In this document: in pieces, positions 1 through 64,000 of the stretch | How positions within the stretch are numbered: the stretch's first letter is position 1 | Layout: the number at the start of each line of letters is the position of its first letter | NCBI GenBank assembly: GCA_045593265.1 | Contig: JAZNWH010000054.1 | Coordinates: 28,832-92,831, forward strand | Direction of reading: 5' to 3' | DNA: 64,000 bases | From: Clostridia bacterium | GTDB taxonomy: Bacteria; Bacillota; Clostridia; RGIG6154 | The notes under the pieces: generated by a model | The model's input: the letters and a program-made list of their open reading frames with translations, nothing else | Database searches by the model: none | Told to the model about the DNA's origin: nothing | Made by a program: the position numbers and the translations under genes

Positions 1-323
1 AGCGTAGCAGGAGTTGATGAAAAGACATCCAGCTCCGTTGATTTACACTCAAATCCAATAATAATTACGTTTGGAGCATTATCATCTCCACTTGTGAGAG
101 AATGAATTTCATCCTCTTTGTGGATAATAAGCTGATTTTTCTTTAATTCCCCCGAAAAGTTTTCAGCTTTAACGGAAATTTTTCCGTTATCCACATATAC
201 AAGCTCCCTGAATGAATGACTGTTTTTAGAAGTATTGTACTCCTTGGTAAACTCATAGTAATGAATGTTTGCAATTTTTGAAACATCCAGAACCTTTTCA
301 AACCGCTTTAGTTTGAATTCCAT
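1..323 (-). CDS. AraC-family regulator, N-terminal sensor (cupin-like) part; the gene runs off the left edge
   Basis: Absent from the ORF track because it is truncated. The reverse-strand ATG at 321-323 reads MEFKLKRFEKVLDVSKIANIHYYEFTKEY...RELVYVDNGKISV...LIIHKEDEIHSL. This resembles AraC N-terminal barrels such as 12758..13525. It is divergent from the 542 gene. Confidence 0.5.
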   Translation of the reverse strand, partial: MEFKLKRFEKVLDVSKIANIHYYEFTKEYNTSKNSHSFRELVYVDNGKISVKAENFSGELKKNQLIIHKEDEIHSLTSGDDNAPNVIIIGFECKSTELDVFSSTPAT

Positions 324-427
324 ATTCTCTTTCCCCTTACGCAATTGCTTAAAGACCTTCAAAAGGTCAAAACTCTTTCCTTTTTTTATGATAGCATAAA
401 ATTGTCGTTTGTCAAGAATTTTTTTGT

Positions 428-498
428 GTCAAAGTAAAATATTTGTAATATTGTGTAAACGAAATTTAATATAGTCTAAATACAGATTTCTTATTTTA
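428..498. promoter_or_regulatory. Copy A of a ~70-bp conserved upstream region, shared with 3251..3319
   Basis: aaagtaaaatatttgtaatattgtgtaaacgaaatttaatatagtctaaatacagatttcttatttta aligns at roughly 75% identity with the region upstream of the 3361 operon. Confidence 0.45.
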
Positions 499-541
499 AG
501 GTATAATTTAGATACATTATATAATAGAAAGGGATGTTTTT

Positions 542-3193
542 ATGAAGAAAAGAATGTCAAGAATTACAGCAATAATTGTAGCGCTTGCTATGCTGTTTTC
601 CTTTGCATCCGTAAGTGCTCAGGAGGTGTCTGAAAACCCAAGGGTAACAGGCTCTCTTGAATTTGAAGACCCTGCGTTAAAGCTCATTATTTATGTAGCG
701 CCTGACGGAGACGACAAAAATGCAGGAACAATTGAAGAACCTCTTGCTACAATGGTTGGTGCAAGAGACAAAATCCGTGAAGTTAAGAATACAACAGGAC
801 TTCCAGAGGGGGGAGCGGTTGTGTATTTCCGCGGCGGAACTTATGAAATCAGAGAAGGTATGACTTTTACAGGTCAGGACTCAGGAACTGAGAACGGAAG
901 AATTATATACAGAAACTATCCTGGTGAAACAGTTGATTTCGTAGGAGCAGCTTCTCTTTCCTGGGATGATTTTGAAAAGGTAACCGATAAGAAGATTTTG
1001 GACAAAATTATAGATGAAAATGCAAAAGACCACATTTACAGCCTTAATTTAAAGGAATATGGTTTTACAAATCTTCAGGCACCTGTATGGCCGGGACCTT
1101 ATTCCTATTGGGGGGACCTCATGAAGCTTCTTACTCCAAAATACGGAATAACCAAACCTGCAACAAAGTCATCGGAGCTTATTGTAAACGGAAAATCAAT
1201 GACTATTGCAAGATATCCTAACGACGGACTTATTGAGATTGCTGAAGTAATTGAAGCAGGCTGGGATCCGGGAAGTCTTATGCAGGACGGTAAGCAGATT
1301 ATGGATGAAGAGGCACCTGCTACCGAATTTATCGTTGATGACGACAGAGTTAAAAACTGGGTTGGCGTTGAAGGTGCGATTATGTACGGTACTTTCTGCT
1401 ACTCATGGGGGTCTCACGCAACAGAGCTTGGGGAAGTTGTTGCTGAGGATAATATAATAAAGGCAAAATATCCTATGTGGTATCCTACAAGAACAGGTCA
1501 GAGCTTTTATGTGTTTAACCTGATTGAAGAAATGGATATGCCCGGCGAATATTATGTTGACGTAGAAGAAGGTATTCTTTATATCTACGAGCCTGAAGAA
1601 GAAGTTCGTGAGGTTGCATACACAACTCTTGAAGATATTATGATTCTTCTTGACGGGGCAAATTATCTTACATTTAAAAACATTAATATGAAGTATATGA
1701 AGAACCGTGCGTTCCAGTTTTCAAATAACCACGATTGTGAGCTTATAGGAGCAGAAATTTCATATACAAGCAACACCTTTGCAACATATGTATTCGGAAA
1801 TAACAATAAGGTACTCGATTGCTATTACCACGATAACGATGGCGGCGTTGAGGTTGCAGGCGGAGACAGAGCAACTCTTACACGCAGTAATAATCTTCTT
1901 GAAAACTCAAAGTTTGAAAGAAATGACAGACTTTCATCTACATATTCTGCCGGTGTTGGTATAACACGTTGTGGTAATATTGTAAGACATTGCGATATTT
2001 CAGATGCAGACCATCTTTTGATTTCCTATTCAGGTAACTATCAGGAGCTTTCCTACTGTGATATATGGGGAGCGTGTCAGAACGCTGACGATATGGGTGC
2101 CATTTATGCAGGACGTGATATAACACAGAGAGGAAACATCATTAATAACAACTACATCCATGATATCGGCGGCGGAGATGCTATGGGTTCAAACGGATGC
2201 CATGGTATATTCTTAGATGACTGGTGGTCAGCTGCCAAAATGGAAGGTAACGTATTTGCAAACATTCTTGACGGGGCAGCAATAATGCTCGCAGGAAGCT
2301 ATAATGAAATGAACAACAATATGGTTATTAACTGTATGGAATCATTCAGATTAACACGTTCATTCAACTACGGAAATCCTGATGACTTTGTAGTATTTCA
2401 GGAAAAGGCAGAGTCAGTACCTGTTAAGAGTGAGCTTTGGATGAATGCTTTCCCCGGAATTGAAAATTGTATTGATGAAGAAGGCAAGCCTGATATGAAT
2501 AATCATATTGTGGCAACTAATAACCTCTTCTACGATGCACCCCTTCCGACAACATCAGAGCAGGTTGCAGCAACTGCTGTTCTTGAAAACAATGTAGTGT
2601 TTGAAAAGAATCCGGGCTTTGTGAATAAAGCACAAGGAAACTATCAGTTAAACGAAAACGCAAGAGTGTTCAGAGAAATGGAAAACTTCCAGCCTATTCC
2701 TTTTGACAAAATGGGTATGTATACCGACAGAGCAATGGACAAGATAAAGGATGCTTATGTGTTTAGTATAGGCAGCAGGTATATGCTCCAAAACGGTGAA
2801 AAGGTAGAAAGCAACAAAACAGAAGCAATCGTTCTTAACGGTACGATGTATGTTCCATTGAGAACAGGTGCTCAGGCAGTTGGTGCTACAGTTGAGTTTA
2901 ACGAAGCTGACGAAAAAGTAAATGTTTCAAACGGAGCAAAGACTGTTGAATTTATAAGCAATGGTACACTCGGCAGCATAAATGTTAATGGTGAAACATA
3001 TAACCTTAAAAAATCAATAGAAAACATCGGCTATACAAACTATATCTCTGTAGAAGACCTTGCTGATATTTTTGAAAAATATCTTGTAACTGATAATGAT
3101 ATAACAGTTATCAGCTCAACAGATGCATTATTTGACAAAACAGAAGACGCAGGACTTTTAAGATATATTGGAGAACAGATTAAGATATACTAA
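542..3193 (+). CDS. Secreted right-handed beta-helix (pectate-lyase fold) protein with a C-terminal copper-amine-oxidase-N-like stalk domain
   Basis: Has an N-terminal signal peptide (MKKRMSRITAIIVALAMLFSFASVSAQE). The centre is rich in repetitive N/G/D motifs typical of parallel beta-helix repeats. The C terminus reads NGTMYVPLRTGAQAVGATVEFNE, like Clostridial stalk domains. Confidence 0.55.
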   Translation: MKKRMSRITAIIVALAMLFSFASVSAQEVSENPRVTGSLEFEDPALKLIIYVAPDGDDKNAGTIEEPLATMVGARDKIREVKNTTGLPEGGAVVYFRGGTYEIREGMTFTGQDSGTENGRIIYRNYPGETVDFVGAASLSWDDFEKVTDKKILDKIIDENAKDHIYSLNLKEYGFTNLQAPVWPGPYSYWGDLMKLLTPKYGITKPATKSSELIVNGKSMTIARYPNDGLIEIAEVIEAGWDPGSLMQDGKQIMDEEAPATEFIVDDDRVKNWVGVEGAIMYGTFCYSWGSHATELGEVVAEDNIIKAKYPMWYPTRTGQSFYVFNLIEEMDMPGEYYVDVEEGILYIYEPEEEVREVAYTTLEDIMILLDGANYLTFKNINMKYMKNRAFQFSNNHDCELIGAEISYTSNTFATYVFGNNNKVLDCYYHDNDGGVEVAGGDRATLTRSNNLLENSKFERNDRLSSTYSAGVGITRCGNIVRHCDISDADHLLISYSGNYQELSYCDIWGACQNADDMGAIYAGRDITQRGNIINNNYIHDIGGGDAMGSNGCHGIFLDDWWSAAKMEGNVFANILDGAAIMLAGSYNEMNNNMVINCMESFRLTRSFNYGNPDDFVVFQEKAESVPVKSELWMNAFPGIENCIDEEGKPDMNNHIVATNNLFYDAPLPTTSEQVAATAVLENNVVFEKNPGFVNKAQGNYQLNENARVFREMENFQPIPFDKMGMYTDRAMDKIKDAYVFSIGSRYMLQNGEKVESNKTEAIVLNGTMYVPLRTGAQAVGATVEFNEADEKVNVSNGAKTVEFISNGTLGSINVNGETYNLKKSIENIGYTNYISVEDLADIFEKYLVTDNDITVISSTDALFDKTEDAGLLRYIGEQIKIY

Positions 3194-3198
3194 AATAA

Positions 3199-3233
3199 AA
3201 AACTGTTGGAATGTATTGTTCCAACAGTTTTTT
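3199..3233 (+). terminator. Rho-independent terminator
   Basis: aaaactgttggaa-tgtattg-ttccaacagtttttt lies immediately after the stop at 3193. Confidence 0.8.
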
Positions 3234-3250
3234 ACATTCCCATCTTGTTA

Positions 3251-3319
3251 TGAAAGTAAATTCTTGTAATATCGTGCAAATAAAATTTAAGATAATCTAA
3301 ATACAAATTTACTTATTAG
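3251..3319. promoter_or_regulatory. Copy B of the conserved upstream region (see 428..498)
   Basis: tgaaagtaaattcttgtaatatcgtgcaaataaaatttaagataatctaaatacaaatttacttattag sits about 45 nt upstream of the 3361 start. Confidence 0.45.
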
Positions 3320-3360
3320 TGCTATGATTATTATAGTGTTACTATGTAATAAAAGAAAGG

Positions 3361-4551
3361 ATGGTAATTATTATGTCAAGAATATGTATACCCGATTACG
3401 AGTATAAGGAAAGAATTGCAAGAGCTGCAAAGTTAGTTCGTGAAAAAGGACTCGACGTTATGGTTGTTTGCAGCACAGAATCTGATTATGCAAACGCAAG
3501 ATATTTCAGCGGTTTCTGGCCTCTTTTTGAAAGAGCAGGTGTTGCTATTTCCGCAAGTGGCGAAGCTGCACTTATGGTTGGCCCTGAATGTATCATTTTT
3601 GCAAAGGACGTTTCAGGTTCAAGAATTGAAAAGATTTTCTGCTTAAGAGAATTCCGTGAATCAGCTGACCCTTCATATCCTGAACTTCATGCTGATACAT
3701 TTAAGGATGTTTTCAAAGCAATCGGCGTAACAGGCGAAAATATAAAAATCGGTCTCGGAAGCTATGTTGAATGTACACTTCCTATTTATGAAGGCTTAAA
3801 GGATAACTTCCCTAAGGCTGAAATCGTTAAGTGCAACGAAATTATGGTTGAACTCCGTAAAATCAAGAGTGCAAACGAAATCGCTTGTATTCAGGAAGGT
3901 TTCAGAATTGTTGATATCGCAACAGACGAAGTTATCAGAAACTTAAAGCCTGGTGTAACAGAATTACAGATGGTTGGTATTGCTCAGAGAGTTATTTATG
4001 AAGAAGGTGCAGAATACGAAGGTCTTCCTATGTATGTATTCAGCGAAAAATCAACAAGCCATGCAATCAGCCGCAGCGGTTACAGAACAATCAACAAGGG
4101 CGATATCGTTCAGCTTAACCTCTCTGCTAAGATTGACGGTTATTCACCTGCAATCGGTCTTCCTGTTGTTATGGGTAAACTTGAAGGCGAAAGAAGAAGA
4201 GTTGTTGAATTCTGTAAGAATGCTCATGACTGGACAATTGACCAGTTAAAAGCAGGTGTTATGGCTTCAAGTGTTGCTAAGGACTTCTACAAGATGTATG
4301 TTGACAACGGTTTTGAAAAGAACTTTGTTTACGGCCCTTGCCATGGTACAGGTATGATTGAAGTTGAAGCTCCATGGATGGAAACATCATCAGATTATCC
4401 TCTTGAAGAAAATATGACATTCCAGGTTGATACATTTATCATGGGCGACGGCTTTGGCTGCAGATGGGAAATCGGTGCAGCTATCACTAAAGACGGTTGC
4501 AGAAAGATGACAGATTACCTCAAGAAAGGAATTATAGAACTCGATGTATAA
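3361..4551 (+). CDS. M24-family metallopeptidase (Xaa-Pro peptidase / creatinase fold)
   Basis: 396 aa. It has a creatinase-like N-domain (GLDVMVVCSTESDYANARYFSG) and a pita-bread C-domain pattern (GDIVQLNLSAKIDGY...HGTGMIEVE). The start could instead be the ATG at 3373. Confidence 0.65.
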   Translation: MVIIMSRICIPDYEYKERIARAAKLVREKGLDVMVVCSTESDYANARYFSGFWPLFERAGVAISASGEAALMVGPECIIFAKDVSGSRIEKIFCLREFRESADPSYPELHADTFKDVFKAIGVTGENIKIGLGSYVECTLPIYEGLKDNFPKAEIVKCNEIMVELRKIKSANEIACIQEGFRIVDIATDEVIRNLKPGVTELQMVGIAQRVIYEEGAEYEGLPMYVFSEKSTSHAISRSGYRTINKGDIVQLNLSAKIDGYSPAIGLPVVMGKLEGERRRVVEFCKNAHDWTIDQLKAGVMASSVAKDFYKMYVDNGFEKNFVYGPCHGTGMIEVEAPWMETSSDYPLEENMTFQVDTFIMGDGFGCRWEIGAAITKDGCRKMTDYLKKGIIELDV

Positions 4552-4918
4552 TAAAACCTTGGGAAAATTGAATTGGATTATACCTGACTGTGAGCTTCCT
4601 CAGGAGGGCGAAGGTGTAGCAAAGGGTCATGAATCCGTAATTATCGTAAATGATTCAGATGTTGATGCTGAAATTTTAGTAAGCATTTACTTCACCGACA
4701 AAGAACCTTACACAAATATCAGATGGAAGGTCGGCGCAAAAAGAGTAAAATGCTTCAGAATGAACAATGTGGAGCATATGGATGGTTTCAAAGTTCCTTT
4801 TGAAACACAGTATGCTATGAAAGTATCAAGTAATACTCCTATTGTACTCCAGTATGGCAGACTTGATAACACTCAGCCAAATCTGGCATTTTACACAACA
4901 CTCGGCTATGCAGAGTAA
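4544..4918 (+). CDS. Sensory-rhodopsin-transducer (ASRT, PF07100-like) family small beta protein
   Basis: 124 aa. WIIPDCELPQ...HESVIIVNDSDVDAEILVSIYFTDKEP...VPIVLQYGRLDNTQPNLAFYTTLGYA parallels the Anabaena ASRT and TM1070 pattern as I recall it. Its start overlaps the M24 gene stop by 8 nt. Confidence 0.55.
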   Translation: MYNKTLGKLNWIIPDCELPQEGEGVAKGHESVIIVNDSDVDAEILVSIYFTDKEPYTNIRWKVGAKRVKCFRMNNVEHMDGFKVPFETQYAMKVSSNTPIVLQYGRLDNTQPNLAFYTTLGYAE

Positions 4919-4935
4919 ATAAAATTACATAATTT

Positions 4936-4991
4936 CAGGGGCGGATGTCTGCACCCGTCTGTATGGGCGATGCATCTGTGCCCCTGTTTTT
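4936..4991 (+). terminator. Long GC-rich hairpin plus T-run (terminator or attenuator between ASRT and the creatininase gene)
   Basis: caggggc...gcccctg encloses GC-rich REP-like half sites and is followed by ttttt. Confidence 0.55.
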
Positions 4992-5017
4992 ATTAACCAA
5001 GAAAGGAAGTAAAAATT

Positions 5018-5752
5018 ATGGAATTTAATATGAGCTTTCCAAAGGAATTTAACAATGTTAAGGAAAACAGAATTCCTTTTGTAATTTGTGGTGGAACAGT
5101 TGAATATCACGGACCTCATTGCTCCTACGGTTGCGATACCTTGGTTGCAGAAGGTTTGATTAAAAAGCTTGCAGAAAGAAAAGAGCTTATGATGGCTCCT
5201 TCGATTTATTACAGCCCTTCAAGCTATGCAGTTGCCGACGAAACAAGTGGAACTGTGCATATTGAAGAAGATGTTTTTGAAGCATATTTAATGCAGATTT
5301 TCACAAGTATGCTTGAAGCAGGACTTAGAAATATCTATGTGGTTATTCATCATCAGTTTGAACAGGAAAACTTAAAGCCTATGACTCTTTCATATATGAA
5401 AGCATCTCAAAGAGCAATTATGAGATATCTTGAAAAGACCCAGGGCAGAGGCTGGTGGGGAAGCGAAAACTATGCTGACTACTACGAAAATGTAGGCGGC
5501 GGCGATGACCCATTCTCCTGGATTAAGGTTATTCCTACAATGAGCACAGAGGTGCAGAACGCAACAGGCTACGACCACGCAGGTGAATTCGAATGTTCAA
5601 TCCTTATGTCTCTTTATCCTGATGCAGTTAAGCTCGAAAGACTCGGTGATATCAAACATTGGTTTACTGCAAGCGCAGCTAAAGCAAACAAAGAGCTTGG
5701 AGATAAAATGGTAGAACAATCTCTTGCTTACCTTGAAAAGAAAATTGTATAA
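5018..5752 (+). CDS. Creatininase-family amidohydrolase
   Basis: 244 aa. FVICGGTVEYHGPHCSYGCDT matches the E-x-HG-x-H...D metal motif of the creatininase family. RBS is aaggaag. Confidence 0.65.
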   Translation: MEFNMSFPKEFNNVKENRIPFVICGGTVEYHGPHCSYGCDTLVAEGLIKKLAERKELMMAPSIYYSPSSYAVADETSGTVHIEEDVFEAYLMQIFTSMLEAGLRNIYVVIHHQFEQENLKPMTLSYMKASQRAIMRYLEKTQGRGWWGSENYADYYENVGGGDDPFSWIKVIPTMSTEVQNATGYDHAGEFECSILMSLYPDAVKLERLGDIKHWFTASAAKANKELGDKMVEQSLAYLEKKIV

Positions 5753-5831
5753 AAACAGGTAAAGTAAAAGATAGAAAAAAGAAAATAACGGAGCAGAAAT
5801 ACAACTATTCATAAGGATATAAACAAAAAAC

Positions 5832-5875
5832 AAAACCTTTCAAAGTAGCGTAATTAAGCTATTTTGAAAGGTTTT
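5832..5875. terminator. Bidirectional terminator between convergent genes
   Basis: aaaacctttcaaa...tttgaaaggtttt, with A and T runs on both sides. Confidence 0.75.
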
Positions 5876-5897
5876 ATTTATCGATATGTTTTTATAA

Positions 5898-6809
5898 TTA
5901 ATTCAATTTAATCCACTCACCAAATTTTAAATCCCATTCCTCCGGATAAAATGGTGAAAAACCAGATGCAGGGAAAAATGTAATTTCACCAAAATATATT
6001 TTCCCATTTATATCATAAAGATCAATTCGCACAAAAGTCATATCACGGGACAAAAGCTTCGCAATCTCCAACATTTTTTCATATGATTTCGGTTTTGCTA
6101 TTTCATCATCATAAATAAAACCTCGGCCCACAGGCATTTTTTTCCACTCTTTATCATATATTATGATTTTTGATGATTGACCTATTGTTCTCTCGGTACA
6201 AACAAAACAGCATTTTGGTTCTCCACCGAAGCACATAAACTTATAATCCTTCAACTCTGTTTCTGATTCATCTATCATATATTTTTCAGCAATAATTCTG
6301 GGTTTCACGTTTTTATAAGGCCATTCTCTGTTCTGCCAAAAATAATCACGCTTAAGACGTCTGTTTATTTTCTTCCTGGCAGCAGTTATATTAAACTGTG
6401 ATTTATCTTTGCATATAACAATGCCACCACTGTCATGCGTACATTTGAGCACAAACTGATTTGGGAGCTTGTCAAAATCAATCTCGTCAAAGCTGTTCCA
6501 CACACCAAGAAGAGGTATTAGATATTCCTCTCCGATTTTTTCAGCTATGTAATTTCTTACCTCATATTTATCAACCATTTTTGCATATTCGGGATTTCTG
6601 TCATAAAGCTTTAGCCATTGCAGTTTTTCATTGAATGTTATCGGATTCTGAAGATTAAGTTTTTTCCCGGTTTTTGCTTTATATAGTTTTTTGAGGTATT
6701 CCTCATCCGACATATTTCTATAAAAACCTAAGATACTTAACATCGGCATTCTGTATTTTTTGCTTTTGAAAAATAATATTACCTTTTCAACTAAAAAACT
6801 TTTTGCCAT
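5898..6809 (-). CDS. ATP-grasp fold amidoligase family protein (TupA-like)
   Basis: 303 aa. NPITFNEKLQWLKLYDRNPEYAKMVDKYEVRNYIAEKIGEEYLIPLLGVW...QFVLKCTHDSGG is the characteristic TupA-like ATP-grasp sequence. Confidence 0.8.
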   Translation of the reverse strand: MAKSFLVEKVILFFKSKKYRMPMLSILGFYRNMSDEEYLKKLYKAKTGKKLNLQNPITFNEKLQWLKLYDRNPEYAKMVDKYEVRNYIAEKIGEEYLIPLLGVWNSFDEIDFDKLPNQFVLKCTHDSGGIVICKDKSQFNITAARKKINRRLKRDYFWQNREWPYKNVKPRIIAEKYMIDESETELKDYKFMCFGGEPKCCFVCTERTIGQSSKIIIYDKEWKKMPVGRGFIYDDEIAKPKSYEKMLEIAKLLSRDMTFVRIDLYDINGKIYFGEITFFPASGFSPFYPEEWDLKFGEWIKLN

Positions 6810-6941
6810 TATTCATCACCTTATTTCATAATATTAAGATACTTATCAAAATTACTATATCATACTTATAATAACATATTGTTTTAAATAAATCAAGAGT
6901 ATACATACATGTGATAGAAAAATAGCTTTCACAAGAAACAC

Positions 6942-6969
6942 AAAAAATTGCGGCATATGCCGCAATTTT
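6942..6969 (-). terminator. Rho-independent terminator of uxaA
   Basis: aaaaaattgcggcatatgccgcaatttttt lies directly after the uxaA stop. Confidence 0.8.
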
Positions 6970-8337
6970 TTACAGGACAATGGAGTCTTTAAATATGGAA
7001 ATTTCACGATAGTTGTTAATTTCGTTTTTGGTTTCTTTTCCTGATGCTGTATCAAGAACAAAGTCAAAAAAATCATCGTCCAGGTCAATACCTTTTAACA
7101 AAGGGGATGCATCAAAATCAATCCAGTCTGATTTTTTTAAGGCTAAATTTTCATTGGTGGATATTTTAATCGTGGGAACAGGTGCTCCTAAAGGCGTACC
7201 TCTGCCTGTTGTGAACAAAATAAGATGAACACCGCAGGCTGTTAAATTGGTAATAGCTACAATGTCGTTGCCTGGTCCATTTAAAAGAGAAAGACCGTTT
7301 TTGTTTAATGTATCTCCGTAACTTAAGACATCCACAATTTCGCCCTGACCGCCTTTTTGAATACAGCCAAGGGATTTTTCCTCCAAGGTGGTAATTCCGC
7401 CTTTTTTATTACCGGGAGACGGATTTTCGTAAACCACCTGATTATGGCTTGTGAAGTAGTCCTTGAAGTTGTTTACAAGGGATACTGTTTTATTGAAGAT
7501 TTCTTCGTTTTTGCACCTTTTCATAAGAAGATGTTCTGCACCGAACATTTCAGGCACTTCGGTAAGAACACAGCTTCCACCAAAAGAAATGAGTTTGTCG
7601 GAAAATCTGCCAACAAGAGGGTTGGCGGTAATTCCCGAAAGCCCGTCGCTTCCTCCGCATTTTAAACCCACCTTTAATTTTGAAACGGGAATATCCTGTT
7701 TTTCAAAACTGTCAGCATATTCTTTTAGTTCATTTATAAGCTTTATACCCTCGGCAATTTCGTCTTCAAAGTCCTGACAATTTAAGAATTTAACTCTGTT
7801 TTCATCAATGTTACCTAAAACCTTTTTAAACTCTTCGATATTGTTATTTTCACACCCTAAGCCAAGAACAAGGACACCCCCTGCGTTAGGGTGATTTACA
7901 AGACCTTTTAAAATAAGCTGTGTTGTTTTATGGTCATCTCCAAGCTGAGAACAGCCGAAGGGATGTGGGAAGGAAAATGCCCCTGTTTCCTTTGAGAGCT
8001 TTTCAGAGATTTTATTTACGCATCCAACGGTGTTTACAATCCATATGTCGTTTCTTATGCCCACATCACCATTTTTTCGGATGTAGCCTTTGAAAGTTTT
8101 ATTGGATTGCTTTTTAGGTTCTGGGCTAAAGGGAGAATATGTGTATTCGATTTTCCCCGACAAGTTTGTTTTTAAATTATGGGTATGTACAAGGTCGCCC
8201 TTTTTTATGGTTTCCGTTGCGTGCCCTATAGCCTCACCGTATTTAATTATATTTTCACCTTTCAAAATATCTTTTAAAGCATATTTGTGCCCGTCAGCTA
8301 AATTAACTTCAACATTATCTTTTTTGTTTATAACCAT
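6970..8337 (-). CDS. uxaA: Altronate dehydratase (UxaA family, SAF domain plus large domain)
   Basis: 455 aa. It has an N-terminal SAF-like segment (GHKYALKDILKGENIIKYGEAIGHATETIKKGDLVHTHN) and a UxaA-type C-domain. It is adjacent to uxaB. Confidence 0.75.
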   Translation of the reverse strand: MVINKKDNVEVNLADGHKYALKDILKGENIIKYGEAIGHATETIKKGDLVHTHNLKTNLSGKIEYTYSPFSPEPKKQSNKTFKGYIRKNGDVGIRNDIWIVNTVGCVNKISEKLSKETGAFSFPHPFGCSQLGDDHKTTQLILKGLVNHPNAGGVLVLGLGCENNNIEEFKKVLGNIDENRVKFLNCQDFEDEIAEGIKLINELKEYADSFEKQDIPVSKLKVGLKCGGSDGLSGITANPLVGRFSDKLISFGGSCVLTEVPEMFGAEHLLMKRCKNEEIFNKTVSLVNNFKDYFTSHNQVVYENPSPGNKKGGITTLEEKSLGCIQKGGQGEIVDVLSYGDTLNKNGLSLLNGPGNDIVAITNLTACGVHLILFTTGRGTPLGAPVPTIKISTNENLALKKSDWIDFDASPLLKGIDLDDDFFDFVLDTASGKETKNEINNYREISIFKDSIVL

Positions 8338-9581
8338 TTTTGGACTTCTCCTTTAAGAAAGCTTAAATCGGTATCCCAGAAAAAAGTGTTTGAAAGAATT
8401 TCTTCTACAGATTTTTTTTTCATAAAATCCATTACTTCTTTTGCGTCATTAGGAGTACCCTTTTTGTAGAATTCAATTAACTTTGCAAGAGAGAAGCAAA
8501 GATTTTCGGGCATCTTGTCAAAACGCTTGATGTATTCAAGAATTGACGGAAGCACACGTACTTTAAATTTACTTACCGAATTAAGAGAAATTGCAGAACA
8601 AAAGTGCTTTATATATGGGTTTTCAAATCTTGTGAAAACGTTTTGTGCATAATCATTTAATTCTTTTTCAGGCAAATCAAGGGTAGGTATAATTTCTTCA
8701 TATACGCATTTCTTCACAAATGTTGAAATTTTTTCGTTATTCATACACTCTCCTACAGTCTCAACACCCTCTAAAAGTGCAAAAGGTATCATAGAAGTGT
8801 GAGCGCCGTTTAAAATGCGAACTTTACGGGTACGGTACATTTCAAGATTATCTGTTATAATTACATTAAGACCACACTTGTCAAAAGGCAAATCACAAAG
8901 AGCATTTTCATCTCCCTCAATTACCCACAAATGGAAAAACTCCGAGGTGTTAAACAATTTATCATCACCACAAAGGTCTGCTTCGTCTTTTGGGTAGCCT
9001 GTGTTTATTCTGTCAACTAAAGTGTTACAGAAAATATTCTCGGTATTTATCCATTTTATAAAGTCTTCGCCAAGACTCCATAATTTTGCATATTTCACAA
9101 CAATTTCTTTTAATTTCGTGCCATTCTTATCAATTAGCTCACAGGGAAGAAATACAAAGCCATCAAGACCTTTTGAAAATCTTTCGTAAAGCAGACGTGT
9201 TACCTTTGCAGGGAAAGATTTTGGAGGAGTATCATCAAATTTGTCTGTTTCGACAAATTCAATTCCTGCTTCTGTGGTGTTGGAAATTATGTATTTAAAA
9301 TCTGAATCTTCGGCAAGGTTTATGTATTTTTCAAATTCCGTATATGGGTTTACCGAGTCATTAATACAGCAAATCTTTGTTTCTTCAACACCCTCGACGC
9401 CTCTTATTAAATGACTGTACTGATAATTCTGTGCCTTTAAAAGTTCAACCATTCCCATTTCAATGGGCTGAACAACAGTAACAGAAATATCTGTGTTGCA
9501 GTTGTCATTCATTTTCTGGAACATCCAGTCGCAAAAGCCTCTTAAAAATCCGCCTTCACCAAATTGTATAATTTTAGTCAT
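8328..9581 (-). CDS. uxaB: Tagaturonate reductase / altronate oxidoreductase (mannitol dehydrogenase family)
   Basis: The sequence starting MTKIIQFGEGGFLRGFCDW is the typical UxaB N-terminus. I prefer the ATG at 9581, which has GGAG 7 nt upstream, over the track start at 9614. Confidence 0.75.
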   Translation of the reverse strand: MTKIIQFGEGGFLRGFCDWMFQKMNDNCNTDISVTVVQPIEMGMVELLKAQNYQYSHLIRGVEGVEETKICCINDSVNPYTEFEKYINLAEDSDFKYIISNTTEAGIEFVETDKFDDTPPKSFPAKVTRLLYERFSKGLDGFVFLPCELIDKNGTKLKEIVVKYAKLWSLGEDFIKWINTENIFCNTLVDRINTGYPKDEADLCGDDKLFNTSEFFHLWVIEGDENALCDLPFDKCGLNVIITDNLEMYRTRKVRILNGAHTSMIPFALLEGVETVGECMNNEKISTFVKKCVYEEIIPTLDLPEKELNDYAQNVFTRFENPYIKHFCSAISLNSVSKFKVRVLPSILEYIKRFDKMPENLCFSLAKLIEFYKKGTPNDAKEVMDFMKKKSVEEILSNTFFWDTDLSFLKGEVQKWL

Positions 9582-9768
9582 ATTAATCTCCATTCCGCCG
9601 CCATACGTCGGCACAAATAGTAATTAATTTCTCTTATCCGTATGGCAAGGAATGATAAGAGATTAATATGCCCATGTGCGTTTCTTTGCAAAAGCAAAGA
9701 AAATTTCGCACGGGCTGTTTAAATCCGCCGGGGGCAATAACGTGAAAGGAACTTTCACGTTATTCTCC

Positions 9769-11234
9769 TTATGCCATTTTTGCAGTTGCATAGCCATTAT
9801 ATTCTCTAAGGAAATCTTCACCGGCACCGAACATTCTTATTCCTGCAGTTAAATCGTCATTAAAGCCGAATAAAAAGCTTGCATTGCCGAAATATTTGTC
9901 AATAATCTGAATTTTTATCTGTAACTGATTTTCGTGAGTCCATTTTGCAGAGGCTGCACATTTATAGTAATTGCCCTTTGCAAAAACAGTAGCAATCTCA
10001 TCGGAATACCCTTCTTGTGGGAATATGCCAAATTCATTCTGCCAAGACCGAAGTAAAGGGTCTTTTCGCCTTGCTCGTTAACATAATTAAATTCACATTT
10101 TCCGTCATCGCCAAAGTTAAATGTAAATTCTGTAATGCCCATAGGGTTTTCATTACAAATGTATTTTTTGCCGTTGATTTTTTCCTGAACAGGGGAATTT
10201 ATTTCGTTTTTAAGGAAATATAACAGTTTTTCTCCGATCGGTTCGCCTGTATATTCTTCAAGTGGGGAGTCTTGCGCATTACTGTAAATCAAATCAAAGT
10301 AATATTCTATAACAGTTGTTTTAAAGTGTTGGGAATCCATAGTGTCTGCGTTAATAACAAAAATCATATCTTTGTCGGGAGAACAAACTGCGTACTGACA
10401 ACCCATACCGTTAAAGTAAAATGAGTTTTCACGGGTTCTCCAGAACTGATATCCGTAACCGAGATCATCATGTTCCACAATACCAAAGGAAGAGTTATTA
10501 ATAAGATTTGATGTTGCAGTTTTTATGTATTCTTCATTAAGAAGCTGTTCTCCGTTCCATGAACCACCGTTTAAAACAAAACGTGCAGATTTTAATAAAT
10601 CCATAGATTTCATTATAAGTGCAGAATCGCTCCAGGAATGTCCGCCGGGGCAGGTGAGCATCTGTGCATCCTTTACACCTATTTTGTCAAAAAGCTTCTC
10701 ATTTAAGTATTCAACTAACTTTTTGCCTGTTACTCTTTCAACCATAGAACCTAAAATAAAGGAGCCTGTTGAATCGTAATTCCAGATAGTACCTGATGGA
10801 CGGGATTCTGTTAATGGATTTTCAAAATAAAACTTAACTCTGTCGTCAGTTTTGGCAGCGAACCAGTTGCGTTCAGGTTTTACTGTGCTCATCATAAGCA
10901 TATGCTTAATTGTCTGATTTTTGAAATTTTCGTCAGTGATGTTTTTGGTTTCTTCAGGAAAATATTTTGCTATTTTGTCATCAAGATTAATTTTCCCGTC
11001 CTGCTCTAAAAAGCCTACAGCAAGGGAAACAAAACTTTTGGTTACTGAGTACATTCTGTGCGGGAAATCGCGGTGGAATGGTGCCCAATATTTTTCAAAG
11101 TAAATTTCATTACCGCGAGCCATTATGATTGAATGTATGCAGCATCCTCTGTTTTCAAGAATATTAAGAAATTGTTTTAAATTTTCGGTGGATACGCCCA
11201 CCTTTTCAGGGGTTGTGTAATTAAACATATTCAT
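9769..11234 (-). pseudogene. Serine hydrolase (beta-lactamase family) interrupted by a -1 frameshift near 10040
   Basis: The S-x-x-K motif is present (YSVTKSF). The track ORF ends in junk (..GRMNLAYSHKKGIPMRLLLFLQ*). A second frame stays open for 94 codons, reading NEFGIFPQEGYSDEIATVFAKGNYYKCAASAKWTHENQLQIKIQIIDKYFGNASFLFGFNDDLTAGIRMFGAGEDFLREYNGYATAKMA, down to the stop at 9769. Confidence 0.6.
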
Positions 11235-11240
11235 TCTCCT

Positions 11241-12629
11241 TTACTTATACATTACAAGATATTCTTTTGTATTTTCAACCATTTCATTAAATAATTTCTT
11301 CGCATCTGCAATAGAGCAGGTAGTAAGTGCATCATTTGCAAACACATCAAAAATTTCATCAAGGGAGCGATTTGCTATTGCTTTATCAAGAGCTTCCTGC
11401 TGAGTACATGCTCTTGATATAAGAGGCAGAATCTGAGGTGGAATTTCTCCTGCCATAACAGGTGTTAAAACTCCGTCGCGGAAAACTGCATTGGTTTCAA
11501 CAACTGCTCCCATCGGAAGGTCAGGCAATTGTCCCTTATTGGGGATATTTACATTGGTTACCAAATCACAAAGGCCCAAAAGTGCTCTCATCTGGTCAAC
11601 ACCCTCTTCGCCTGTTGTTTTGATTTCCACTTTTTCTTTTCCGTTTCGGTAGTTTTCGCTCTTTTCAAGACGCTCTTGAAGATTTTTCTTTCTCCAGGAA
11701 ACGGGAGTTAATGAATAACACCAGGTGTTTACTGTGTCGGGGTCTTTTAAGTACCACTTGCCCGGACAGAATTCAGCTAAATGTCTGTCGCCTGCGGCAG
11801 CAATAACACCGTAGCGGTCAAAAAGGTCCATTTTAACCCTTTCTGCACTGCCGAAATTACTGTTGAGCCAATGTTTTTCATTTACATCTCCGTAGCCAAG
11901 CTCTTTATATTTTTCAACGAATTTTTTATAAACAGGGTATAAATCCATATTGTTATAGGTAGCTTCTGTAAGCCAGGTAAAGTGATTTACACCTACAGGA
12001 TTTACTTTGATATCCTGTCTTTTTGCTACATCAATATCGCAGAATTCCTTTAATGCCTTTCTTAAAATATCCTGTGTTGAAAAAACCTCATGACAGCATC
12101 CGAATGCTTTTATTTCAGGGAATACTCTGTAAAGAGTTTTTGTGCAAAGGGTCATAGGGTTAGTATAGTTTATTACCCAGGCATCGGGAGAATATTCTTT
12201 TATGTAAAGGGCAATTTCCTCATATATAGGAACTGTTCTCATAGCACGGATTATTCCGCCCGGTCCTGTTGTATCTCCTACTGACTGGAAAATTCCGTAT
12301 TTTTCGGGTGTGTGAACATCAGATTCCATATCATCAAAGGTTCCCGGAAGAATAGAGATGATAACAAAATCTGCACCGCTTAGAGCATCCTTTGGTGTTT
12401 TGCATGCGTGGTAATTCCAGTTTGATTTTGCACCCTCGCAGGAGTTGAACATATTTCCAATTTCTTCGTTGTGTACGGAGGCTTCAAAATCAATGTCGTA
12501 GAGATAAACATCACCTGATATATCGTCGCAGGAAACAAGGTCGCTCATAAGACCCCATGCCCAGCCACGGGAACCACCGCCGATATATGCAATTTTAATT
12601 TCTGTAACTTTATTATCTGTGCGTTTCAT
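11241..12629 (-). CDS. GH4-family glycosidase (alpha-galacturonidase / alpha-glucosidase type, NAD and Mn dependent)
   Basis: KIAYIGGGSRGWAWGLMSDL is the GH4 Rossmann N-terminus. CHEVF and NHFTW motifs are present. The start at MKRTDN has the RBS aaaggaa. Confidence 0.7.
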   Translation of the reverse strand: MKRTDNKVTEIKIAYIGGGSRGWAWGLMSDLVSCDDISGDVYLYDIDFEASVHNEEIGNMFNSCEGAKSNWNYHACKTPKDALSGADFVIISILPGTFDDMESDVHTPEKYGIFQSVGDTTGPGGIIRAMRTVPIYEEIALYIKEYSPDAWVINYTNPMTLCTKTLYRVFPEIKAFGCCHEVFSTQDILRKALKEFCDIDVAKRQDIKVNPVGVNHFTWLTEATYNNMDLYPVYKKFVEKYKELGYGDVNEKHWLNSNFGSAERVKMDLFDRYGVIAAAGDRHLAEFCPGKWYLKDPDTVNTWCYSLTPVSWRKKNLQERLEKSENYRNGKEKVEIKTTGEEGVDQMRALLGLCDLVTNVNIPNKGQLPDLPMGAVVETNAVFRDGVLTPVMAGEIPPQILPLISRACTQQEALDKAIANRSLDEIFDVFANDALTTCSIADAKKLFNEMVENTKEYLVMYK

Positions 12630-12757
12630 AGCTTTGTTCCTTTCATTAAATAATAAATTCTTATACAAGCTTATTCTACAACAATATTTTTTAAATTAAT
12701 ACTAATATATTGCTTTTTTTAAAGAAATGCTATAAAATATTGATGTGAGGTGGTAAT

Positions 12758-13525
12758 ATGTTTGTAGAAGAAACAGAAAATTTTTTCGTGGATAAATCCT
12801 TTTCAAATTTAAAAATGCCCTCAATGCACTGTCATTCAACCTATGAGCTGTATTATCTTGAGGCGGGAAGCAGAGAATACTTTGTTGAGGACAAGTTCTT
12901 TTCGGTAACATCGGGAAGCTTTGTTTTGATTTCGCCCTACAAGCTTCACAGAACAGGTGGCGATTATGCATCAAGAACTCTTGTTGGCTTTTCAAAGGAT
13001 TTTTTAAAGAAAACCTTTTCAGACTCTGCTATCGATAAAATTTTAAAATGCTTTGAGAAAACGCTGATAGTACCTACCGAAACAGAAAGAGAGTCCCTTG
13101 TTTCAAAATTAAGACAGATTGAAAATACAAAAGACGAAACCCTTGCATCTGTTGCACTTTTTTCTCTTTTGATAGAGCTTGCAGGGTGCAAAAGTGAAGT
13201 CTTTGGCGATGAACGTATAAGTGAAATAATTGAATATATCAACGAAAATTATTCTCATATACAATCAATAGAGCAAATTGCAGATAACTTTTACATATCA
13301 AAGTACCACCTTTGCAGAATGTTCAAAGCATCAATGAAAATGACGGTAATTGACTACCTTAACAGTATAAAAATAAAAAATGCCTGCGCATATCTTCGCA
13401 CAACCAATAAAAATATAACAGATATTGCACTTCTCACAGGCTTTAATTCTCCTACATATTTTACCAACGTCTTCAAAAAAATTATGGGCAAAAGCCCGTC
13501 CCAATATAAAAAAAACGGTGCATAA
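12758..13525 (+). CDS. AraC-family transcriptional regulator
   Basis: 255 aa. It has a cupin N-domain and a C-terminal double HTH (ISKYHLCRMFK...ITDIALLTGFNSPTYFTNVFKKIMGKSPSQY). It is divergent from the GH4 gene. Confidence 0.85.
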   Translation: MFVEETENFFVDKSFSNLKMPSMHCHSTYELYYLEAGSREYFVEDKFFSVTSGSFVLISPYKLHRTGGDYASRTLVGFSKDFLKKTFSDSAIDKILKCFEKTLIVPTETERESLVSKLRQIENTKDETLASVALFSLLIELAGCKSEVFGDERISEIIEYINENYSHIQSIEQIADNFYISKYHLCRMFKASMKMTVIDYLNSIKIKNACAYLRTTNKNITDIALLTGFNSPTYFTNVFKKIMGKSPSQYKKNGA

Positions 13526-13553
13526 GAGGTATGTTGTTAAGGACAGCAACGAT

Positions 13554-13588
13554 AAAAGGCTGAACGATTGATTTCGTTCAGCCTTTTA
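13554..13588 (+). terminator. Rho-independent terminator
   Basis: aaaaggctgaacga-ttgatt-tcgttcagcctttt. Confidence 0.8.
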
Positions 13589-13620
13589 TCGTAGGGTTCG
13601 GCGCTTTACAACAAACCCTA

Positions 13621-13647
13621 TTGTAGGGGACGATGCCCACATCGTCC
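13621..13647 (+). repeat. REP-like 27-nt palindromic element, intergenic copy
   Basis: ttgtaggggacgatgcccacatcgtcc is identical to the copy at 14888..14914 and to the reverse complement of 15050..15076. It forms a 9-bp stem (GGGACGATG / CATCGTCCC). Confidence 0.8.
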
Positions 13648-13723
13648 TGTTTTTAAGGTTTTAGGATATCCTGAATTATTGGAAGATGCGATACATCTTC
13701 CATGTTTGTTATAGGGGCGGACA

Positions 13724-14491
13724 TTATTTATACAGTGCTAAATCTGTAAATGCTACATAACAATCTCCAACTTCGTCAGATTTAACTTTAATTGTTAATT
13801 GGTTCACTCCTTTGACATCTAAGTCGAATTTAAATGAAGTTGATGTTGTAAGATACGGAATTTTATATAATAGTTTATTATCACCGTAAATCCATACATA
13901 TGCAGGAACTTGCGAATTCAATTGTCTATCCATAGTTGATGTTTTAATTTTTTTTGGAAGTAAAATGGTCCCATTAAAATTTTTATACTGGCTATTTAAA
14001 GGGTATGAAATTTTAATATCTGATTGATCTTCATCATCTTGTAGATATCCAGCGTATCTATACAATATAATACCATTGTTGTAAGTAGTACTATTATAAT
14101 CTTCAACAGTTCCATTTATAACTGCAAAATCAGCATTTGTTCTTGCTTCCTTATAATCATTATACTGCATCTTATGCAAATAATTATCAGGTTTTGTCTG
14201 GTCTTTCTTTCCAATGTAAACGCTCTGCGTTACTCCGTCCCACTCAACATCTTTACCAAAAGCATTGGAAATCGCACGAACAGGTAAGTATGTAGTTCCA
14301 TTCATTGTAAATGGTTCAACTACATTTCCGTTTGCATCCTTTGGAACAATTTCTCCGCCATCAATGTAAATTTTGATGTTGTTGTAGAACAACTCTGCAG
14401 TTTCGCTGATTTGCTTTGAAAATACAATTCCACTTGTAAACATTGTACCAATTAAAACACCTGCTATTAGCCCTTGTAATCTTTTTTTCAT
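13724..14491 (-). CDS. Secreted protein: copper-amine-oxidase-N-like stalk domain plus an NPCBM-like C-terminal domain
   Basis: Has a signal or anchor sequence (MKKRLQGLIAGVLIGTMF). NGTTYLPVRAISNAFGKDVEWDG is the stalk domain. The C-terminus (VWIYGDNKLLYK...LTIKVKSDEVGDCYVAFTDLALYK) resembles NPCBM/NEW2 modules. Confidence 0.5.
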   Translation of the reverse strand: MKKRLQGLIAGVLIGTMFTSGIVFSKQISETAELFYNNIKIYIDGGEIVPKDANGNVVEPFTMNGTTYLPVRAISNAFGKDVEWDGVTQSVYIGKKDQTKPDNYLHKMQYNDYKEARTNADFAVINGTVEDYNSTTYNNGIILYRYAGYLQDDEDQSDIKISYPLNSQYKNFNGTILLPKKIKTSTMDRQLNSQVPAYVWIYGDNKLLYKIPYLTTSTSFKFDLDVKGVNQLTIKVKSDEVGDCYVAFTDLALYK

Positions 14492-14587
14492 TTTGTTTTA
14501 CCTCCGTATATGTTATAGATTATGTTATATATCATAACATATGTTTGCAACATTTGTCAATATATAATATATGTGAGGTGAACTGTT

Positions 14588-14776
14588 ATGGAAGATAAGC
14601 TCATTATAAATAAAAAGAATTTAAAAGGGGAAGACGGATATAAAACATTCTCTGTTCGTATAAAAGAAGATACTGTTATAAAACTGAATAAACTGTCAGA
14701 AGAAACAAATCGCTCAAGAAATGAGCTAATTAACATTTTATTGGATTATGCTATTGATAATAGCAAGGTGAAATAA
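14588..14776 (+). CDS. Ribbon-helix-helix (CopG/Arc-like) DNA-binding protein
   Basis: 62 aa. FSVRIKEDTVIKLNKLSEETNRSRNELINILLDYAI shows the RHH pattern. Its stop overlaps the downstream start (ATAATG). Confidence 0.6.
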   Translation: MEDKLIINKKNLKGEDGYKTFSVRIKEDTVIKLNKLSEETNRSRNELINILLDYAIDNSKVK

Positions 14777-15270
14777 TGGATTTACCGAAACGCAAACCGA
14801 CAAGATTGAAAGGATATGATTATTCTACACCAGGAGCATATTTTATTACGATATGCGTAAAAGAGAGAAAAGAATTGTTGTCAAAAATTGTAGGGGACGA
14901 TGCCCACATCGTCCCGGGGAATAGTCTATCTAAAATCGGTTTGATATGTGATAAATATATTAATAATATAAACATTAAATACGAAAATGTAACAGTTGAT
15001 AAATATGTGATAATGCCAAATCATATTCATTTTATTATATTTCTTCACGGGACGATGTGGGCATCGTCCCCTACAAAGAATATTGAAACAATCATTCGTT
15101 CTTTTAAAACAATGGTAACAAAAGAAATTGGTTTTTCTATATGGCAGAGATCATATCACGACCATATCATTCGTGATGAAAAAGATTATCAGAAGATATG
15201 GGAATATATAGATACAAATCCATTAAAATGGAATTTAGATTGTTTTTACAATGACGAAACCGAGGCGTGA
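14776..15270 (+). CDS. REP-associated tyrosine transposase (IS200/Y1 HUH transposase-like, RAYT)
   Basis: 164 aa. KGYDYSTPGAYFITICVKERK...YVIMPNHIHFIIF (HUH motif)...WQRSYHDHIIRDEKDYQKIWEYIDTNPLKW (catalytic Y region). This is typical of RayT-like proteins. Confidence 0.75.
   Translation: MDLPKRKPTRLKGYDYSTPGAYFITICVKERKELLSKIVGDDAHIVPGNSLSKIGLICDKYINNINIKYENVTVDKYVIMPNHIHFIIFLHGTMWASSPTKNIETIIRSFKTMVTKEIGFSIWQRSYHDHIIRDEKDYQKIWEYIDTNPLKWNLDCFYNDETEA
14888..14914 (+). repeat. REP-like 27-nt element inside the RAYT coding sequence
   Basis: Exact copy of 13621..13647. It encodes IVGDDAHIVP. Confidence 0.8.
15050..15076 (-). repeat. REP-like 27-nt element, inverted copy inside the RAYT coding sequence
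   Basis: Exact reverse complement of 14888..14914. It encodes GTMWASSPT. The pair brackets the HUH motif. Confidence 0.8.
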
Positions 15271-15288
15271 ATTTCACACCTCGGTTTT
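15257..15288 (+). terminator. Terminator hairpin after the RAYT gene
   Basis: aaaccgagg...cctcggtttt spans the stop codon. Confidence 0.6.
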
Positions 15289-15325
15289 ACTGTCTTTACG
15301 GGTACCCCCCATAAGCACCTGCTTT

Positions 15326-17047
15326 TTACTTGCTGTATTTTTCAAGAAGCGATAATGTGTTTGTGTAGCTTGGGAAGATTGCATAGTTTTCTTCGATGGG
15401 GATATCGAAGGTTTTGGAAGAGTTGGGTGTAGTTGCCTCTTGTTTGTAATGTAAGGTTATTACATATTTGTTATCCTGAGAATACAAAAGAGTCCATGCA
15501 TCGGTGTTTTCGATATCTTTTTTCAGAGCATCGGTAAGGGCTGATATTTCTTCCTTTGAAACAAAGGCTTTTATAGGCTCCATATCCGACTTATTTATGA
15601 GAGTAAGCTCGCTGTAGCTTCTTTCTTCCTCTCTTAATATAGGCATATACAGAGATTTTAATTCTGTGTTTGCAATATCCGAAACAATTTTGTTATGATT
15701 TTCTCCAATAAGATAGCTTCTCTTTAAGGTTTCTCCATTTTTGAGATTATAAGTTATTACGATATCATGGTTTCCGTATCTTGGCTTAGAACTTGATGCA
15801 AGTGTTTTGTGGAAATTAATTATCTTTTTAATAGTTTCTCTGTTTGTGGCAAGAGGAGTATACTGGTCCTTATAATGAGCAACTCCTTCGGATGTGTAAG
15901 TGGTATTGTATGCATCGGTATGAGGAATATGCATACGGGCATTTTCAAGATAGTAATATCCTGAATATTCGTAAACGATGCTTTCCACATCATCCTCAAG
16001 GGGAATTCGTTTCTGAAAGCCTGTTATATCCAAATCGAACACTAAGAACAGCACAAAAACCAAAGCAAGGAACATACCTATTGGCTTGTAAAGCTTGGGA
16101 ACCTTAAAGCTTTTTGCAGAAATCATTGCAGAAATTACAATTCCCACAAGACCGAAAGGAATAAAGTAAAGGGCAGTCTGGTACATATCTGTGTTAACAG
16201 CAAGGAAATAAGCATAGCCTACAGCACCGAAAACAAGACCCGAACCCATTATAAATATAAGCTTAAGCTTAGGAAATGCCACTATTTCGCTGTGGTTTTC
16301 CAGATTTCTTTTTTTGTACACTAAAATTCCTGCAACAATAAAGACAACACATAAAATACTGTAAATTATTAAATGCAGAGGTGTACAGGGGTCCTTAAAG
16401 AAATATGCCTTCATAGTTACCAAGTCTGCATTGCTTAAATAAAAGCCGTGAAGCATTTCTGATGCAAAGCCTTTGAAGAAAACCTCCACACCAAGGGGCA
16501 GAAAATAGAATACATATGTAAACATAAAGCTCGCAAAGGTGTTTCCCATAAAGGTTGATACAAAGGATGCCATACAGAAAAATGTTATTCCGTAAGTCAG
16601 AGCTATATAAAAGCACTGATAGAGATTTCTGTTTGAAATTATATTTTCAACACCAAAACCTTTAACAATCAAAAATGATGCTAAAAGGTTAATCACAAGA
16701 GGAACAACAAACATTATAAGTCCCGTGAAAATATGAGAAAAATAAATAGTTGTTCTCGAATAAGGCAGTGAGTGGAAGAAGGTTACGTTTTTTCCTTTTT
16801 GCAGATAGGAAAATAACAGTGAGCCTAAAATTCCGCCCCCGATTATACCCATTAAAACAATAGCAAAATCGTTTACACCGATATAAATTTTATTGTCTGT
16901 ATAAACAGAGGTCTGGTCCAGAATATCCAGAAATAGCATAAAGGTGTAGTTTAAAGCAATTAAAAGAGTAAAAATTGCTGAAATCCACCAATAGCGTTTA
17001 AAATCTGATTTTATTATACTTTTAGAGAATAATGTTTTCAAATTCAT
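15326..17047 (-). CDS. ABC-2-type exporter permease (polytopic membrane protein with an extracytoplasmic C-terminal domain)
   Basis: 573 aa with at least 8 hydrophobic segments. It overlaps the upstream ATPase gene. Confidence 0.6.
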   Translation of the reverse strand: MNLKTLFSKSIIKSDFKRYWWISAIFTLLIALNYTFMLFLDILDQTSVYTDNKIYIGVNDFAIVLMGIIGGGILGSLLFSYLQKGKNVTFFHSLPYSRTTIYFSHIFTGLIMFVVPLVINLLASFLIVKGFGVENIISNRNLYQCFYIALTYGITFFCMASFVSTFMGNTFASFMFTYVFYFLPLGVEVFFKGFASEMLHGFYLSNADLVTMKAYFFKDPCTPLHLIIYSILCVVFIVAGILVYKKRNLENHSEIVAFPKLKLIFIMGSGLVFGAVGYAYFLAVNTDMYQTALYFIPFGLVGIVISAMISAKSFKVPKLYKPIGMFLALVFVLFLVFDLDITGFQKRIPLEDDVESIVYEYSGYYYLENARMHIPHTDAYNTTYTSEGVAHYKDQYTPLATNRETIKKIINFHKTLASSSKPRYGNHDIVITYNLKNGETLKRSYLIGENHNKIVSDIANTELKSLYMPILREEERSYSELTLINKSDMEPIKAFVSKEEISALTDALKKDIENTDAWTLLYSQDNKYVITLHYKQEATTPNSSKTFDIPIEENYAIFPSYTNTLSLLEKYSK

Positions 17048-17921
17048 AACCTTTGCCTCCTAATTCGTAAATAAATATTTCTTCAAGGGTAAGAGGAAGA
17101 ATATCAAGTATTTTGGGTGAATACTTTTCTATTTCCTGAGTAATTTCTTCTGTCTGTCCCTGAACAATCAGTATGTTAACACTTCCGAATTTTTCTTCGT
17201 GAAGTATGTTAAGAGAGTTTTTAAGTTCGACAGGTATTTCTGCATCAAAAGCAACCTGAATTTTGTGGGCAGAGCCTTTCATATCGTCAAGTGCTTTTTC
17301 TAAAATAAGCTTGCCCTGATGCATAATTCCAACGTGGTCGCACACATCCTCAAGTTCACGGAGATTGTGGCTTGATACAAGAACTGTTGTGTTATTCTCA
17401 GCTACGTCGGAAAGCATAAGTCTCCATACGTTTCTTCTCATTACAGGGTCAAGACCGTCAACAGGCTCGTCAAGGAGAAGAATTTCGGGTCTGGCACAAA
17501 CTGCAAGCCAGAACGCAACCTGTTTTTGCATACCCTTTGAAAGCCGGCGAACCTTTCTGTTTACATCAATTTTGAAAATATCCTTAAGGCTTTCAAAACG
17601 TTCCCAACTCCACAAAGGATAGGTTTTTGCATAAAATTTTGCTGTGTCAAGTATTGAATACGTGGTAAAGAAGTATAAATCATCACTTATAAAAACAGTT
17701 TTGCTTTTAACAGATGCATTTTCGAAGATTTTTTCTCCCATTACCAGTACATCACCATCAGTTTGCTTGTAAATTCCTGCAATAGCTTTCAGTATTGTTG
17801 TTTTTCCTGCTCCGTTAGGTCCTATAAGACCATATACTGCACCCTTTTGCACCGTAAGAGTGAGATTGTCAAGCGCTTTGAATTTATCAAAGGTCTTGGT
17901 AACATTTCTAACTTCAATCAT
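17022..17921 (-). CDS. ABC transporter ATP-binding protein
   Basis: Walker A (GPNGAGKTT), signature (LSKGMQK) and Walker B (LLLDEP) are present. The start is taken at MIEVRNVTK. Confidence 0.9.
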   Translation of the reverse strand: MIEVRNVTKTFDKFKALDNLTLTVQKGAVYGLIGPNGAGKTTILKAIAGIYKQTDGDVLVMGEKIFENASVKSKTVFISDDLYFFTTYSILDTAKFYAKTYPLWSWERFESLKDIFKIDVNRKVRRLSKGMQKQVAFWLAVCARPEILLLDEPVDGLDPVMRRNVWRLMLSDVAENNTTVLVSSHNLRELEDVCDHVGIMHQGKLILEKALDDMKGSAHKIQVAFDAEIPVELKNSLNILHEEKFGSVNILIVQGQTEEITQEIEKYSPKILDILPLTLEEIFIYELGGKGYEFENIIL

Positions 17922-18294
17922 CGTTTTTTCCCTCCTTGTACTGGGCATCTAAAATATTTTTAATATCCTGATAATCTGCTCCTAAAAATTTAAGCTTTGA
18001 GATAATTGTTTTAAGCTCGTCTGTAAGCTCACTTGTGTCGTTTTTCTTAATGGCAGCCTCCCTGGGTGCAACAAAATTTCCCTTTGCACGCAAAGAGTAA
18101 ATAAATCCCTCCTGTTCAAGCTCGTGATAAGCTTTTTGTATTGTGTTGGGGTTGATTGCAAGAGTAGTTGCCAGCTCTCTTACCGAAGGAATTTTATCAT
18201 TTTCCTTCAAAACACCGTTTATAACAAGATCTTTAATTTTTTCCTTTATCTGCTCGTAAACAGGTCTGCGGTCAGCATAATTAAGCTGAAACAT
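17914..18294 (-). CDS. GntR-family (YtrA subfamily) transcriptional repressor
   Basis: 126 aa. PVYEQIKEKIKDLVINGVLKENDKIPSVRELATTLAINPNTIQKAYHELEQEGFI. Confidence 0.85.
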   Translation of the reverse strand: MFQLNYADRRPVYEQIKEKIKDLVINGVLKENDKIPSVRELATTLAINPNTIQKAYHELEQEGFIYSLRAKGNFVAPREAAIKKNDTSELTDELKTIISKLKFLGADYQDIKNILDAQYKEGKNDD

Positions 18295-18311
18295 ATCTTT
18301 CCTCCTTCCGT

Positions 18312-18341
18312 GTACTAACTGTACTACTATAGATAGTACAC
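18312..18341. promoter_or_regulatory. Probable YtrA-type operator overlapping the promoter of the GntR-ABC operon
   Basis: gtactaactgtactactatagatagtacac carries GTACTA/TAGTAC inverted and direct repeats. On the minus strand it overlaps a TTGACA-17-TACTAT promoter. Confidence 0.45.
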
Positions 18342-18390
18342 TAAAAATTTATTTTTGTCAATACTCAAAATGAAAAATTTTTCGTAAGTA

Positions 18391-18419
18391 TTGTAAAATG
18401 ACGATTTTTATAGTATAAT
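18391..18419 (+). promoter_or_regulatory. Sigma-A-type promoter (TTGTAA-17-TATAAT)
   Basis: ttgtaa aatgacgatttttatag tataat, with the RNA starting around 18426. Confidence 0.55.
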
Positions 18420-18425
18420 AATTAA

Positions 18426-18656
18426 GCTACCACTTTTTTAATATTGCCGTAAAATCGGCAAATAATAGTTGAATAAATTTCATACCCGAGAGGTACGCTA
18501 TTTGTAAAAAGCGTACACTCTTGTTTCGTCATACTCTTGGGTATAATTATTCGCTTGATGTTATGGTTAAAAAAGTGTGTAGCAACCTTTTGAAACAGAG
18601 TCCCTGCGTTTTTTTGTGCGTAGCTTCTCTTGTGAAAGGGAGCTGCGCACTTTTTT
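18426..18656 (+). ncRNA. Unclassified structured 5' leader (riboswitch-like) ending in an intrinsic terminator
   Basis: Long-range helix gctaccacttttttaa / ttaaaaaagtgtgtagc. Inner hairpins are ttgccg..cggcaa, atacccgagag..ctcttgggtat and gtacgct..agcgtac. The terminator is gtgcgtagct...agctgcgcac plus tttttt. It is paralogous to 28273..28430. Confidence 0.4.
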
Positions 18657-18694
18657 ATTATAATTAATAAAAAACAGAGATAAGGGAAATAAAA

Positions 18695-19270
18695 ATGAAA
18701 AAGAAAAAGGTATTATTAATTTTAGGAATTGCAGTAGTAATGCTATTGTTAGGATATTTGGGGGACTTTGTTGTTAGTTTCCCATCTCCTGAAGAAGAAC
18801 GGTGGCTCAATATGAAAAAGTTTTTTTATGACGGAGATACATATACTGCCAAATTATTTGTTAAAATGGCAGATACTTATGGGGGAATACTGTCGGGTGA
18901 AGACCAGCAAACTTATATTTTCGATTTAAGAAGTAAGGAAGCATATGATGCAGGTCATATAGAAGGTGCAATCAATATTGATGCTGAAAAAGCTGATTTA
19001 GAATATATCATCGATAGAATACCAACGGATTATACTATATATGTTATTGGGGAAACCGATGAAGAAGCAAAAGCATTTATTACCAGGCTTAAAGAAGCTG
19101 ACGAAGAAGAGTATTCCTTATACGCTATCATTGGTGGATATGAGGAACTTAGAGAGACGAGAGGAATCAAAAAGTATATCACAACTCGCCCGGGATGTTT
19201 TGGCGATTTTTCCCGTACAGGAGCTACAAAAAAATTTAAGGAGCTTCTAAGTAAACAAGAAGGCAAATAA
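18695..19270 (+). CDS. Membrane-anchored rhodanese-domain protein
   Basis: 191 aa with an N-terminal transmembrane segment. IFDLRSKEAYDAGHIEGAINID is the rhodanese-fold signature. Confidence 0.6.
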   Translation: MKKKKVLLILGIAVVMLLLGYLGDFVVSFPSPEEERWLNMKKFFYDGDTYTAKLFVKMADTYGGILSGEDQQTYIFDLRSKEAYDAGHIEGAINIDAEKADLEYIIDRIPTDYTIYVIGETDEEAKAFITRLKEADEEEYSLYAIIGGYEELRETRGIKKYITTRPGCFGDFSRTGATKKFKELLSKQEGK

Positions 19271-19337
19271 TTATTATAGCTTGCAACATAAATAACAAAA
19301 TAAATGAATTTTTTTGTAAAACACGCAAGAAGCAAAT

Positions 19338-19368
19338 GGGACTGTAAAAACTATTGTTTTTACAGTCC
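19338..19368. terminator. Bidirectional terminator between rhodanese and upp
   Basis: gggactgtaaaaa-ctattg-tttttacagtccc. Confidence 0.7.
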
Positions 19369-19378
19369 CATCAGGTTT

Positions 19379-20008
19379 TTATTTTGTACCGAAAATTCTG
19401 TCTCCGGCATCGCCGAGTCCGGGAACGATATATCCGTTTTCGTTAAGCTTTTCGTCGATGTTGGCACAATAGATGTCCACATCAGGATGTGCTTTTGAAA
19501 GTGCTTCGACACCTTCGGGTGCAGCGATTAAACAAAGAAAACGTATCTGTTTACCACCCTTTGCCTTAATTTGAGTAATTGCATCAATTGCAGAACCACC
19601 CGTTGCAAGCATTGGGTCAACCACAACAATCATTCTTTCGTCAATATCAGGGGGAAGCTTACAGTAATAAGGATGGGGTACTAAGGTTTCCTCATCTCTG
19701 TACATACCGATATGTCCAACCTTTGCTATTGGAATGATATTTAAAAAGCCATTTACCATACCAAGTCCTGCTCTTAAAATAGGAACAACAGCGAGCTTTT
19801 TGCCTGCAAGCATTTTACACTTTGTTTTAACAAGCGGTGTTTCTATTTCTACATCTTCCATAGGAAGATCACGAAGTGCCTCATAGCACATAAGCATTGT
19901 AATTTCTTCTACCGATTCACGAAACTCCTTATTCGAAGTTTCTTTCATACGCAAAACAGTTGTTTTGTGCTGAATAAGGGGATGGTCAAATATTGTAACT
20001 TTACTCAT
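19379..20008 (-). CDS. upp: Uracil phosphoribosyltransferase
   Basis: 209 aa. [20 protein letters not shown]...[12 protein letters not shown]...[17 protein letters not shown]. Confidence 0.95.
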
Positions 20009-20022
20009 TATTCCCTCCAGAA

Positions 20023-21366
20023 TTATTCTTCATTATTTCCTTTTGACACAATTAAGTTAGTGATAATACCTAAAATTAATGCACATGCGATAGTTGTAAT
20101 CTTAACAGCACCAATCTGAAGTGCCATACCACCAATACCTGTGATAAGAATGACAGATACTACAAACAAGTTTTTATTAGCTGAAAGGTTAACACCTTGA
20201 ATCATTTTAAGACCTGATACAGCAATGAAACCGTAAAGAGTAATACAAACACCACCCATTACACAAGCAGGAATGGTTGCAAGGAATGTTACGAACGGAG
20301 CAACAAAGGATGCAATAATTGAGATTATTGCTGTTGTTATTATTGTAACAACAGATGCGTTTTTCGTAATAGCAACGCAAGCTACAGATTCACCATATGT
20401 TGTGTTAGGGCAACCTCCAAAAAATGCACCTACAACAGAGCCTATGCCATCACCAAGCAAAGTTCTGTGGAGGCCCGGGTCTTCAAGAAGCTCCTGGTCT
20501 ATAATACTTGAAAGGTTCTTGTGGTCTGCTATATGTTCTGCAAATACAACAAAAGCAACAGGAATATAGGCAACTGCAACTGTTGCTATATACTGACCGT
20601 CAATTCCTGACAAACCTTTTGCGGCATTCAGAAAAGTAAAGTCAGGATACCACTGCATATTTTCAAAAAGACCGAAATTGATAATCTGTAATGTTTCGTT
20701 ACCTGTCTTAATGCCGATAACTGTGAAAATTGCAGCAACAACATATCCTGCAAGGATACCAATAATGAAAGGAATAAGCTTAAGTCCTTTTTTACCGTAT
20801 ACTGAGCTTAACATAACGCCAAGAATTGTAACGATTGCACACACAAAACCAATCCAACCTTTTGCGTCCATAACATAAACTGAATTGGAAGCATCGTATG
20901 TGGCAAATTTCAAAACATCACCAACAGCATTACCTGCAAGTGAAAGACCGATAATTGCAACAGTAGGTCCGATAACTACTGCTGGCATAAGACGGCTTAT
21001 CCAGTTAACGCCGGCAAACTTTACGATAATTGCAATAATCACATAAACAAGAGCTGCAAAAGCAGCACCGATAATCAATCCTGCATAACCTGCTTCAACA
21101 CTCACTGCACCGGCAAATGCAGCAAACATAGAACCGATGAAAGCAAATGAAGAGCCTAAAAATACAGGACTTCTGAATTTTGTAAAAAGTAAATAAATAA
21201 TTGTACCTATACCTGCACCAAAAAGTGCCGCTGACTGAGACATACCGTTGCCGATAATTGCAGGAACTGCGATTGTTGCCGCTAAAATTGCAAGCAACTG
21301 CTGAAAAGCAAAAATCAGAACCTGTCCGAATTTGGGTTTATCTTTAACCCCGTAAATCATTTTCAT
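20023..21366 (-). CDS. Uracil/xanthine permease (NCS2 family)
   Basis: Polytopic protein with NCS2 motifs ([13 protein letters not shown]). It is adjacent to upp. The start is taken at [11 protein letters not shown], which has the RBS agggg and a TTGACA-17-TATATT promoter upstream. Confidence 0.8.
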
Positions 21367-21484
21367 ATCTTTACACCCCTGTAAAAATTTTTTTATTTCA
21401 TTAGTTAATATAACAAAATTATCATTGTTTGTCAACCGAAAAACAGAAGATATGACAAAATTCTATTAAAAAAATAATGTGATA

Positions 21485-22207
21485 TTATACCTGTGCACCG
21501 GCACCCTCGCCGCCAAAGAATTCGCTGTATAATCCTGAGTTCGAAACAGGTTCATTTTTAATATATAAATGGGAGGTATCACCCATTTGCTTGCATTTAA
21601 AAACAAATTCACCCTTTACTCTTTCTTCTGTTATAAATTCGGTAACAGAAGATGTGGGAAGAAACATAGTTTGCCACAAAAGAACAGGGGAAATTCCTGT
21701 TAAGTGGGAGCTGATTACCATACCGACAGCAAAATGACAGAAAAGAGCAATTGTGTTATTGTTGTTTTCGCCTTTATAGATGATGTTTTCTCTTTTTGCA
21801 CCGTGGTGTGCCAACAGCATATCAAGATTTTGTGTAACAAAGTTATATTTTTCAGGCATATTTTCCGATGAATACAAAGCACTTTCTTCCCAGGTGTTAA
21901 TGTTGAAAATTTCTGTTTCCTTTTGCCAAATTCTCGGCAAAATGTTCCATGTATGTCTTGTTACACCGTCTAAATTTAATTTTCCCTCGAATTCGGTCAT
22001 CCAATCACATATTGTTATTTCTTTGTTGATTTTTTCAGCAGTAGGCTTTGCTGTTAAAACAGCCCTGGTGAGAGGGGAAGAATAAATGTGTGTTATGTTG
22101 CTGTTTTCCAATCTTTGTGAAAGATATTCAGCTTCCCTGAATCCTTTTTGAGTCAATGTGTTGTTGGGGTAATCAGGTTCGGCGTGTCTTATAAGAAGTA
22201 TTCGCAT
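21485..22207 (-). CDS. Histidine phosphatase family protein (phosphoglycerate-mutase-like)
   Basis: MRILLIRHAEPDY carries the RH catalytic motif. The start is taken at this Met. Confidence 0.7.
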   Translation of the reverse strand: MRILLIRHAEPDYPNNTLTQKGFREAEYLSQRLENSNITHIYSSPLTRAVLTAKPTAEKINKEITICDWMTEFEGKLNLDGVTRHTWNILPRIWQKETEIFNINTWEESALYSSENMPEKYNFVTQNLDMLLAHHGAKRENIIYKGENNNNTIALFCHFAVGMVISSHLTGISPVLLWQTMFLPTSSVTEFITEERVKGEFVFKCKQMGDTSHLYIKNEPVSNSGLYSEFFGGEGAGAQV

Positions 22208-22262
22208 ATAGTAAAACCTTTCTTTAAAAATATTTGCAGACAAAATAAAAACTAAAACAAAT

Positions 22263-23825
22263 TTATGGACAATTATATAGTCGTACCATCGTAGCGATTG
22301 CCTGTTCTACAGTGAAGTTTCCGTTTGGGTTAAATATTCTTTCTGATACACCATTCATAATATTCATTTCTTTCATACTTAAAACAGAGTTTGTCGCCCA
22401 ATCCGAAATGGCATCTTCATCATCGTATATTTTGACACTTGATTTTTTTATTGTTTTGTTTCCTAAAAACTCAGCAGTTCTGTAAAGAATAGTTGCCGCC
22501 TGTTCACGGGTTAAAAATTCATCAGGAGCAAAATTTCCATCACCTATACCAAAAATTATGCCTGCTCCTGATAAAAATTTAATTTTATCGTCATTGCAAT
22601 CCGAAAAAGATACCGAATTGATTTTATCAGTGAGTCTTCTTTCGTAAATTACGTTGTCAATGGCTGACCATTGACCCATTCTTGAATCACTTTCAGGAGA
22701 AAATTCAGTTGCTGTCAGTCTGTATATTAAATCACAAAATTCTGCTCTTGTTATATTTTTTGTATACTTATTGTCTGTCAATTCATAAGGTAATAAATTA
22801 CAAGCTGCAGCTTTCTGGATTTCAGGTTTTGCCCAACTGCTTGCCCCATCTGTAATCAATAAATTGCCTGTTGGTAAAATTTCTGCATCGTTCTTCGTGG
22901 CATCACGCAATGTATCAATGAAATTTTCAGATCTTTCATTAATATATTTATTTACCAGTTTGGTATCTGCTATGTGCAAAGCATTACGTCCGTTGCCTAT
23001 ATACGGCAAATACCATATATAATTTTTCTTTGTTTCTCCGTGGGATTGGCAGGGTTCTCCGTAAATACCAACCATAACACCACCATTAGGATACACGATA
23101 AACGTTTTATTTCTATCTTTTGTCCAAAGCTTTATATAATACTCATAAAAGCTACTGTCATGAGGAGCAATTACTCTGTCGTAGGGGGCAAAGTCCCAAT
23201 ATTTATCAAGCCATTCTTTTAAATCTTCAAACTCGATATCTGCACACTTTCCGTCATTTCTTACCATTACAGCATATGCAATATCTTCAATATCATTAAG
23301 TCCCAATACATTATGGAATGGTTGTCCTACAGGGAGAAAGCCTGTGCTGTCAAAATTTATGGAGATAGTATGATTATTTACATCCCAATTGTAACTGCCA
23401 TATTTTGCAAGCTCATCACTTTGTACTAAAACCGTTCCGTCTTCAAGCTCATATACATTTGCAGGAATATCTGAATCAAGATAAACTTTTGCATCTGTTG
23501 TATAAACTTTTGTATTATTCTTGTAATGCTCGGCAGTATAAGTAAATTCAGGTACAAATTCAGCTATCCCGTTTCTTCTCAGAATATAGTCTTTATATCC
23601 GTTGTCGTTATTATATAATACATCAAAGCCATAATATTCAAGATGCTCAACAGGTATATATACAAATTCGTTTGGCAGCTGTGCTGCACAAACAGAATTC
23701 CCGTTTATAAAAAGCATATTATCCTTAACAACTGTTTCACCAACAAATTCACGTTCTGCCAATGCAGTCGTTGATAAAGAAAATATTATAATGATGGAAA
23801 TAATAAGTGATATAAACTTTTTCAT
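22263..23825 (-). CDS. Cell-wall-anchored protein with three C-terminal SLH domains
   Basis: Has a signal peptide. The C-terminal repeats read WAKPEIQKAAACNLLP..ITRAEFCDLIYRL, FSD..KIKFLSGAGIIFGIGDGNFAPDEFLTREQAATILYR and ISDWATNSVLSMKEMNIMNG...FTVEQAIATMVRL. Confidence 0.7.
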   Translation of the reverse strand: MKKFISLIISIIIIFSLSTTALAEREFVGETVVKDNMLFINGNSVCAAQLPNEFVYIPVEHLEYYGFDVLYNNDNGYKDYILRRNGIAEFVPEFTYTAEHYKNNTKVYTTDAKVYLDSDIPANVYELEDGTVLVQSDELAKYGSYNWDVNNHTISINFDSTGFLPVGQPFHNVLGLNDIEDIAYAVMVRNDGKCADIEFEDLKEWLDKYWDFAPYDRVIAPHDSSFYEYYIKLWTKDRNKTFIVYPNGGVMVGIYGEPCQSHGETKKNYIWYLPYIGNGRNALHIADTKLVNKYINERSENFIDTLRDATKNDAEILPTGNLLITDGASSWAKPEIQKAAACNLLPYELTDNKYTKNITRAEFCDLIYRLTATEFSPESDSRMGQWSAIDNVIYERRLTDKINSVSFSDCNDDKIKFLSGAGIIFGIGDGNFAPDEFLTREQAATILYRTAEFLGNKTIKKSSVKIYDDEDAISDWATNSVLSMKEMNIMNGVSERIFNPNGNFTVEQAIATMVRLYNCP

Positions 23826-24036
23826 TTTATCTTCCTCTTTCACATAGCGCTTTTATCTTTGACGAAATCATTATGTCATAAGTGCAAACCGCAATCGGTT
23901 TGCTTCAAGTCGGTACAATAATTACATAATTATTATATCATATCTGTTTTTTGCAGTCAACAAAGCTTGACATCAGAATTACAGCTTAATAAAAATCTGC
24001 CCCACTAAAAAGTGAGACAGACTCTTTTAATAAACT

Positions 24037-26310
24037 TTATTTTTCTTTGGAATCATTCTGACGAATTTCTACTCTTCTTATTTTTCCGCTTATTGTCTTA
24101 GGAAGCTCTTCCACGAAATCAACTATTCTTGGATACTTATATGGAGCGGTGTGAGTTTTAACGTATGTCTGAATTTCCTTTTTCAGTTCCTCTGTACCTT
24201 CGGTTCCTTTTACAAGAACTATAGTAGCTTTAACAACCTGACCGCGAACAGGGTCGGGAGCAGCTGTGATTGCACATTCCAAAACGTATGGAAGCTCCAT
24301 TATTACACTTTCTATTTCGAAAGGTCCGATTCTGTAGCCTGATGATTTGATTACATCATCAATTCTTCCTACATAGTTGAAGTAACCGTCTTCATCTTTG
24401 GTTGCCTGGTCGCCTGTGTGATAGTAACCATCATACCAGGCTTCTTTGGTTTTTTCATCATCAAGATAGTAACCCAGGAAAAGACCGCAAGGTGTTTTTT
24501 TAGATGTTCTGATGCAGATTTCACCTGTTTCACCTGCTTTACATTCTTTTCCTTCACCGTTTAAAAGAACAACATCGTAAAGGGGACTTGGTTTACCCAT
24601 TGAACCGATTTTCGGTACAGTTCCCACAAGATTTGCAAGAACAAGAGTTGTTTCGGTCTGACCGAAGCCTTCCATAATTTTAAGACCTGTTGCTTTTTTG
24701 AACTGATTGAATACCTCAGGGTTCAAAGCTTCCCCTGCTGTTGTTGCATATTCTATTGATGTAAGGTCGTATTTTGATAAATCTTCCTTTATAAAGAAAC
24801 GGTACATTGTAGGAGGTGCACAGAATGTTGTTATACCATATTTTGCAAACATAGGAAGAATTTCTTCCGATTTAAATCTGTCAAAGTCATAGGTAAATAC
24901 TGCCGCTTCGCTAAGCCACTGACCGTATAATTTACCCCATAAAGCTTTACCCCAGCCTGTATCTGAAATTGTAAAGTGAAGTCCGTCAGGGTTTACATTA
25001 TGCCAATATTTTGCAGTGATATAATGTCCTAATGCATACTTATATGAATGGCTGGCGATTTTAGGATAGCCTGTTGTTCCTGATGTGAAGAACATAAGCA
25101 TAGGGTCATTTCCGCAAGGTGAGTTTTCTGTTCTCTTATAAACATCGCTCTGAAGCGTAAGCTCACTGTTGAAGTCGTGCCAGGAGTCTCTCTTCTCGCC
25201 TACGGAAATCTTTATCATATCAGGGAAATTCTTTGATGCAAGCTCTACCTGATTTGCAACATCTCCGTCAGATGTACAAACAATGGCTTTTACACCTGCT
25301 GCTTTGAAACGATAGTCAAAATCATGTTCAACAAGCTGATTTGTTGCAGGAATTACTATTGCACCGATTTTGTGAAGTGCTAAGATTGAGAACCAGAACT
25401 GATAATGTCTTTTCAAAACGAGCATTACTCTGTCGCCTTTTTTGATACCTAAAGACTCAAAGTAGTTTGCAGTCATATTTGAATATTTTTTCATATCCCC
25501 AAAGGTGAACCTGTGTTCTGTTTTACGGTCGCTTGATACCCAAAGCATTGCAAGCTTATCAGGGTTTTTTTCTGCTATTCTGTCAACACAGTCGAAAGCA
25601 AAGTTGAATTTATCTTCATTTTTGAATTTGATATCTGTAAGTACGCCTTTTTCGTCAGTCTTTGTTTTAATAAATCTGCTTGCAACAGCTGAATCGCTTG
25701 AATGAACAACTTCAGGCTCTACATCCATTTCGGAAACAGGCTTTCCATCGGCAGTAGATTTTACAACAAAGGCATAGATTTCTGCATCCTTGCCACCTGT
25801 TGCAGAAATTGCATGAGGATATGAGCTGTTATAATAAATTGTGTCGCCTTCTTTTAAAATTTCAACACGGTCATTTATCTGGATGCGGATTTTGCCCTTT
25901 ATAACAATATCCACTTCCTGACCTTCGTGAGAACTGAATACAGGCTCGTCATCAGGATTGTATGGAATTGTAACAAAGAACGGTTCAACAGCCTTACCCT
26001 TGAAACGGGGTGAAAGGTTGTTATAAACGTGCCCTGAACGTTTTACAATAGCAGAGCCTTCGCCCTTTCTTGTAACTGTGTAAAGCGAAAGATTAGGACT
26101 GCTTCCTTCAAGAATGTCCTTCATTTCAACCTTGAATACATCAGCACACTTGTAAATGAAGTTAAAGTTAAAATCAACTTCACCCTTTTCGAGCTCTTTG
26201 TATTCGCTTTCTGTTACACCTGTGCGTTCTGCCATTTCTTTCTCGGACAGTGCCGCAATTTCACGAAGTGTTTTGATTCTTTCTGCTACTTCCTTTAACT
26301 GATAACTCAT
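24037..26310 (-). CDS. Fusion protein: XRE HTH plus cupin plus AMP-forming acyl-CoA synthetase/ligase
   Basis: 757 aa. The N-terminus is an HTH (LREIAALSEKEMAERTGVTESEYKELEKGE), followed by a cupin (GDTIYYNSSYPHAI). The ligase part has AMP-binding motifs (FFTSGTTGYPK, YHTGD, SGKIRR). Confidence 0.8.
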   Translation of the reverse strand: MSYQLKEVAERIKTLREIAALSEKEMAERTGVTESEYKELEKGEVDFNFNFIYKCADVFKVEMKDILEGSSPNLSLYTVTRKGEGSAIVKRSGHVYNNLSPRFKGKAVEPFFVTIPYNPDDEPVFSSHEGQEVDIVIKGKIRIQINDRVEILKEGDTIYYNSSYPHAISATGGKDAEIYAFVVKSTADGKPVSEMDVEPEVVHSSDSAVASRFIKTKTDEKGVLTDIKFKNEDKFNFAFDCVDRIAEKNPDKLAMLWVSSDRKTEHRFTFGDMKKYSNMTANYFESLGIKKGDRVMLVLKRHYQFWFSILALHKIGAIVIPATNQLVEHDFDYRFKAAGVKAIVCTSDGDVANQVELASKNFPDMIKISVGEKRDSWHDFNSELTLQSDVYKRTENSPCGNDPMLMFFTSGTTGYPKIASHSYKYALGHYITAKYWHNVNPDGLHFTISDTGWGKALWGKLYGQWLSEAAVFTYDFDRFKSEEILPMFAKYGITTFCAPPTMYRFFIKEDLSKYDLTSIEYATTAGEALNPEVFNQFKKATGLKIMEGFGQTETTLVLANLVGTVPKIGSMGKPSPLYDVVLLNGEGKECKAGETGEICIRTSKKTPCGLFLGYYLDDEKTKEAWYDGYYHTGDQATKDEDGYFNYVGRIDDVIKSSGYRIGPFEIESVIMELPYVLECAITAAPDPVRGQVVKATIVLVKGTEGTEELKKEIQTYVKTHTAPYKYPRIVDFVEELPKTISGKIRRVEIRQNDSKEK

Positions 26311-26324
26311 AAAATTTTACTCCT

Positions 26325-26634
26325 TTCAGGGACGATTAAAAACAAAAATCGTCCCAAACAAATTTTTTGTTTGAGACGAATATTATATACTATATCCGCG
26401 GTACCACTCAAATTGCACAAAACTTGTGCCGCTTAGCAGGCTCCATCAAGCCCTCTGCCTTAACGATGCAGCTCTCGGAGAGGTTTACTTGCTTAAATCA
26501 CTTTCAACCCTCGGCTCGGAAGTGATAAGTCATTGGAAAAACTTGTTATTGGCTCGCAGCAACCGCCAACTCTCTCAAAACGCCTTAATCCGACCGTCTT
26601 CGTCATAGCCTTTGTTTATTAAATTTTACGATTG
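26325..26634 (-). promoter_or_regulatory. T-box riboswitch leader (probable Ile specifier AUC)
   Basis: All features are on the minus strand. The K-turn base is GGCUAUGACGAAG..CUUCCGAGCC. There is an AGAGAG bulge and a distal loop GGUUGCUGCGA. Stem III is GCACAAGUUUUGUGC. The T-box sequence is AAUUUGAGUGGUACCGCGG (plus-strand 26396-26414). The terminator is CGUCUCAAACA/UGUUUGGGACG plus a U-run. Confidence 0.8.
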
Positions 26635-26639
26635 AGATA

Positions 26640-26668
26640 ATTATATATCAACTTTTTTCATTTGTCAA
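26640..26668 (-). promoter_or_regulatory. Consensus sigma-A promoter for the T-box leader
   Basis: TTGACA-17-TATAAT on the minus strand. Confidence 0.7.
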
Positions 26669-26677
26669 GCATTTTTT

Positions 26678-27850
26678 TTATATTCTTGCAACGCCGGTAT
26701 CTTTTGCAGCTTCAGCTACTGCTTCTGCAACAGCTTTTCCGACTCTCATATCAAATGCCTTTGGTATTATGTAATCAGCCTTTAGTTCGCTGTCTTGAAT
26801 TAATTCAGCAATAGCAACCGATGCCGCCATTTTCATTTCATCATTTATGGTTGATGCACGAACTGATAATGCACCTTTGAATATTCCCGGGAAAGCCAGA
26901 ACATTGTTAATCTGATTTTCAAAATCGCTTCTGCCTGTTCCCACAATGAAAGCCCCTGCTTTTTTTGCAAGGTCAGGCATAATTTCAGGGACAGGGTTAG
27001 CCATAGGAAATACAATTGACTTTTCGTTCATAGACTTAACCATTTCTTCCGAAACAATATTCGGCGCAGAAACCCCGATAAATACATCTGCTCCCTTTAA
27101 AGCATCGGAAAGTGTTCCCTTAAGCTTTTCGGGATTGGTTTTTTTCGCCATTTCCTTTTGAGCATCAGTAATTCTTTCATCACTTTCGTCTAAAATTCCG
27201 AAACGGTCGCACATAACAAGATTTTTAACACCTAAATTCATTAGGTGAATACCTATTGCTGTACCTGCACTTCCTGCTCCGTTAATTACTACACGAACTT
27301 TTCCGATTTCCTTACCTGCAACCTTAAGAGCGTTAATGAGTGCTGATGCAACAACTATAGCTGTTCCGTGCTGGTCATCGTGAAAAACGGGAATGTCGCA
27401 TAATTCTTTTAACTTTCTTTCAATTTCAAAGCAACGGGGAGCGGCAATATCTTCTAAATTTATACCACCGAAGCTTCCTGAAATATTGTATACTGTCTGT
27501 ACAAACTCGTCAACATCTTTAGTCTTAACGCAAAGAGGAAAAGCATCCACATCTGCAAATTCTTTGAAAAGAACGCATTTTCCTTCCATAACAGGCATAC
27601 CTGCCTCAGGGCCGATATCTCCAAGCCCTAAAACTGCAGTTCCGTCAGTTATAACAGCAACAATATTGCTTCTTCTTGTTAATGTATAAGAACAATCAAT
27701 ATCCTTTTGAATTTCAAGACAGGGCTGAGCAACTCCCGGAGTATACGCAAGGGACAAATCCTCAGAATTTTCCACTTTCACACGGGATACAACCTCAATC
27801 TTTCCACCCCATTGTTTATGCTTTTCTAACGCCTTTTCTCCTATTGTCAT
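26678..27850 (-). CDS. NAD(P)-dependent malic enzyme (short form)
   Basis: 390 aa. KIEVVSRVKVENSEDLSLAYTPGVA...VVITDGTAVLGLGDIGPEAGMPVMEGK...FHDDQHGTAIV. Confidence 0.9.
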   Translation of the reverse strand: MTIGEKALEKHKQWGGKIEVVSRVKVENSEDLSLAYTPGVAQPCLEIQKDIDCSYTLTRRSNIVAVITDGTAVLGLGDIGPEAGMPVMEGKCVLFKEFADVDAFPLCVKTKDVDEFVQTVYNISGSFGGINLEDIAAPRCFEIERKLKELCDIPVFHDDQHGTAIVVASALINALKVAGKEIGKVRVVINGAGSAGTAIGIHLMNLGVKNLVMCDRFGILDESDERITDAQKEMAKKTNPEKLKGTLSDALKGADVFIGVSAPNIVSEEMVKSMNEKSIVFPMANPVPEIMPDLAKKAGAFIVGTGRSDFENQINNVLAFPGIFKGALSVRASTINDEMKMAASVAIAELIQDSELKADYIIPKAFDMRVGKAVAEAVAEAAKDTGVARI

Positions 27851-27904
27851 AATTTTTGTCCTTTCTGATTATATTTTTTAGTTGTAAATTGTTTAATATC
27901 AGGT

Positions 27905-28165
27905 TCATTCTTCCTTTTTCAATGACTCTCCGCAATGGGGACAATAATCAAAATTACTTCCCCTGACATTTAAAAGAGAGTAATTGCAATGGGGACACCG
28001 ATAAAACAAAAGAGCCTGAAACAATGCTGCCACAAACAAAATTGTTCCGATAGTCAAAAATATGCCCATTGTTTTTTCACTTTCAAAATGACTGCCGAGC
28101 AACATAATAACTATGCTGACAACAAAGCCTGTCAGCATCAGGATTCTGCTTTTACGAAAATCCAT
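27905..28165 (-). CDS. Small membrane protein with a C-terminal zinc ribbon
   Basis: 86 aa with two transmembrane segments and a CPHC..N12..CPHC motif. Confidence 0.45.
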   Translation of the reverse strand: MDFRKSRILMLTGFVVSIVIMLLGSHFESEKTMGIFLTIGTILFVAALFQALLFYRCPHCNYSLLNVRGSNFDYCPHCGESLKKEE

Positions 28166-28237
28166 CCCGCCAGCTCCTTTTTCCCTTTATGTAAATATAT
28201 TCTGAATTCTTATGAGACTAAAAATTCAAGTTATTTA

Positions 28238-28266
28238 TTGACTGTCATATAAATGTATGCTATAAT
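28238..28266 (+). promoter_or_regulatory. Consensus sigma-A promoter (TTGACT-17-TATAAT)
   Basis: ttgact gtcatataaatgtatgc tataat. It points away from the 27905 gene. Confidence 0.65.
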
Positions 28267-28272
28267 ACCCTT

Positions 28273-28430
28273 ACCACACAAATTGAATATATTCTCGGGA
28301 AAGCATTTTTATTTTGCAAAAAAATGCATTCTCTATTTTGCTTTCTTTGAGATTAGTAAAACGATTTGTGTGGTAACAAACAAGAGTTATGCATTTTTTG
28401 GTGCATCAACTTCTGTTGGTGCACTTTTTT
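28273..28430 (+). ncRNA. Candidate stand-alone ~160-nt structured sRNA (unclassified), paralogous to the 18426 leader
   Basis: Closing helix ttaccacacaaat / atttgtgtggtaa. The inner helix is tctcgggaaagca / tgctttctttgaga. The apical hairpin is gcattttt..aaaaatgc. The terminator is ggtgcatcaac-ttct-gttggtgcac plus tttttt. No plus-strand ORF follows for about 1.7 kb. Confidence 0.45.
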
Positions 28431-28843
28431 GATTTGCATACTTTATTTCAAAAGGTTGCCACACACTTTGACTAAATCCGCCCATGTGGCAGATTTTTTC
28501 ATTTAATAAAAGACTTGTAAACTTATTTTAACATAAAAAAGCTTATAAATCAATACAAGCCGGCATTAAAAATGAATAAAAAAATACGGCACAACCATAA
28601 AGGAATATGCCGTTTCTCAAAAAAAGAGAAAAATAAGTATGAAAAAATGGTAAACTGACAACGACCATAGCCGTTGCGGTATTTAATATGCTCGAGGCAT
28701 ACTAAAACTAAATTTAAAACTGCAAAATCTGTGTCTGTTAACATTTGCACGACTTCGCAAAGTTCATTTTAACATACAAGAAACGTAAGATATTTACACA
28801 AAAGGGCAAAATTTTTACACTTTTCGTTTTGAATTCTTATAAG

Positions 28844-28890
28844 AAAGAGGTGCTGATATATCCAAAAGATAGAAATATCAACACCTCTTT
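28844..28890. terminator. Strong hairpin terminator (bidirectional)
   Basis: aaagaggtg...cacctcttt is followed by gtttttttt on the plus strand. It also lies just downstream of the minus-strand ORF stop at 28898. Confidence 0.6.
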
Positions 28891-28897
28891 GTTTTTT

Positions 28898-29179
28898 TTA
28901 GAAATATTCACTTAAAAGGAGAATTGCCAGAGCTATGATGGTGGGCATATCCTTTTTCTCCTCGGTAAGCATCAGTATTAAAATTACCACCAGCAAAATA
29001 TCATCAGTTTTTAATCCTGAAAGAAAAGAATTGGCAGACTGAATATGAGCGGGTGAAGCATCTTTCGGGACATCTTGTGCTAAAGCATTGTCTTTCTCTG
29101 CTCCGAGAACAGGAAAATCTTCTGCTCTCGGCACAACTCCCGAAAAATTTTCATACTGTCTTTGATACTTTCTTTCCAA
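28898..29179 (-). CDS. Hypothetical small protein with a C-terminal transmembrane segment
   Basis: 93 aa. Last gene of a tightly packed three-gene operon. Confidence 0.4.
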   Translation of the reverse strand: MERKYQRQYENFSGVVPRAEDFPVLGAEKDNALAQDVPKDASPAHIQSANSFLSGLKTDDILLVVILILMLTEEKKDMPTIIALAILLLSEYF

Positions 29180-29181
29180 AA

Positions 29182-29562
29182 TTAATCCTCCCTGAAAACA
29201 TTTATTGCTTTACTTACCTTTACTGCAGTTATAAGCTTATTTGCATTTACTGCCCTGCCGGCACTTAAGTACGGTGAAAGAGCATTGATTAAATTAATAC
29301 TTGGATCCCGGGCATTGTTAAATGCATCGTAAGCTTTTTTCATTTTAGTCATAGCCTGCAGACTTTGTTCATTGTTTGATAAAAGATTTGCCAGAAAGCT
29401 TATGTCAGGCACTTGCACATCTGTTTTTTGAGGTATAGCTTCTGGAGATTCTTCCTTTGACGCTTCTTTGTTAATTCCAAGCATATCAGATACGCCCTTT
29501 AAAGCATCTGAGTTTCCCAAAAGACCTGAAAGCATCTGGAGTGTATCCTGATTCATTTTCAA
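29182..29562 (-). CDS. Hypothetical protein
   Basis: 126 aa. Overlaps the upstream gene by 4 nt and lies 2 nt from the downstream gene. Confidence 0.45.
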   Translation of the reverse strand: MKMNQDTLQMLSGLLGNSDALKGVSDMLGINKEASKEESPEAIPQKTDVQVPDISFLANLLSNNEQSLQAMTKMKKAYDAFNNARDPSINLINALSPYLSAGRAVNANKLITAVKVSKAINVFRED

Positions 29563-29804
29563 CCCTCCTTGGGCAGCTTGCTTAAGTCAAGCCCTTTTAG
29601 TATCTCCTGCGGACTTTTTCCCAAAGCAGCCTTTAGTTTGTTCTCATCTAAGCTTGCGCCTTTGGCATTTTCGAGCAGCTTTTTTATATCATCCTTGCTC
29701 ATGTTTTCAAGCTGTGCTTTTAATTGCATTCCTTCACGGGTATTCATAAAATTTTTGATTTTACCAACGGTTTCATCATCAATCTCTCTTCCGAGAAAAT
29801 TCAC
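29559..29804 (-). CDS. Hypothetical small helical protein
   Basis: 81 aa, Lys/Glu-rich. GTG start with the RBS gaggtgg. Confidence 0.4.
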   Translation of the reverse strand: MNFLGREIDDETVGKIKNFMNTREGMQLKAQLENMSKDDIKKLLENAKGASLDENKLKAALGKSPQEILKGLDLSKLPKEG

Positions 29805-30160
29805 GCCGTTTCCACCTCACTTAGCTTTTTTCTGTCGGTGCTTTCGGCACCATACTTATAAATATGGTGCCGAAATTAATATTATGTCAATAAACGAATA
29901 AAATAAGGAAAACAATAATGAAAAACAAAATATTGGTGTTACAGCTGTTGTTATTATCACAGCTTTTTTCGCAACCGCATTTGAGCATATTTTCTACCTC
30001 CTTGATGTAGTGGGACCTTTAAGCAGTTGCGTTAGTACCAAAACGGGGTCGGATACTAACGCAACTGCTTAATAGTCCTGCTTTATACTATGCCATTTTT
30101 ATGTAATTGTTACAGTTGACTATAGTTGTAAATTATGATAAACTAATAAAGGTGATTTTT

Positions 30161-30637
30161 TTGACAAGAATTGTAGTTTTTTCGGATACTCACAGGCAGA
30201 CGAAAGATGCATTTAAGGTTCTCGAAAATTTAATTGATGTGGATATGGTTATTCATTTAGGCGATTGCGTAGCAGATGCAGTTGAGTTGAGGCGTGCCTT
30301 TAAGGATATTCCTGTTTATTTCGTTTCAGGCAATAATGACATTTTTTCTGATTATCCCGAAAGTGAAATAGTTTCAGCAGAAAAAGTACGTATTTTCTGC
30401 ACACACGGTCATAATTACAACACAGACAGACTTGTTTCACTGGCAAAGGATAAGGGATGCTTGGTAGTTCTTCGCGGGCACACCCATGTGAGTGAAGATA
30501 TAACTGTTGACGGTATAAGGATAATCAATCCGGGGAGTATATCACGTCCCCGAGACGGACAAAAAAGCTACGCTGTCATTGAAATTGAAGAAAAACAAGT
30601 GTCGGCTTGTATTATAAATATACAAAGTTTTTATTGA
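30161..30637 (+). CDS. YfcE/MJ0936-family metallophosphoesterase
   Basis: RIVVFSDTHRQ...VIHLGD...GNND...THGH...RGHTH are the metallophosphoesterase motifs. I prefer the TTG start at 30161 because it has the RBS aaggtga. Confidence 0.75.
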   Translation: MTRIVVFSDTHRQTKDAFKVLENLIDVDMVIHLGDCVADAVELRRAFKDIPVYFVSGNNDIFSDYPESEIVSAEKVRIFCTHGHNYNTDRLVSLAKDKGCLVVLRGHTHVSEDITVDGIRIINPGSISRPRDGQKSYAVIEIEEKQVSACIINIQSFY

Positions 30638-30652
30638 TAAGGAGTGGTTTCC

Positions 30653-31009
30653 ATGAATTGTCCTGTATGTAATTCAGAATTAAAAGAAAATGAAAATCTC
30701 TGCCCGTTCTGTGGAGAGATTATTGCAAAAAGAGAAAGAGGAAGCATAAATTTTCCTGTTAATCCAAAAGCAAAAACTCTGTCTGTAGGGTCGTTTATGC
30801 TTATGATACTGGCGGGTATGATTTCGCCTCTTAATGTTATTTTGTATCTTATCTGGGCATTTTCGCCGAATACGAATATAAACAGGAAAAACTTTGCCCG
30901 TGCAATGCTTCTTTTGTGGCTTATTGCAATAGTTTTGGCAGTAGGTTCTTTTTTTGTTTTAAATAATTTTCTGAAATTCCATTTTGATTTTACCAATATA
31001 ATTCTTTGA
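30653..31009 (+). CDS. Zinc-ribbon membrane protein
   Basis: MNCPVCNSELKENENLCPFCGE plus two transmembrane segments. RBS is aaggag. Confidence 0.5.
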   Translation: MNCPVCNSELKENENLCPFCGEIIAKRERGSINFPVNPKAKTLSVGSFMLMILAGMISPLNVILYLIWAFSPNTNINRKNFARAMLLLWLIAIVLAVGSFFVLNNFLKFHFDFTNIIL

Positions 31010-31024
31010 TAAGGAGAACATTTT

Positions 31025-33007
31025 ATGAAATTCAGACAAGTACATCTTGACTTTCACACAAGCCCGTTAATTGACGGCATAGGTGAAAAATTTGATAAAA
31101 AGCAGTTTCAGGAAGCACTAAAAATCGGCCACGTAAATTCAATTACCGTTTTTTCAAAGTGTCATCACGGTTATGCGTTTCATCCCTCTCAGGCAAACGA
31201 AATGCATCCGAATTTAAAATTTGACCTTTTAAAGGAGCAGATTGATGCCTGCCACGAAATAGGAGTCCGTGTTCCTGTTTACCTTTCAGCAGGTCTTGAT
31301 GAAAAAATTGCAAGAATTCATCCTGACTGGCTTGTAAGAAATAAAGATGAGTCAACAATGTGGGCAAAGGACTTTTCCGAGGCAGGATATCATAAATTCT
31401 GTATGAATACACCTTATCTTGACGTGCTTCTTTCTCAGATAGAAGAGGTTTGTAAAAACTACGATGCTGATGAAATTTTTCTTGATATAGTTAATGTTCA
31501 GCCCTGTTACTGTCAGTACTGTATAAAAACTCTTACAGACGAGGGCAAAGACCCTTACGATGAAAAGAATATATTGGAGCTTGCAGAAAAAACCTACGCA
31601 AACTATGCAAGAAAAGTCCGTGAATCTATAGATAAGTATAAACCGGGGCTCCCTGTTTACCACAACGGCGGTCATACAAGACGTGGCAGACGTGATATTG
31701 CGTTAATGAACTCTCATTTCGAGCTTGAAAGTCTTCCTACAGGTGGTTGGGGCTACGACCATTTCCCTTTGTCTGTATCTTACGCAAGAACACTTGACAG
31801 AGAAGTGGTGGGAATGACAGGTAAGTTCCACACCTCATGGGGTGAGTTTGGTGGTTTTAAACATCCTAACGCGCTTCGCTACGAGGTTGCCCTTGCGTTG
31901 GCAAACGGTGCTGCGTCATCAGTAGGCGACCAATTACACCCGTCTGCAGAAATGAATATGGCTACATATGAACTTATCGGTAAAGCGTTCAAAGAAACTG
32001 AGGAAAAAGAGCCATGGGTAGACGGATACAAAAACAAAGCAGATATTGCTCTCCTTTCTCAGGAAGCTGTTGAAAACTACTTTACAGAAAATGACTTCAG
32101 TACAGGGGTATCAGGCAAAACGGGAAATACCGATGCAGGTGCAGTAAGACTTCTTTTAGAGGGAAAATATCTTTTTGATGTAATTGACCTTGAAGCAGAT
32201 TTTTCAAAATACAAGGTTATCATTCTTCCTGATACTGCAAGAGTTGATTCACACATAAAAGATTTAATTGACAAATTTATTGATAATGGTGGAAGAATTC
32301 TTGCAACAGGCACATCGGGTCTATACAGAGATGAAGACTCCTTTGCTTTTGATTTCGGAGCAGAATATGTAGGTGTAAATGAATTTAACCCCGATTATTT
32401 TGTACCTGAATTTCAGATGAAAGCATATCCTACCAAAACACCTTTTGTTATGTACTCTCAGGGTCATAATATTGCTCTTGACGGTGGGGAGGTTCTCGCA
32501 ACAAGAGAAAACCCGTACTTTAACAGAACAGCTATGCATTTTTCATCTCATAAACACACTCCTAACAATATGGTTTCTGCAGGACCTGCAATAGTTGCAG
32601 GAGATGACGGAATTTATATTTCCTGGAGTGTATTTGAAGAATATGCAACTATGGGAAGTTATGTTTTAAAAGAAATGGTTTTCCATTCTCTTGATTTACT
32701 TTTGGGAGAAGATAAGTCTGTGGTTACCAATCTCCCTGCACAGGGTGTGGTTACACTTACCCAAAAGGATGATAAAGAAATAGTTCATCTGTTATATGCG
32801 TCTCCTGTTAAACGAGGAAACGGTATTGAAATTATTGAAGATTTAATTCCTGTTATAAATACTGCAGTTTCTCTGAAAACAGATAAAGATGTTAAAAAAG
32901 TTACTCTTGTTCCTCAGGGAAAAGAAATTCAATTTGTAAAGGAAAATGGTGCAGTTAACTTTAATGTGAAAGAATTTACCTGCCACCAGATGATTTGTGT
33001 TGAATAA
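31025..33007 (+). CDS. Putative glycoside hydrolase (GHL6-like TIM barrel with a beta-galactosidase-trimerisation-like domain)
   Basis: 660 aa. The N-terminus MKFRQVHLDFHTSPLIDGIGEKFD...SITVFSKCHHGYAFHPS resembles the family usually annotated this way. Confidence 0.45.
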   Translation: MKFRQVHLDFHTSPLIDGIGEKFDKKQFQEALKIGHVNSITVFSKCHHGYAFHPSQANEMHPNLKFDLLKEQIDACHEIGVRVPVYLSAGLDEKIARIHPDWLVRNKDESTMWAKDFSEAGYHKFCMNTPYLDVLLSQIEEVCKNYDADEIFLDIVNVQPCYCQYCIKTLTDEGKDPYDEKNILELAEKTYANYARKVRESIDKYKPGLPVYHNGGHTRRGRRDIALMNSHFELESLPTGGWGYDHFPLSVSYARTLDREVVGMTGKFHTSWGEFGGFKHPNALRYEVALALANGAASSVGDQLHPSAEMNMATYELIGKAFKETEEKEPWVDGYKNKADIALLSQEAVENYFTENDFSTGVSGKTGNTDAGAVRLLLEGKYLFDVIDLEADFSKYKVIILPDTARVDSHIKDLIDKFIDNGGRILATGTSGLYRDEDSFAFDFGAEYVGVNEFNPDYFVPEFQMKAYPTKTPFVMYSQGHNIALDGGEVLATRENPYFNRTAMHFSSHKHTPNNMVSAGPAIVAGDDGIYISWSVFEEYATMGSYVLKEMVFHSLDLLLGEDKSVVTNLPAQGVVTLTQKDDKEIVHLLYASPVKRGNGIEIIEDLIPVINTAVSLKTDKDVKKVTLVPQGKEIQFVKENGAVNFNVKEFTCHQMICVE

Positions 33008-33008
33008 T

Positions 33009-34322
33009 ATGATAGAAAAAAACAAACATTATACCGCCATAGTTTCGGAAAACGGATTTGGCGGTGAAGGAATAGTAAAAACTAAAGACGGGTTTACCGT
33101 CTTTATTCCTTTTGCACTAAAAGGAGAAGAAATTGAATATCGTGTAGTTAAGGTTCTCTCCTCACACGCTTATGGCAAACTTATAAAAGTTATCAAGCCT
33201 GCAGACTCGCGAAGAGAGCCTGTTTGCCCTGTTTTTTGGCGATGCGGAGGATGTAATTTTCTCCATATGGATTACTCCCGTCAAAAGGAAATTAAGTTTC
33301 AGCAGGTAAAAAGCTGTATGAAAAAATATGCAGGGCTTGAGCCTGAAATACTTCCTGTTATGGGTATGGACAATCCCTTTAACTACCGTAACAAAGCAAT
33401 GTATCAGGTGGAAAAAGGTGAAATAGGCTTTTATGCCCCACGCAGTCATAATCTTATTTCTTTTGATAAATGCTATATGCAAAATCCACTTGATGAAGAA
33501 ATAATCAAAATAACAAAAGAATATTGCGTAAGATACAACGCACCCATACGCACCCTTTTTACAAGATATGGAGAAAACTGTTGTATGGTTACCGTTGTTT
33601 CGTATAAAGAAAAGCTCCCTGCTGTTGATTTTCTTATAAGTCGGCTTAAAAAACTTAGTCCTCTTATCACAAGTGTTATTCAGAATATCAACACAGATAA
33701 TACCAATACGTTGCTGGGAAAAACAAATAAAACATTGTATGGAAGTGATACGATTACTGCAAAAATAGGTGATGTAAAGCTTAAAATTTCTCCTCATTCC
33801 TTTTTGCAGATAAACCCCACACAGACAGAAAAGCTATATTCAAAAGCAAAAGAGCTTGCAGATTTCAAAGGCAGCGAAACTATCTTTGACCTTTACTGTG
33901 GAGCAGGCTCAATAGGTCTGTTTATGGCCGGCTCGGTTAAAAAAGTTATAGGCGTCGAATCAGTTCCTCAGGCAATTGTTGACGCCAACTTCAATAAGAA
34001 TATGAACAAAACAGAAAATATAGAATTTATCGAAGGCGCTTCTGAAACAGTAATGCCTCAATTAATAAATTCGGGCATCGTTCCCGACGCAGTAATACTT
34101 GACCCACCAAGAAAAGGCTGTGATGAAAGCTTAATCCGCCTTTTAGATGAATGTAAAATTAAAAAGATAATCTATATTTCCTGCAATCCCGCAACCCTCG
34201 CCCGGGACATCGCACTTTTGAAGGAAAATTACTCCATCTCTCCCGTTCAGCCTGTAGATATGTTTCCAAACACAAGCCACGTAGAGTGCGTCTGTGCTTT
34301 GCACAGAAAAGCTTTGCTATGA
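33009..34322 (+). CDS. rlmD: 23S rRNA (uracil-C5)-methyltransferase, RumA/RlmD family
   Basis: Has a TRAM domain, a Cys cluster (CPVFWRCGGCNFLHMDY) and a SAM fold (DLYCGAGSIGL, DPPRKG, ISCNPATLARD). Confidence 0.8.
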   Translation: MIEKNKHYTAIVSENGFGGEGIVKTKDGFTVFIPFALKGEEIEYRVVKVLSSHAYGKLIKVIKPADSRREPVCPVFWRCGGCNFLHMDYSRQKEIKFQQVKSCMKKYAGLEPEILPVMGMDNPFNYRNKAMYQVEKGEIGFYAPRSHNLISFDKCYMQNPLDEEIIKITKEYCVRYNAPIRTLFTRYGENCCMVTVVSYKEKLPAVDFLISRLKKLSPLITSVIQNINTDNTNTLLGKTNKTLYGSDTITAKIGDVKLKISPHSFLQINPTQTEKLYSKAKELADFKGSETIFDLYCGAGSIGLFMAGSVKKVIGVESVPQAIVDANFNKNMNKTENIEFIEGASETVMPQLINSGIVPDAVILDPPRKGCDESLIRLLDECKIKKIIYISCNPATLARDIALLKENYSISPVQPVDMFPNTSHVECVCALHRKALL

Positions 34323-34351
34323 CAGATAATTGCAAGTAAAGGAGTAAAAAT

Positions 34352-34918
34352 ATGGTAAAGAAAAGCTTTGCACAATTACTTATGTATTTTGTCATAGGAA
34401 TAAGTTTGATAATTTCCGTTGTATGTTTTTGTTTTTACTACGGAAAAATATATAAAAGCAGTGCAGTTTTGTGGACAGGTGTTACATTTTTTACTGTTAT
34501 GTATCATCTTTGGGCAAGAATTATTTTTGGCAATATAACAAAGCTTTTTAAAATTAATTACAATAACTTCTGGTTCAGGGAGCGTTCCTTTGAAAAGGTA
34601 ATTTACAATGCTATCAATGTAAAAGGCTGGAAAGATAAGGTTCTTACATATAATCCACACTTATTTTCTCTCAAGAATTACACATTGGAGGAAATTGCAC
34701 TTACTATGACAAAGGCAGAAATTGACCATTGGATTAATGAAATAATTTCCCTTACAACTCTTTTATTTTCTCTGATATGGGGAAACCTTGAAATATTTTT
34801 AATTACAGCAATAGCGGCTATGATTTTTGACGGACAATTTATTGTAATTCAGAGATTTAACAGACCGAGAGTACTAAGACTTTTAGAAATGAAAAAATCG
34901 AAAATGGTAACAAAATGA
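34352..34918 (+). CDS. Membrane protein, glycosyl-4,4'-diaponeurosporenoate-acyltransferase-like family
   Basis: 188 aa. KGWKDKV...AEIDHWINEI...VIQRFNRPR. It is a paralogue of 38287..38787. Confidence 0.4.
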   Translation: MVKKSFAQLLMYFVIGISLIISVVCFCFYYGKIYKSSAVLWTGVTFFTVMYHLWARIIFGNITKLFKINYNNFWFRERSFEKVIYNAINVKGWKDKVLTYNPHLFSLKNYTLEEIALTMTKAEIDHWINEIISLTTLLFSLIWGNLEIFLITAIAAMIFDGQFIVIQRFNRPRVLRLLEMKKSKMVTK

Positions 34919-35598
34919 CAAGTTTTATTTCAAACAACAAAATATTTACGGGCAATACACTAAAAATTATTGCCCTTATTTGTATGACCTTCGACCATGT
35001 GGGGAAGGAATTTTTTCCCGATTTGTTATGGATGCAGATAATCGGAAGAATTGCATTTCCCATATTTAGTTTTATGATTGCCCAAGGGTGTCGGTATACC
35101 AAAAGCAGAAAAAGATATCTGCTTACTCTGGGCATTATGGCGCTTGTTTTACAGATAATATATTATATTTTTGAAAAAAGTCTTTATATGTGTATATTTG
35201 TTACATTTACTTTATCTGTAAGCCTAATTTATGTTTTTGATAGTTTCATAAAAGACAAAAATCTGAAAAATTTTGTTGTGGTTTTGGGTGTGCTGAGTGT
35301 TATATTTTATTTAACAAAAATTCTTCCTATGACTACATCGTTTTGGATAGACTACGGTTTCTTCGGAGTTATACTCCCTGCAGTAATTTACTTTTGTAAC
35401 AAAAAGAGTGTTAAACTTGTATTATTTGCTTTAATGCTTTTGCTTGTCTCTCTTGATTTGGGTGGAAAACAAATCTATTCCCTTTTGTCTCTGCCTTTAA
35501 TTATGGTTTACAACGGGAAAAGAGGAAATTTAAATCTGAAATATTTATTTTATGTGTACTATCCGCTTCATCTTGCGGTTATATATTTAATGAGGTGA
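34915..35598 (+). CDS. TraX-family membrane protein
   Basis: 227 aa. TLKIIALICMTFDHVGKEFF is the TraX N-terminal signature. The protein is polytopic. Confidence 0.65.
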   Translation: MTSFISNNKIFTGNTLKIIALICMTFDHVGKEFFPDLLWMQIIGRIAFPIFSFMIAQGCRYTKSRKRYLLTLGIMALVLQIIYYIFEKSLYMCIFVTFTLSVSLIYVFDSFIKDKNLKNFVVVLGVLSVIFYLTKILPMTTSFWIDYGFFGVILPAVIYFCNKKSVKLVLFALMLLLVSLDLGGKQIYSLLSLPLIMVYNGKRGNLNLKYLFYVYYPLHLAVIYLMR

Positions 35599-35605
35599 GA
35601 AAAAT

Positions 35606-36139
35606 ATGAAGTCAATAGTTGTTTATAAATCAAAATACGGGTCAACAAAAAGCTATGCTCAGTGGATTGCAGATGCTCTTAACTGCGAAATGGTTGAAGC
35701 TAAAAACATTACCATAAACGAATTGGAGAAATATGATAATATAATTTATGGGGGAGGTTTATATGGTGAAGTTATAAACGGACTTCACATTATAACAAAA
35801 AACATCGACAAGTTAAGAAATAAAAAAATTGCAGTTTTTTCAACAGGAATAACACCCCTTGACTGTCGTGATTATTACGACAGCTACGTTCTGGAGAAAA
35901 ACTTTAAAAGTGCAGTCCCTGAAAACATAAGGGTATTTAATTTTCTGGGCAAGATGAAACTTAGTGAACTCTCAATGGTGCACAGAACAGCATTAAAAAC
36001 CTTAAAGAAAATTATGTCAGCCAAGGAAAACCCGACGGATATGGAAAAGCTTTTAATAGAGCTTTGCGATGCAGACGGAGACTTTTCTGATAAGAATGCA
36101 ATTTTTGAGTTGGTAAATTACATAAGCACACGGAGTTAG
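35606..36139 (+). CDS. Flavodoxin-domain protein
   Basis: MKSIVVYKSKYGSTKSYAQWIA...IIYGGGLY. Confidence 0.6.
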   Translation: MKSIVVYKSKYGSTKSYAQWIADALNCEMVEAKNITINELEKYDNIIYGGGLYGEVINGLHIITKNIDKLRNKKIAVFSTGITPLDCRDYYDSYVLEKNFKSAVPENIRVFNFLGKMKLSELSMVHRTALKTLKKIMSAKENPTDMEKLLIELCDADGDFSDKNAIFELVNYISTRS

Positions 36140-36169
36140 GCTCCCGTATGCTTAGGAGGAAAATAATTT

Positions 36170-36805
36170 ATGATTAAGAACATACTTTTTGATTTTGGAA
36201 GAACACTTGTGGAACATCCCGAAGACGGGGCAGGACGACAAATAATAAAGGAAAGCGGAATAACCGACAAAAACGATATAAGATTAGTTCAAAAGGTTAT
36301 ATTCAATGTAGATAAATATTTAAACCGTCTTGATGAGGATTCTCTTGACAGGGAAGAATATAAGAAAAAGATAAAACAAGAACTGCCTGAAAAATTTCAA
36401 GATGCAGTTTCCTCGATTTCCGACTATCATATAAACAGACTGCCATTGCTTAAAGATACTGTTTATATGCTTGAAAAGCTCAAAAATGATGGGTTTAGGT
36501 TATTTATTACATCTAATCTCGACTTGCTTCATTCAAGCCAGATGCCAAACCACCAAATAGCAAAATATTTTGATGATATGGTTTTTTCTTCACAGATAAA
36601 AGCACGAAAGCCTTTCAAGAAGTTTTTTGAAATTGCTCTTGAAAAATTCGGTGTCAGCAGAGAAGAGTGTTTATTTGTTGATGACCTTGAGGAAAATGTA
36701 GAAGGGGCTAAAAAGTGTGGCATTAAAGGTTTTGTATTCAAAGGCAATGTGCAAGATGTGTTGGATTATATTAAGCTGTACAATAAAAAAGTTGCTGAAG
36801 ACTAA
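36170..36805 (+). CDS. HAD-superfamily hydrolase
   Basis: ILFDFGRTL (DxG-type motif I variant)...FITSN...KPFKKFF...VDDLEENVEGAKKCG. Confidence 0.65.
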   Translation: MIKNILFDFGRTLVEHPEDGAGRQIIKESGITDKNDIRLVQKVIFNVDKYLNRLDEDSLDREEYKKKIKQELPEKFQDAVSSISDYHINRLPLLKDTVYMLEKLKNDGFRLFITSNLDLLHSSQMPNHQIAKYFDDMVFSSQIKARKPFKKFFEIALEKFGVSREECLFVDDLEENVEGAKKCGIKGFVFKGNVQDVLDYIKLYNKKVAED

Positions 36806-36833
36806 CTTTCAGCAACTTTCTCTTTTATTTGAA

Positions 36834-37709
36834 TTATGCAATTCTTCTTCCACACACAAATCTTGATGAATAATAAGGTGATGTGGAAATTGTTGTAACA
36901 ATTACGCCTGTGCTTGCGTTATTTGCGTGAACAAACTGGTCATTTCCAATATAAATACCTGCATGGCCGATTGATGAATATCCTCTGTCGTAGAAGAGGA
37001 CTACATCTCCGGGCTGAAGATTTGCTCTTGAAACCTGTGTACCATTTGAATTCTGACCTGCTGCTGTTCTGTTAAGGCTGTAGCCAAACTGTTTGTACAC
37101 ATAACTTGTGAAACCTGAACAGTCAAAAGCTGATGGACCTGATGCACCGTAAACATAAGGCTTTCCTACATGCTTCATAGCTTCGCCTACAATCTTTTGT
37201 GCCTGTGTAACATTTGCATTCGCAACAGCAGTCTGAGCCATAGCGTCTACAATATACTGAGCTGAAATCCAACCATGCTGACCGTTATATTCAACATTAA
37301 CCCATTCTGAATCTTTTCCTAATACAGGAAGGGTCTGACCTTTGTAAACAAGTCCGATAATTTCGCCATCCATACCGGGTGTTTTTCTTACGTTAACTGC
37401 ACTGCCTGTAACAACTCCTTCGTGGGCATTTACAGAAACATAATCGTTTATTATGTATCCTTCTTTTCCGTCAGGAAGTGCTACCTTTGACCATGTGTTT
37501 CCTTTTGAGATTACATTAAGCTCTGTACCTTTAACAACAGTTGTAATAACACTGTGAGCAACACTCTCGCCGCTTCTTACGTTTACCACACTGCCTGTAA
37601 CAGTACCGATGCCTTCATAAGCAAGGGCATTAACCGAGCATGATAAAACAGTAATTGTAACCAATGCGGTATATATTAACTTTTTAGTTATCTTTTTTAT
37701 AAAACTCAT
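36834..37709 (-). CDS. NlpC/P60 (C40) cell-wall peptidase with two SH3b domains
   Basis: Has a signal peptide and two SH3 repeats (VTGSxVNVRxxxG). The catalytic part is FDCSGFTSYVY...GHAGIYIG. Confidence 0.85.
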   Translation of the reverse strand: MSFIKKITKKLIYTALVTITVLSCSVNALAYEGIGTVTGSVVNVRSGESVAHSVITTVVKGTELNVISKGNTWSKVALPDGKEGYIINDYVSVNAHEGVVTGSAVNVRKTPGMDGEIIGLVYKGQTLPVLGKDSEWVNVEYNGQHGWISAQYIVDAMAQTAVANANVTQAQKIVGEAMKHVGKPYVYGASGPSAFDCSGFTSYVYKQFGYSLNRTAAGQNSNGTQVSRANLQPGDVVLFYDRGYSSIGHAGIYIGNDQFVHANNASTGVIVTTISTSPYYSSRFVCGRRIA

Positions 37710-37877
37710 ATAAAAATATAGCCTTTCTTAATTCTACATGAGTTAGTATACTACAAAATTTAATAATTGTCAATATAAATTTAACATTTTTTGTAACATT
37801 TTCTTAACAATTTATAAAAAACAGCCATTTTAAAGGCTTTTTTGACCATTAAAATGACTGCCGTTTCCGTAATATTT

Positions 37878-38183
37878 TTAATTTTCTTCGTAGGAAAGCG
37901 CATCCTCAAGCCATGCATTTGCTAAATCAAGAGCGTCAAAAAGACCGTCTCTTTCACTTTTCTTAACAGGTCTTTCTTTTTCTGCAAGGTGAGTTTTGTT
38001 ATTCATAAGAGAAACTTTTGCTTTTGATGTCATTTCAAGTCCATCAACATTTTCGGATTCCTTAATGTCAATTTCTACTATATAATTATCATCTATAAAC
38101 CCGTAATATATTTTATTTCCTCTTCTTACTACAGGTCTTCCTTTATACATAAGCTCGTCAAGCTTGTTTTTTGGTGCAGCCAT
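37878..38183 (-). CDS. Hypothetical protein
   Basis: 101 aa with a good RBS context. No motif recognised. Confidence 0.4.
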   Translation of the reverse strand: MAAPKNKLDELMYKGRPVVRRGNKIYYGFIDDNYIVEIDIKESENVDGLEMTSKAKVSLMNNKTHLAEKERPVKKSERDGLFDALDLANAWLEDALSYEEN

Positions 38184-38286
38184 TATACTTACCTCTTTCT
38201 GTATTATTAAAATAATTTGACTTTTTCTTTTTAATATTGTAACATATATTTATTCTTGTGTAAAGTAAAATTTTGGAGGAAAATAT

Positions 38287-38787
38287 ATGTTTTTATTTAC
38301 ACTTATTAAAAATATAATAACTATGTGCGGTGTAGGAGCAATTGTAGGTTTTGCGTTCGCCCTCATCCCTCAGAAGTTTTTCAATATTAAATTGTGGAAA
38401 AAATCTTTCCCGTTTGAGGAAAACGGAATTTTTTATGAAAAATATCTTAAAATACATTTATGGAAAGATTTAATTCCTCAATTCAGTAAAATGTTTCATT
38501 TTGGATACAGAAAGGATAAAATTCCTGTAAGAGATATTGTTCATTATGAAATGTTTATGATTGAAACAATCCGTGCTGAAATTACTCATATGCTTCTGAT
38601 AGTGTTCTCTCCTTTGTATTATAGTTATTTTTCAAAGGGTTGGGCACTTTTTGCAGTTGCCGCCTCAATCATTGCAAACCTGCCTTGTATAGCAATTCAG
38701 AGATATAACCGCATAAGAATTTCAAAAATAATTGCCCGTCTTGAAAATAAATTTCAAATTTCAAGTGAGAAAAACGAAGAAAATTAA
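38287..38787 (+). CDS. Membrane protein, paralogue of 34352..34918
   Basis: 166 aa. HLWKDLIP...AEITHMLL...AIQRYNRIR. Confidence 0.4.
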   Translation: MFLFTLIKNIITMCGVGAIVGFAFALIPQKFFNIKLWKKSFPFEENGIFYEKYLKIHLWKDLIPQFSKMFHFGYRKDKIPVRDIVHYEMFMIETIRAEITHMLLIVFSPLYYSYFSKGWALFAVAASIIANLPCIAIQRYNRIRISKIIARLENKFQISSEKNEEN

Positions 38788-38847
38788 AGATAATAAAAGA
38801 AAACGAGAGATTAGAAAAACAACCGATAAAATTTTGCGAAAAACCTC

Positions 38848-38876
38848 TTGACAACTTTTTACTTTTGTAATAGAAT
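38848..38876 (+). promoter_or_regulatory. Promoter of rplM-rpsI (TTGACA-17-TAGAAT)
   Basis: ttgaca actttttacttttgtaa tagaat, about 45 nt upstream of rplM. Confidence 0.6.
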
Positions 38877-38923
38877 ATACAATGTTCGAAACTTAAAAGT
38901 ATTATTTAAGGAGGTTTTTTAAT

Positions 38924-39352
38924 ATGCGTACTTACATGGCTAAAGCTACTGACATCAAAAGAAATTGGTATATTATAGACGCAGAAGGTAAGCCTTTAGG
39001 TAGAGTTGCTGCTCAGGCTGCTGCTATTCTTAAAGGAAAACATCTTCCTACTTACACACCTCACGTTGACTGCGGTGATCACGTTATCGTAATTAATGCT
39101 GAAAAGGCTGTTGTAACAGGTAAGAAAATGACAGATAAGATGTATTATCATCACACAGGCTGGATTGGTAATCTTAAGGAATCAAACTATAGTGCAATGC
39201 TTGCAAAGTTCCCAACAAGACCTATGACACTTGCAATCAAAGGTATGCTTCCTAAGAACAGCCTCGGTGCAAAAGCACTTACAAGATTAAGAGTATACGC
39301 AGGCAGCGAGCATGAACATCAGGCTCAGAACCCTGTAGTATGGGAAAGATAA
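38924..39352 (+). CDS. rplM: 50S ribosomal protein L13
   Basis: [61 protein letters not shown]. Confidence 0.97.
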
Positions 39353-39366
39353 GGAGGTAATGGAAA

Positions 39367-39762
39367 ATGGCAAATAAAGAAGCGCTTTACGGAACAGGAA
39401 GAAGAAAATCTTCAGTTGCCAGAGTAAGACTGTTACCCGGCAAAGGCAATATCGTTATTAACAATCGTTCAATCGACGAATATTTCGGTCTTGAAACACT
39501 TAAGGTTACTGTAAAACAGCCATTGGTTGCAACAGATACATTAGGTAAGTTCGATGTAATCGTAAACGTACAGGGCGGTGGTTTCACAGGTCAGGCTGGT
39601 GCTATCCGTCATGGTATTTCAAGAGCACTTTTAGAAGCAGACGAAACATTCAGAGCAATCCTCAAAAAAGAAGGTTTCTTAACAAGAGACCCAAGAATGA
39701 AGGAAAGAAAGAAATACGGCTTAAAGGCTGCTCGTCGTGCTCCACAGTTCTCAAAGAGATAA
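39367..39762 (+). CDS. rpsI: 30S ribosomal protein S9
   Basis: ...[20 protein letters not shown]...[19 protein letters not shown]...[22 protein letters not shown]. Confidence 0.97.
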
Positions 39763-39769
39763 AAATACT

Positions 39770-39796
39770 ACACCCACATTTTGTGGGTGTATTTTT
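39770..39796 (+). terminator. rpsI terminator
   Basis: acacccacattttgtgggtgt plus attttt. Confidence 0.8.
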
Positions 39797-40025
39797 ATCC
39801 TATTCGCCCTGTGGGCGAATAATCCTGAAGTTTATCGCTCGTAGCTAAAAATATGCCACCGGCATATTTTCTTCACGCTCCGACAATTCTCAAAGAGATA
39901 ATTATTTATTATCAAAAATTTCAGCACTCACTTTTGTGGGTGCTGTTTTATTTTTGTTGGAAGTATTTATTTTCTGACATTTTTGTGATAATATATAATC
40001 AGTTAATCAGCAAGGGAGATTATAT

Positions 40026-40484
40026 ATGAAAAAAATGATACTATTAATTCTTTCTTTGTTTTTGGTATTCGGGATAGTAGTCTACAATATTATTAAGCCT
40101 GAAAAACAATCTGTTTCAAGTGGAGTTTCAAATTCAGATGTTGAAGGAGTTTTCATTGAAATTGAAGGTATATATACATACTCTGACAAAACAACTTTAG
40201 CTGTTAAGTGGATTAACAACACTGAGTTTCCACTTACATATGGGGAAATGTACTCTATTGAACGATTGGAAAACGGTGAATGGAAAGATTGTTCTCTCAG
40301 AGATAACATTTTTATATTATTAGGATACTTGCTGCAACCAAATGAAACGATAAATAAAGAGTATCTGATTACTGACAGGTTTGATATAAGTAAACCTGGG
40401 ACGTATCGTTTCTGTGCTGATTGCAGTGTGGATATGCCAATACCGAAAGAATGTTTTGTATGGGCAGAATTTACAATAAAATAA
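40026..40484 (+). CDS. Hypothetical membrane-anchored or secreted protein
   Basis: 152 aa with an N-terminal transmembrane or signal segment. No motif recognised. Confidence 0.45.
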   Translation: MKKMILLILSLFLVFGIVVYNIIKPEKQSVSSGVSNSDVEGVFIEIEGIYTYSDKTTLAVKWINNTEFPLTYGEMYSIERLENGEWKDCSLRDNIFILLGYLLQPNETINKEYLITDRFDISKPGTYRFCADCSVDMPIPKECFVWAEFTIK

Positions 40485-40526
40485 AAATGAGGGAATGTAA
40501 AAAAAGTTCATATTCCCCAAAATTGA

Positions 40527-40557
40527 GGGTGTAAAAAATCTTTGATTTTTTACACCC
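40527..40557. terminator. Bidirectional terminator
   Basis: gggtgtaaaaaatc-ttt-gattttttacaccc plus ttttt. Confidence 0.8.
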
Positions 40558-40594
40558 TTTTTGCGGTTCTTGACTTTTTTACATCCCTATAAAA

Positions 40595-41107
40595 TTATAA
40601 TACCAATGATGGAGCTGAATAAATTCTTGTGGCATATTCTGCATCAAGAGAATATAAGCCTTTTGAATCATTGCCGAAAAGTTCCATTTTCTTAATCATG
40701 TCGTCGGCGTTTTTCTCTTCCTCAAGCTGTTCTTTAACAAACCAGTCCAGAAACTGCATTGTTCTGAAATCTTTAACATCATATGCAGCAGCATAAATGT
40801 CATTTATAAGGCTTGTTACATATTTTTCATGTTCAAGACCTGCAACAAGTGGGTCCATAAGAACTTTAAGCTCCTTGTCCGGCTTGTCAATTGCGCCAAG
40901 CTCTACCTTTTCACCACACATCTGTAAGTACTTTAAAAAGAGCATTGCATGGTCTCTTTCTTCCTGAGCCTGAATCATATACCAGTTAGCAAAACCATCA
41001 AGCCCCTCTGCTTCATAAAAAACAGAAAAATCAAGATATAAATATGCCGAATACAATTCCTTTGTTATTTGTTCGTTAAGTAATTTTGAAACCTTTGAGT
41101 CTAACAT
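40595..41107 (-). CDS. ftnA: Ferritin (non-haem, Ftn type)
   Basis: LNEQITKELYSAYLYLDFSVFYEAEGLDGFANWYMIQAQEERDHAMLF. The start is taken at MLDSKV, which has the RBS aaaggagg. Confidence 0.85.
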   Translation of the reverse strand: MLDSKVSKLLNEQITKELYSAYLYLDFSVFYEAEGLDGFANWYMIQAQEERDHAMLFLKYLQMCGEKVELGAIDKPDKELKVLMDPLVAGLEHEKYVTSLINDIYAAAYDVKDFRTMQFLDWFVKEQLEEEKNADDMIKKMELFGNDSKGLYSLDAEYATRIYSAPSLVL

Positions 41108-41532
41108 TATTAAACCTCCTTTTAAATTCAAGCGTCCGGAAGGACGCCTGAACTGAATCTTACTTAAAATATCTGTTTAAAAGTCCCTCTAAGCCTTTTC
41201 CATGTCGAGCTTCGCCGCACCAAATTTTTTCGTATCATTAGACCAACTCTAACACTATGAGCACCTAACATCCATTTTGTCCGACCATTTGTCCGACAAC
41301 TTTCTACCTGAACTTTATAATACCCATACACATCTTTTCTGTATTGTTAGATGGGTTCTACTACTAAAATTCGTGTCCAAAACTGTACTCGGCAAATATT
41401 AAGCAAGTTAAGACCAATGTCTTAAACTATATTATGAACTTCTTTTTTATATTATATCACATCCCATACTTTTTTTCAAGCATAATATTATTTTAAATAG
41501 AGAGCAGCCGCACAGACTGCTCTCAATTAACT

Positions 41533-42963
41533 TTAATCCCTATAAAAAATACCATTTTTAAAGTGACCAGATGGCAAATCAATAATTTGCTCTTTTTTCT
41601 TTTTGTTATCTTCACTATTGCTATTAACGGCAACATCATTTTCGGATGGTTTAACAGCCTTGATAGCAGCACTTAATGCAGTTAAAGTGTTATTCACTTT
41701 AATATCCCTTTGAGGGTCAACCCTCATTCTACCATCCCTATCATGAATATAGTATTTCTTAGTTGTTTCGGGTTTTGAATGCCCTGCCAACTTTTGCAAA
41801 TCATCTAATGGGATATTTCCTTCCAATGCCAATTCAGTTAAGAAAGTATGCCTGAAATCATGATAAGAAAAATCAAGGTCTACCATCTCACCCTTGTCAT
41901 TTTCTATCAGGAATCGGTGCTTACCAGTTGTCTTTTCAACTCTACGAGTTGCATATTTAGTGCTATCAGATGTTAAGAACTCACCTTTGGGTTTTACATT
42001 AACGAAGTTATGTACATAAGCCTGAAAAAATTCTCCATCTTCTGTTTCAATACCTACACTACGTAGACCATTTTCGTATGCGCTACCATATCTTTCTTTA
42101 TTCTTTTCCTGCTTAGCCTTCAATTCCAACAAAAATTCACGAAGAGGTTGAGACATCGGAACTTTTCTGTCACTTGCAGTCCTTTTTAAAGAAGATAACC
42201 ACCACAACCCTTTTTCAGAGCTATATAATAACTGCTTATTGATATACACTTCATTAGAATCAAAGTCTATATCGTCCCATGTTAGTCCGAATATTTCAGA
42301 TATTCTAGCACCTGTATTTATTGCAATAACAAAAGAGGCATAGGTATTAGAAGTTTTAAGGCCACTATCAATAACAGATAACTCCTTAGCATACAGATAG
42401 CGTCCCTCTTCCTTTGGAATACCTTTTTTACGCCAATCCGCTTGCTCAGTTGCTTTAACCTTAAGCATAGGATTTTTATCTATCATATCATTTTCAAGAG
42501 CATAATCAAAAGTAACCTTCATAGCCTTGTATATACCAAAAATATATTCCTGTGAATACACAATATCCTTATGGTAATTACAATCTTCTGTACGCTCACC
42601 TTTTTTTGTTAGGAAAGCCTTGATATCACCAGGTGTTATCTTTGCAATTTTGACAGTTCCCCAATAAGGCACGATGTGATTTTTCAAAAGACTATTACGC
42701 TTCCTTATAGAGGCTTCCTTATATACACCCGAATGAGTCTTTTCTTCCCAAACCTCTACAAAAGTCCAATCCCTAGTCTTGGTCTTAACATCCTTGACCA
42801 TAACTGCCTCTAACCACTTATCACGAGCACAAGCCGCTTCGTATGGAGTATCGAAACCGCTTTCGCTATGTTTATATAGCCTACCACTTTCGTCCCTATA
42901 CTGAACCCTGTACTCAAACTTTTCACCGCGTGCTCGCACGCCTGTAGGTAATTTCTCACCCAT
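41533..42963 (-). CDS. int: Tyrosine-type site-specific integrase with an AP2-like arm-binding N-domain
   Basis: The N-terminus is GEKFEYRVQYRDESGRLYKHSESGFDTPYEAACARDKW. The C-terminus is ARISEIFGLTWDDID...HDFRHTFLT...LAGHSKPETTKKYY (R..HxxR..Y). RBS is aaggag. Confidence 0.9.
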   Translation of the reverse strand: MGEKLPTGVRARGEKFEYRVQYRDESGRLYKHSESGFDTPYEAACARDKWLEAVMVKDVKTKTRDWTFVEVWEEKTHSGVYKEASIRKRNSLLKNHIVPYWGTVKIAKITPGDIKAFLTKKGERTEDCNYHKDIVYSQEYIFGIYKAMKVTFDYALENDMIDKNPMLKVKATEQADWRKKGIPKEEGRYLYAKELSVIDSGLKTSNTYASFVIAINTGARISEIFGLTWDDIDFDSNEVYINKQLLYSSEKGLWWLSSLKRTASDRKVPMSQPLREFLLELKAKQEKNKERYGSAYENGLRSVGIETEDGEFFQAYVHNFVNVKPKGEFLTSDSTKYATRRVEKTTGKHRFLIENDKGEMVDLDFSYHDFRHTFLTELALEGNIPLDDLQKLAGHSKPETTKKYYIHDRDGRMRVDPQRDIKVNNTLTALSAAIKAVKPSENDVAVNSNSEDNKKKKEQIIDLPSGHFKNGIFYRD

Positions 42964-43299
42964 GTTAAACACTCCTTAAACTAAAATTTCCTTTTTAAGT
43001 TTGTTGAATGCTACCGTAAACAAACAACTTAGTCAAGGGGTACGCGAAAGTTTCTCCACTTTGACCAAATTCTTTTCTGCATCAGCACAACAAGATATCA
43101 CACAAATACCAACCTAAAAAGGTTATACTATTATTAAAAGTGTCCAATGCACAGTGTTAACTTGAGGCATTTCTCCGAGTTTTCAAAAAAATTATCTGCA
43201 TAAAAATGAAAAAACAGGCTAATGTCTTTACACATCAACCTGTTTACGATTGCTTAACGCATCACAATAGGTATTTCAAGTAAAATTTTACAAAAGTAA

Positions 43300-43713
43300 T
43301 TAAACCCAAAAATAGTATGAATCAAACTGACTTTCCAAGTATTTTTCATCAAATTGCAAATCATTTGGTTGTGACTCGTTGACTTCAAATATATCAGAAC
43401 GAGATACCAAAGAACGAGGGGTAGAAAACCAATCTTTTCCTTTACTAAACTTTATATAATCAGTTTGTATTTCACAAGAAAAAACAGTTTCACAATTAGC
43501 CTCTGCTAATTTACAATACCCATTAACTGACTTTGTGTAATATTTAGCAACATTGTAAAGAACTTCTGCACTACATACAACTTTGTTAAAATCACGCAAT
43601 TCAACCAACCTGCAATATGCAGCAATGGCATCAAGAACGCCTACACTCTTAACACCAGTAATACAAACACCTAAATTACTATTAGTATAATGCATAAATA
43701 CTGATTCCAACAT
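43300..43713 (-). CDS. Hypothetical protein
   Basis: 137 aa with a terminator hairpin downstream (43215-43250). No motif recognised. Confidence 0.4.
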   Translation of the reverse strand: MLESVFMHYTNSNLGVCITGVKSVGVLDAIAAYCRLVELRDFNKVVCSAEVLYNVAKYYTKSVNGYCKLAEANCETVFSCEIQTDYIKFSKGKDWFSTPRSLVSRSDIFEVNESQPNDLQFDEKYLESQFDSYYFWV

Positions 43714-43883
43714 ACATTTTCACCTCCTTAAATTAAACGCACCTTAACATGCTATATACATATAAAATACCTCTCATTTTACTATGCGAATTATTTTTTA
43801 CCTCTTGCAAATTAGCAGGTGTTATATTATAACACCATTCTCCCAATATAGTAACGTGGGGAGTGTGGGGACAGGGGGAATTA

Positions 43884-43977
43884 TTTATAAATCACTCAAA
43901 TTGTTTTATAAATAAGGTTTAAAAGTTTTATAAAACAATGCAAAAGGTTTTATAAAAGACTCAAAATCTTTTATAAA
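43884..43977. repeat. Iteron-like array: five copies of the palindrome TTTATAAA at 21-22 bp spacing
   Basis: Cores lie at 43884, 43905, 43927, 43949 and 43970. The extended unit is caaaaG(g/t)TTTTATAAAa. Confidence 0.7.
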
Positions 43978-43997
43978 ACCCCTCTGTCATTTTGATA

Positions 43998-44237
43998 TTA
44001 TTGTACACGCACTATCTCTATACCTGCAATTGGAAGTAAGATTGAATCTGTGCTAACAATTACATCGTAGGCCTCTTTGCTATTTAGGAACTCCTGCTCC
44101 GAATGTAGAGTGACAGTAACTAGCAGATTATTTGCATCCGCGTAGTCATGAAGTACCTTTAATTTTTTGGATTCTTCCACTTCATCAGAAGCCTTTAGGA
44201 AGAAAGCACAACGCCTAAAATTATTCACTTTAACCAA
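43998..44237 (-). CDS. Hypothetical small protein, co-transcribed with the resolvase
   Basis: 79 aa. Its start overlaps the resolvase stop by 8 nt. Confidence 0.4.
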   Translation of the reverse strand: MVKVNNFRRCAFFLKASDEVEESKKLKVLHDYADANNLLVTVTLHSEQEFLNSKEAYDVIVSTDSILLPIAGIEIVRVQ

Positions 44238-44922
44238 CCCTTTCTGAAATTAATTCCCGCTTATACTTATAATAAGTATTACGACTAACCCCAACTATTG
44301 CCATTAAATCCACATCACTCAAGGAACCATCGAAGTCTTTAGAAAGTTCCTGAATCTTGCTTTTAGCAACAACAGATTTTTTAACATTTAACTTTCTACC
44401 CTTTACGCCACCAACTTGTTTGCCCTCTAACTTTGCAGTTACCAGACCCTCTGCTGTTCTTTTATGCAAATCTTCCACCTCTTTGGCAGCCTGCTCGAAG
44501 GCTATCCTTATTTGTTTTTCTGCAAGTTTACGGAGATATAGATTTACCCCTTCCAAGATATAATCTACATCTTCTCCTGTAAGAGCCACCTGACGCTGAA
44601 GTGCTTCTTTATAAACATCGGTGTTAATGTGGGGCTCTTTTAAAAACACCAAAGAAATACCCTTATCATATAACTCAAAATACAAGGCAACACCCTCATC
44701 CGCATTTCTGCTCATACGACTAACAGAATCAAAAATAATTCTATCCCCAGACTTGACCACCCTTAACAACTTGTCTAATTCCTTGCGACCATAGAACTTG
44801 GTGCCTGTAAATACTTCCTGAAAAATTATTGCATCAGGGGAAACTGCCAGAATATTGCGAATTTGCCTGTCAATAGATTGCCTTTTAGTACTGATTCTTG
44901 CATAACCATAGTCTTTGCCCAT
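44230..44922 (-). CDS. Serine recombinase (resolvase/invertase family) with a C-terminal HTH
   Basis: YGYARISTKRQSIDRQ carries the catalytic Ser...IFDSVSRMSRN...C-terminal VGVSRNTYYKYKR. Confidence 0.85.
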   Translation of the reverse strand: MGKDYGYARISTKRQSIDRQIRNILAVSPDAIIFQEVFTGTKFYGRKELDKLLRVVKSGDRIIFDSVSRMSRNADEGVALYFELYDKGISLVFLKEPHINTDVYKEALQRQVALTGEDVDYILEGVNLYLRKLAEKQIRIAFEQAAKEVEDLHKRTAEGLVTAKLEGKQVGGVKGRKLNVKKSVVAKSKIQELSKDFDGSLSDVDLMAIVGVSRNTYYKYKRELISERVG

Positions 44923-44962
44923 ATAGAACACCTCCTAAAGTATTAAAACTAACGAACGCTAA

Positions 44963-45045
44963 TTTTGATACTGTATCATACCGCAAAATTCGGAGTTTGT
45001 CAGCTCGGTTTTGATACTTTTTCACACTATGTCAGTTTTGATACT
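44963..45045. promoter_or_regulatory. res-like site: three TTTTGATACT repeats, the first forming the palindrome TGATAC-T-GTATCA
   Basis: Copies lie at 44963-44972, 45009-45018 and 45036-45045. The array begins 41 nt upstream of the resolvase start. Confidence 0.5.
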
Positions 45046-45189
45046 AAAATCCTAACCGCATTGCATAAAAAGATTAAACCGAATTGCTTTTCAAGACAAT
45101 ATAAGAAACAATCCGCAAATACCAAATAATCTCTATTATCCTTTTATCACATTAACAACTTGAAAAATTAATATCAACAACAACTCCTA

Positions 45190-45223
45190 TTCAGTATATT
45201 TTCGGTGCCGAAAATATACTGAA
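45190..45223. repeat. Perfect 16-bp inverted repeat
   Basis: ttcagtatattttcgg tg ccgaaaatatactgaa. Confidence 0.8.
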
Positions 45224-45736
45224 GTATGTAAAAGAGCAATGACAGGTTCATTTTTTATAGTGTGCTTTTTCTTTATCTCAACTAAAAGAGGGGTAATCTC
45301 CATTACATATTAAAAGTAATAGTTCCAGAAAAAATTATCTAAAAAAATTTTTAAAGTTTATCAGGTACCCCCGAACACATAAAAATATATAACCTTTTTC
45401 AACTGCGATATACTAATATAAATAATCTGCTTTAACAGGTGCGAAATGTAATATCAAGTGTTCATTAAACACTATTTCATGCGGGTTGTATCACTTTAAA
45501 AGTGACGCGCTTCTGGGCAGTATTTACCCATATATCAAATAAGGGAATAATCAAGCATCGGTACATATAACACAACTATGAGAATGTTTTGATTAAAAAT
45601 TAGACTTTAAGAAAAGAAAAACCTATAATTATTCAGATTATAAAAATTAAAGCCTAATTTTTTGAATTATTATACGCACAAAAAAAGAGAGAGCATAGAC
45701 TAAATCTACATTCTCTCCGAAAATTTTAATTTTCAA

Positions 45737-46210
45737 TTATTCCTCATCAATATTGGTGGGAAGTTTACCTATTATTTCAAACAATTCCTTTTTAATAACA
45801 AATGGTTGAGTAAAGGCATCTAATACCAACCCTACAACATTTTCACGAGCCATTGCCATACTCATGGCTTCAAAGGTATGCTTTTCTACCTTGCTGAACC
45901 TACCGCCATAGTCTTCGCCCATTTGCTCACAATTAGAGAATATTGGGAAGAACAACTCATCGCCATTTTGCAAGATATCAGGCTCCATCTTAATATCATT
46001 CATAGATTGGATAACATCACCTTTTTGTGCATTAAGGAATTGTTCCGCATCTTCATTGCTTATAACAGAATTACATGGAATCCATATAAAACTATCTCTC
46101 AAGCAGCGCAACAAGGCAAACAGGTTTTGCTCTGTTCTGTCATTATTAAATTGAGCAACTAACGCCCTTAAAACATTACCGCCCTCAAGGGTTTCTCTTT
46201 TTACACCCAT
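45737..46210 (-). CDS. SseB-like domain protein (hypothetical)
   Basis: 157 aa. LFALLRCLRDSFIWIPCN...DELFFPIFSNCEQMGE resembles SseB N-domain proteins. It lies 13 nt downstream of hsdR and is followed by a terminator at about 45683-45725. Confidence 0.4.
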   Translation of the reverse strand: MGVKRETLEGGNVLRALVAQFNNDRTEQNLFALLRCLRDSFIWIPCNSVISNEDAEQFLNAQKGDVIQSMNDIKMEPDILQNGDELFFPIFSNCEQMGEDYGGRFSKVEKHTFEAMSMAMARENVVGLVLDAFTQPFVIKKELFEIIGKLPTNIDEE

Positions 46211-46223
46211 TACAAATCACCTC

Positions 46224-49200
46224 TTATACCAAGCCGAAATACTTTTCAAAGAATTTCAACATTTTATCAATAATACCCTGTTTTTTCTCGGCTCTGTTAC
46301 CACCGCCGAAGCGAGATACAGGAGGCATGAGTTTATCAATATCTGTTCCTGTAGTTTTAAGAAGCCCATCCCTGAAAGCATTATCCATAAAGCGCCTGGT
46401 CTCATCGGCCTTTAACTTTTCACCCGCAATCAACTCATCGAGGTCAGACTCCTTTTGTTCCTTAACAAACTTGAGCCAATCACGACTCACATCAGTATCG
46501 GCATTTATTGACGCAATAAAGTTATCAATAAGCTCTTTTTTAGACCTGAGTGCAAGACTTGACTTAATTGCTTTATCAATAGAAGCAAGAATTTCCTTAT
46601 CCTTACAATTAGATTTATGATATTTAGCCACAAGCATCAGTATATAATCAATATTAACCTCTACCTGCTTAACAAGTTCCATTTCAAAGACAATATCATC
46701 TTTTATACTATCCTTTTCGCCTGTAGGCTTAAACTCATTCCTTATATCAAGATATGTACCCGTATAATCCTGAAAATCAATAGGTAATAATATTTCATTA
46801 CCCGCAAACTTATCAAAGGATGAAAGTATATTCCTGAGTCTTAATATATTACCAAATAAAATTACAAAATCCTTTTTATTTTGCTCGCCTATAATTTGTT
46901 CGCTTAAAGGATATTTCTGCAGGAGTTGTGCTATACGCTCCTCATAGCCAATCTGATGCTTACCATTATCATCCTCATAGCCATAATAGTAATCCTCATA
47001 GGATTTTAAAAGCACAATACCTGTGGCATCCTTATCGCCGAACAGGGATATAGCATCTTCAGTTTCCTGTTGTAAATCTCTGAAGCACACAATATTACCA
47101 AAGGTTTTAACCGAGTTTAATATTCTGTTTGTTCTTGAGAATGCCTGAATCAACCCATGTTGCTTTAAGTTCTTATCTACCCATAAGGTATTAAGAGTAG
47201 TAGCATCAAAGCCTGTCAAGAACATATTAACAACAATCAATAGGTCAATTTCTCTCTTTTTAACCTTATCGGATAAGTCCTTATAATAATCCTGAAAGCC
47301 TTTATCGGAAGAATCAAAGTTAGTCTTAAAGGTCTTGTTGTAGTCCGCAATTACATCATCAAGAAAATCACGAGAGCTCTTATCTAATTTTTCTGTGTCA
47401 AAGCTCTCATCCTCCAAGATTCCATCGGCATTATCGGATTCATTAGGAGCAAAGGAATATATTGTAGCAAAGGTAAAATCCTTATGCATTTCCTCAACCT
47501 GCTTTTTAAACTCTAAATAATACTTTTTAGCCATTGGGATAGAACTTACTGCAAACATAGAGTTAAAGCCATTTACCCTCTGACCTTTAAGGCTATAATA
47601 AGAATTACGCTTTGTCTTTTGGTCAAAATGCTCTAATATATATTTTACAATTTCCTCAACTCTTTCGTGAGAACCCAGAACCTCCTCTGTGTTTATAGCA
47701 TGAACCTGCTTATCTGTCATACCTTCTTTTGCCGCAACAGTATTAACATAGTCAATCCTGAATGGTAGAACATTGCCATCGTTTATAGCATCAACAATAG
47801 TATAGGTGTGAAGTTTATCACCAAACGCCTGCTCGGTAGTACGCATATTAGGATTGCCACTATTTGAAGAGTTTACAGCAAAAATAGGAGTTCCTGTAAA
47901 CCCAAATATATGATAATTTTTAAACTCTTTTACAATACGAGCATGCATATCACCAAACTGACTCCTGTGACATTCATCAAATACCAATACCATGTGCTTT
48001 TGGTAAACAGGATGCCCTGAATTTCTTTTTACAAACTCGTCTAATTTCTGAATAGTAGTAACAATAATTTTAGAAGAGTCATCCTCTAACTGCTTCTGCA
48101 GCACTTTTGTGCTTTTATTACCATTTGCAGCACCTTTTTCAAATCTATCATATTCTTTTATAGTCTGATAGTCTAAATCCTTTCTGTCTACCACAAAAAG
48201 CACCTTATCAACATAGTCAAGAGAGGTAGCAAGTTGGGCAGTCTTAAAAGAAGTTAAAGTTTTACCCGAGCCAGTTGTATGCCAGATATACCCACCAGCA
48301 GACAACTCACCAGTCTTTTTATAATTTGTAGAAACTTCAATCCTGTTTAAAATACGTTCAGTTGCAACAATCTGATATGGTCTCATTACAAGCAGAAGCT
48401 CCTCGCTTGTAAATATGCAGTATTTAGTTAAGATATTAAGGATAGTATGCTTTGCAAAGAAAGTCTTTGTAAAGTCCACAAGGTCAGCAATTACCTTATT
48501 ATTACCATCCGCCCAGAACGAAGTAAACTCAAAGCTGTTGCTTGTCTTTTTACTGCTTGACTTTGAATTTTTGTTACCTTCCTTTATTGCACTATCCCTT
48601 GTGGTATTAGAATAGTATTTTGTATGTGTACCATTAGAGATAACAAAGATTTGTACATATTCATACAAACCGCAGCCAGCCCAGAAACTTTCCCTTTGAT
48701 ACCTATTTATCTGGTTAAAAGCCTCTTTTAAAGCAACGCCTCTGCGCTTTAACTCAATATGAACCAGAGGCAACCCATTAACCAGAACAGTTACATCATA
48801 CCTATTATCATGAGTTCCGCCATCTTCAACATACTGATTCAGTACCTGAAGGCTATTATTGTGAATATTCTTTTTATCAATCAGGTATATGTTTTTAGTG
48901 CTACCGTCATCACGCTTTAATACCTGAATAAAGTCCTCTTGTATTCTACGAGTTTTCTCTACAATGCCCTCATTACTATTTGAGATATTAGAGTTATAAA
49001 AGGACTCCCATTCTTTATCGCTGAACTTATAATTGTTTAACTTTTCAAGTTGTCCCCTTAAATTGCTAACCATATCATCGGCCTTATGTATTTGTATATA
49101 CTCATAGCCTTGCTCGGACAGCATTTTTATAAAAGCAGCCTCCAAAGCAGCCTCGCTCTGATAAGCATCAGAACGCTGCTTCTGTGGCTCATATTCAGTA

Positions 49201-49247
49201 ACAACAGTACTTTCAGAAGTCGAAAGAATTATATTATATTGGCTCAT
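46224..49247 (-). CDS. hsdR: Type I restriction enzyme, R subunit
   Basis: 1007 aa. Has an N-terminal nuclease region (VLVNGLPLVHIELKRRG) and SF2 helicase motifs (HTTGSGKT, VFDECHRSQ, FTGTP, QAFSRTNR). Confidence 0.95.
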   Translation of the reverse strand: MSQYNIILSTSESTVVTEYEPQKQRSDAYQSEAALEAAFIKMLSEQGYEYIQIHKADDMVSNLRGQLEKLNNYKFSDKEWESFYNSNISNSNEGIVEKTRRIQEDFIQVLKRDDGSTKNIYLIDKKNIHNNSLQVLNQYVEDGGTHDNRYDVTVLVNGLPLVHIELKRRGVALKEAFNQINRYQRESFWAGCGLYEYVQIFVISNGTHTKYYSNTTRDSAIKEGNKNSKSSSKKTSNSFEFTSFWADGNNKVIADLVDFTKTFFAKHTILNILTKYCIFTSEELLLVMRPYQIVATERILNRIEVSTNYKKTGELSAGGYIWHTTGSGKTLTSFKTAQLATSLDYVDKVLFVVDRKDLDYQTIKEYDRFEKGAANGNKSTKVLQKQLEDDSSKIIVTTIQKLDEFVKRNSGHPVYQKHMVLVFDECHRSQFGDMHARIVKEFKNYHIFGFTGTPIFAVNSSNSGNPNMRTTEQAFGDKLHTYTIVDAINDGNVLPFRIDYVNTVAAKEGMTDKQVHAINTEEVLGSHERVEEIVKYILEHFDQKTKRNSYYSLKGQRVNGFNSMFAVSSIPMAKKYYLEFKKQVEEMHKDFTFATIYSFAPNESDNADGILEDESFDTEKLDKSSRDFLDDVIADYNKTFKTNFDSSDKGFQDYYKDLSDKVKKREIDLLIVVNMFLTGFDATTLNTLWVDKNLKQHGLIQAFSRTNRILNSVKTFGNIVCFRDLQQETEDAISLFGDKDATGIVLLKSYEDYYYGYEDDNGKHQIGYEERIAQLLQKYPLSEQIIGEQNKKDFVILFGNILRLRNILSSFDKFAGNEILLPIDFQDYTGTYLDIRNEFKPTGEKDSIKDDIVFEMELVKQVEVNIDYILMLVAKYHKSNCKDKEILASIDKAIKSSLALRSKKELIDNFIASINADTDVSRDWLKFVKEQKESDLDELIAGEKLKADETRRFMDNAFRDGLLKTTGTDIDKLMPPVSRFGGGNRAEKKQGIIDKMLKFFEKYFGLV

Positions 49248-50503
49248 ACACCTTGTGCCTCCAATCTTTTCACTTTGCTATCTAAATGTGCTTTCAAATC
49301 TTCGCTTTTGGTTATTGGGATAATTTCTTTATCTGTTATGAATTTGAGGATTAGTTCTGCACAATAAGCTTTTGCATATGCCAAGTCTCCTTTTAGAACA
49401 AAGACTCTGCTACCGTGTGATATTTCTGAACGTTGATTATAAGTAATCTTAAAATCTCTTTTTGTTGCTATATAAGTTTCTAAACTGTCAGAAATCATAG
49501 CCGACAAATAGTTTGTTATCATTTGGGTTAAGTCTTTTTCGTCGTATTCTATTAGAGCTTCAATAGCGGTTATATACATTACGAATTTTTGAGCATCAGA
49601 ACGTTCGTGGATAATTCTCCCATAAGTTGTGAATGCATACCTGATTCGTTCATTGACCTCATTTTTTTCTGTTGAGGATAATCTCTCGATTAACGACTTA
49701 AAAATCGGGGAAACTGTATGAACTAAATTGTATGCATCAATATTCTCGTGCCTGTAAATATCATTTTCAAACTTTTCATAATTTTGCATGTGTGACGAAA
49801 TAAAACAACGCCCAAACACAGGGTGAAAATCGTCAAATACGCAAACCGAGTAAGCGTTCCACTTGTTAATGTCAAAGAAAAATTGACAAATACCTTGAAA
49901 TACCTCAAATTTATATCTTGCCAACTCATATGCTTTTTTAACATCTGAAGTTTCAATAGCAGTAGAAATCCAAACAGGATGTTCTTTGAATTGTTGATGA
50001 TACTCCAAAAAAGTTTCTTCTGTTTCATAGCCTGTTAGTTTAAAAATATGTTCTTTATGCAGATTATAATCGTAAAGAGTAAAACAACCTATTTCCAGAG
50101 GAATATCTGTATTAACATCTACGCCATAAAGAGTGAAGAAAACATACTGTCTATCAACTTTAGCCATGTTAAGTTTATTATAAAACTTATCAAAGTTTTT
50201 TACTGTTACGCTCTCGTTCATAACTTTTAACCTTATCATAAAATGATGAAGTTTATCTGCAACATAATCAATAGAGAACTTTTCTTCGATACTCCCAGAA
50301 GAATATATCTGCCAAAAAGTATTATGATAAGAATCTGCGTAATCTTTAGATAAATGAAATGAGTAGTGTTTATTTATACGCTCGAAATAGTGAGAAAAAT
50401 GCACGCAACTATCTGGGGAACGCTTCGAGTCCACACATCCCTCATATATTTCTGCATATGAAATTAATTCATTCAGTTTCTCTATTACTTCGGTTTTTTT
50501 CAT
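49244..50503 (-). CDS. Unknown 419-aa protein with a C-terminal R-x4-H (HEPN-like) motif, embedded in the type I R-M operon
   Basis: 4-nt overlaps with both the hsdS stop and the hsdR start. The C-terminus reads ...FVMYITAIEALIE...KITYNQRSEISHGSRVF.... No P-loop is present. Confidence 0.45.
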   Translation of the reverse strand: MKKTEVIEKLNELISYAEIYEGCVDSKRSPDSCVHFSHYFERINKHYSFHLSKDYADSYHNTFWQIYSSGSIEEKFSIDYVADKLHHFMIRLKVMNESVTVKNFDKFYNKLNMAKVDRQYVFFTLYGVDVNTDIPLEIGCFTLYDYNLHKEHIFKLTGYETEETFLEYHQQFKEHPVWISTAIETSDVKKAYELARYKFEVFQGICQFFFDINKWNAYSVCVFDDFHPVFGRCFISSHMQNYEKFENDIYRHENIDAYNLVHTVSPIFKSLIERLSSTEKNEVNERIRYAFTTYGRIIHERSDAQKFVMYITAIEALIEYDEKDLTQMITNYLSAMISDSLETYIATKRDFKITYNQRSEISHGSRVFVLKGDLAYAKAYCAELILKFITDKEIIPITKSEDLKAHLDSKVKRLEAQGV

Positions 50504-51759
50504 GTGGTTAATTCCTTAAAAGATAATAGTTTGTCGCGATAGTATTCGTATTGCTTCTGTCTGGCTTCAATCTCTGCAGGTAAGCCTTCTGAAATATCAT
50601 TACAAAGCATATCAAATTTTTTTAGTGCATCAATTATACGTTGTTGTTCTTTCTTTTCTATTAAAGGCAACTTGAATTTTCTGATTTTTTCCATAGGTAT
50701 ATTTTGCATAGAAGAAGCCTGCAACAATTTAGAAATCTGCTCAGCTTTAAACTTATCTGTCAGAAAATAGTACATCATATATTCAGGAATGAATCTATCA
50801 TCTGTAATGCGAATAAGGGCAACATTAGGAGCTAAATAGTATTTGTCATCTTCGTTTATGAGAGCAACTTGTCCAACAGTTCCTACATAAGTAAAGAGCA
50901 TATCGCCGATACGTAGTTTACTTCTTGTAATCATATCAAGGTCGCTTCCGTCTATGTATTTGACATCATCTAATACAAGATGCCCATTTTTTACATTTAA
51001 CCCTCTTAATGCTATTATTTCACCTACATCAGAATACTTAACATATTTTGTAAACTCAAAGCCAGCCAACTTAGTAACAGTAGCTACTTCACCAAGCTCA
51101 ATCCAATTAACATTAGTATCTTTAACGCAAGGGAATAGGCTTGAAGAATAATACTCATATTGTGTTTTACGAGCTGTAAGCTCTGCTGTAAGCTCTGCTG
51201 TAAGCTCTGTGAAATTGTCAAGTATCTTGACAATTTCACCCTGTACCTCAATAGGAGGTATAGGAATAATGACTTTTCTCATTTCTGACATTGGAACACT
51301 TTTAACAGTTCCACCAGCAGCCTTCCTTAAGTAGCTTTCCTTAATTTCCTTTGAAGTAAGTACATACATTAGAAACTTTGACAATATTTTATTAACGTCA
51401 GGCTTAATAACATATACTCCTTCTTTTATATTCCAATTATAAGGGTCATTTTCTATCAAAGCAACTTCGCCTATTGTTCCAGTTCCTGAAAATAAAACAT
51501 CACCAATTTCAAGGTTGGAACGATTATTACACAGTTTCAATGCCTCATCATTTATTTTGTCAGTTTTCTCTGAAAAAACGATACTCATATTGTGTATTTC
51601 ACGTATTGTTACATAGTAATTTTGAGCATCCTCTGTATTTAATTTGAAGAATTGTCTTGGATTTAGTCCTGTATTAAGTGACAATATTACATCATTCAGT
51701 GGACTATACTCTACACCATTAGGGCACAGTTCTTTTATAAGTTTGTCTAATCTGCTCAT
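50500..51759 (-). CDS. hsdS: Type I R-M specificity subunit
   Basis: 419 aa. Two target-recognition domains are separated by a central helix (FTELTAELTAELTARKTQYEYY). The C-terminal conserved helix is RQKQYEYYRDKLL. Confidence 0.9.
   Translation of the reverse strand: MSRLDKLIKELCPNGVEYSPLNDVILSLNTGLNPRQFFKLNTEDAQNYYVTIREIHNMSIVFSEKTDKINDEALKLCNNRSNLEIGDVLFSGTGTIGEVALIENDPYNWNIKEGVYVIKPDVNKILSKFLMYVLTSKEIKESYLRKAAGGTVKSVPMSEMRKVIIPIPPIEVQGEIVKILDNFTELTAELTAELTARKTQYEYYSSSLFPCVKDTNVNWIELGEVATVTKLAGFEFTKYVKYSDVGEIIALRGLNVKNGHLVLDDVKYIDGSDLDMITRSKLRIGDMLFTYVGTVGQVALINEDDKYYLAPNVALIRITDDRFIPEYMMYYFLTDKFKAEQISKLLQASSMQNIPMEKIRKFKLPLIEKKEQQRIIDALKKFDMLCNDISEGLPAEIEARQKQYEYYRDKLLSFKELTT
51173..51208. 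repeat. Three perfect tandem copies of a 12-bp unit in the hsdS central conserved region
   Basis: gctgtaagctct x3, encoding the (T)ELTA-ELTA-ELTA / TAEL repeat. Confidence 0.9.
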
Positions 51760-53321
51760 TACTGCACCTCAATTTCTGCTATTATATCATCAATAGCGGC
51801 TCTCAAGGTCGCTTGACGAGCGACAATTTCTTTTATTTCTGCATTTAATTTTACTATATCAACCTTTTCTCTTGTGTCCTTCTGCTCAACATAGGTAGAT
51901 ACAGACAGATTATAATCCTGTTCTGCAATTTCATCAAAAGCAGCAAGATGAGAAAAGTGTTCTACTTCTTCACGACTTTCAAATACCCCTACAATTTTAG
52001 AGATATTTTCATCGGTAAGCATATTATTATTCGTAACCTTTACAAACTCATTAGAAGCATCTATAAATAAGGTTTTATTATCTGCCTTCGACTTCTTCAA
52101 TACCATAATACAGGTAGCAATAGAAGTACCAAAGAAAAGGTTTGAAGGTAACTGAATAACACAATCAACATAGTTATTATCTACCAGATACTGCCTTATC
52201 TTTTTCTCCGCACCGCCTCTGTACATAATACCAGGGAAGCAAACAATAGATGCTGTTCCATTGGTGGCAAGCCAAGCAAGTGAGTGCATAATGAATGCCA
52301 AGTCCGCTTTAGATTTCGGAGCCAGAACACCCGCAGGAGAAAATCGGGGGTCATTGATTAAAACAGGGTTATCATCGCCCTCCCATTTGATAGAGTAAGG
52401 AGGATTTGATACGATAACCTCGAATGGCTCATCGTCCCAATGCTGAGGGCTTATAAGAGTATCCTCGTTTGCTATATTAAATTTATCATAAGCAATATCA
52501 TGCAAGAACATATTTATTCTGCAAAGATTATATGTAGTAGGATTTATTTCCTGACCATAATACCCCTGACGAACATTATCCTTACCTAATATAGTTTCTG
52601 CTTTAAGAAGCAGAGAGCCAGAGCCACACGCAGGGTCATAAACCTTATTTACTTCTGTTTTACCCACTACAGCAAGACGAGTCAAAAGCTCGGACACTTC
52701 CTGCGGAGTGAAGAACTCACCGCCAGACTTACCAGCATTTGAGGCATACATACCCATTAAATACTCATAAGCATCACCAAATACATCAATAGAATGGTCT
52801 TTATAATCCCCAAGTTCCATATTGCCCACACCATCAAGGAGTTTTACAAGTTTATCATTTCTCTTTGCAACTGTGGCGCCCAATTTATTACTATTAACAT
52901 CATAGTCATCAAACAGGCCTTTGAAGTCATCTTCACTTATACTGCCTTGCGCCGATTCTTCTATATGCCTGAACACCTTTTCTAAAGTTTCATTAAGATT
53001 ATCATCCGAAGGAGCCTTCGTTCTTACATTACAGAATAGTTCAGAGGGAAGAATGAAAAATCCCTTTTCTTCTACAAGGCTATCCCTTGCCGATTCCGCA
53101 TCACTATCAGGCATCTTTGCATAATCAAAATCAGCATTACCCGCAGCCTGCTCACCTTCGTTAATATAGTTAGTCAAATTTTCTGATATATAACGATAGA
53201 ACATCGTACCCAGAACATACTGTTTAAAATCCCAACCATCAACAGAGCCACGCAAGTCATCTGCAATAGCCCATATTGCTTTATGTAATTCTTCTCTTTG
53301 TTTATTATTTATTACAGCCAT
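51759..53321 (-). CDS. hsdM: Type I R-M N6-adenine DNA methyltransferase subunit
   Basis: 520 aa. Has the HsdM N-domain ([14 protein letters not shown]), the SAM motif (DPACGSGS) and the catalytic motif (VSNPPYS). Confidence 0.95.
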
Positions 53322-53386
53322 CTTAATCCTCCAAACTGTTCTTTTGCTATATTATATCATACAGGAGTGTCCAGAAAACAGGACAC

Positions 53387-53617
53387 CTATTCTATAACTT
53401 CCACGTCAACTATTTCTGCAATATCATCAAAAGTGCAATCAAGCGCAACACAAACTTTTACCAATACATCCATAGTTACATTTTCATCCCTTGTAAGACG
53501 CCCGATGTTATACCCGCTAATCTGTGCTTTCTCCTTTAACTGAACTTTTTTCATTCCTTTATCTATCAGGAGTTTCCATAGCCTTTTATAACTGACTTTT
53601 TGCATTTTTTCCATCAA
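53387..53617 (-). CDS. Small XRE/Cro-type HTH protein upstream of hsdM
   Basis: 76 aa. LIDKGMKKVQLKEKAQISGYNIGRLTRDENVTMDVLVKVCVALDCTFDDI. Confidence 0.7.
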   Translation of the reverse strand: MMEKMQKVSYKRLWKLLIDKGMKKVQLKEKAQISGYNIGRLTRDENVTMDVLVKVCVALDCTFDDIAEIVDVEVIE

Positions 53618-53830
53618 TAGTCACCTCAAGAATACAAAATATAATAATATTCTATCATAAAATATATAATTTTTCAAGCTTTACACCGAAAATATCTACA
53701 CTTTTTATCATATTTTTTATTTCGGAGCATTTCTGGCTACTTTGTAAGCCTTTTAATTACTTCGCAACAAATTACCCCAACTATTTATTAAAAAGCATTT
53801 GTGGCTATTTTTGAGCCTTTTGTAAACGCT

Positions 53831-55000
53831 TTAAGGATGACAATTCCCGCAACTGTCATACCCGCTATTGACCGCATCCGCTCTGGAACTGAAATACACC
53901 CTGTTTTTTTCTATAGGCAAAGAGTGACAAGTAGGCTTGTGGAACTTCTTGGAATTCTTATTGCCAATATATGTTCCCGTGCTTTCTGTTCCTTTAAATA
54001 CATTTTCATGCTCATATGATGTTGGGTTAGTTTCTATATTTTCATTTCTTGCAGTAGTAACAGTAATATCCTTGCCATTGCTTTCAACTATAATATCACC
54101 CTGCAGGTCTGTTCTATAAACCTTCGCACCCGCATCTCTGAATCTGCTCAAAGCATCCTCGTCAGGATGCCCATATTGATTACCCTTACCAACAGAAATA
54201 ACCACATATTCAGGCATGACCTCTCTTAAGAATTGATATGAGGATGAAGTATCGGAGCCATGATGACCTGCTTTTAAAACAGTAGCAGACAAATCATACC
54301 CCTGACTCAAGATGTCGTGTTCTTCTGAATACTCTGCATCGCCTGTAAACAGGAATGATGTATCTCCGCACACCACCTTAGTTATGATTGAGGTATTGTT
54401 CAAATCATCTTCATTTTCATAGGTGGGGCAATACAACTCTACAGAGCAACTACCCAGATTAAAAGAAGTACCAGAATCAGGATGGGCTATACTTTTACCC
54501 GCTGAAGCCACCTTGCTTTTAAAAGATTGATAAAACTTTGCATCATTTTCTGTTCTTGGCGCATATATTACCCCTACTGAAGCCTTTTGTAAAGCACCAG
54601 ACAAGCCTCCCATATGGTCTTCGTGAGCATGAGTTCCCACAATATAGTCAAGATGAGAAATCCCCAGCCTATCGAGATAGGAATATATCCTACTACTATC
54701 CTCAACATTACCGCCATCAATAAGCATAGCACTATCACCGCTAATCAGGAGTGCAGCATCCGCCTGACCTACATCAATAAAGTGTACTTTAAGACCATGT
54801 TGTATTACCTGTGTGGTGGTATCTTCTGACTCTTTCTCTGACTCAGTACCCGATTCAACAGGTTTCTGCGACTCTGTTACCTCTGTTTGTGTTCTTTTGG
54901 TAATAGTGGTGGTATCAGTTGAGGTCTGAGAGCCGCAAGCACTCAAAATACCCACAACCATTAGTAAAGACAGCAATACACCTAAAAATTTTCTATTCAT
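53831..55000 (-). CDS. Secreted lipoprotein: MBL-fold hydrolase (ComEC C-domain-like) with a C-terminal Ada-like Cys4 zinc module
   Basis: Has a lipobox (LSAC), an MBL domain (VHFIDVGQADAALL...GTHAHEDHMGG...GHHGS) and a tail reading KFHKPTCHSLP...GYDSCGNCHP. Confidence 0.7.
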   Translation of the reverse strand: MNRKFLGVLLSLLMVVGILSACGSQTSTDTTTITKRTQTEVTESQKPVESGTESEKESEDTTTQVIQHGLKVHFIDVGQADAALLISGDSAMLIDGGNVEDSSRIYSYLDRLGISHLDYIVGTHAHEDHMGGLSGALQKASVGVIYAPRTENDAKFYQSFKSKVASAGKSIAHPDSGTSFNLGSCSVELYCPTYENEDDLNNTSIITKVVCGDTSFLFTGDAEYSEEHDILSQGYDLSATVLKAGHHGSDTSSSYQFLREVMPEYVVISVGKGNQYGHPDEDALSRFRDAGAKVYRTDLQGDIIVESNGKDITVTTARNENIETNPTSYEHENVFKGTESTGTYIGNKNSKKFHKPTCHSLPIEKNRVYFSSRADAVNSGYDSCGNCHP

Positions 55001-55122
55001 AAAGACATTATCCTTTCTTTGTGTATAGTCTAACAGACTATATTATATCATAAATCCCTACTGTCTGTAAATAATATTTATGGTCTGTGAGTGTATAATA
55101 TAGGTGAAAGTAGGTGTTATAA

Positions 55123-55431
55123 ATGGATACAGAATTCTTAAAGAATCGATTGGCTTTATTAAGAACAGCGAAAGAAATCTCCGCAAGAGAATTAAGTCTT
55201 AGGTTAGGTCAATCTGAAGGATATATAAACCAAATCGAATCAGGCAAATCAAAGCCATCAATAGAAATGATGTTCTACATCTGTGAAGAATTAGGTGTGA
55301 CTATGTCGGAGTTCTTCGATGATTCCAAAGAATATCCCGCATTGATTAACACGCTTATTAGCGAGGCGAAAACACTTGATAAGAAATCTCTTGAAAGTGT
55401 TATTGAAGTCATAAGAAATATGCGCAAATAA
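55123..55431 (+). CDS. XRE-family HTH regulator
   Basis: 102 aa. LRTAKEISARELSLRLGQSEGYINQIESGKSKPSIEMMFYICEELG. Confidence 0.8.
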   Translation: MDTEFLKNRLALLRTAKEISARELSLRLGQSEGYINQIESGKSKPSIEMMFYICEELGVTMSEFFDDSKEYPALINTLISEAKTLDKKSLESVIEVIRNMRK

Positions 55432-55929
55432 CCACAAAGGCAGACAGGTACAACTGTTTGTCTTTATTTTTACCCATTTATAGCCTATAACATTTCCAAA
55501 GTTCAACATCAACAGTTCAACATCTTCAAGTTCTATATTTTATATCCAGAACAAAATCAAAAATCCAAGTTCACTTTATTATATTTTTTTCAGGTTCAGG
55601 TTTTTCATAATTTATGATGGCATTATCAACTATTTAATCAAGATATGCACACATATAAAAATTATCCGATAAAATTGAAAAGTTCATCAGGACACATTAT
55701 TTCAACCTCACAACATAGACCTGATTAATGCGACAAAAAACATAGCAAAAATGACACCGTTCTCCAATAGTTTAAGTATATAATGAATAACACCCCAAAT
55801 AGCACATCGCCACCAAAACAAGCAATTTGAAGCAAAACACAAATATTTTTAGGAGTTAAGAAAATAAGTTCCTATAAACCTTAACATATAAATTCTTAAC
55901 AACCAAATTTTTAAACCCATTCTGAGAGA

Positions 55930-55961
55930 AAACCACTACCGCAAAAGAGCAGTAGTGGTTT
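55930..55961 (-). terminator. Terminator of the amidoligase operon
   Basis: Minus strand: aaaccactac-tgctcttttgcg-gtagtggttt plus tctctc, about 50 nt after the stop at 56011. Confidence 0.6.
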
Positions 55962-56010
55962 CCCTTTGTGAGATGATTAAAATGAAAAGTTTTTATATGA
56001 ATAAGCCTAC

Positions 56011-56583
56011 TCAATCAACATAATTAAACATTTTTTTGAGTTTAAGGCTTAGGTCCATATCTGAATCCGAAGGCGATTGTAAAAGATGCCCTACAAACGC
56101 CAACTTATTTTTATCCAAAGACTTTAACCTTCTTTCAAAAGTAGGATAACTATACGTCTTTAAAAATTTTATTTCAGGTACACAATCCTGAATATCAAAT
56201 CGCCTGTACTGGTAAGAAGGAATTGCATTATCTGCTTGTGAAAACAAGAGGTCTTCTGGATAGGATAGAGCAAAATCTATTATTTCTGCAGCAAGTTCAT
56301 CACCATTTCTGATTCGGTCTAAAATTGTGCTTCCGAGCAATTCCTTTAGTTTACAGTTTGCATACCAAATTGAAGTGGTAAGCGGCTCGGTATCAGTATC
56401 CCCGAGTTGTTCTACTGTAGATTTATTATCGCAATCACATTCGATATAAGAAACTACCCGCTTTATAGTATCTGCATGACATAGATAGGAACACTCCTTA
56501 ACAAACTTCTTTAATTTTAAAATGAGTTCATTACCCGATTCATCCCGCATAATTTGCTTAATCAGATTACTCATGCTCATCAT
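56011..56583 (-). CDS. Hypothetical protein, fifth gene of the amidoligase operon
   Basis: 190 aa. Overlaps the upstream gene by 17 nt. No motif recognised. Confidence 0.45.
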   Translation of the reverse strand: MMSMSNLIKQIMRDESGNELILKLKKFVKECSYLCHADTIKRVVSYIECDCDNKSTVEQLGDTDTEPLTTSIWYANCKLKELLGSTILDRIRNGDELAAEIIDFALSYPEDLLFSQADNAIPSYQYRRFDIQDCVPEIKFLKTYSYPTFERRLKSLDKNKLAFVGHLLQSPSDSDMDLSLKLKKMFNYVD

Positions 56584-57076
56584 CCTCTCCGAAAAGTTTA
56601 TTTACAAGTTCACAATTTTTAAAGGAATAGCCAACAGCATCATCTGTAACAACGAAGTTTTCACCTAGAACATTAACTGTATTCCATACCTTACCATCTT
56701 CTTTGCTTATATTTTGCAAACGAATTGAAAAAGCCATTTTACCACCTTTCATAGACCTGTCAGTTATAACTGTATATACTGGACTATGAGAAGTAAAACG
56801 AATATCAGATAATACTATGTTAAAATAAGTTCCCGTATCACTATATAACAGCGGTAATTGCTTTAACTCTTCCTCTAAATCATTAACATCTATATAAAAA
56901 GGGACACACAATGAGGCCTTTAGTCTACGACTACGAGCATCAATATATAAAAAGTACTTATCTAAATACTCACTAAGGGGCATTTCTGCATACATAGAAG
57001 GACACTCAAGACCATACAGTATGACAGACATTAACCGATTAAATAATTCCTTCGCCAATTCTTCTTTCAGCCACAT
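56567..57076 (-). CDS. Hypothetical protein, fourth gene of the operon
   Basis: The start at MWLKEELAKE has the RBS aaaggggg. It lies 1 nt after the upstream stop. No motif recognised. Confidence 0.45.
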   Translation of the reverse strand: MWLKEELAKELFNRLMSVILYGLECPSMYAEMPLSEYLDKYFLYIDARSRRLKASLCVPFYIDVNDLEEELKQLPLLYSDTGTYFNIVLSDIRFTSHSPVYTVITDRSMKGGKMAFSIRLQNISKEDGKVWNTVNVLGENFVVTDDAVGYSFKNCELVNKLFGEDDEHE

Positions 57077-57077
57077 A

Positions 57078-57938
57078 TTATTTACCCCCTTTGCACTCTT
57101 TAATAGTAAAAACATCAAGAGAGTTGAGCATTACAATTTCTTTTGATTCCACATCCCTTAAAGGAAAGACGCAAGCATCCAACACATTATATTCCATAGC
57201 CTTATCATAGTCTGAGCCATACTTAAGTGTTCCTTTAATAGTTTTCCTGATTCCGTTAATCCTGCAATCAATCTCACAAACCCCAGACTTAAGCCTTTTC
57301 ATTATACTTTCTGTTCTTTTCCAGGCTAAGGTATAAGGTAGTACAGTAGTCTTTTTACTGTTGGGGTGGAGCTTACAGGAGGTAAGGTGGAACTTACCGC
57401 CAGATTTATCCTTGTCCTCAAACTTAATTACTTCAAATGCGCCATCTTCAAGCTCTTTTTTTGTAATTATACGCTTTGACTCTATGGTATTCATACGATT
57501 ATCGCTAATTCTGTTCATAGAGCAAAAGCGAAGCATGTAATTTAAGCAGCATGGGTTTTTAGTGGCAAGATAAGAAGTTCTGCCACGCCCATCCTTCGCC
57601 TCTACCGATACATACGCAAGACCTGTCAAGAGATACAATGTTGCAAGTAAACGCTTATTATTACGCCAAAAATTCTGTTCTAATGAGCCACCTGTTTCAA
57701 TGATATCCGATTGAATTGCTTGAGCAATTTTATCCCTTGCCTCTCTGTCAGAGAAGGCGGTATTGACATCCTCAAAGCCATACAGCCCTTTTTCAATATT
57801 GCCTGTTATATCAACCATTAAGCCCTTTTCCTGCTGATACTTATTGATAAGTCTGTTGAGGCTATTGCTAACCATAAGAGGCATTTCCGCAAGTTCAACG
57901 CCACAGGTTTTCGCATCTTTTATTTCAAAAATTGCCAT
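57078..57938 (-). CDS. Hypothetical protein, third gene of the operon
   Basis: About 286 aa. The start at MAIFEIKDAK has the RBS gaagggg. No motif recognised. Confidence 0.45.
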   Translation of the reverse strand: MAIFEIKDAKTCGVELAEMPLMVSNSLNRLINKYQQEKGLMVDITGNIEKGLYGFEDVNTAFSDREARDKIAQAIQSDIIETGGSLEQNFWRNNKRLLATLYLLTGLAYVSVEAKDGRGRTSYLATKNPCCLNYMLRFCSMNRISDNRMNTIESKRIITKKELEDGAFEVIKFEDKDKSGGKFHLTSCKLHPNSKKTTVLPYTLAWKRTESIMKRLKSGVCEIDCRINGIRKTIKGTLKYGSDYDKAMEYNVLDACVFPLRDVESKEIVMLNSLDVFTIKECKGGK

Positions 57939-58017
57939 ATAAAACACACCCCTTCAATCATCTACTCAATATATGAAAAGGTGTGCTTTTGAATAGTATT
58001 CATCTGAAAAATTAATG

Positions 58018-58533
58018 TTATCTGCGCCAAAATTCCTCGTATCCGCGTTTAGGCTTTGGCATTCTTGTGATTGTTTTTTGCAAAGCCTCCTGAAGATACC
58101 TTGCATCAAGTCCGCAATCACGATACCCACGCAGACAAACATCATAGTAATGACCCGAAGGCCTGCCAAGTTCGCCATTATACTTGTTCATTACATAAAC
58201 AAATAACTCTTTACAGTCCGATAAATCGCCCTGTGAAATAATAAGCTCTTTGGGATTCACCTTTGCTATCCTATAGTGAGTTGGGTAGCCCTCATATCTG
58301 TCCAGAGCCATCTTGCAACGCTCGGTAATTTTGAAAATACCCACAGGAACACGACTATTTGCACATTTTTCAATAGTGCAGAAACAGTTACCATCATGCC
58401 CCCGAAAGAGAAGTTCATACCCCTTTAGAAAGCCTGTTGCTATAAGTTGAGCATTCGGACAACGCATCTGAAGTTGTCGACTATTCAAGTTAGAACCATA
58501 GCCTACGTAATAATAAATCTTTCGTGCATTCAT
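58018..58533 (-). CDS. Gamma-glutamylcyclotransferase (AIG2/GGCT-like) family protein
   Basis: KIYYYVGYGSNLNSRQLQMRCPNAQLIATGFLKGYELLF is the YGSN...RCP signature. The start at MNARK has the RBS aaggagg. Confidence 0.7.
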   Translation of the reverse strand: MNARKIYYYVGYGSNLNSRQLQMRCPNAQLIATGFLKGYELLFRGHDGNCFCTIEKCANSRVPVGIFKITERCKMALDRYEGYPTHYRIAKVNPKELIISQGDLSDCKELFVYVMNKYNGELGRPSGHYYDVCLRGYRDCGLDARYLQEALQKTITRMPKPKRGYEEFWRR

Positions 58534-58549
58534 AATAAAATATTCCTCC

Positions 58550-59515
58550 TTATCTTGAAATCCTGTCACCTCTGCGCCAAGCCTTCGATTGTGTTCCAAA
58601 CCTATCTAACAGGTGTATTCTCATCGTTTTGAACTCATCGCCTATACAATTCATCTTCAACAGCCAAATTCTGAAGCGGTATGCCTCGCTGCAGCCTTCC
58701 TCTAAAACAACAGGTTTATAACTGCTTTTTGTCAATGTAGAACAGTAGGTAACCAGTAGAAGTACAAACTGTATATAGGCCTTTATTTTACCAGCATGAA
58801 GTGTCGAACAGAAGCATCGAAACTCGGCTGTTCCATAATAGAATCTTGAATCAGGAACAAGCCCACGAGTCATATTGACTATGTAGTATCGGCTATGAGG
58901 ATAACGAATATAGCGCTCTCCAGAATTGCCAATAGTGCTATACCACACATCTGCAATTTGACTTAAAGTTTTAGCCTTTTTCTTTTTCAAAGTTTCCACC
59001 AAATTAGTGGGTATCCTTTGGCAGTATCTATATCTGCTATTATACGCAGTAGGAACACCCAAAGCCTTATAAATCAAATCTTGTTTACTATGAATTTGAT
59101 TTAAAATATGAACAATTGCACTCGGATATCGACTTACATCACAGTGGATATGTATTCCGCAAGACTCAGATTCAAAAAAGCCTGCTTTTCGCAATTTGCG
59201 AACAATTTCCTGAAACATCGGAATATCAGCAGCCACGAGTGGTGGTCCGCAAAGTTCCACCTTGAAAGTCTCATCTGCTGGCACCACCCGAGAGTTAAGT
59301 TTGCGAAGTGGTGTTATTGAAGCATCGGACATTACAGTCCACTTTCTGCCATTTGAATCTGTAACAGAATATTTATCATATCCCGTGCCTTCATATACAT
59401 AATTTGTGCCAAAGAATTCTGCGAGTACCTCTGCAGCACGCTTTCTGGATTGACCAGTCATTTCTAACTCCAATCCCCATGTAAGACTATCATATATTTC
59501 ACGATTTAAAGCCAT
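58550..59515 (-). CDS. Putative amidoligase (Amidoligase_2, GS-like fold)
   Basis: 321 aa. TWGLELEMTG (G-x-E-x-E)...CGIHIHCD...the pattern of the PF12224-type amidoligases found in phages and plasmids. Confidence 0.6.
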   Translation of the reverse strand: MALNREIYDSLTWGLELEMTGQSRKRAAEVLAEFFGTNYVYEGTGYDKYSVTDSNGRKWTVMSDASITPLRKLNSRVVPADETFKVELCGPPLVAADIPMFQEIVRKLRKAGFFESESCGIHIHCDVSRYPSAIVHILNQIHSKQDLIYKALGVPTAYNSRYRYCQRIPTNLVETLKKKKAKTLSQIADVWYSTIGNSGERYIRYPHSRYYIVNMTRGLVPDSRFYYGTAEFRCFCSTLHAGKIKAYIQFVLLLVTYCSTLTKSSYKPVVLEEGCSEAYRFRIWLLKMNCIGDEFKTMRIHLLDRFGTQSKAWRRGDRISR

Positions 59516-60000
59516 ATCAACATCTCCTTACTATGTTCTTGAAAGAACATAAAAGAAGATGTGATTTATGGGCTTTACATGGGTTAAAAGTGTGTAGCAA
59601 CTCTTTTAGAAACAGAGTATGTTGAAGTATAACGCGTTCTCTCTGAGTTTTCAAGTCTTATGCGAGGTTTTCTCCGCAACTCACAAAAAAGAAGCATCTA
59701 TGTTAAAAATCTGTGAGGTTTTGACCGCGCCCTAAGTTTATTTTGTATTTCTTTTTTTCTGAAAATAGGGGTATTTAACACCCTAAATCCAAAAAGAAAA
59801 TGAAAAGTAAAAATCTGCCTGATAATTTTATAAAATTTTAAATGGCATATTGGGGACAACCAAGAAACACAACCCTAATTTTTGAAGCCTTGTAACACCC
59901 TTGTGACAAATTTCTGACATCTACCAGCATGGAATACCTTTTGGGGATTTTAAGCCCTTGTGGCGAATTTTGAGCATAATATGCTATTAATGTTTTAGAA

Positions 60001-60237
60001 TCAAAATCTGTTACGACAAATAACATTGAATTGTTCATGGGTTATGTAATACAAAGATTTTGTATTATTTTGAAAATCAAACATTTCAAAAGTTGCAACA
60101 CCATCTTTAAAAAATTTGAAAAACTCATACAATCTTATAAGTATTGTATCATCGGAAACAAAACGAGCATATCTATCTTTGTTCATTTCCTCAATATTTT
60201 TAGCACCCTGATTTATTGCATCATTTAAAGTATACAT
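60001..60237 (-). CDS. Hypothetical small protein
   Basis: 78 aa with the RBS aggaggat upstream of its ATG. No motif recognised. Confidence 0.4.
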   Translation of the reverse strand: MYTLNDAINQGAKNIEEMNKDRYARFVSDDTILIRLYEFFKFFKDGVATFEMFDFQNNTKSLYYITHEQFNVICRNRF

Positions 60238-60370
60238 TATTAAATCCTCCTAATAATTTCATTTTATATAAACATTTTTGAACTATATTTTTGTGCTTTT
60301 CACACTCTTGTGGCGAATGTATTTAAAATTCGCCATAAGAGTAGTGTGGGCTATGTGGGGATGTGGGGAA

Positions 60371-62782
60371 TTATCCCTCAACACAGACCTGCTTCAAAAA
60401 GTCAGATATACTTTGACCTACACATTTTGCTAGAAAAACAGGTACTGCATTTCCAACTTGTCTATAAACCGCATGAGTACCGCCTATAAACTTAAAATCG
60501 TCAGGAAATGTTTGTATTCTCTTAATCTCATTTTCATTTAGCGGTCTATTCTCTACTGGATGACAGATTGTGTTAGGTTCAGAAGCGGCAATAGTACAAC
60601 ATACTTTATTGAAATGAAGTCTTCTATATCTTCTGAATCTATTGACCGATATTGCGAACTCACCATCTTCATCAAGCAACGACTTATCAAAATTTTTTAA
60701 ATCTGCCGCCTTGCCAGGTTTAGCACTTGCAAGTACATGTTCAACATTAGCGCTATATTTTATATATCTTCCGTCTGGTAAACCCTTTATTGCCTTTTTC
60801 AAAGTTATATGATTCGCCTTATCAAGAATAGGCTCTGGAAATTTATATTCAACCCCCATTCTTTTGGCCTTGTCTTGTATATCCTGTCTTATTGCAACCA
60901 GAAATACACGAAGCCTATTTTGAGGAACACCATAATCAGCAGCATTAAGTACCTTAACAGTAGAATATAACTCATCATTTTCTTGGAAAGCAGCAAAATA
61001 ACCGAGTTTTCGTATTTCTGCTAACATGTATTCAATTACGTCACTCTCTTCCGCACTAACAAGTGCTTGTACATTTTCGATGAATAAAACCTTTGGCTTG
61101 AGGCACTCTGCGATTTTTAAGTAGTCATCAAAAAGCATCCCACTATCACAATTCATGTGTTCTCTCTTGCCTAAGTTACTATAGGAAGTACAAGGAATTC
61201 CACCACATAAAACATCCAGCCCTGTATCCTCCTGCTCAAGTAATATCTTATACAATGTACTTTTATCCATTTCAGGATATTGTTCCAATAATGCCTCTAC
61301 TTTTGGCTTAAGAACACTAGCCACTATATCTTCTTTAATATCATCTTTGGTGATGTCACCCAGAATAATATTTTCTTTACCAAAGTTTTGTATTTGTGTT
61401 TCTACAGCCTGTTTATTAAACTCAACTGAGGCATAAGATTTAAAGCCTGAAATATGCATACCCAAAGATAGTCCACCTGCCCCAGAACAGACCTCGGCAA
61501 AACTAAATTTACTATCTGATATACCCACAACTTTTTCGATAGCCCATTCCAATCTTAACTGTCGCATGCTATAAGAAAGATTATTTGACTTTGGAGTTAA
61601 ATCTTTCTCTTGTTCCAAGAAATACCTATCCAATTGAGCCGCTGTCATACCGTCTGTGAGTTTATAATTTTGAGTACAATCATATTCCTTATAACCAACT
61701 TGAGTGTCCGCTTCAAACAATTCCGTTAACTTCGAAGTCTCAAAGTTACACCAGATATATTCCTGAGCCACTTTGCCTAGTTGCGCAACCGAGTAACCAC
61801 TTTCTGTTAATACTGAAGCAGAAAATGAAAGTACATTGCCAATACCAGGAAGTATTTTTTCTAACTTCTTCATATTTTCCTGATTAACAGGAGAATCAAT
61901 CTTACTTTTTGTAATATCGTAATCGGACTTACGCCTGTCATGTATTATACTACCCGTACCATAACAATGCCAATTATCCTCTACAAACAGGCATTTATAA
62001 GGAATTAAACCTGCTTGATGCATACATATCATAACCTTACACTTACAATCCTTGCAAAGTGCTATCAACTCTTTGTGTTTTCTATAAGACCAACTGTTCT
62101 TATAGCAGTCTGTATTAAAGTATGGTGGGTCAATGACTATCATCATCTGTTCATCGTCCTGATATTCCTTGACGATGTCGAAACAATCTTCATTTCTTAC
62201 TTCCATATACTTTAAACACGCGTGTGATTCCATCAGGTTTTCCATATATGACTTTCTGAATAAAAGTTTGTCCAAGAAGTTATATGAAACCTTGTTGTTT
62301 TTACCTACATATTTGTAAAAAATCGTGTTTCTGTTATTCTGATAAGAACCCCAGATTACAATTATTGCTAAAGCTCCAATCAGTACAGGGTCCAACCTAG
62401 AAAGTTTATCAGGCCCACATACAACATATTTTTTTGCAACATCAAATAGCGCCTTGAACTTTTCTTCGTCAGTAGCATCAAAATCCATTGCCAATACTGA
62501 CTTAATAATATGAGTAACCACAGTATTAAGAATCAGTATATTATCTTGTTTCTGTAGCAATTTCATTAAAGTTGCCAACCCAAACTCCCATTCGTTATAA
62601 CCCATAAAATCAAACTTCATGTGGTTTAGGGCGAAGGACAGCTTTCCGCCGCCCCCGCACACATCATAGAACTTTGATACATTGCCTGCTTCCACCTGTT
62701 CATATATAATATCTCTAATGGTTTCAGCCAGCCTTGTTTTACCTCCTAAAGAGGGAATACCCTTTACCTTCTTACTGCTCAT
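60371..62782 (-). CDS. Fused DNA methyltransferase: N-terminal N6-adenine (D12/Dam-like, DPPY) plus C-terminal C5-cytosine (Dcm-type)
   Basis: The N half has SLGGKTRLA and VIDPPYFNTDCY. The C half has FAEVCSGAGGLSLG (motif I), GGIPCTSYS (IV), LFIENV (VI), QNRLRVFLVA (VIII) and YRQVGNAVPV (X). The start at MSSKKV has the RBS gaaggagg. Confidence 0.85.
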   Translation of the reverse strand: MSSKKVKGIPSLGGKTRLAETIRDIIYEQVEAGNVSKFYDVCGGGGKLSFALNHMKFDFMGYNEWEFGLATLMKLLQKQDNILILNTVVTHIIKSVLAMDFDATDEEKFKALFDVAKKYVVCGPDKLSRLDPVLIGALAIIVIWGSYQNNRNTIFYKYVGKNNKVSYNFLDKLLFRKSYMENLMESHACLKYMEVRNEDCFDIVKEYQDDEQMMIVIDPPYFNTDCYKNSWSYRKHKELIALCKDCKCKVMICMHQAGLIPYKCLFVEDNWHCYGTGSIIHDRRKSDYDITKSKIDSPVNQENMKKLEKILPGIGNVLSFSASVLTESGYSVAQLGKVAQEYIWCNFETSKLTELFEADTQVGYKEYDCTQNYKLTDGMTAAQLDRYFLEQEKDLTPKSNNLSYSMRQLRLEWAIEKVVGISDSKFSFAEVCSGAGGLSLGMHISGFKSYASVEFNKQAVETQIQNFGKENIILGDITKDDIKEDIVASVLKPKVEALLEQYPEMDKSTLYKILLEQEDTGLDVLCGGIPCTSYSNLGKREHMNCDSGMLFDDYLKIAECLKPKVLFIENVQALVSAEESDVIEYMLAEIRKLGYFAAFQENDELYSTVKVLNAADYGVPQNRLRVFLVAIRQDIQDKAKRMGVEYKFPEPILDKANHITLKKAIKGLPDGRYIKYSANVEHVLASAKPGKAADLKNFDKSLLDEDGEFAISVNRFRRYRRLHFNKVCCTIAASEPNTICHPVENRPLNENEIKRIQTFPDDFKFIGGTHAVYRQVGNAVPVFLAKCVGQSISDFLKQVCVEG

Positions 62783-63554
62783 TGTCAGTACCTCCTTCGA
62801 TTTCAACATTAAACTCATAAGGCTCAACATTTATTATGTAGCACCTTGTGTCTTTGGCTTCAGAACTAAGAGTAATATCCCAACCCCTGTTGTAACTTGT
62901 ACTTAAGAAAAGTACATTTCTTGCCGCCAATTCTTTAACTACACTACCGAGTTCTACACCGTCATTCTTATCCCACCCCATAAGGTTTTTAAGTTCGCTG
63001 TATTTAACAGCCAGTACAGTTTTACCATACAAGTGATTGTAATACTTGTTATCAAGCCATATTCCTAAAGTCTCTTTAGTTGCATTGTTTTTGGACATCC
63101 AAGTGAATTCAGAACATTTATCCTCAAGGCTTTCAAACAATCTGTTGTGATACCTATCTATATAATTATCGGAAAGAAGAGGATTGAGAATTCTGTCAAT
63201 ACTCTCACCCTTTTCGGTGTCCAAAACAATTACACGATTTTCAGGGTCTGTATCTTCATCATGAAGAATATAGGTTTGAACGATAAGTTCTAACTCAGTT
63301 ACAATAGTACTATTTATTACACCACACGCCTCAAGTCTGCATAAAATATCTTTACTGATTTTACCCATACTCATTTTACTTTTAAGAAAGCTCACAGACT
63401 GTTTGTCACCCTTTTTCGAGCTGAACTCGATTGCATAAACTTGACCATTACATTCAGAGTATCTACCACGATACACTTTAACGTCCCACCAGTCATTAAA
63501 ATAGGGGTCGTGATTACCTACTCTTGCCTCAATTACATCTGAATAATTTTTCAT
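62772..63554 (-). CDS. Hypothetical protein upstream of, and overlapping, the fused methyltransferase gene
   Basis: 260 aa. Its stop overlaps the methyltransferase start by 11 nt. No motif recognised. Confidence 0.4.
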   Translation of the reverse strand: MKNYSDVIEARVGNHDPYFNDWWDVKVYRGRYSECNGQVYAIEFSSKKGDKQSVSFLKSKMSMGKISKDILCRLEACGVINSTIVTELELIVQTYILHDEDTDPENRVIVLDTEKGESIDRILNPLLSDNYIDRYHNRLFESLEDKCSEFTWMSKNNATKETLGIWLDNKYYNHLYGKTVLAVKYSELKNLMGWDKNDGVELGSVVKELAARNVLFLSTSYNRGWDITLSSEAKDTRCYIINVEPYEFNVEIEGGTDNEQ

Positions 63555-64000
63555 AATACTTTTTGCACAGGAAATGCTTAAACCTGCGCTTCCTCCTTAA
63601 CCATAATTTTTTGGTGCATTTTTTATTTACATTACTTAATAATTTTTACAGACCAACAAGTTACACCTGAATTGATAAGGGTAGCAATATTTTCAATATG
63701 ACGACGAAATTTCGCCGTGTTTGTCAAAGAACAATTTTTATATAGCGACTACTAAACTCAATCCCTGAACGCTGTACCTCGAGTTATATTATATTTAGGT
63801 AGGTAGGCTATTAAGTTTTAGCAGCACGCTTTCAATCTTAGTTGATTTTAATTTGTGCATCTCAACCTTGATTACATTTGCGATTATATCACAACTTACA
63901 TTGAGAGTCAATGGAATAGGCTCAACTTTCAATATTGATTATAAATTGCATAAATTAGAAAAGTCTTACTCAATTTTAGTTGATGTGCATAACTTGCGCT

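Follow-up and report, generated by a model that had tools for sequence, protein, structure and literature searches.

An additional gene within a type IC restriction-modification operon

The locus considered here raises the question of what function is served by a gene, termed X in the following, that lies between the specificity and restriction genes of a type I restriction-modification (R-M) operon in a 64,000-nucleotide stretch of clostridial DNA (the window). The occurrence of HEPN RNases inside R-M operons has been a recognized pattern since 2013; to our knowledge PrrC is the only one of these R-M-embedded RNases to have been worked out mechanistically. X adds a new family to this pattern. 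A preliminary, sequence-only reading of the window had placed X between hsdS and hsdR and had described 4-nt overlaps at both of its ends; the gene coordinates and the Pfam domains of the neighbors agree with this placement, and both overlaps can be read in the sequence as ATGA. The elements of the operon are as follows:

53649..53677, minus strand: promoter-like site preceding hsdM, made up of TTGAAA-17-TAGAAT and an extended TG (a consensus match only)
51759..53321, minus strand: hsdM, first gene of the operon, type I methyltransferase subunit of 520 aa (Pfam N6_Mtase, E 5.8e-119; HsdM_N, E 3.9e-22)
50500..51759, minus strand: hsdS, specificity subunit of 419 aa (Pfam Methylase_S in 2 stretches, E 8e-36)
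50500..50503, minus strand: ATGA overlap in which hsdS ends and X begins (...acc aca TGA / ATG aaa)
49244..50503, minus strand: X, an entry of the window's open reading frame list with an ATG start, 419 aa
49244..49247, minus strand: ATGA overlap in which X ends and hsdR begins (...ggt gta TGA / ATG agc)
46224..49247, minus strand: hsdR, type IC restriction and translocase subunit of 1007 aa (Pfam HSDR_N, ResIII, SWI2_SNF2, T1R_D3-like and EcoR124_C)

The HsdR protein also matches the HsdR of EcoR124I (PDB 2W00) with an E-value of 9.6e-267, and given that both this match and the domain content are of the EcoR124 type, the R-M system is of type IC and the operon has the order hsdM-hsdS-X-hsdR. 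A Shine-Dalgarno-like AAGGA is found 9 nt upstream of the start codon of X and a GGAGG 10 nt upstream of that of hsdR. The 4-nt overlaps, which recur at both X junctions in most related loci, make it plausible that X is co-translated with hsdS and hsdR. We found no convincing internal terminator within the operon: the sole minus-strand terminator-like site between the promoter-like site and the hsdR stop (46489-46472) falls inside hsdR, and shuffled sequence contains sites of this kind at least as often. The island that bears the operon also carries genes for a tyrosine integrase (41533-42972) and a serine resolvase (44230-44931).

Conservation and selection in the X family

Scans of the window protein X against Pfam, NCBIfam and PADLOC returned zero matches, and the X family is absent from these three collections; given that none of them holds a model for it, current defence annotation misses the family. 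The family is sparse, comprising about 257 clusters at 50% identity; its members are nearly all ~400-420 aa long, and full-length homologs reach down to ~20% identity. Word-indexed searches with the A3 and A7 profiles yielded almost no additional members, while tblastn searches of X against plasmids and phages and a scan of viral_contigs produced no match. When X was compared to its 97.6%-identical allele in a closely related locus (L010), a dN/dS of 0.18 was obtained, as against 0.013 for hsdR and 0.045 for hsdM of the same pair of loci. This ratio, together with the range of full-length homologs, indicates that X is a real gene, and as judged from the substitutions it is under purifying selection. 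All 10 amino acid differences between the two alleles are confined to residues 4-266, i.e. to the N-terminal domain described below, and the fast change of this domain would fit a sensor under arms-race pressure. The hsdS genes of these loci, which are otherwise 98-99% identical, share only ~35% identity. Across the related loci the mean pairwise identity is 50% for X versus 79% for HsdR, and the ranking of the loci by X does not agree with that by HsdR; thus, between the window and locus L016 HsdR is 80% and X 36% identical.

Domain architecture of X

For the searches described here we used profiles of the close family (A1), of the broad full-length family (A2), of the C-terminal domain in its close (A4) and broad (A7) versions, and of the N-terminal domain (A8). 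As judged from the sequence comparisons, X most likely represents a previously unnamed two-domain family, combining a novel N-terminal domain with a C-terminal HEPN domain distantly related to that of ApeA:

49697..50503, minus strand: N-terminal domain, residues 1-269, mixed alpha/beta in the AF2 model, putative sensor or regulatory domain
49247..49696, minus strand: C-terminal HEPN-like domain, residues 270-419, as indicated by the AF2 helices and the matches of profile A7 to ApeA
49559..49561, minus strand: E315, acidic residue in helix 2 of the HEPN core, invariant in the A2 and A3 alignments
49415..49432, minus strand: R-x4-H motif, R358-S-E-I-S-H363, predicted catalytic residues

The AF2 model of the full-length protein (pLDDT 84, pTM 0.82) is all helical from residue 257 onwards, in keeping with the earlier description of a helical C-terminus bearing an R-x4-H motif within YNQRSEISHG. 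Both residues of the motif (R358, nt 49432-49430; H363, nt 49417-49415), as well as E315, are invariant across 139 sequences, so that the conservation in homologs on which the initial proposal of an RNase active site hinged is indeed seen; the form R-S-x3-H is present in 138 of the 138 full-length family members. This agrees with the hallmark of the HEPN superfamily, a conserved Rx4-6H motif whose arginine is followed by a polar residue. In the AF2 model the helices that we read as the HEPN core are H1 (282-299), H2 (303-318), H3 (341-362) and H4 (371-390), with a single insert helix (325-337) between H2 and H3. According to this model alone, R358 lies at the end of H3, H363 comes first in the loop that follows and E315 is located in H2. 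The HEPN layout has been described in terms of its helix topology, the position of its motif and an acidic residue in helix 2 (PMC3710099), and the predicted arrangement in X matches it.

Among the PDB sequences, the only meaningful matches of the broad C-terminal profile A7 were to ApeA proteins, namely Ec2 (E 4.5e-5), Ec3 (1.9e-3), Ec4 (0.09), Thr1 (0.2) and Ec1 (0.4). In the alignments shown, those with Ec2ApeA and Ec3ApeA, the R-x4-H of X falls on R502/H507 of Ec2ApeA and likewise on the motif of Ec3ApeA, the helix-2 glutamates are matched as well (E315 falling on that of "IAIESLI" in Ec2ApeA 341-401), and the H1-H2 and H3-H4 units are collinear between A7 and ApeA. The Ec2ApeA match is a distant profile match of 26 bits, split over two segments (341-401 and 480-534) that correspond to contiguous and overlapping stretches of the profile (positions 16-77 and 72-125). 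The chain with the R502A substitution, a catalytic mutant of Ec2ApeA (bioRxiv 10.64898/2026.01.26.701840), scores below the wild type with the same profile. A7 was the only profile to reach ApeA in the PDB sequence searches: A1 gave no match, A2 only SSU72 (E 0.9) and A4 only Cas13b (E ~2), and X has no close relative in the PDB.

In Pfam searches with 118 family members the recurrent matches were solely to HEPN models, i.e. RiboL-PSP in 11 members (best E 3.9e-5, falling at the R-x4-H region), Apea in 5 and MAE_28990 in 1. No match among these 118 members reaches the gathering score of a HEPN model, which is 28.4 bits for RiboL-PSP and 24.4 bits for HEPN_Apea (PF18739; best E 0.018, with two listed scores of 13.9 and 14.3 bits), and the window protein itself matches none of them. 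The family HMM consensus retrieved from Pfam only a weak match to HEPN (PF05168, E 0.036) and low-complexity noise. Foldseek searches with the full model against PDB, with the C-terminal domain against PDB and with the full model against BFVD gave nothing better than E 0.1, and in none of the three was a HEPN protein among the 50 listed matches; hence, the HEPN fold of X is not independently confirmed by this route. When modelled alone, the C-terminal domain attained a pLDDT of only 70. The similarity to HEPN proteins anticipated by the sequence-only reading was thus recovered by profile comparison with ApeA but not by structural comparison. Together, the conserved residues, the profile matches and the predicted helix layout support a HEPN-like C-terminal domain and, by extension, a predicted RNase.

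The N-terminal part of X had been noted to resemble nothing familiar, and it did indeed show no relative in Pfam, NCBIfam, PADLOC, the PDB sequences (profile A8) or Foldseek searches; against the PDB sequences, A8 gave no ApeA match even at E 10. The AF2 model of this domain mostly has a pLDDT of 85-93, dipping to 72 at residues 21-30, with low confidence at 224-252. Across the family G127 and G139 are near-invariant, and a G-x-F-T-x-Y...H stretch is also conserved.

Genomic contexts of X and its relatives

Nine distinct alleles of X, which are 33-98% identical, all occupy the hsdS-hsdR junction within one R-M lineage, so that conserved embedding of homologs in R-M loci, as envisaged at the outset, is borne out for these alleles. 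This R-M lineage is a single type IC lineage of Clostridia/Eubacteriales. Retention of the slot down to 33% identity exceeds what simple clustering of genes in defence islands would call for and hints at functional coupling, which the self-contained effector preferred below would not need and which therefore counts against it. An X that is 45% identical (L005) is found on a mobile or defence island rather than in a type I operon, and the same is true of each of the 15 more distant loci that were examined. There X relatives are single genes without a conserved partner, found near recombinases, phage genes, DUF4238 and PDC-S27, the last being a candidate defence gene.

In one of the R-M loci (L006) a gene for the Tiamat protein TmtA (E 6.6e-135) directly follows X within the same R-M operon; between X and hsdR there are thus two other genes, that of TmtA and a 302-aa one, and on the hsdS side of X a 61-aa ORF intervenes. 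Unrelated cargo genes are also carried in a second slot of these operons, at the hsdM-hsdS junction. The insertions in L006 and the cargo at the hsdM-hsdS junction indicate that the junctions behave as general cargo sites. DUF4238, known as a single-gene anti-T7 system (PMC9122126), co-occurs with X in two loci (L005 and L011). We considered an obligate pairing of X with DUF4238 and rejected it: L001, L007 and L011 carry genes in their hsdM-hsdS slot that bear no relation to one another, and in the window this slot is empty.

X as a possible self-contained effector

Our preferred explanation, to which we would assign an even chance, is that X is a self-contained protein combining an abortive-infection sensor with a HEPN RNase and is co-expressed with the R-M system. 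The stand-alone relatives imply that the family is capable of keeping itself in check without an R-M complex. In such a protein the N-terminal domain, packed on the HEPN domain, would keep the enzyme off and would sense a cue of infection, either a small molecule or a phage product. The HEPN domains of two subunits would then pair to form a composite active site of R358 and H363, with E315 nearby, and the active protein would cut RNA in a metal-independent manner. By analogy, the most likely targets would be tRNA anticodon loops, whose cleavage would bring translation to a stop. The gene may have been captured in the hsdS-hsdR junction of the Clostridia/Eubacteriales type IC lineage, where it would share a transcript with hsdM, hsdS and hsdR and be coupled to these genes in translation. 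Restriction of DNA would accordingly form the first line and cleavage of RNA the second line of a defence inherited, moved and expressed as one unit. Here we infer the RNase activity, the dimerization, the sensing by the N-terminal domain, the tRNA target and the defence phenotype, while the target RNA and the trigger are proposed purely by analogy.

This analogy is best drawn with ApeA. ApeA is said to have been recognized as a single-protein HEPN abortive-infection system by Gao and colleagues in 2020. It is a tRNA anticodon nuclease that acts as a single protein in abortive infection, and its structures have been determined (9HXB-9HXN; bioRxiv 10.64898/2026.01.26.701840). ApeA is characterized by HEPN dimers arranged in a ring and by its activation through a small ligand. 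Beyond the alignable C-terminal HEPN domain (E 4.5e-5 over H1-H2, H3-H4, the R-x4-H and the helix-2 glutamate), both proteins are single polypeptides, in which a large non-catalytic N-terminal region is packed on the HEPN domain (in X according to the model), and genes of the ApeA family are also embedded in R-M operons, in epsilonproteobacteria (PMC3710099). However, ApeA is ~550-620 aa long as against the 419 aa of X, and its HEPN domain is split between H2 and H3 by an ~80-aa insertion that X lacks. Moreover, the mixed alpha/beta N-terminal domain of X shows no detectable similarity to the N-terminal and Mid domains of ApeA, X remains below the Pfam HEPN_Apea threshold and lacks ApeA_NTD1, and the PADLOC ApeA model matches neither X nor any of the 118 members. 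The early suggestion that X might be ApeA-like therefore survives for the HEPN domain only: it does not extend to the N-terminal and Mid domains, to the Pfam threshold or to the PADLOC model. As a compact relative of a newly solved nuclease with a wholly different N-terminal domain, X is well suited to comparing the ways in which HEPN effectors are switched on.

Possible control by the R-M complex and other alternatives

The strongest competitor to a self-contained effector is a PrrC-like arrangement, in which X would be held latent by the type IC HsdMS or HsdMSR complex until a phage anti-restriction factor, such as an Stp-like peptide or a DNA mimic like Ocr or ArdA, frees it to abort the infection as a HEPN RNase; the novel N-terminal domain would then be an R-M-docking module replacing the ABC-ATPase of PrrC. 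We regard this as possible but on balance unlikely. The gene order corresponds to prrA-prrB-prrC-prrD, and the R-M system is of type IC, as in EcoprrI (PMC3710099; PMC12707154), so that X occupies a slot identical to that of PrrC in E. coli, in the same R-M family. As in PrrC, the C-terminus of X is predicted to be a HEPN-type RNase with R...H catalytic residues, and X fits the logic of a second line of defence. The nine alleles found in exactly this slot of one R-M lineage speak for such control, and the start/stop overlaps present in most of them would favor a fixed ratio of subunits. PrrC, which is R-M-linked, and RloC, which stands alone, further show that one effector family can comprise both guarded and autonomous members, a division that the X family shares, and in Ronin, too, an effector is kept caged by HsdMS.

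On the other hand, the nearest homolog outside R-M operons (the 45% identical L005 protein) has no hsd partner, nor does any of the more distant members, which suggests that latency is intrinsic to the fold of X and weakens the case for control by the R-M complex. The genes that intervene in L006 on either side of X, along with the unrelated cargo of the hsdM-hsdS slot, likewise speak against a dedicated arrangement, and the incongruence of the X and HsdR phylogenies, exemplified by the window and L016, argues against tight co-evolution of an interface. X also differs from PrrC in that it has no ABC-ATPase or Walker A domain, in that none of the searches revealed sequence similarity between the two, and in that most relatives of X are not R-M-linked; whereas silencing by the R-M complex and activation by anti-restriction factors have been demonstrated for PrrC, for X they are only hypothesized. 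A regular-expression search for Walker A ([AG]x4GK[ST]) found chance occurrences in only 7 of 139 members, at non-equivalent positions, and no P-loop or ABC domain was matched, upholding the original assertion that X is neither PrrC nor RloC. RloC is also distinguished from X by its long ABC-ATPase and coiled-coil sensor and by its excision of the wobble base. Ronin, with its HsdMS-caged RonA, and PARIS, both guardians that sense anti-restriction proteins, resemble the proposed X in concept, in that an abortive effector is genetically tied to type I R-M components. However, RonA is a 61-aa membrane protein from a locus without hsdR and has no similarity to X, and PARIS comprises an ABC ATPase and a TOPRIM nuclease, again without sequence or domain similarity.

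A more specific version, in which X is a new kind of R-M guardian, an NTPase-less, ApeA-type HEPN anticodon nuclease that docks on the type IC complex through its novel N-terminal domain and fires when phage anti-restriction proteins disable that complex, is somewhat less probable still. Gut Clostridia would in that case have arrived at the PrrC strategy independently, and the hsdS-hsdR and hsdM-hsdS junctions would be dedicated slots into which guardian or back-up modules (X, Tiamat or DUF4238, for example) are swapped.

We consider it improbable that X is not phage-responsive at all, being instead an addiction or stabilization toxin, whose RNase would kill or arrest cells that lose or mis-express the element (post-segregational killing), or a protein that regulates the R-M cassette or the island by processing hsd mRNA and thereby adjusting how much methylase is made relative to nuclease. 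HEPN domains are common among the toxins of toxin-antitoxin systems (PMC3710099), the operon's island has its own integrase and resolvase, and X relatives sit on mobile elements. Nevertheless, no conserved antitoxin-sized gene adjoins X in any context examined, a large, fast-evolving N-terminal domain is typical of sensor-effector defence proteins rather than of such toxins, and the neighbors include the known or candidate defence genes Tiamat, DUF4238 and PDC-S27. Least probable of all, with only a slight chance, is that the R-x4-H is convergent and X no nuclease, being an RNA- or nucleotide-binding accessory subunit or an enzyme by virtue of its N-terminal domain with its own near-invariant glycines and G-x-F-T-x-Y...H stretch: the Foldseek results and the sub-threshold Pfam matches would agree with this, but the absolute conservation of R, H and the helix-2 glutamate at ~20% identity is hard to explain without catalysis, the motif is positioned in the helix layout as in HEPN domains, and the profile matches are specific to the HEPN domains of ApeA, with the catalytic residues aligned.

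Other HEPN families and the junctions as cargo slots

Among other HEPN families, RiboL-PSP-HEPN (PF18735) is the most frequent Pfam match in the X family, albeit below threshold (11 of 118), yet the domain architectures of this family and of the Abi2 (AbiD/AbiF) clade are unlike that of X, and the window protein matches neither. Abi2-type HEPN genes are also embedded in R-M operons (PMC3710099). An RnlA/LsoA-like architecture, i.e. a TBP-like N-terminal domain combined with HEPN, was rejected as it had no support from Pfam, PADLOC or PDB; a "99%" match between X and RnlA in hhalign comprised 24 columns at the C-terminal tail and was discarded as obviously spurious. DARNA was set aside, its HEPN domain being N-terminal.

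The X family amounts to a natural experiment, being located strictly within one type IC lineage in one clade and standing alone elsewhere, and this split allows physical control by the R-M complex, as in PrrC, to be tested directly against mere co-expression. The inter-gene junctions of this R-M lineage, as cargo slots for the Tiamat gene tmtA, DUF4238 and unknown genes, are also useful places for finding new defence genes in gut Firmicutes.

The X gene and its operon

X, a protein of 419 aa, is encoded within the operon of a type I restriction-modification (R-M) system, whose HsdM, HsdS and HsdR are recognized by strong Pfam matches. The sequence-only reading had placed it there, with 4-nt overlaps at both the hsdS and hsdR junctions, and each of these can indeed be read as ATGA:

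Features of the operon and of the island that carries it
53677-53649, minus strand: promoter-like site, the upstream end of a terminator scan reaching the end of hsdR
51759-53321, minus strand: hsdM, strong Pfam match
50500-51759, minus strand: hsdS, strong Pfam match
50503-50500, minus strand: ATGA overlap of the hsdS TGA and the X ATG, read in the sequence
49244-50503, minus strand: X, ORF of 419 aa
49247-49244, minus strand: ATGA overlap of the X TGA and the hsdR ATG, read in the sequence
46224-49247, minus strand: hsdR, strong Pfam match, with an EcoR124_C domain
44230-44931: serine resolvase of the island
41533-42972: tyrosine integrase of the island

AAGGA is found 9 nt 5' of the start codon of X and GGAGG 10 nt 5' of that of hsdR. 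On the minus strand, the stretch from the promoter-like site to the 3' end of hsdR has a single terminator-like site, internal to hsdR; shuffled sequence contains such sites at least as often. Since HsdR has an EcoR124_C domain and matches the EcoR124I HsdR (PDB 2W00) over nearly its whole length (E about 1e-266), the system can be assigned to type IC, as is EcoprrI, the host of prrC (PMC12707154).

An unannotated family with a predicted minimal HEPN domain

X itself has no match in Pfam, NCBIfam or PADLOC. An exhaustive phmmer search of 1.84 billion representatives recovered 257 relatives at E <= 1e-3, nearly all of 380-445 aa and matched over most of their length, with the bulk at 18-30% identity; where their source names them at all, it is as 'hypothetical protein'. 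The close homologs form 17 clusters, all of about 419 aa, unnamed and metagenomic. Among a collection of 185,579 species genomes close relatives are present in only two MAGs, a Clostridia bacterium (98% identity), which is probably the window's own species, and a Eubacteriales bacterium (54%), while plasmid, phage and IMG/VR collections gave no match.

Across 139 family sequences, with a mean column identity of only 20%, E315, R358 and H363 are invariant and G127, G139, G295, Y355 and S359 nearly so, and the signature R-S-x3-H occurs in 138 of 138 full-length members at about 85% of their length. AF2 models the whole protein with confidence (pLDDT 84, pTM 0.82), placing a mixed alpha/beta N-terminal part ahead of one that is entirely helical, in line with the R-x4-H motif originally noticed in a helical C-terminal region. 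We read the helical part of this model as follows:

Predicted HEPN core of X, our reading of the AF2 model
Residues 282-299: helix H1
Residues 303-318: helix H2, holding E315
Residues 325-337: short insert helix
Residues 341-362: helix H3, with R358 at its end and H363 the first loop residue
Residues 371-390: helix H4

The same arrangement of helices has been described for HEPN domains (Anantharaman et al., PMC3710099). By its sequence and its predicted topology X qualifies as a member of the HEPN superfamily. When 118 members were scanned one by one against Pfam, the only repeatedly matched families were HEPN families (HEPN_RiboL-PSP in 11, best E 3.9e-5; HEPN_Apea in five; HEPN_MAE_28990 in a single member), with matches below the gathering scores wherever scores were listed. 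The deciding link for the assignment is a sequence-profile match: a profile restricted to the C-terminal domain (A7), made from 38 diverse members and searched against all PDB sequences, retrieved as its only meaningful matches the recently deposited ApeA structures (Ec2ApeA, E 4.5e-5; Ec3ApeA, 1.9e-3; Ec4ApeA, 0.09; Thr1ApeA, 0.2; Ec1ApeA, 0.4). The alignment with Ec2ApeA consists of two collinear pieces, in which A7 positions 16-77 correspond to residues 341-401 ('iaiEaLl' opposite 'IAIESLI') and positions 72-125 to residues 480-534 ('klYgkRSaiaHgg' opposite 'RIYRTRNLIVHTGK'), so that R358 and H363 of X fall on R502 and H507 of ApeA. R502A is the catalytic mutant behind the best ApeA map (bioRxiv 10.64898/2026.01.26.701840), and the chain carrying it scores lower in the A7 search. 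In Foldseek searches with the full model against PDB and BFVD, and with a separate C-domain model (pLDDT 70) against PDB, no match improved on E 0.1, and none of the 50 listed per search was a HEPN protein. The method copes poorly with all-helical bundles, and its library may or may not include the ApeA entries (9HX*).

The earlier suggestion that X is possibly ApeA-like stands for the HEPN domain and falls for ApeA proper, every defining test of which X fails: it does not reach the Pfam threshold, does not match the PADLOC ApeA model, lacks the ApeA N-terminal and Mid domains, differs in protein size and has an unsplit HEPN domain, with one short helix where ApeA carries some 80 inserted residues between H2 and H3. 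PrrC, the anticodon nuclease occupying the same hsdS-hsdR slot in EcoprrI, and its stand-alone relative RloC both have an NTPase, whereas the X family has no conserved Walker A motif, and X was rightly separated from both at the outset. Its N-terminal domain (about 270 aa), which had matched nothing familiar, likewise had no relative in Pfam, in PDB when searched with a domain profile, or among the Foldseek matches. Hence, X represents an unannotated family that combines a new N-terminal domain with a minimal ApeA-like HEPN domain. HEPN genes are already known from R-M operons, where at least 16 clades of them have been reported, ApeA included (PMC3710099).

Genomic contexts of the family

Nine distinct alleles of X occupy the hsdS-hsdR junction, in most cases with overlaps of 4 nt:

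Alleles of X within type I R-M operons (identity to X; loci)
Window, P0001 and L010 allele: 97-98% (P0001, L010); window, L008, L009, L010
P0005: 57%; L003, L004
Eubacteriales MAG: 54%; L011
P0011: 50%; L007
P0012: 49%; L001, L002
P0010: 49%; L006
P0018: 39%; L037
P0019: 36%; L016-L018
P0020: 33%; L038, L039

The HsdM proteins of these loci are 79-99% identical to that of the window, and the HsdR proteins 65-99% (full-length) or 73-84% (N-terminal fragments), which indicates at the sequence level that the R-M systems are one lineage. The expected association with R-M genes applies to these alleles, whereas the remaining relatives stand alone, each as a single gene with no type I operon around it. 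The only close homolog among the latter is P0016 (45% identity; L005, 2323-5288), with a KilA-N gene on one side and a DUF4238 gene on the other. In Oscillospiraceae the P0025/P0176 cluster (27-28%; L019, 8389-9783, and L020) occupies an island bounded by serine recombinases, adjoining an ATPase_2/DUF234 protein that matches the PADLOC candidate PDC-S27 (E 4e-65); this island also encodes a Ser/Thr kinase and an amidoligase/GATase pair. P0063 is carried by an ICE-like element and P0073, from Chloroflexota, is surrounded by IS elements and recombinases. The neighbors at twelve further metagenomic loci are mixed and include phage terminase, capsid and lysozyme genes, recombinases, a single Eco57I-type methylase and a single EcoR124_C-domain protein. 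Across the stand-alone loci examined X had no conserved partner gene.

X diverges much faster than its host genes: pairwise identity among loci averages 50% for X and 79% for HsdR. The order in which the loci rank also differs between the two (window versus L016: HsdR 80%, X 36%). Between the window and L010, a near-identical Clostridia MAG locus, identity is 98.6% for hsdM, 97.6% for X and 99.6% for hsdR, dN/dS is 0.18 for X, 0.045 for hsdM and 0.013 for hsdR, and all ten amino-acid changes in X fall within residues 4-266. The hsdS genes of this pair (50500-51759 and L010 5829-7004; 419 and 391 aa) are only about 35% identical, i.e. the specificity gene is swapped within an otherwise single locus. 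The dS of X (0.055-0.069, window versus L010 and L008) is, on small counts, about half that of hsdM (0.126) and hsdR (0.132); one possible cause is that the X segment was exchanged more recently. In the 36%-identity clade hsdS is variable (L016/L017, 5189-6998; L018, 961-2772), being split into a 429-aa ORF and a 137-aa Methylase_S fragment in L016 and L017, which have a HipA_C-like gene and an integrase upstream, and a single 603-aa protein with three Methylase_S stretches in L018.

The R-M junctions of this lineage behave as cargo slots. In L006 (2052-5997) two genes separate X from hsdR, first one for Tiamat TmtA (1011 aa, PADLOC E 6.6e-135) and then one for a protein of 302 aa; a 61-aa zinc ribbon-like ORF (598-783) lies between hsdS and X. 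The hsdM-hsdS junction is a second slot, with DUF4238 in L011 (2046-2906) and genes lacking a family match in L001 (3069-3941, 290 aa; also L002) and L007 (112-939, 275 aa), the three showing no pairwise similarity. DUF4238 alone protects E. coli against T7 (PMC9122126), and it accompanies X in two architectures (L005 and L011).

Proposed function

The best-supported reading, which we hold with middling confidence, is that X is a self-contained sensor-effector. In it the novel N-terminal domain would control an ApeA-like HEPN RNase, a sensor role that its fast evolution fits, and by analogy with ApeA the HEPN domains may dimerize and cut tRNA anticodon loops, aborting the infection. As stand-alone relatives exist, an R-M partner would not be needed for the fold to stay latent; in the Clostridia lineage X has a fixed place in the prrC-equivalent slot, and its expression together with the R-M system would give a layered defense. 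Rather doubtful, and of higher interest if true, is a PrrC-like arrangement in which the R-M complex itself would restrain X for as long as no anti-restriction factor intervenes. Its appeal lies in the strict conservation of position, the translational coupling to the hsd genes, the type IC background shared with PrrC and the precedents of PrrC/RloC and Ronin, whereas the incongruence of the X and HsdR trees and the additional cargo at the R-M junctions point to a looser relationship. We regard it as improbable that X has an addiction or regulatory role, and as more improbable still that it is non-catalytic.

Other neighboring genes

Starting 13 nt past hsdR is a gene for a 157-aa protein (45737-46210, minus strand) with an SseB N-terminal-like domain (E 6e-9), also present 3' of hsdR in L010 and not seen there in the other loci checked (e.g. 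L001, L016). Directly upstream of the operon, and kept in L010, is a gene for a putative lipoprotein (53831-55000, minus strand) with a metallo-beta-lactamase fold and a C-terminal Ada-type zinc-binding domain. An 819-aa protein (60371-62830, minus strand) combines an uncharacterized N-terminal extension of about 430 aa with a C5-cytosine DNA methyltransferase domain in its C-terminal half (residues 435-808), which matches M.HhaI and M.HaeIII at E about 1e-20.

Follow-up and report, generated by a model that had tools for sequence, protein, structure and literature searches.

A five-gene operon, read from the minus strand at positions 56,011–59,515 of a 64-kb window (the whole stretch of clostridial DNA analysed), couples a predicted amidoligase (g1) and a protein of the gamma-glutamylcyclotransferase (GGCT) fold (g2) to three orphan proteins (g3–g5). 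These three partners are new and found almost only with the pair; the pair itself is already known from phages. In our preferred reading, to which we assign a probability of about 40%, the conserved operon would be a backbone module of rare small integrative elements of gut Clostridia and would encode a reversible system in which the enzyme pair, acting with g3–g5, attaches and removes a gamma-glutamyl-type amide.

Operon layout and expression signals

The five open reading frames were read from the sequence and their spacing was re-measured. The tight stacking described in an earlier sequence-only reading of this DNA was reproduced, with a gap of 16 nt between g1 and g2, a gap of 1 nt between g3 and g4, and an overlap of 17 nt between g4 and g5; g2 and g3 are separated by 79 nt. 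Each of the five starts is preceded by a Shine-Dalgarno sequence. A hairpin resembling an intrinsic terminator (55,932–55,956, minus strand) follows g5, in agreement with the single terminator noted before, and the long upstream region also mentioned there corresponds to about 485 nt of non-coding DNA (59,516–60,000). With a common promoter and leader and a single terminator, g1–g5 are thus predicted to form one operon. The terminator flank (55,747–55,962) is kept in two related loci, L006 and L007, despite their different g4–g5 cassette.

A promoter-like site on the minus strand (59,626–59,654) consists of TTGAAA and TATACT separated by 17 nt and matches 10 of the 12 consensus positions. In the divergent loci L003 and L008 the corresponding site reads TTGAAC-17-TATAGT, and in the window it sits within a 200-nt block that is 98–100% identical to L004 and L006. 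The 5′ leader of g1 (59,516–59,619, minus strand) contains a long predicted hairpin in which the Shine-Dalgarno sequence and start codon are base-paired; the folded stretch (59,507–59,570) extends into the start of g1. Folding of the 113-nt leader (59,510–59,622) gave −31.1 kcal/mol with a z-score of −5.5, and the 64-nt hairpin alone gave a z-score of −6.5. The same architecture was observed in L007 (z −6.5) and, formed from a different sequence, in L003 (z −6.0); it was not found in L009, and the RNAalifold consensus fold was weak. Promoter and leader are strongly conserved, and the predicted hairpin occludes the ribosome-binding site of g1.

The enzyme pair and its three orphan partners

The first gene (g1, 58,550–59,515, minus strand, 321 aa) belongs to the Amidoligase_2 family (PF12224, E 4.8e-50; phrog_2443, E 7e-63). 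It scored 171.2 bits against a Pfam cut-off of 22, and its residues 11–253 cover model positions 3–243 of 245. The translation contains the motifs GLELE, CGIHIHCD and AEFRCF, corresponding to the metal- and ATP-binding E-x-E, H-x-H and E-F-R signatures, all of which are kept in a partial homologue (L012) at 34% identity. A sequence search of PDB entries gave no match. We predict g1 to be a glutamine-synthetase-like, ATP-dependent carboxylate-amine ligase. The second gene (g2, 58,018–58,533, minus strand, 171 aa from its ATG) encodes an AIG2/GGACT-like protein of the GGCT fold (PF06094, E 1.1e-6, 29.7 bits against a cut-off of 22.8; phrog_2520, E 8.9e-34) with the motif GYGSNL...RCP. It aligns with human GGCT (2pn7/2i5t) at E 0.001, with YGSN placed opposite YGSNL and LDRYEG opposite the human LDEQEG, which carries the catalytic Glu. 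The amidoligase and GGCT assignments made earlier from motifs are therefore sustained, as both proteins pass the Pfam cut-offs and match PHROGs, and the catalytic motifs of both are intact. In the literature searched, we found no functional, biochemical or genetic study of the pair.

The sequence-only reading had been unable to place the three remaining proteins, and profile searches agree: g3, g4 and g5 gave no match in Pfam, PHROGs, NCBIfam, PADLOC or PDB. The partners are not phage structural or replication proteins of the ordinary kind. That g3–g5 are real genes is indicated by dN/dS ratios of 0.04–0.14. Values were 0.09–0.14 for g1, 0.08–0.10 for g4 and 0.04 or lower for g5, and purifying selection acts on all five genes.

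The third gene (g3, 57,078–57,938, minus strand) encodes a basic protein of 286 aa (pI 8.9), whose profile matches only 25 clusters among 1.84 billion representatives. The best AF2 model reached pLDDT 79.8 and pTM 0.78, with a confident structure in one of five models, and has helices in its N-terminal part, with SH3/Sm/WYL-like beta-barrels behind them. Foldseek returned weak matches to small phage WYL/DUF2693 proteins in BFVD (E 2e-3 to 1e-1 over 80–90 columns) and to Hfq, Tudor and BrxR-WYL in the PDB (E 0.3–0.8 for Hfq and BrxR), all below the usual significance level. None of the 22 scanned family members had a WYL or DUF2693 match in Pfam, no Pfam or PHROG family recurred among them, and no HTH domain was recognised in g3. 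Residues T126, K127 and E162 are shared by every member of the family; the C-terminal KGGK occurs in close relatives only and is lost in more distant homologues. Very distant g3-like proteins are encoded by similar primase-helicase-recombinase elements without amidoligase, GGCT or g5, where their genes sit 3′ of the primase-helicase module and 5′ of a small resolvase. These proteins still carry the invariant T-K and E, so that serving as a modification site cannot be the sole reason for these residues.

The last two genes encode acidic proteins. The g4 product (56,567–57,076, minus strand, 169 aa, pI 4.8) occupies a variable slot: two types with a mutual identity of only about 25% were observed, the gene is missing in L009, and unrelated ORFs take its place in L013. 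The all-alpha g5 product (56,011–56,583, minus strand) comprises 187–190 aa; its start is probably the third ATG at 56,574 (187 aa, with an overlap of then 8 nt), which gives better Shine-Dalgarno spacing and a better fit to homologue lengths. Only eight homologue clusters of g5 were found, and its more distant homologues come after g3 in L009 and L013. The AF2 model of g5 was poor (pLDDT 60), and no fold relative was matched when this poor model was searched. The type of g5 co-varies with that of g4, and a blastn breakpoint in nucleotide homology falls at the g3/g4 junction; g4–g5 are thus an exchangeable cassette of two types.

Linkage of the partners and the host element

The gene order g1-g2-g3(-g4)-g5 was found in 13 distinct loci of gut Clostridia, with g3 identities from 23 to 100%, and the arrangement is therefore more than chance. 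A co-occurrence of the unplaced genes with amidoligase and GGCT, as considered in the sequence-only reading, is in this way established by synteny. Among g3 relatives matched by the profile at an E-value near 1e-18 or lower, all those with readable upstream DNA directly follow a GGCT gene. In a neighbour-joining tree the g3-linked amidoligases formed one clade apart from 66 prophage amidoligases, which suggests one old association and not repeated chance insertions. We never found g5 without g1–g3. None of g3, g4 or g5 occurred in the 80 IMG/VR prophage loci carrying a related amidoligase; relatives of g3 were not found in IMG/VR at all, neither g3 nor g5 was found in the GenBank phage collection, and g3 was not found among PLSDB plasmids. 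Along the operon, dS against L004 falls from 1.26 to 0.009, showing that recombination has occurred within it.

The three partners had been taken as a replacement for the GAT-II amidotransferase usual beside such pairs, a view that our comparison does not support. In 54 of the 80 IMG/VR loci with a related amidoligase the GGCT gene adjoins it and the partners are absent, so that a two-gene pair without GAT-II or g3–g5 is the Firmicutes norm and nothing needs to have been replaced. The ORF scan of the operon and its flanks gave no GAT-II ORF or Pfam match, and none was noted beside the amidoligase in related Firmicutes loci with clustered or annotated neighbours. The genes g3–g5 are rather an addition in one rare element lineage. 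Because the pair occurs without them in most prophages, they are presumably not needed for catalysis. The prophage pair usually lies just before terS, and a second context is found near the integrase.

The operon lies, as described earlier, between a type I restriction-modification (R-M) system (46,224–53,321) and a methyltransferase gene (60,371–62,830); the latter encodes an 819-aa fusion of Dam-like and Dcm-like parts, so the attribute "giant" was not retained. In relatives, the slot beside the operon holds R-M systems in some cases and surface proteins (BspA-LRR, SLH) in others, and the operon itself behaves like part of the element's backbone and not like the cargo of a hotspot. Members of this element family encode an integrase or a resolvase together with orphan DNA methyltransferases, and the cargo in the slot downstream of the operon varies; relatives additionally encode a protein of 284 aa, a primase and a DnaB-like helicase. 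Related elements measure about 15 kb and, besides the primase and the DnaB-like helicase, have genes for an integrase and a CI-like repressor. The features expected of a phage-inducible or satellite-like island of about 10–15 kb (integrase, divergent repressor and primase-helicase without structural genes) were seen in L003, L009, L007 and L095, and structural or conjugation genes were absent from the fetched related loci. The 64-kb window contains an integrase and a resolvase, and no primase-helicase module was found within it. Orphan methyltransferase genes immediately precede the operon, and share its orientation, in the window and in L004, L006 and L007; L003 has them downstream of it. A search of seven proteins including g1–g5 against PADLOC-DB 2.0 gave no defence-model match at E up to 0.1.

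Proposed role, rival explanations and known systems

In the preferred reading, g1 would couple a carboxylate to a target amine at the expense of ATP, the carboxylate most likely being the gamma-carboxyl group of glutamate, and g2 would reverse this step by cyclising the gamma-glutamyl group to 5-oxoproline, the two together acting as writer and eraser. The basic g3, with its modelled WYL/SH3-like barrels, could bind the target or sense a ligand; alternatively, it could be modified itself, with the invariant Lys127 as a candidate site. The acidic, co-varying g4–g5 might set the specificity of the system or regulate it. From the kind of element only, we propose that the operon may help the element against other mobile elements or host restriction, or else in transferring itself. 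Points against this reading are the prophage pairs that lack g3–g5, the distant g3-like proteins encoded without an amidoligase, the weak fold matches of g3, the poor g5 model and the absence of a PADLOC match.

It is somewhat unlikely that the operon instead joins two adjacent, unrelated modules, a self-sufficient g1–g2 "moron" and backbone genes g3–g5 (for example DNA-binding or regulatory proteins), which would be co-transcribed without cooperating. Such a division would account for g1–g2 standing alone in 54 of 80 prophage loci and at two different genomic positions, for the distant g3-like proteins without amidoligase, GGCT or g5, for the g2/g3 gap being the largest in the operon, and for the internal recombination seen in the dS gradient. 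However, a GGCT gene immediately precedes g3 in every one of the 13 distinct loci, even at 23% identity, the amidoligases linked to g3 group in a single clade, g5 was never seen without g1–g3, and the blastn breakpoints fall at the g3/g4 junction and not between g2 and g3. We consider it quite unlikely that a satellite-like element uses the operon to exploit or interfere with a helper phage, having acquired g1–g2 from gut Firmicutes phages, namely from the region preceding their terminase genes. The g3–g5 proteins have no profile similarity to terS or other prophage neighbours of g1–g2, IMG/VR contains no g3 relatives, a helper phage is not known, and the window itself lacks the primase-helicase module. 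This assignment would be based on position only: the operon occupies the place at which phage-inducible islands carry the operon for hijacking their helper, g1–g2 of Ca. Heliusvirales and related prophages are directly upstream of terS, terL and portal, and the relatives of about 15 kb have the gene content described above without structural or conjugation genes. The high conservation of promoter and leader, together with the gating, would also suit helper induction.

The methyltransferase neighbours would fit a role in DNA or nucleotide modification or anti-restriction, in which the two enzymes, in concert with the methyltransferases, would assemble or cut back an amino-acyl group carried by DNA bases or by a target linked to restriction and so protect the element entering a new host. 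Orphan methyltransferases flank the operon in the window and in L003, L004, L006 and L007, and the prophage pair follows ParB-methylase and Dcm genes. This explanation is nevertheless very unlikely: genes that would provide a reactive base, for example for hydroxymethylases, kinases or glycosylases, are absent from the fetched loci, no nucleic-acid-modifying domain was found in g3–g5, and the methyltransferase link of the prophage pair stems from the way in which genomes of a single phage group are arranged and is absent in the near-integrase context. Ligase and GGCT are the counterpart of the two halves of the gamma-glutamyl cycle, and an auxiliary metabolic cassette could reshape host gamma-glutamyl, polyamine or 5-oxoproline pools with no role in genetic conflict. 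Published prophage annotations class the pair as host metabolism genes (PMC11318856), and PHROGs places the cyclotransferase in the category "moron, auxiliary metabolic gene and host takeover". We give little credence to this possibility, as it would leave unexplained the lasting linkage of three orphan, non-enzymatic-looking proteins, the exchangeable co-varying g4–g5 types and the strongly conserved hairpin gating g1 translation, and as both reactions together would be a futile, ATP-consuming cycle.

The closest known relatives of the enzyme pair are in Firmicutes mobile DNA, where Amidoligase_2 and AIG2/GGCT genes are paired in the same order (PMC3485107, PMC11318856). Examples are the Ca. 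Heliusvirales Faecalimonas phage NatCom_26447 (PV036436), module B of Tn6164 of C. difficile and prophages of C. clostridioforme LM41. These pairs share with the window the two families, their order and a short gap (16 nt in the window), and DNA methyltransferase genes are often upstream. The prophage amidoligases are 35–46% identical to g1. While prophages carry the pair only, followed by terS-terL-portal or near the integrase, the window adds g3–g5, its g1 falls in a separate clade, and its host element is no recognisable phage. In LUZ24-like proteobacterial phages, Amidoligase_2 is accompanied by GAT-II, ATP-grasp, COOH-NH2 ligase and AIG2 genes (PMC3890496). Like the window, these clusters place an Amidoligase_2 and a GGCT-fold protein on a mobile element; in contrast to them, the window lacks GAT-II, ATP-grasp and COOH-NH2 ligase, has three orphan partners, and derives from an integrative element of a Firmicute. 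Iyer, Abhiman, Burroughs and Aravind reportedly predicted in 2009 that such systems perform peptide tagging, with amide-linked groups added and removed, a logic that the preferred reading shares.

The modelled SH3/Sm-like barrels of g3 resemble those of WYL sensors (BrxR, CapW, PafBC) and small phage WYL/DUF2693 proteins, although all matches have E-values above 1e-3, cover about 80–90 of the 286 residues and lack profile support. Two biochemical precedents can be named for the preferred reading. In butirosin biosynthesis, a gamma-glutamyl group is installed by the ligase BtrJ and later removed by the GGCT-fold enzyme BtrG; the two act in sequence on the same amine, and 5-oxoproline is released. 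BtrJ, however, is an ATP-grasp enzyme encoded in a large antibiotic gene cluster and acts on intermediates bound to a carrier protein, and the operon has no carrier protein or biosynthetic genes. In PafA/Dop pupylation, a glutamine-synthetase-like ligase makes a gamma-glutamyl-lysine isopeptide and a dedicated deamidase/depupylase serves as eraser. The eraser in the window would be of the GGCT fold and not a PafA paralogue, and no gene for a Pup-like small tag with a conserved C-terminal GG-Q/E is present, the KGGK of g3 not being family-wide. PafA/Dop may nonetheless illustrate how g1 and g2 could act on a protein target.

Operon anatomy, enzyme pair and leader

When the open reading frames, spacings and terminator were re-derived from the sequence, five stacked genes were obtained on the minus strand, in an operon region that covers 55932-59654 including promoter and terminator. 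These are g1 (58550-59515, 321 aa), g2 (58018-58533, 171 aa), g3 (57078-57938, 286 aa), g4 (56567-57076, 169 aa) and g5 (56011-56583, 190 aa), with 16 nt between g1 and g2, 79 nt between g2 and g3 and 1 nt between g3 and g4, while g4 and g5 overlap by 17 nt. A Shine-Dalgarno sequence precedes all five starts. For g5, an alternative ATG at 56574 has a better Shine-Dalgarno spacing and agrees with homologues of 187 aa; with this start, the overlap of g4 and g5 is probably 8 nt. A promoter-like sequence match (TTGAAA-17-TATACT) was located at 59654-59626 and a single terminator-like hairpin 3' of g5 at 55956-55932, both on the minus strand. The dN/dS values were 0.04-0.14 across all five genes, and g1-g5 are therefore real genes. 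The g1, g2 and g3 proteins are basic, those of g4 and g5 acidic, and a hydrophobic segment was found in none of the five.

The first gene encodes a full-length Amidoligase_2 (PF12224, E = 4.8e-50; phrog_2443, E = 7e-63) containing the motifs GLELE, HIHCD and EFR; no match to a solved structure was detectable by sequence. The g2 protein scored over the Pfam cut-off for GGACT/AIG2 and matched phrog_2520 (E = 9e-34), and in an alignment with human gamma-glutamyl cyclotransferase (GGCT) the YGSN motif and the catalytic Glu coincided. Judged by their intact motifs, both proteins look catalytically competent. The sequence-only reading had described this operon correctly except for small details, and its assignment of the first two genes to an amidoligase and a GGCT was upheld by Pfam and PHROGs profiles as well as by the motifs.

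Promoter and leader (200 nt, 59690-59491, minus strand) are 98-100% identical to those of two related loci, L004 and L006, whereas identity to the same loci falls to 61-83% in the adjoining coding DNA of g1, with a dS of 1.3-1.9. A leader hairpin at 59507-59570 (-23.2 kcal/mol, z = -6.5) pairs with the Shine-Dalgarno sequence and the AUG of g1, from which we infer that translation of g1 may be off by default. The hairpin is shared by locus L007, is formed equivalently from a different sequence in L003 (z = -6.0) and is absent from L009; RNAalifold gave a weak consensus from few sequences. A search of Rfam for a known RNA or riboswitch upstream of g1 returned no credible match. The leader may be a cis-regulatory RNA.

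Further upstream, the motif TTCGCCACAAGRG is present in four copies in 59898-60341, and its total of six in the window was reached in none of 100 shuffles. L004, L007 and L003 retain in part the two direct copies that lie upstream of the operon, and an inverted pair (60305-60341) is located just upstream of a 78-aa ORF (60001-60237) that lies between the operon and a methyltransferase gene. These copies may be operator or iteron sites.

Linkage and nature of the three orphan partners

The full order g1-g2-g3-g4-g5 was observed in the related loci L001, L003, L004, L006, L007, L008, L100 and L101, in which g3 is 54-94% identical to that of the window. L009 (g3 identity 36%) carries g1-g2-g3-g5 with g4 missing, L012 (31%) g1-g2-g3, L097 (about 23%) g2-g3, and L013 (23%) g2-g3 followed by two unrelated ORFs and a g5 homologue. 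The neighbourhood comparison suggested earlier for partners and enzymes thus came out in favor of their co-occurrence, as a GGCT gene lies directly upstream of g3 in 13 distinct loci. In a neighbour-joining tree (no bootstrap) the g3-linked amidoligases formed one clade, apart from 66 prophage amidoligases. Together, the synteny in 13 loci and the single amidoligase clade argue for one old association of partners and pair, apparently maintained since.

Between the window and L006 or L007, nucleotide homology is lost at 57084, the g3/g4 junction, and picks up again downstream of g5 (55962-55747); in L001 homology to the window is confined to g4-g5. The g4 proteins fall into two types that share about 25% identity. 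The type of g5 tracks that of g4: relative to the window, g5 identity is 82-99% in one group of loci and 45-50% in the second, and this typing is independent of similarity in g1-g3. Based on the homology breaks and the matched types, g4-g5 therefore constitute an exchangeable, co-varying cassette, and the co-variation suggests that the two proteins may interact. The dS relative to L004 drops from 1.26 in g1 to 0.009 in g5, which is another sign of recombination within the operon.

The absence of a placeable motif in the three partners, already stated from sequence inspection, held throughout our searches: g3, g4 and g5 had no match in Pfam, PHROGs, NCBIfam or PADLOC, their profiles found nothing below E = 0.1 among PDB sequences, and no recurring family emerged when all family members were compared with Pfam and PHROGs at loose thresholds. 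Homologues among the 5.8 billion proteins searched amounted to 21 clusters for g3 (identity of 52% or more), 23 for g4 (70% or more) and 8 for g5 (50% or more). A g3 profile matched only 25 clusters among 1.84 billion representative proteins, and a locus was recovered from 4 of 185,579 species genomes, all four Clostridia MAGs, including Ructibacterium sp. JGI metagenomes yielded two g3 loci in a narrower scan; alignments with distant relatives were too divergent as queries. No g3 relatives were found in IMG/VR, and neither megablast of 55900-59900 against PLSDB plasmids and GenBank phages, nor tblastn against phages (g3 and g5) and plasmids (g3) gave a match.

For g3, one of five AlphaFold models was confident (pLDDT 79.8, pTM 0.78), with an N-terminal helical part followed by beta-barrel units. 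Foldseek detected no significant match to this model in the PDB, where Tudor/Agenet/Spindlin, Hfq and the BrxR WYL domain were weak matches; numerous small phage proteins labelled "WYL domain" or DUF2693 matched it in BFVD at E = 2e-3 to 1e-1. With low certainty, the model suggests a helical domain joined to SH3/Sm/WYL-like barrels. T126, K127 and E162 are the only residues shared by every member of the g3 family. A ubiquitin- or Pup-like tag with a C-terminal GG was rejected for g3, the motif being gone in homologues below about 40% identity, and duplicated barrels inside the protein had no support at the sequence level (half-versus-half hhalign, E = 0.27). Matches of g4 to fatty-acid-binding proteins (E = 0.13 and above) were taken as chance. 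The g5 protein was all-alpha in a poor AF2 model (pLDDT 60), for which Foldseek gave no meaningful match. Both a small terminase subunit as identity of g5 and a kinship of g3 or g4 to the genes that follow g1-g2 in prophages were discarded, as hhalign against 18 prophage neighbour clusters returned probabilities of 1% or less.

The most distant relatives of g3 (P0069, P0074 and P0075; profile E = 1e-8 to 1e-4) had no amidoligase, GGCT or g5 nearby. A module encoding a protein of 313-332 aa, a primase and a DnaB-like helicase precedes them, and a small resolvase, cargo (e.g., AbiGi) and a large serine recombinase follow. Since such enzyme-free relatives exist, the g3 fold has its own function in this element type and seemingly belongs to the backbone genes; the tie to the enzyme pair arose in one branch of the family. 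Enzyme-free distant g3-like genes are located at 6983-7882 in L014 and at 8001-8891 in both L095 and L098.

The element carrying the operon

Ordinary chromosomal DNA makes up the first 41 kb of the window; the product of one gene in this part (24037-26310) is unusual in joining an XRE-type HTH and a cupin domain to an AMP-binding (adenylate-forming) enzyme. The island starts from the ferritin gene (40595-41131) and continues past the window end; exact-protein look-ups following it beyond 64 kb returned short contigs only. It contains a tyrosine integrase (41533-42972), a resolvase (44230-44931), an SseB-like gene, a type I R-M system that includes one additional unplaced gene (46224-53321), a predicted MBL-fold lipoprotein with a C-terminal Ada-type zinc-binding domain (53831-55000, conserved in L004) and an XRE regulator, all before the operon. 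Beyond the operon lie an 819-aa Dam-like and Dcm-like fusion methyltransferase (60371-62830) and a 260-aa ORF. In the fusion, a D12-class N6-adenine methyltransferase (residues 28-272) is combined with a C5-cytosine methyltransferase (residues 442-809); no nuclease is located nearby, and separate genes match its halves in L004 and L006. While hsdM and hsdR are 98-99% identical to those of L004, hsdS (50500-51759) is just 35% identical to its counterpart, which looks like a target-specificity swap in an otherwise identical R-M system. The additional ORF (419 aa, 49244-50503) has no Pfam match and is 97.6% identical in L004. It is inserted between hsdS and hsdR, with stop and start codons that overlap, and may encode an accessory R-M subunit that has so far escaped recognition.

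In relatives, the layout comprises methyltransferase(s), g1-g5, a variable cargo slot, a 284-288-aa protein, a primase, a helicase and an integrase or resolvase, and the whole L003 element is about 15 kb. The slot holds the type I R-M system in the window and L004, an HTH gene, two Dcm genes and a 380-aa protein in L003, giant BspA-type LRR/Big_2 surface proteins in L001 (3929-8266) and L008 (13642-18819), and SLH-domain proteins in L007 (12308-15073). As surface proteins occupy the R-M slot of relatives, the cargo is not confined to defence genes. With cargo beside it that differs between loci, the operon therefore acts like a backbone module, and the adjacent R-M system is interchangeable cargo. 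The parts of the loci examined showed no genes for a capsid, a terminase, a relaxase or secretion.

Possible roles and comparison with known systems

The function of the mobile-element amidoligase family was reportedly predicted in 2009, and a literature search for experiments on the amidoligase/GGCT pair found none. Glutamine-synthetase-like carboxylate-amine ligases include PafA and YbdK, and BtrJ/BtrG are a precedent for the installation and subsequent removal of a gamma-glutamyl group. By analogy with its family, g1 would form a gamma-glutamyl-type amide on an amine, and g2 would, by GGCT/GGACT chemistry and following the BtrJ/BtrG precedent, remove the gamma-glutamyl group as 5-oxoproline; g3 might bind the target or a ligand, or be modified itself, and g4-g5 might tune specificity. 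That g1-g5 jointly form a self-contained system dedicated to tagging or signalling, in which g3 serves as substrate or sensor, is an unlikely reading, to which we assign a probability of about 0.15. The dedicated amidoligase clade would then reversibly gamma-glutamylate the WYL-like g3, or make a gamma-glutamyl ligand sensed by g3, the interchangeable g4-g5 pair would choose the target, and a satellite-like element would thereby sense or manipulate a helper phage or host restriction systems. Candidates for the biological role of the operon are phage or restriction conflict, helper exploitation, DNA protection and metabolism.

If g1-g5 were such a tagging system, the amidoligase family of mobile elements would gain its first defined partner or substrate. 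The operon is compact (3.5 kb) and has two traits of systems that are under tight regulatory or conflict-type pressure, namely the exchangeable g4-g5 cassette and a non-coding leader whose conservation far exceeds that of the genes under its control. A lineage with a long-lasting linkage of pair and partners offers concrete candidates for a substrate, sensor or regulator. The enzyme pair is of a known kind, from which this operon is set apart by its three linked orphan proteins, the exchange of the g4-g5 cassette and the gated leader. The partner family is rare (about 25 clusters in 1.84 billion; 4 in 185,579) and the two-gene pair, common in gut Firmicutes prophages, much commoner; general importance therefore hinges on revealing the chemistry of the latter.

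Scanning IMG/VR with g1 gave 147 loci, of which 80 were kept (35-46% identity). GGCT adjoins the amidoligase in 54 of these 80 loci, and g3, g4 or g5 occurred in none of them. Two prophage contexts predominated: ParB-methylase and/or Dcm followed by g1-g2 and terS-terL-portal, and g1-g2 among small HTH genes near the recombinase end. The former was also found in GenBank phages, e.g., Faecalimonas phage NatCom_26447 (Ca. Heliusvirales), and the window amidoligase matched 47 GenBank phage records, mostly Ca. Heliusvirales and other gut phages. Module B of Tn6164 (PMC3485107) and prophages of C. clostridioforme LM41 (PMC11318856) are annotated with the same pair. A missing GAT-II amidotransferase is therefore normal for the pair in Firmicutes. 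What the sequence-only reading had observed was confirmed, and its interpretation stood with regard to the enzymes and the linked partners; its proposal that three genes replace GAT-II did not, the partners being an addition to a pair that occurs alone in those 54 loci. In proteobacterial LUZ24-like phages, by contrast, Amidoligase_2 and AIG2 belong to a larger set that also comprises GAT-II, ATP-grasp and COOH-NH2 ligase (PMC3890496), whereas the Firmicutes pair normally lacks GAT-II.
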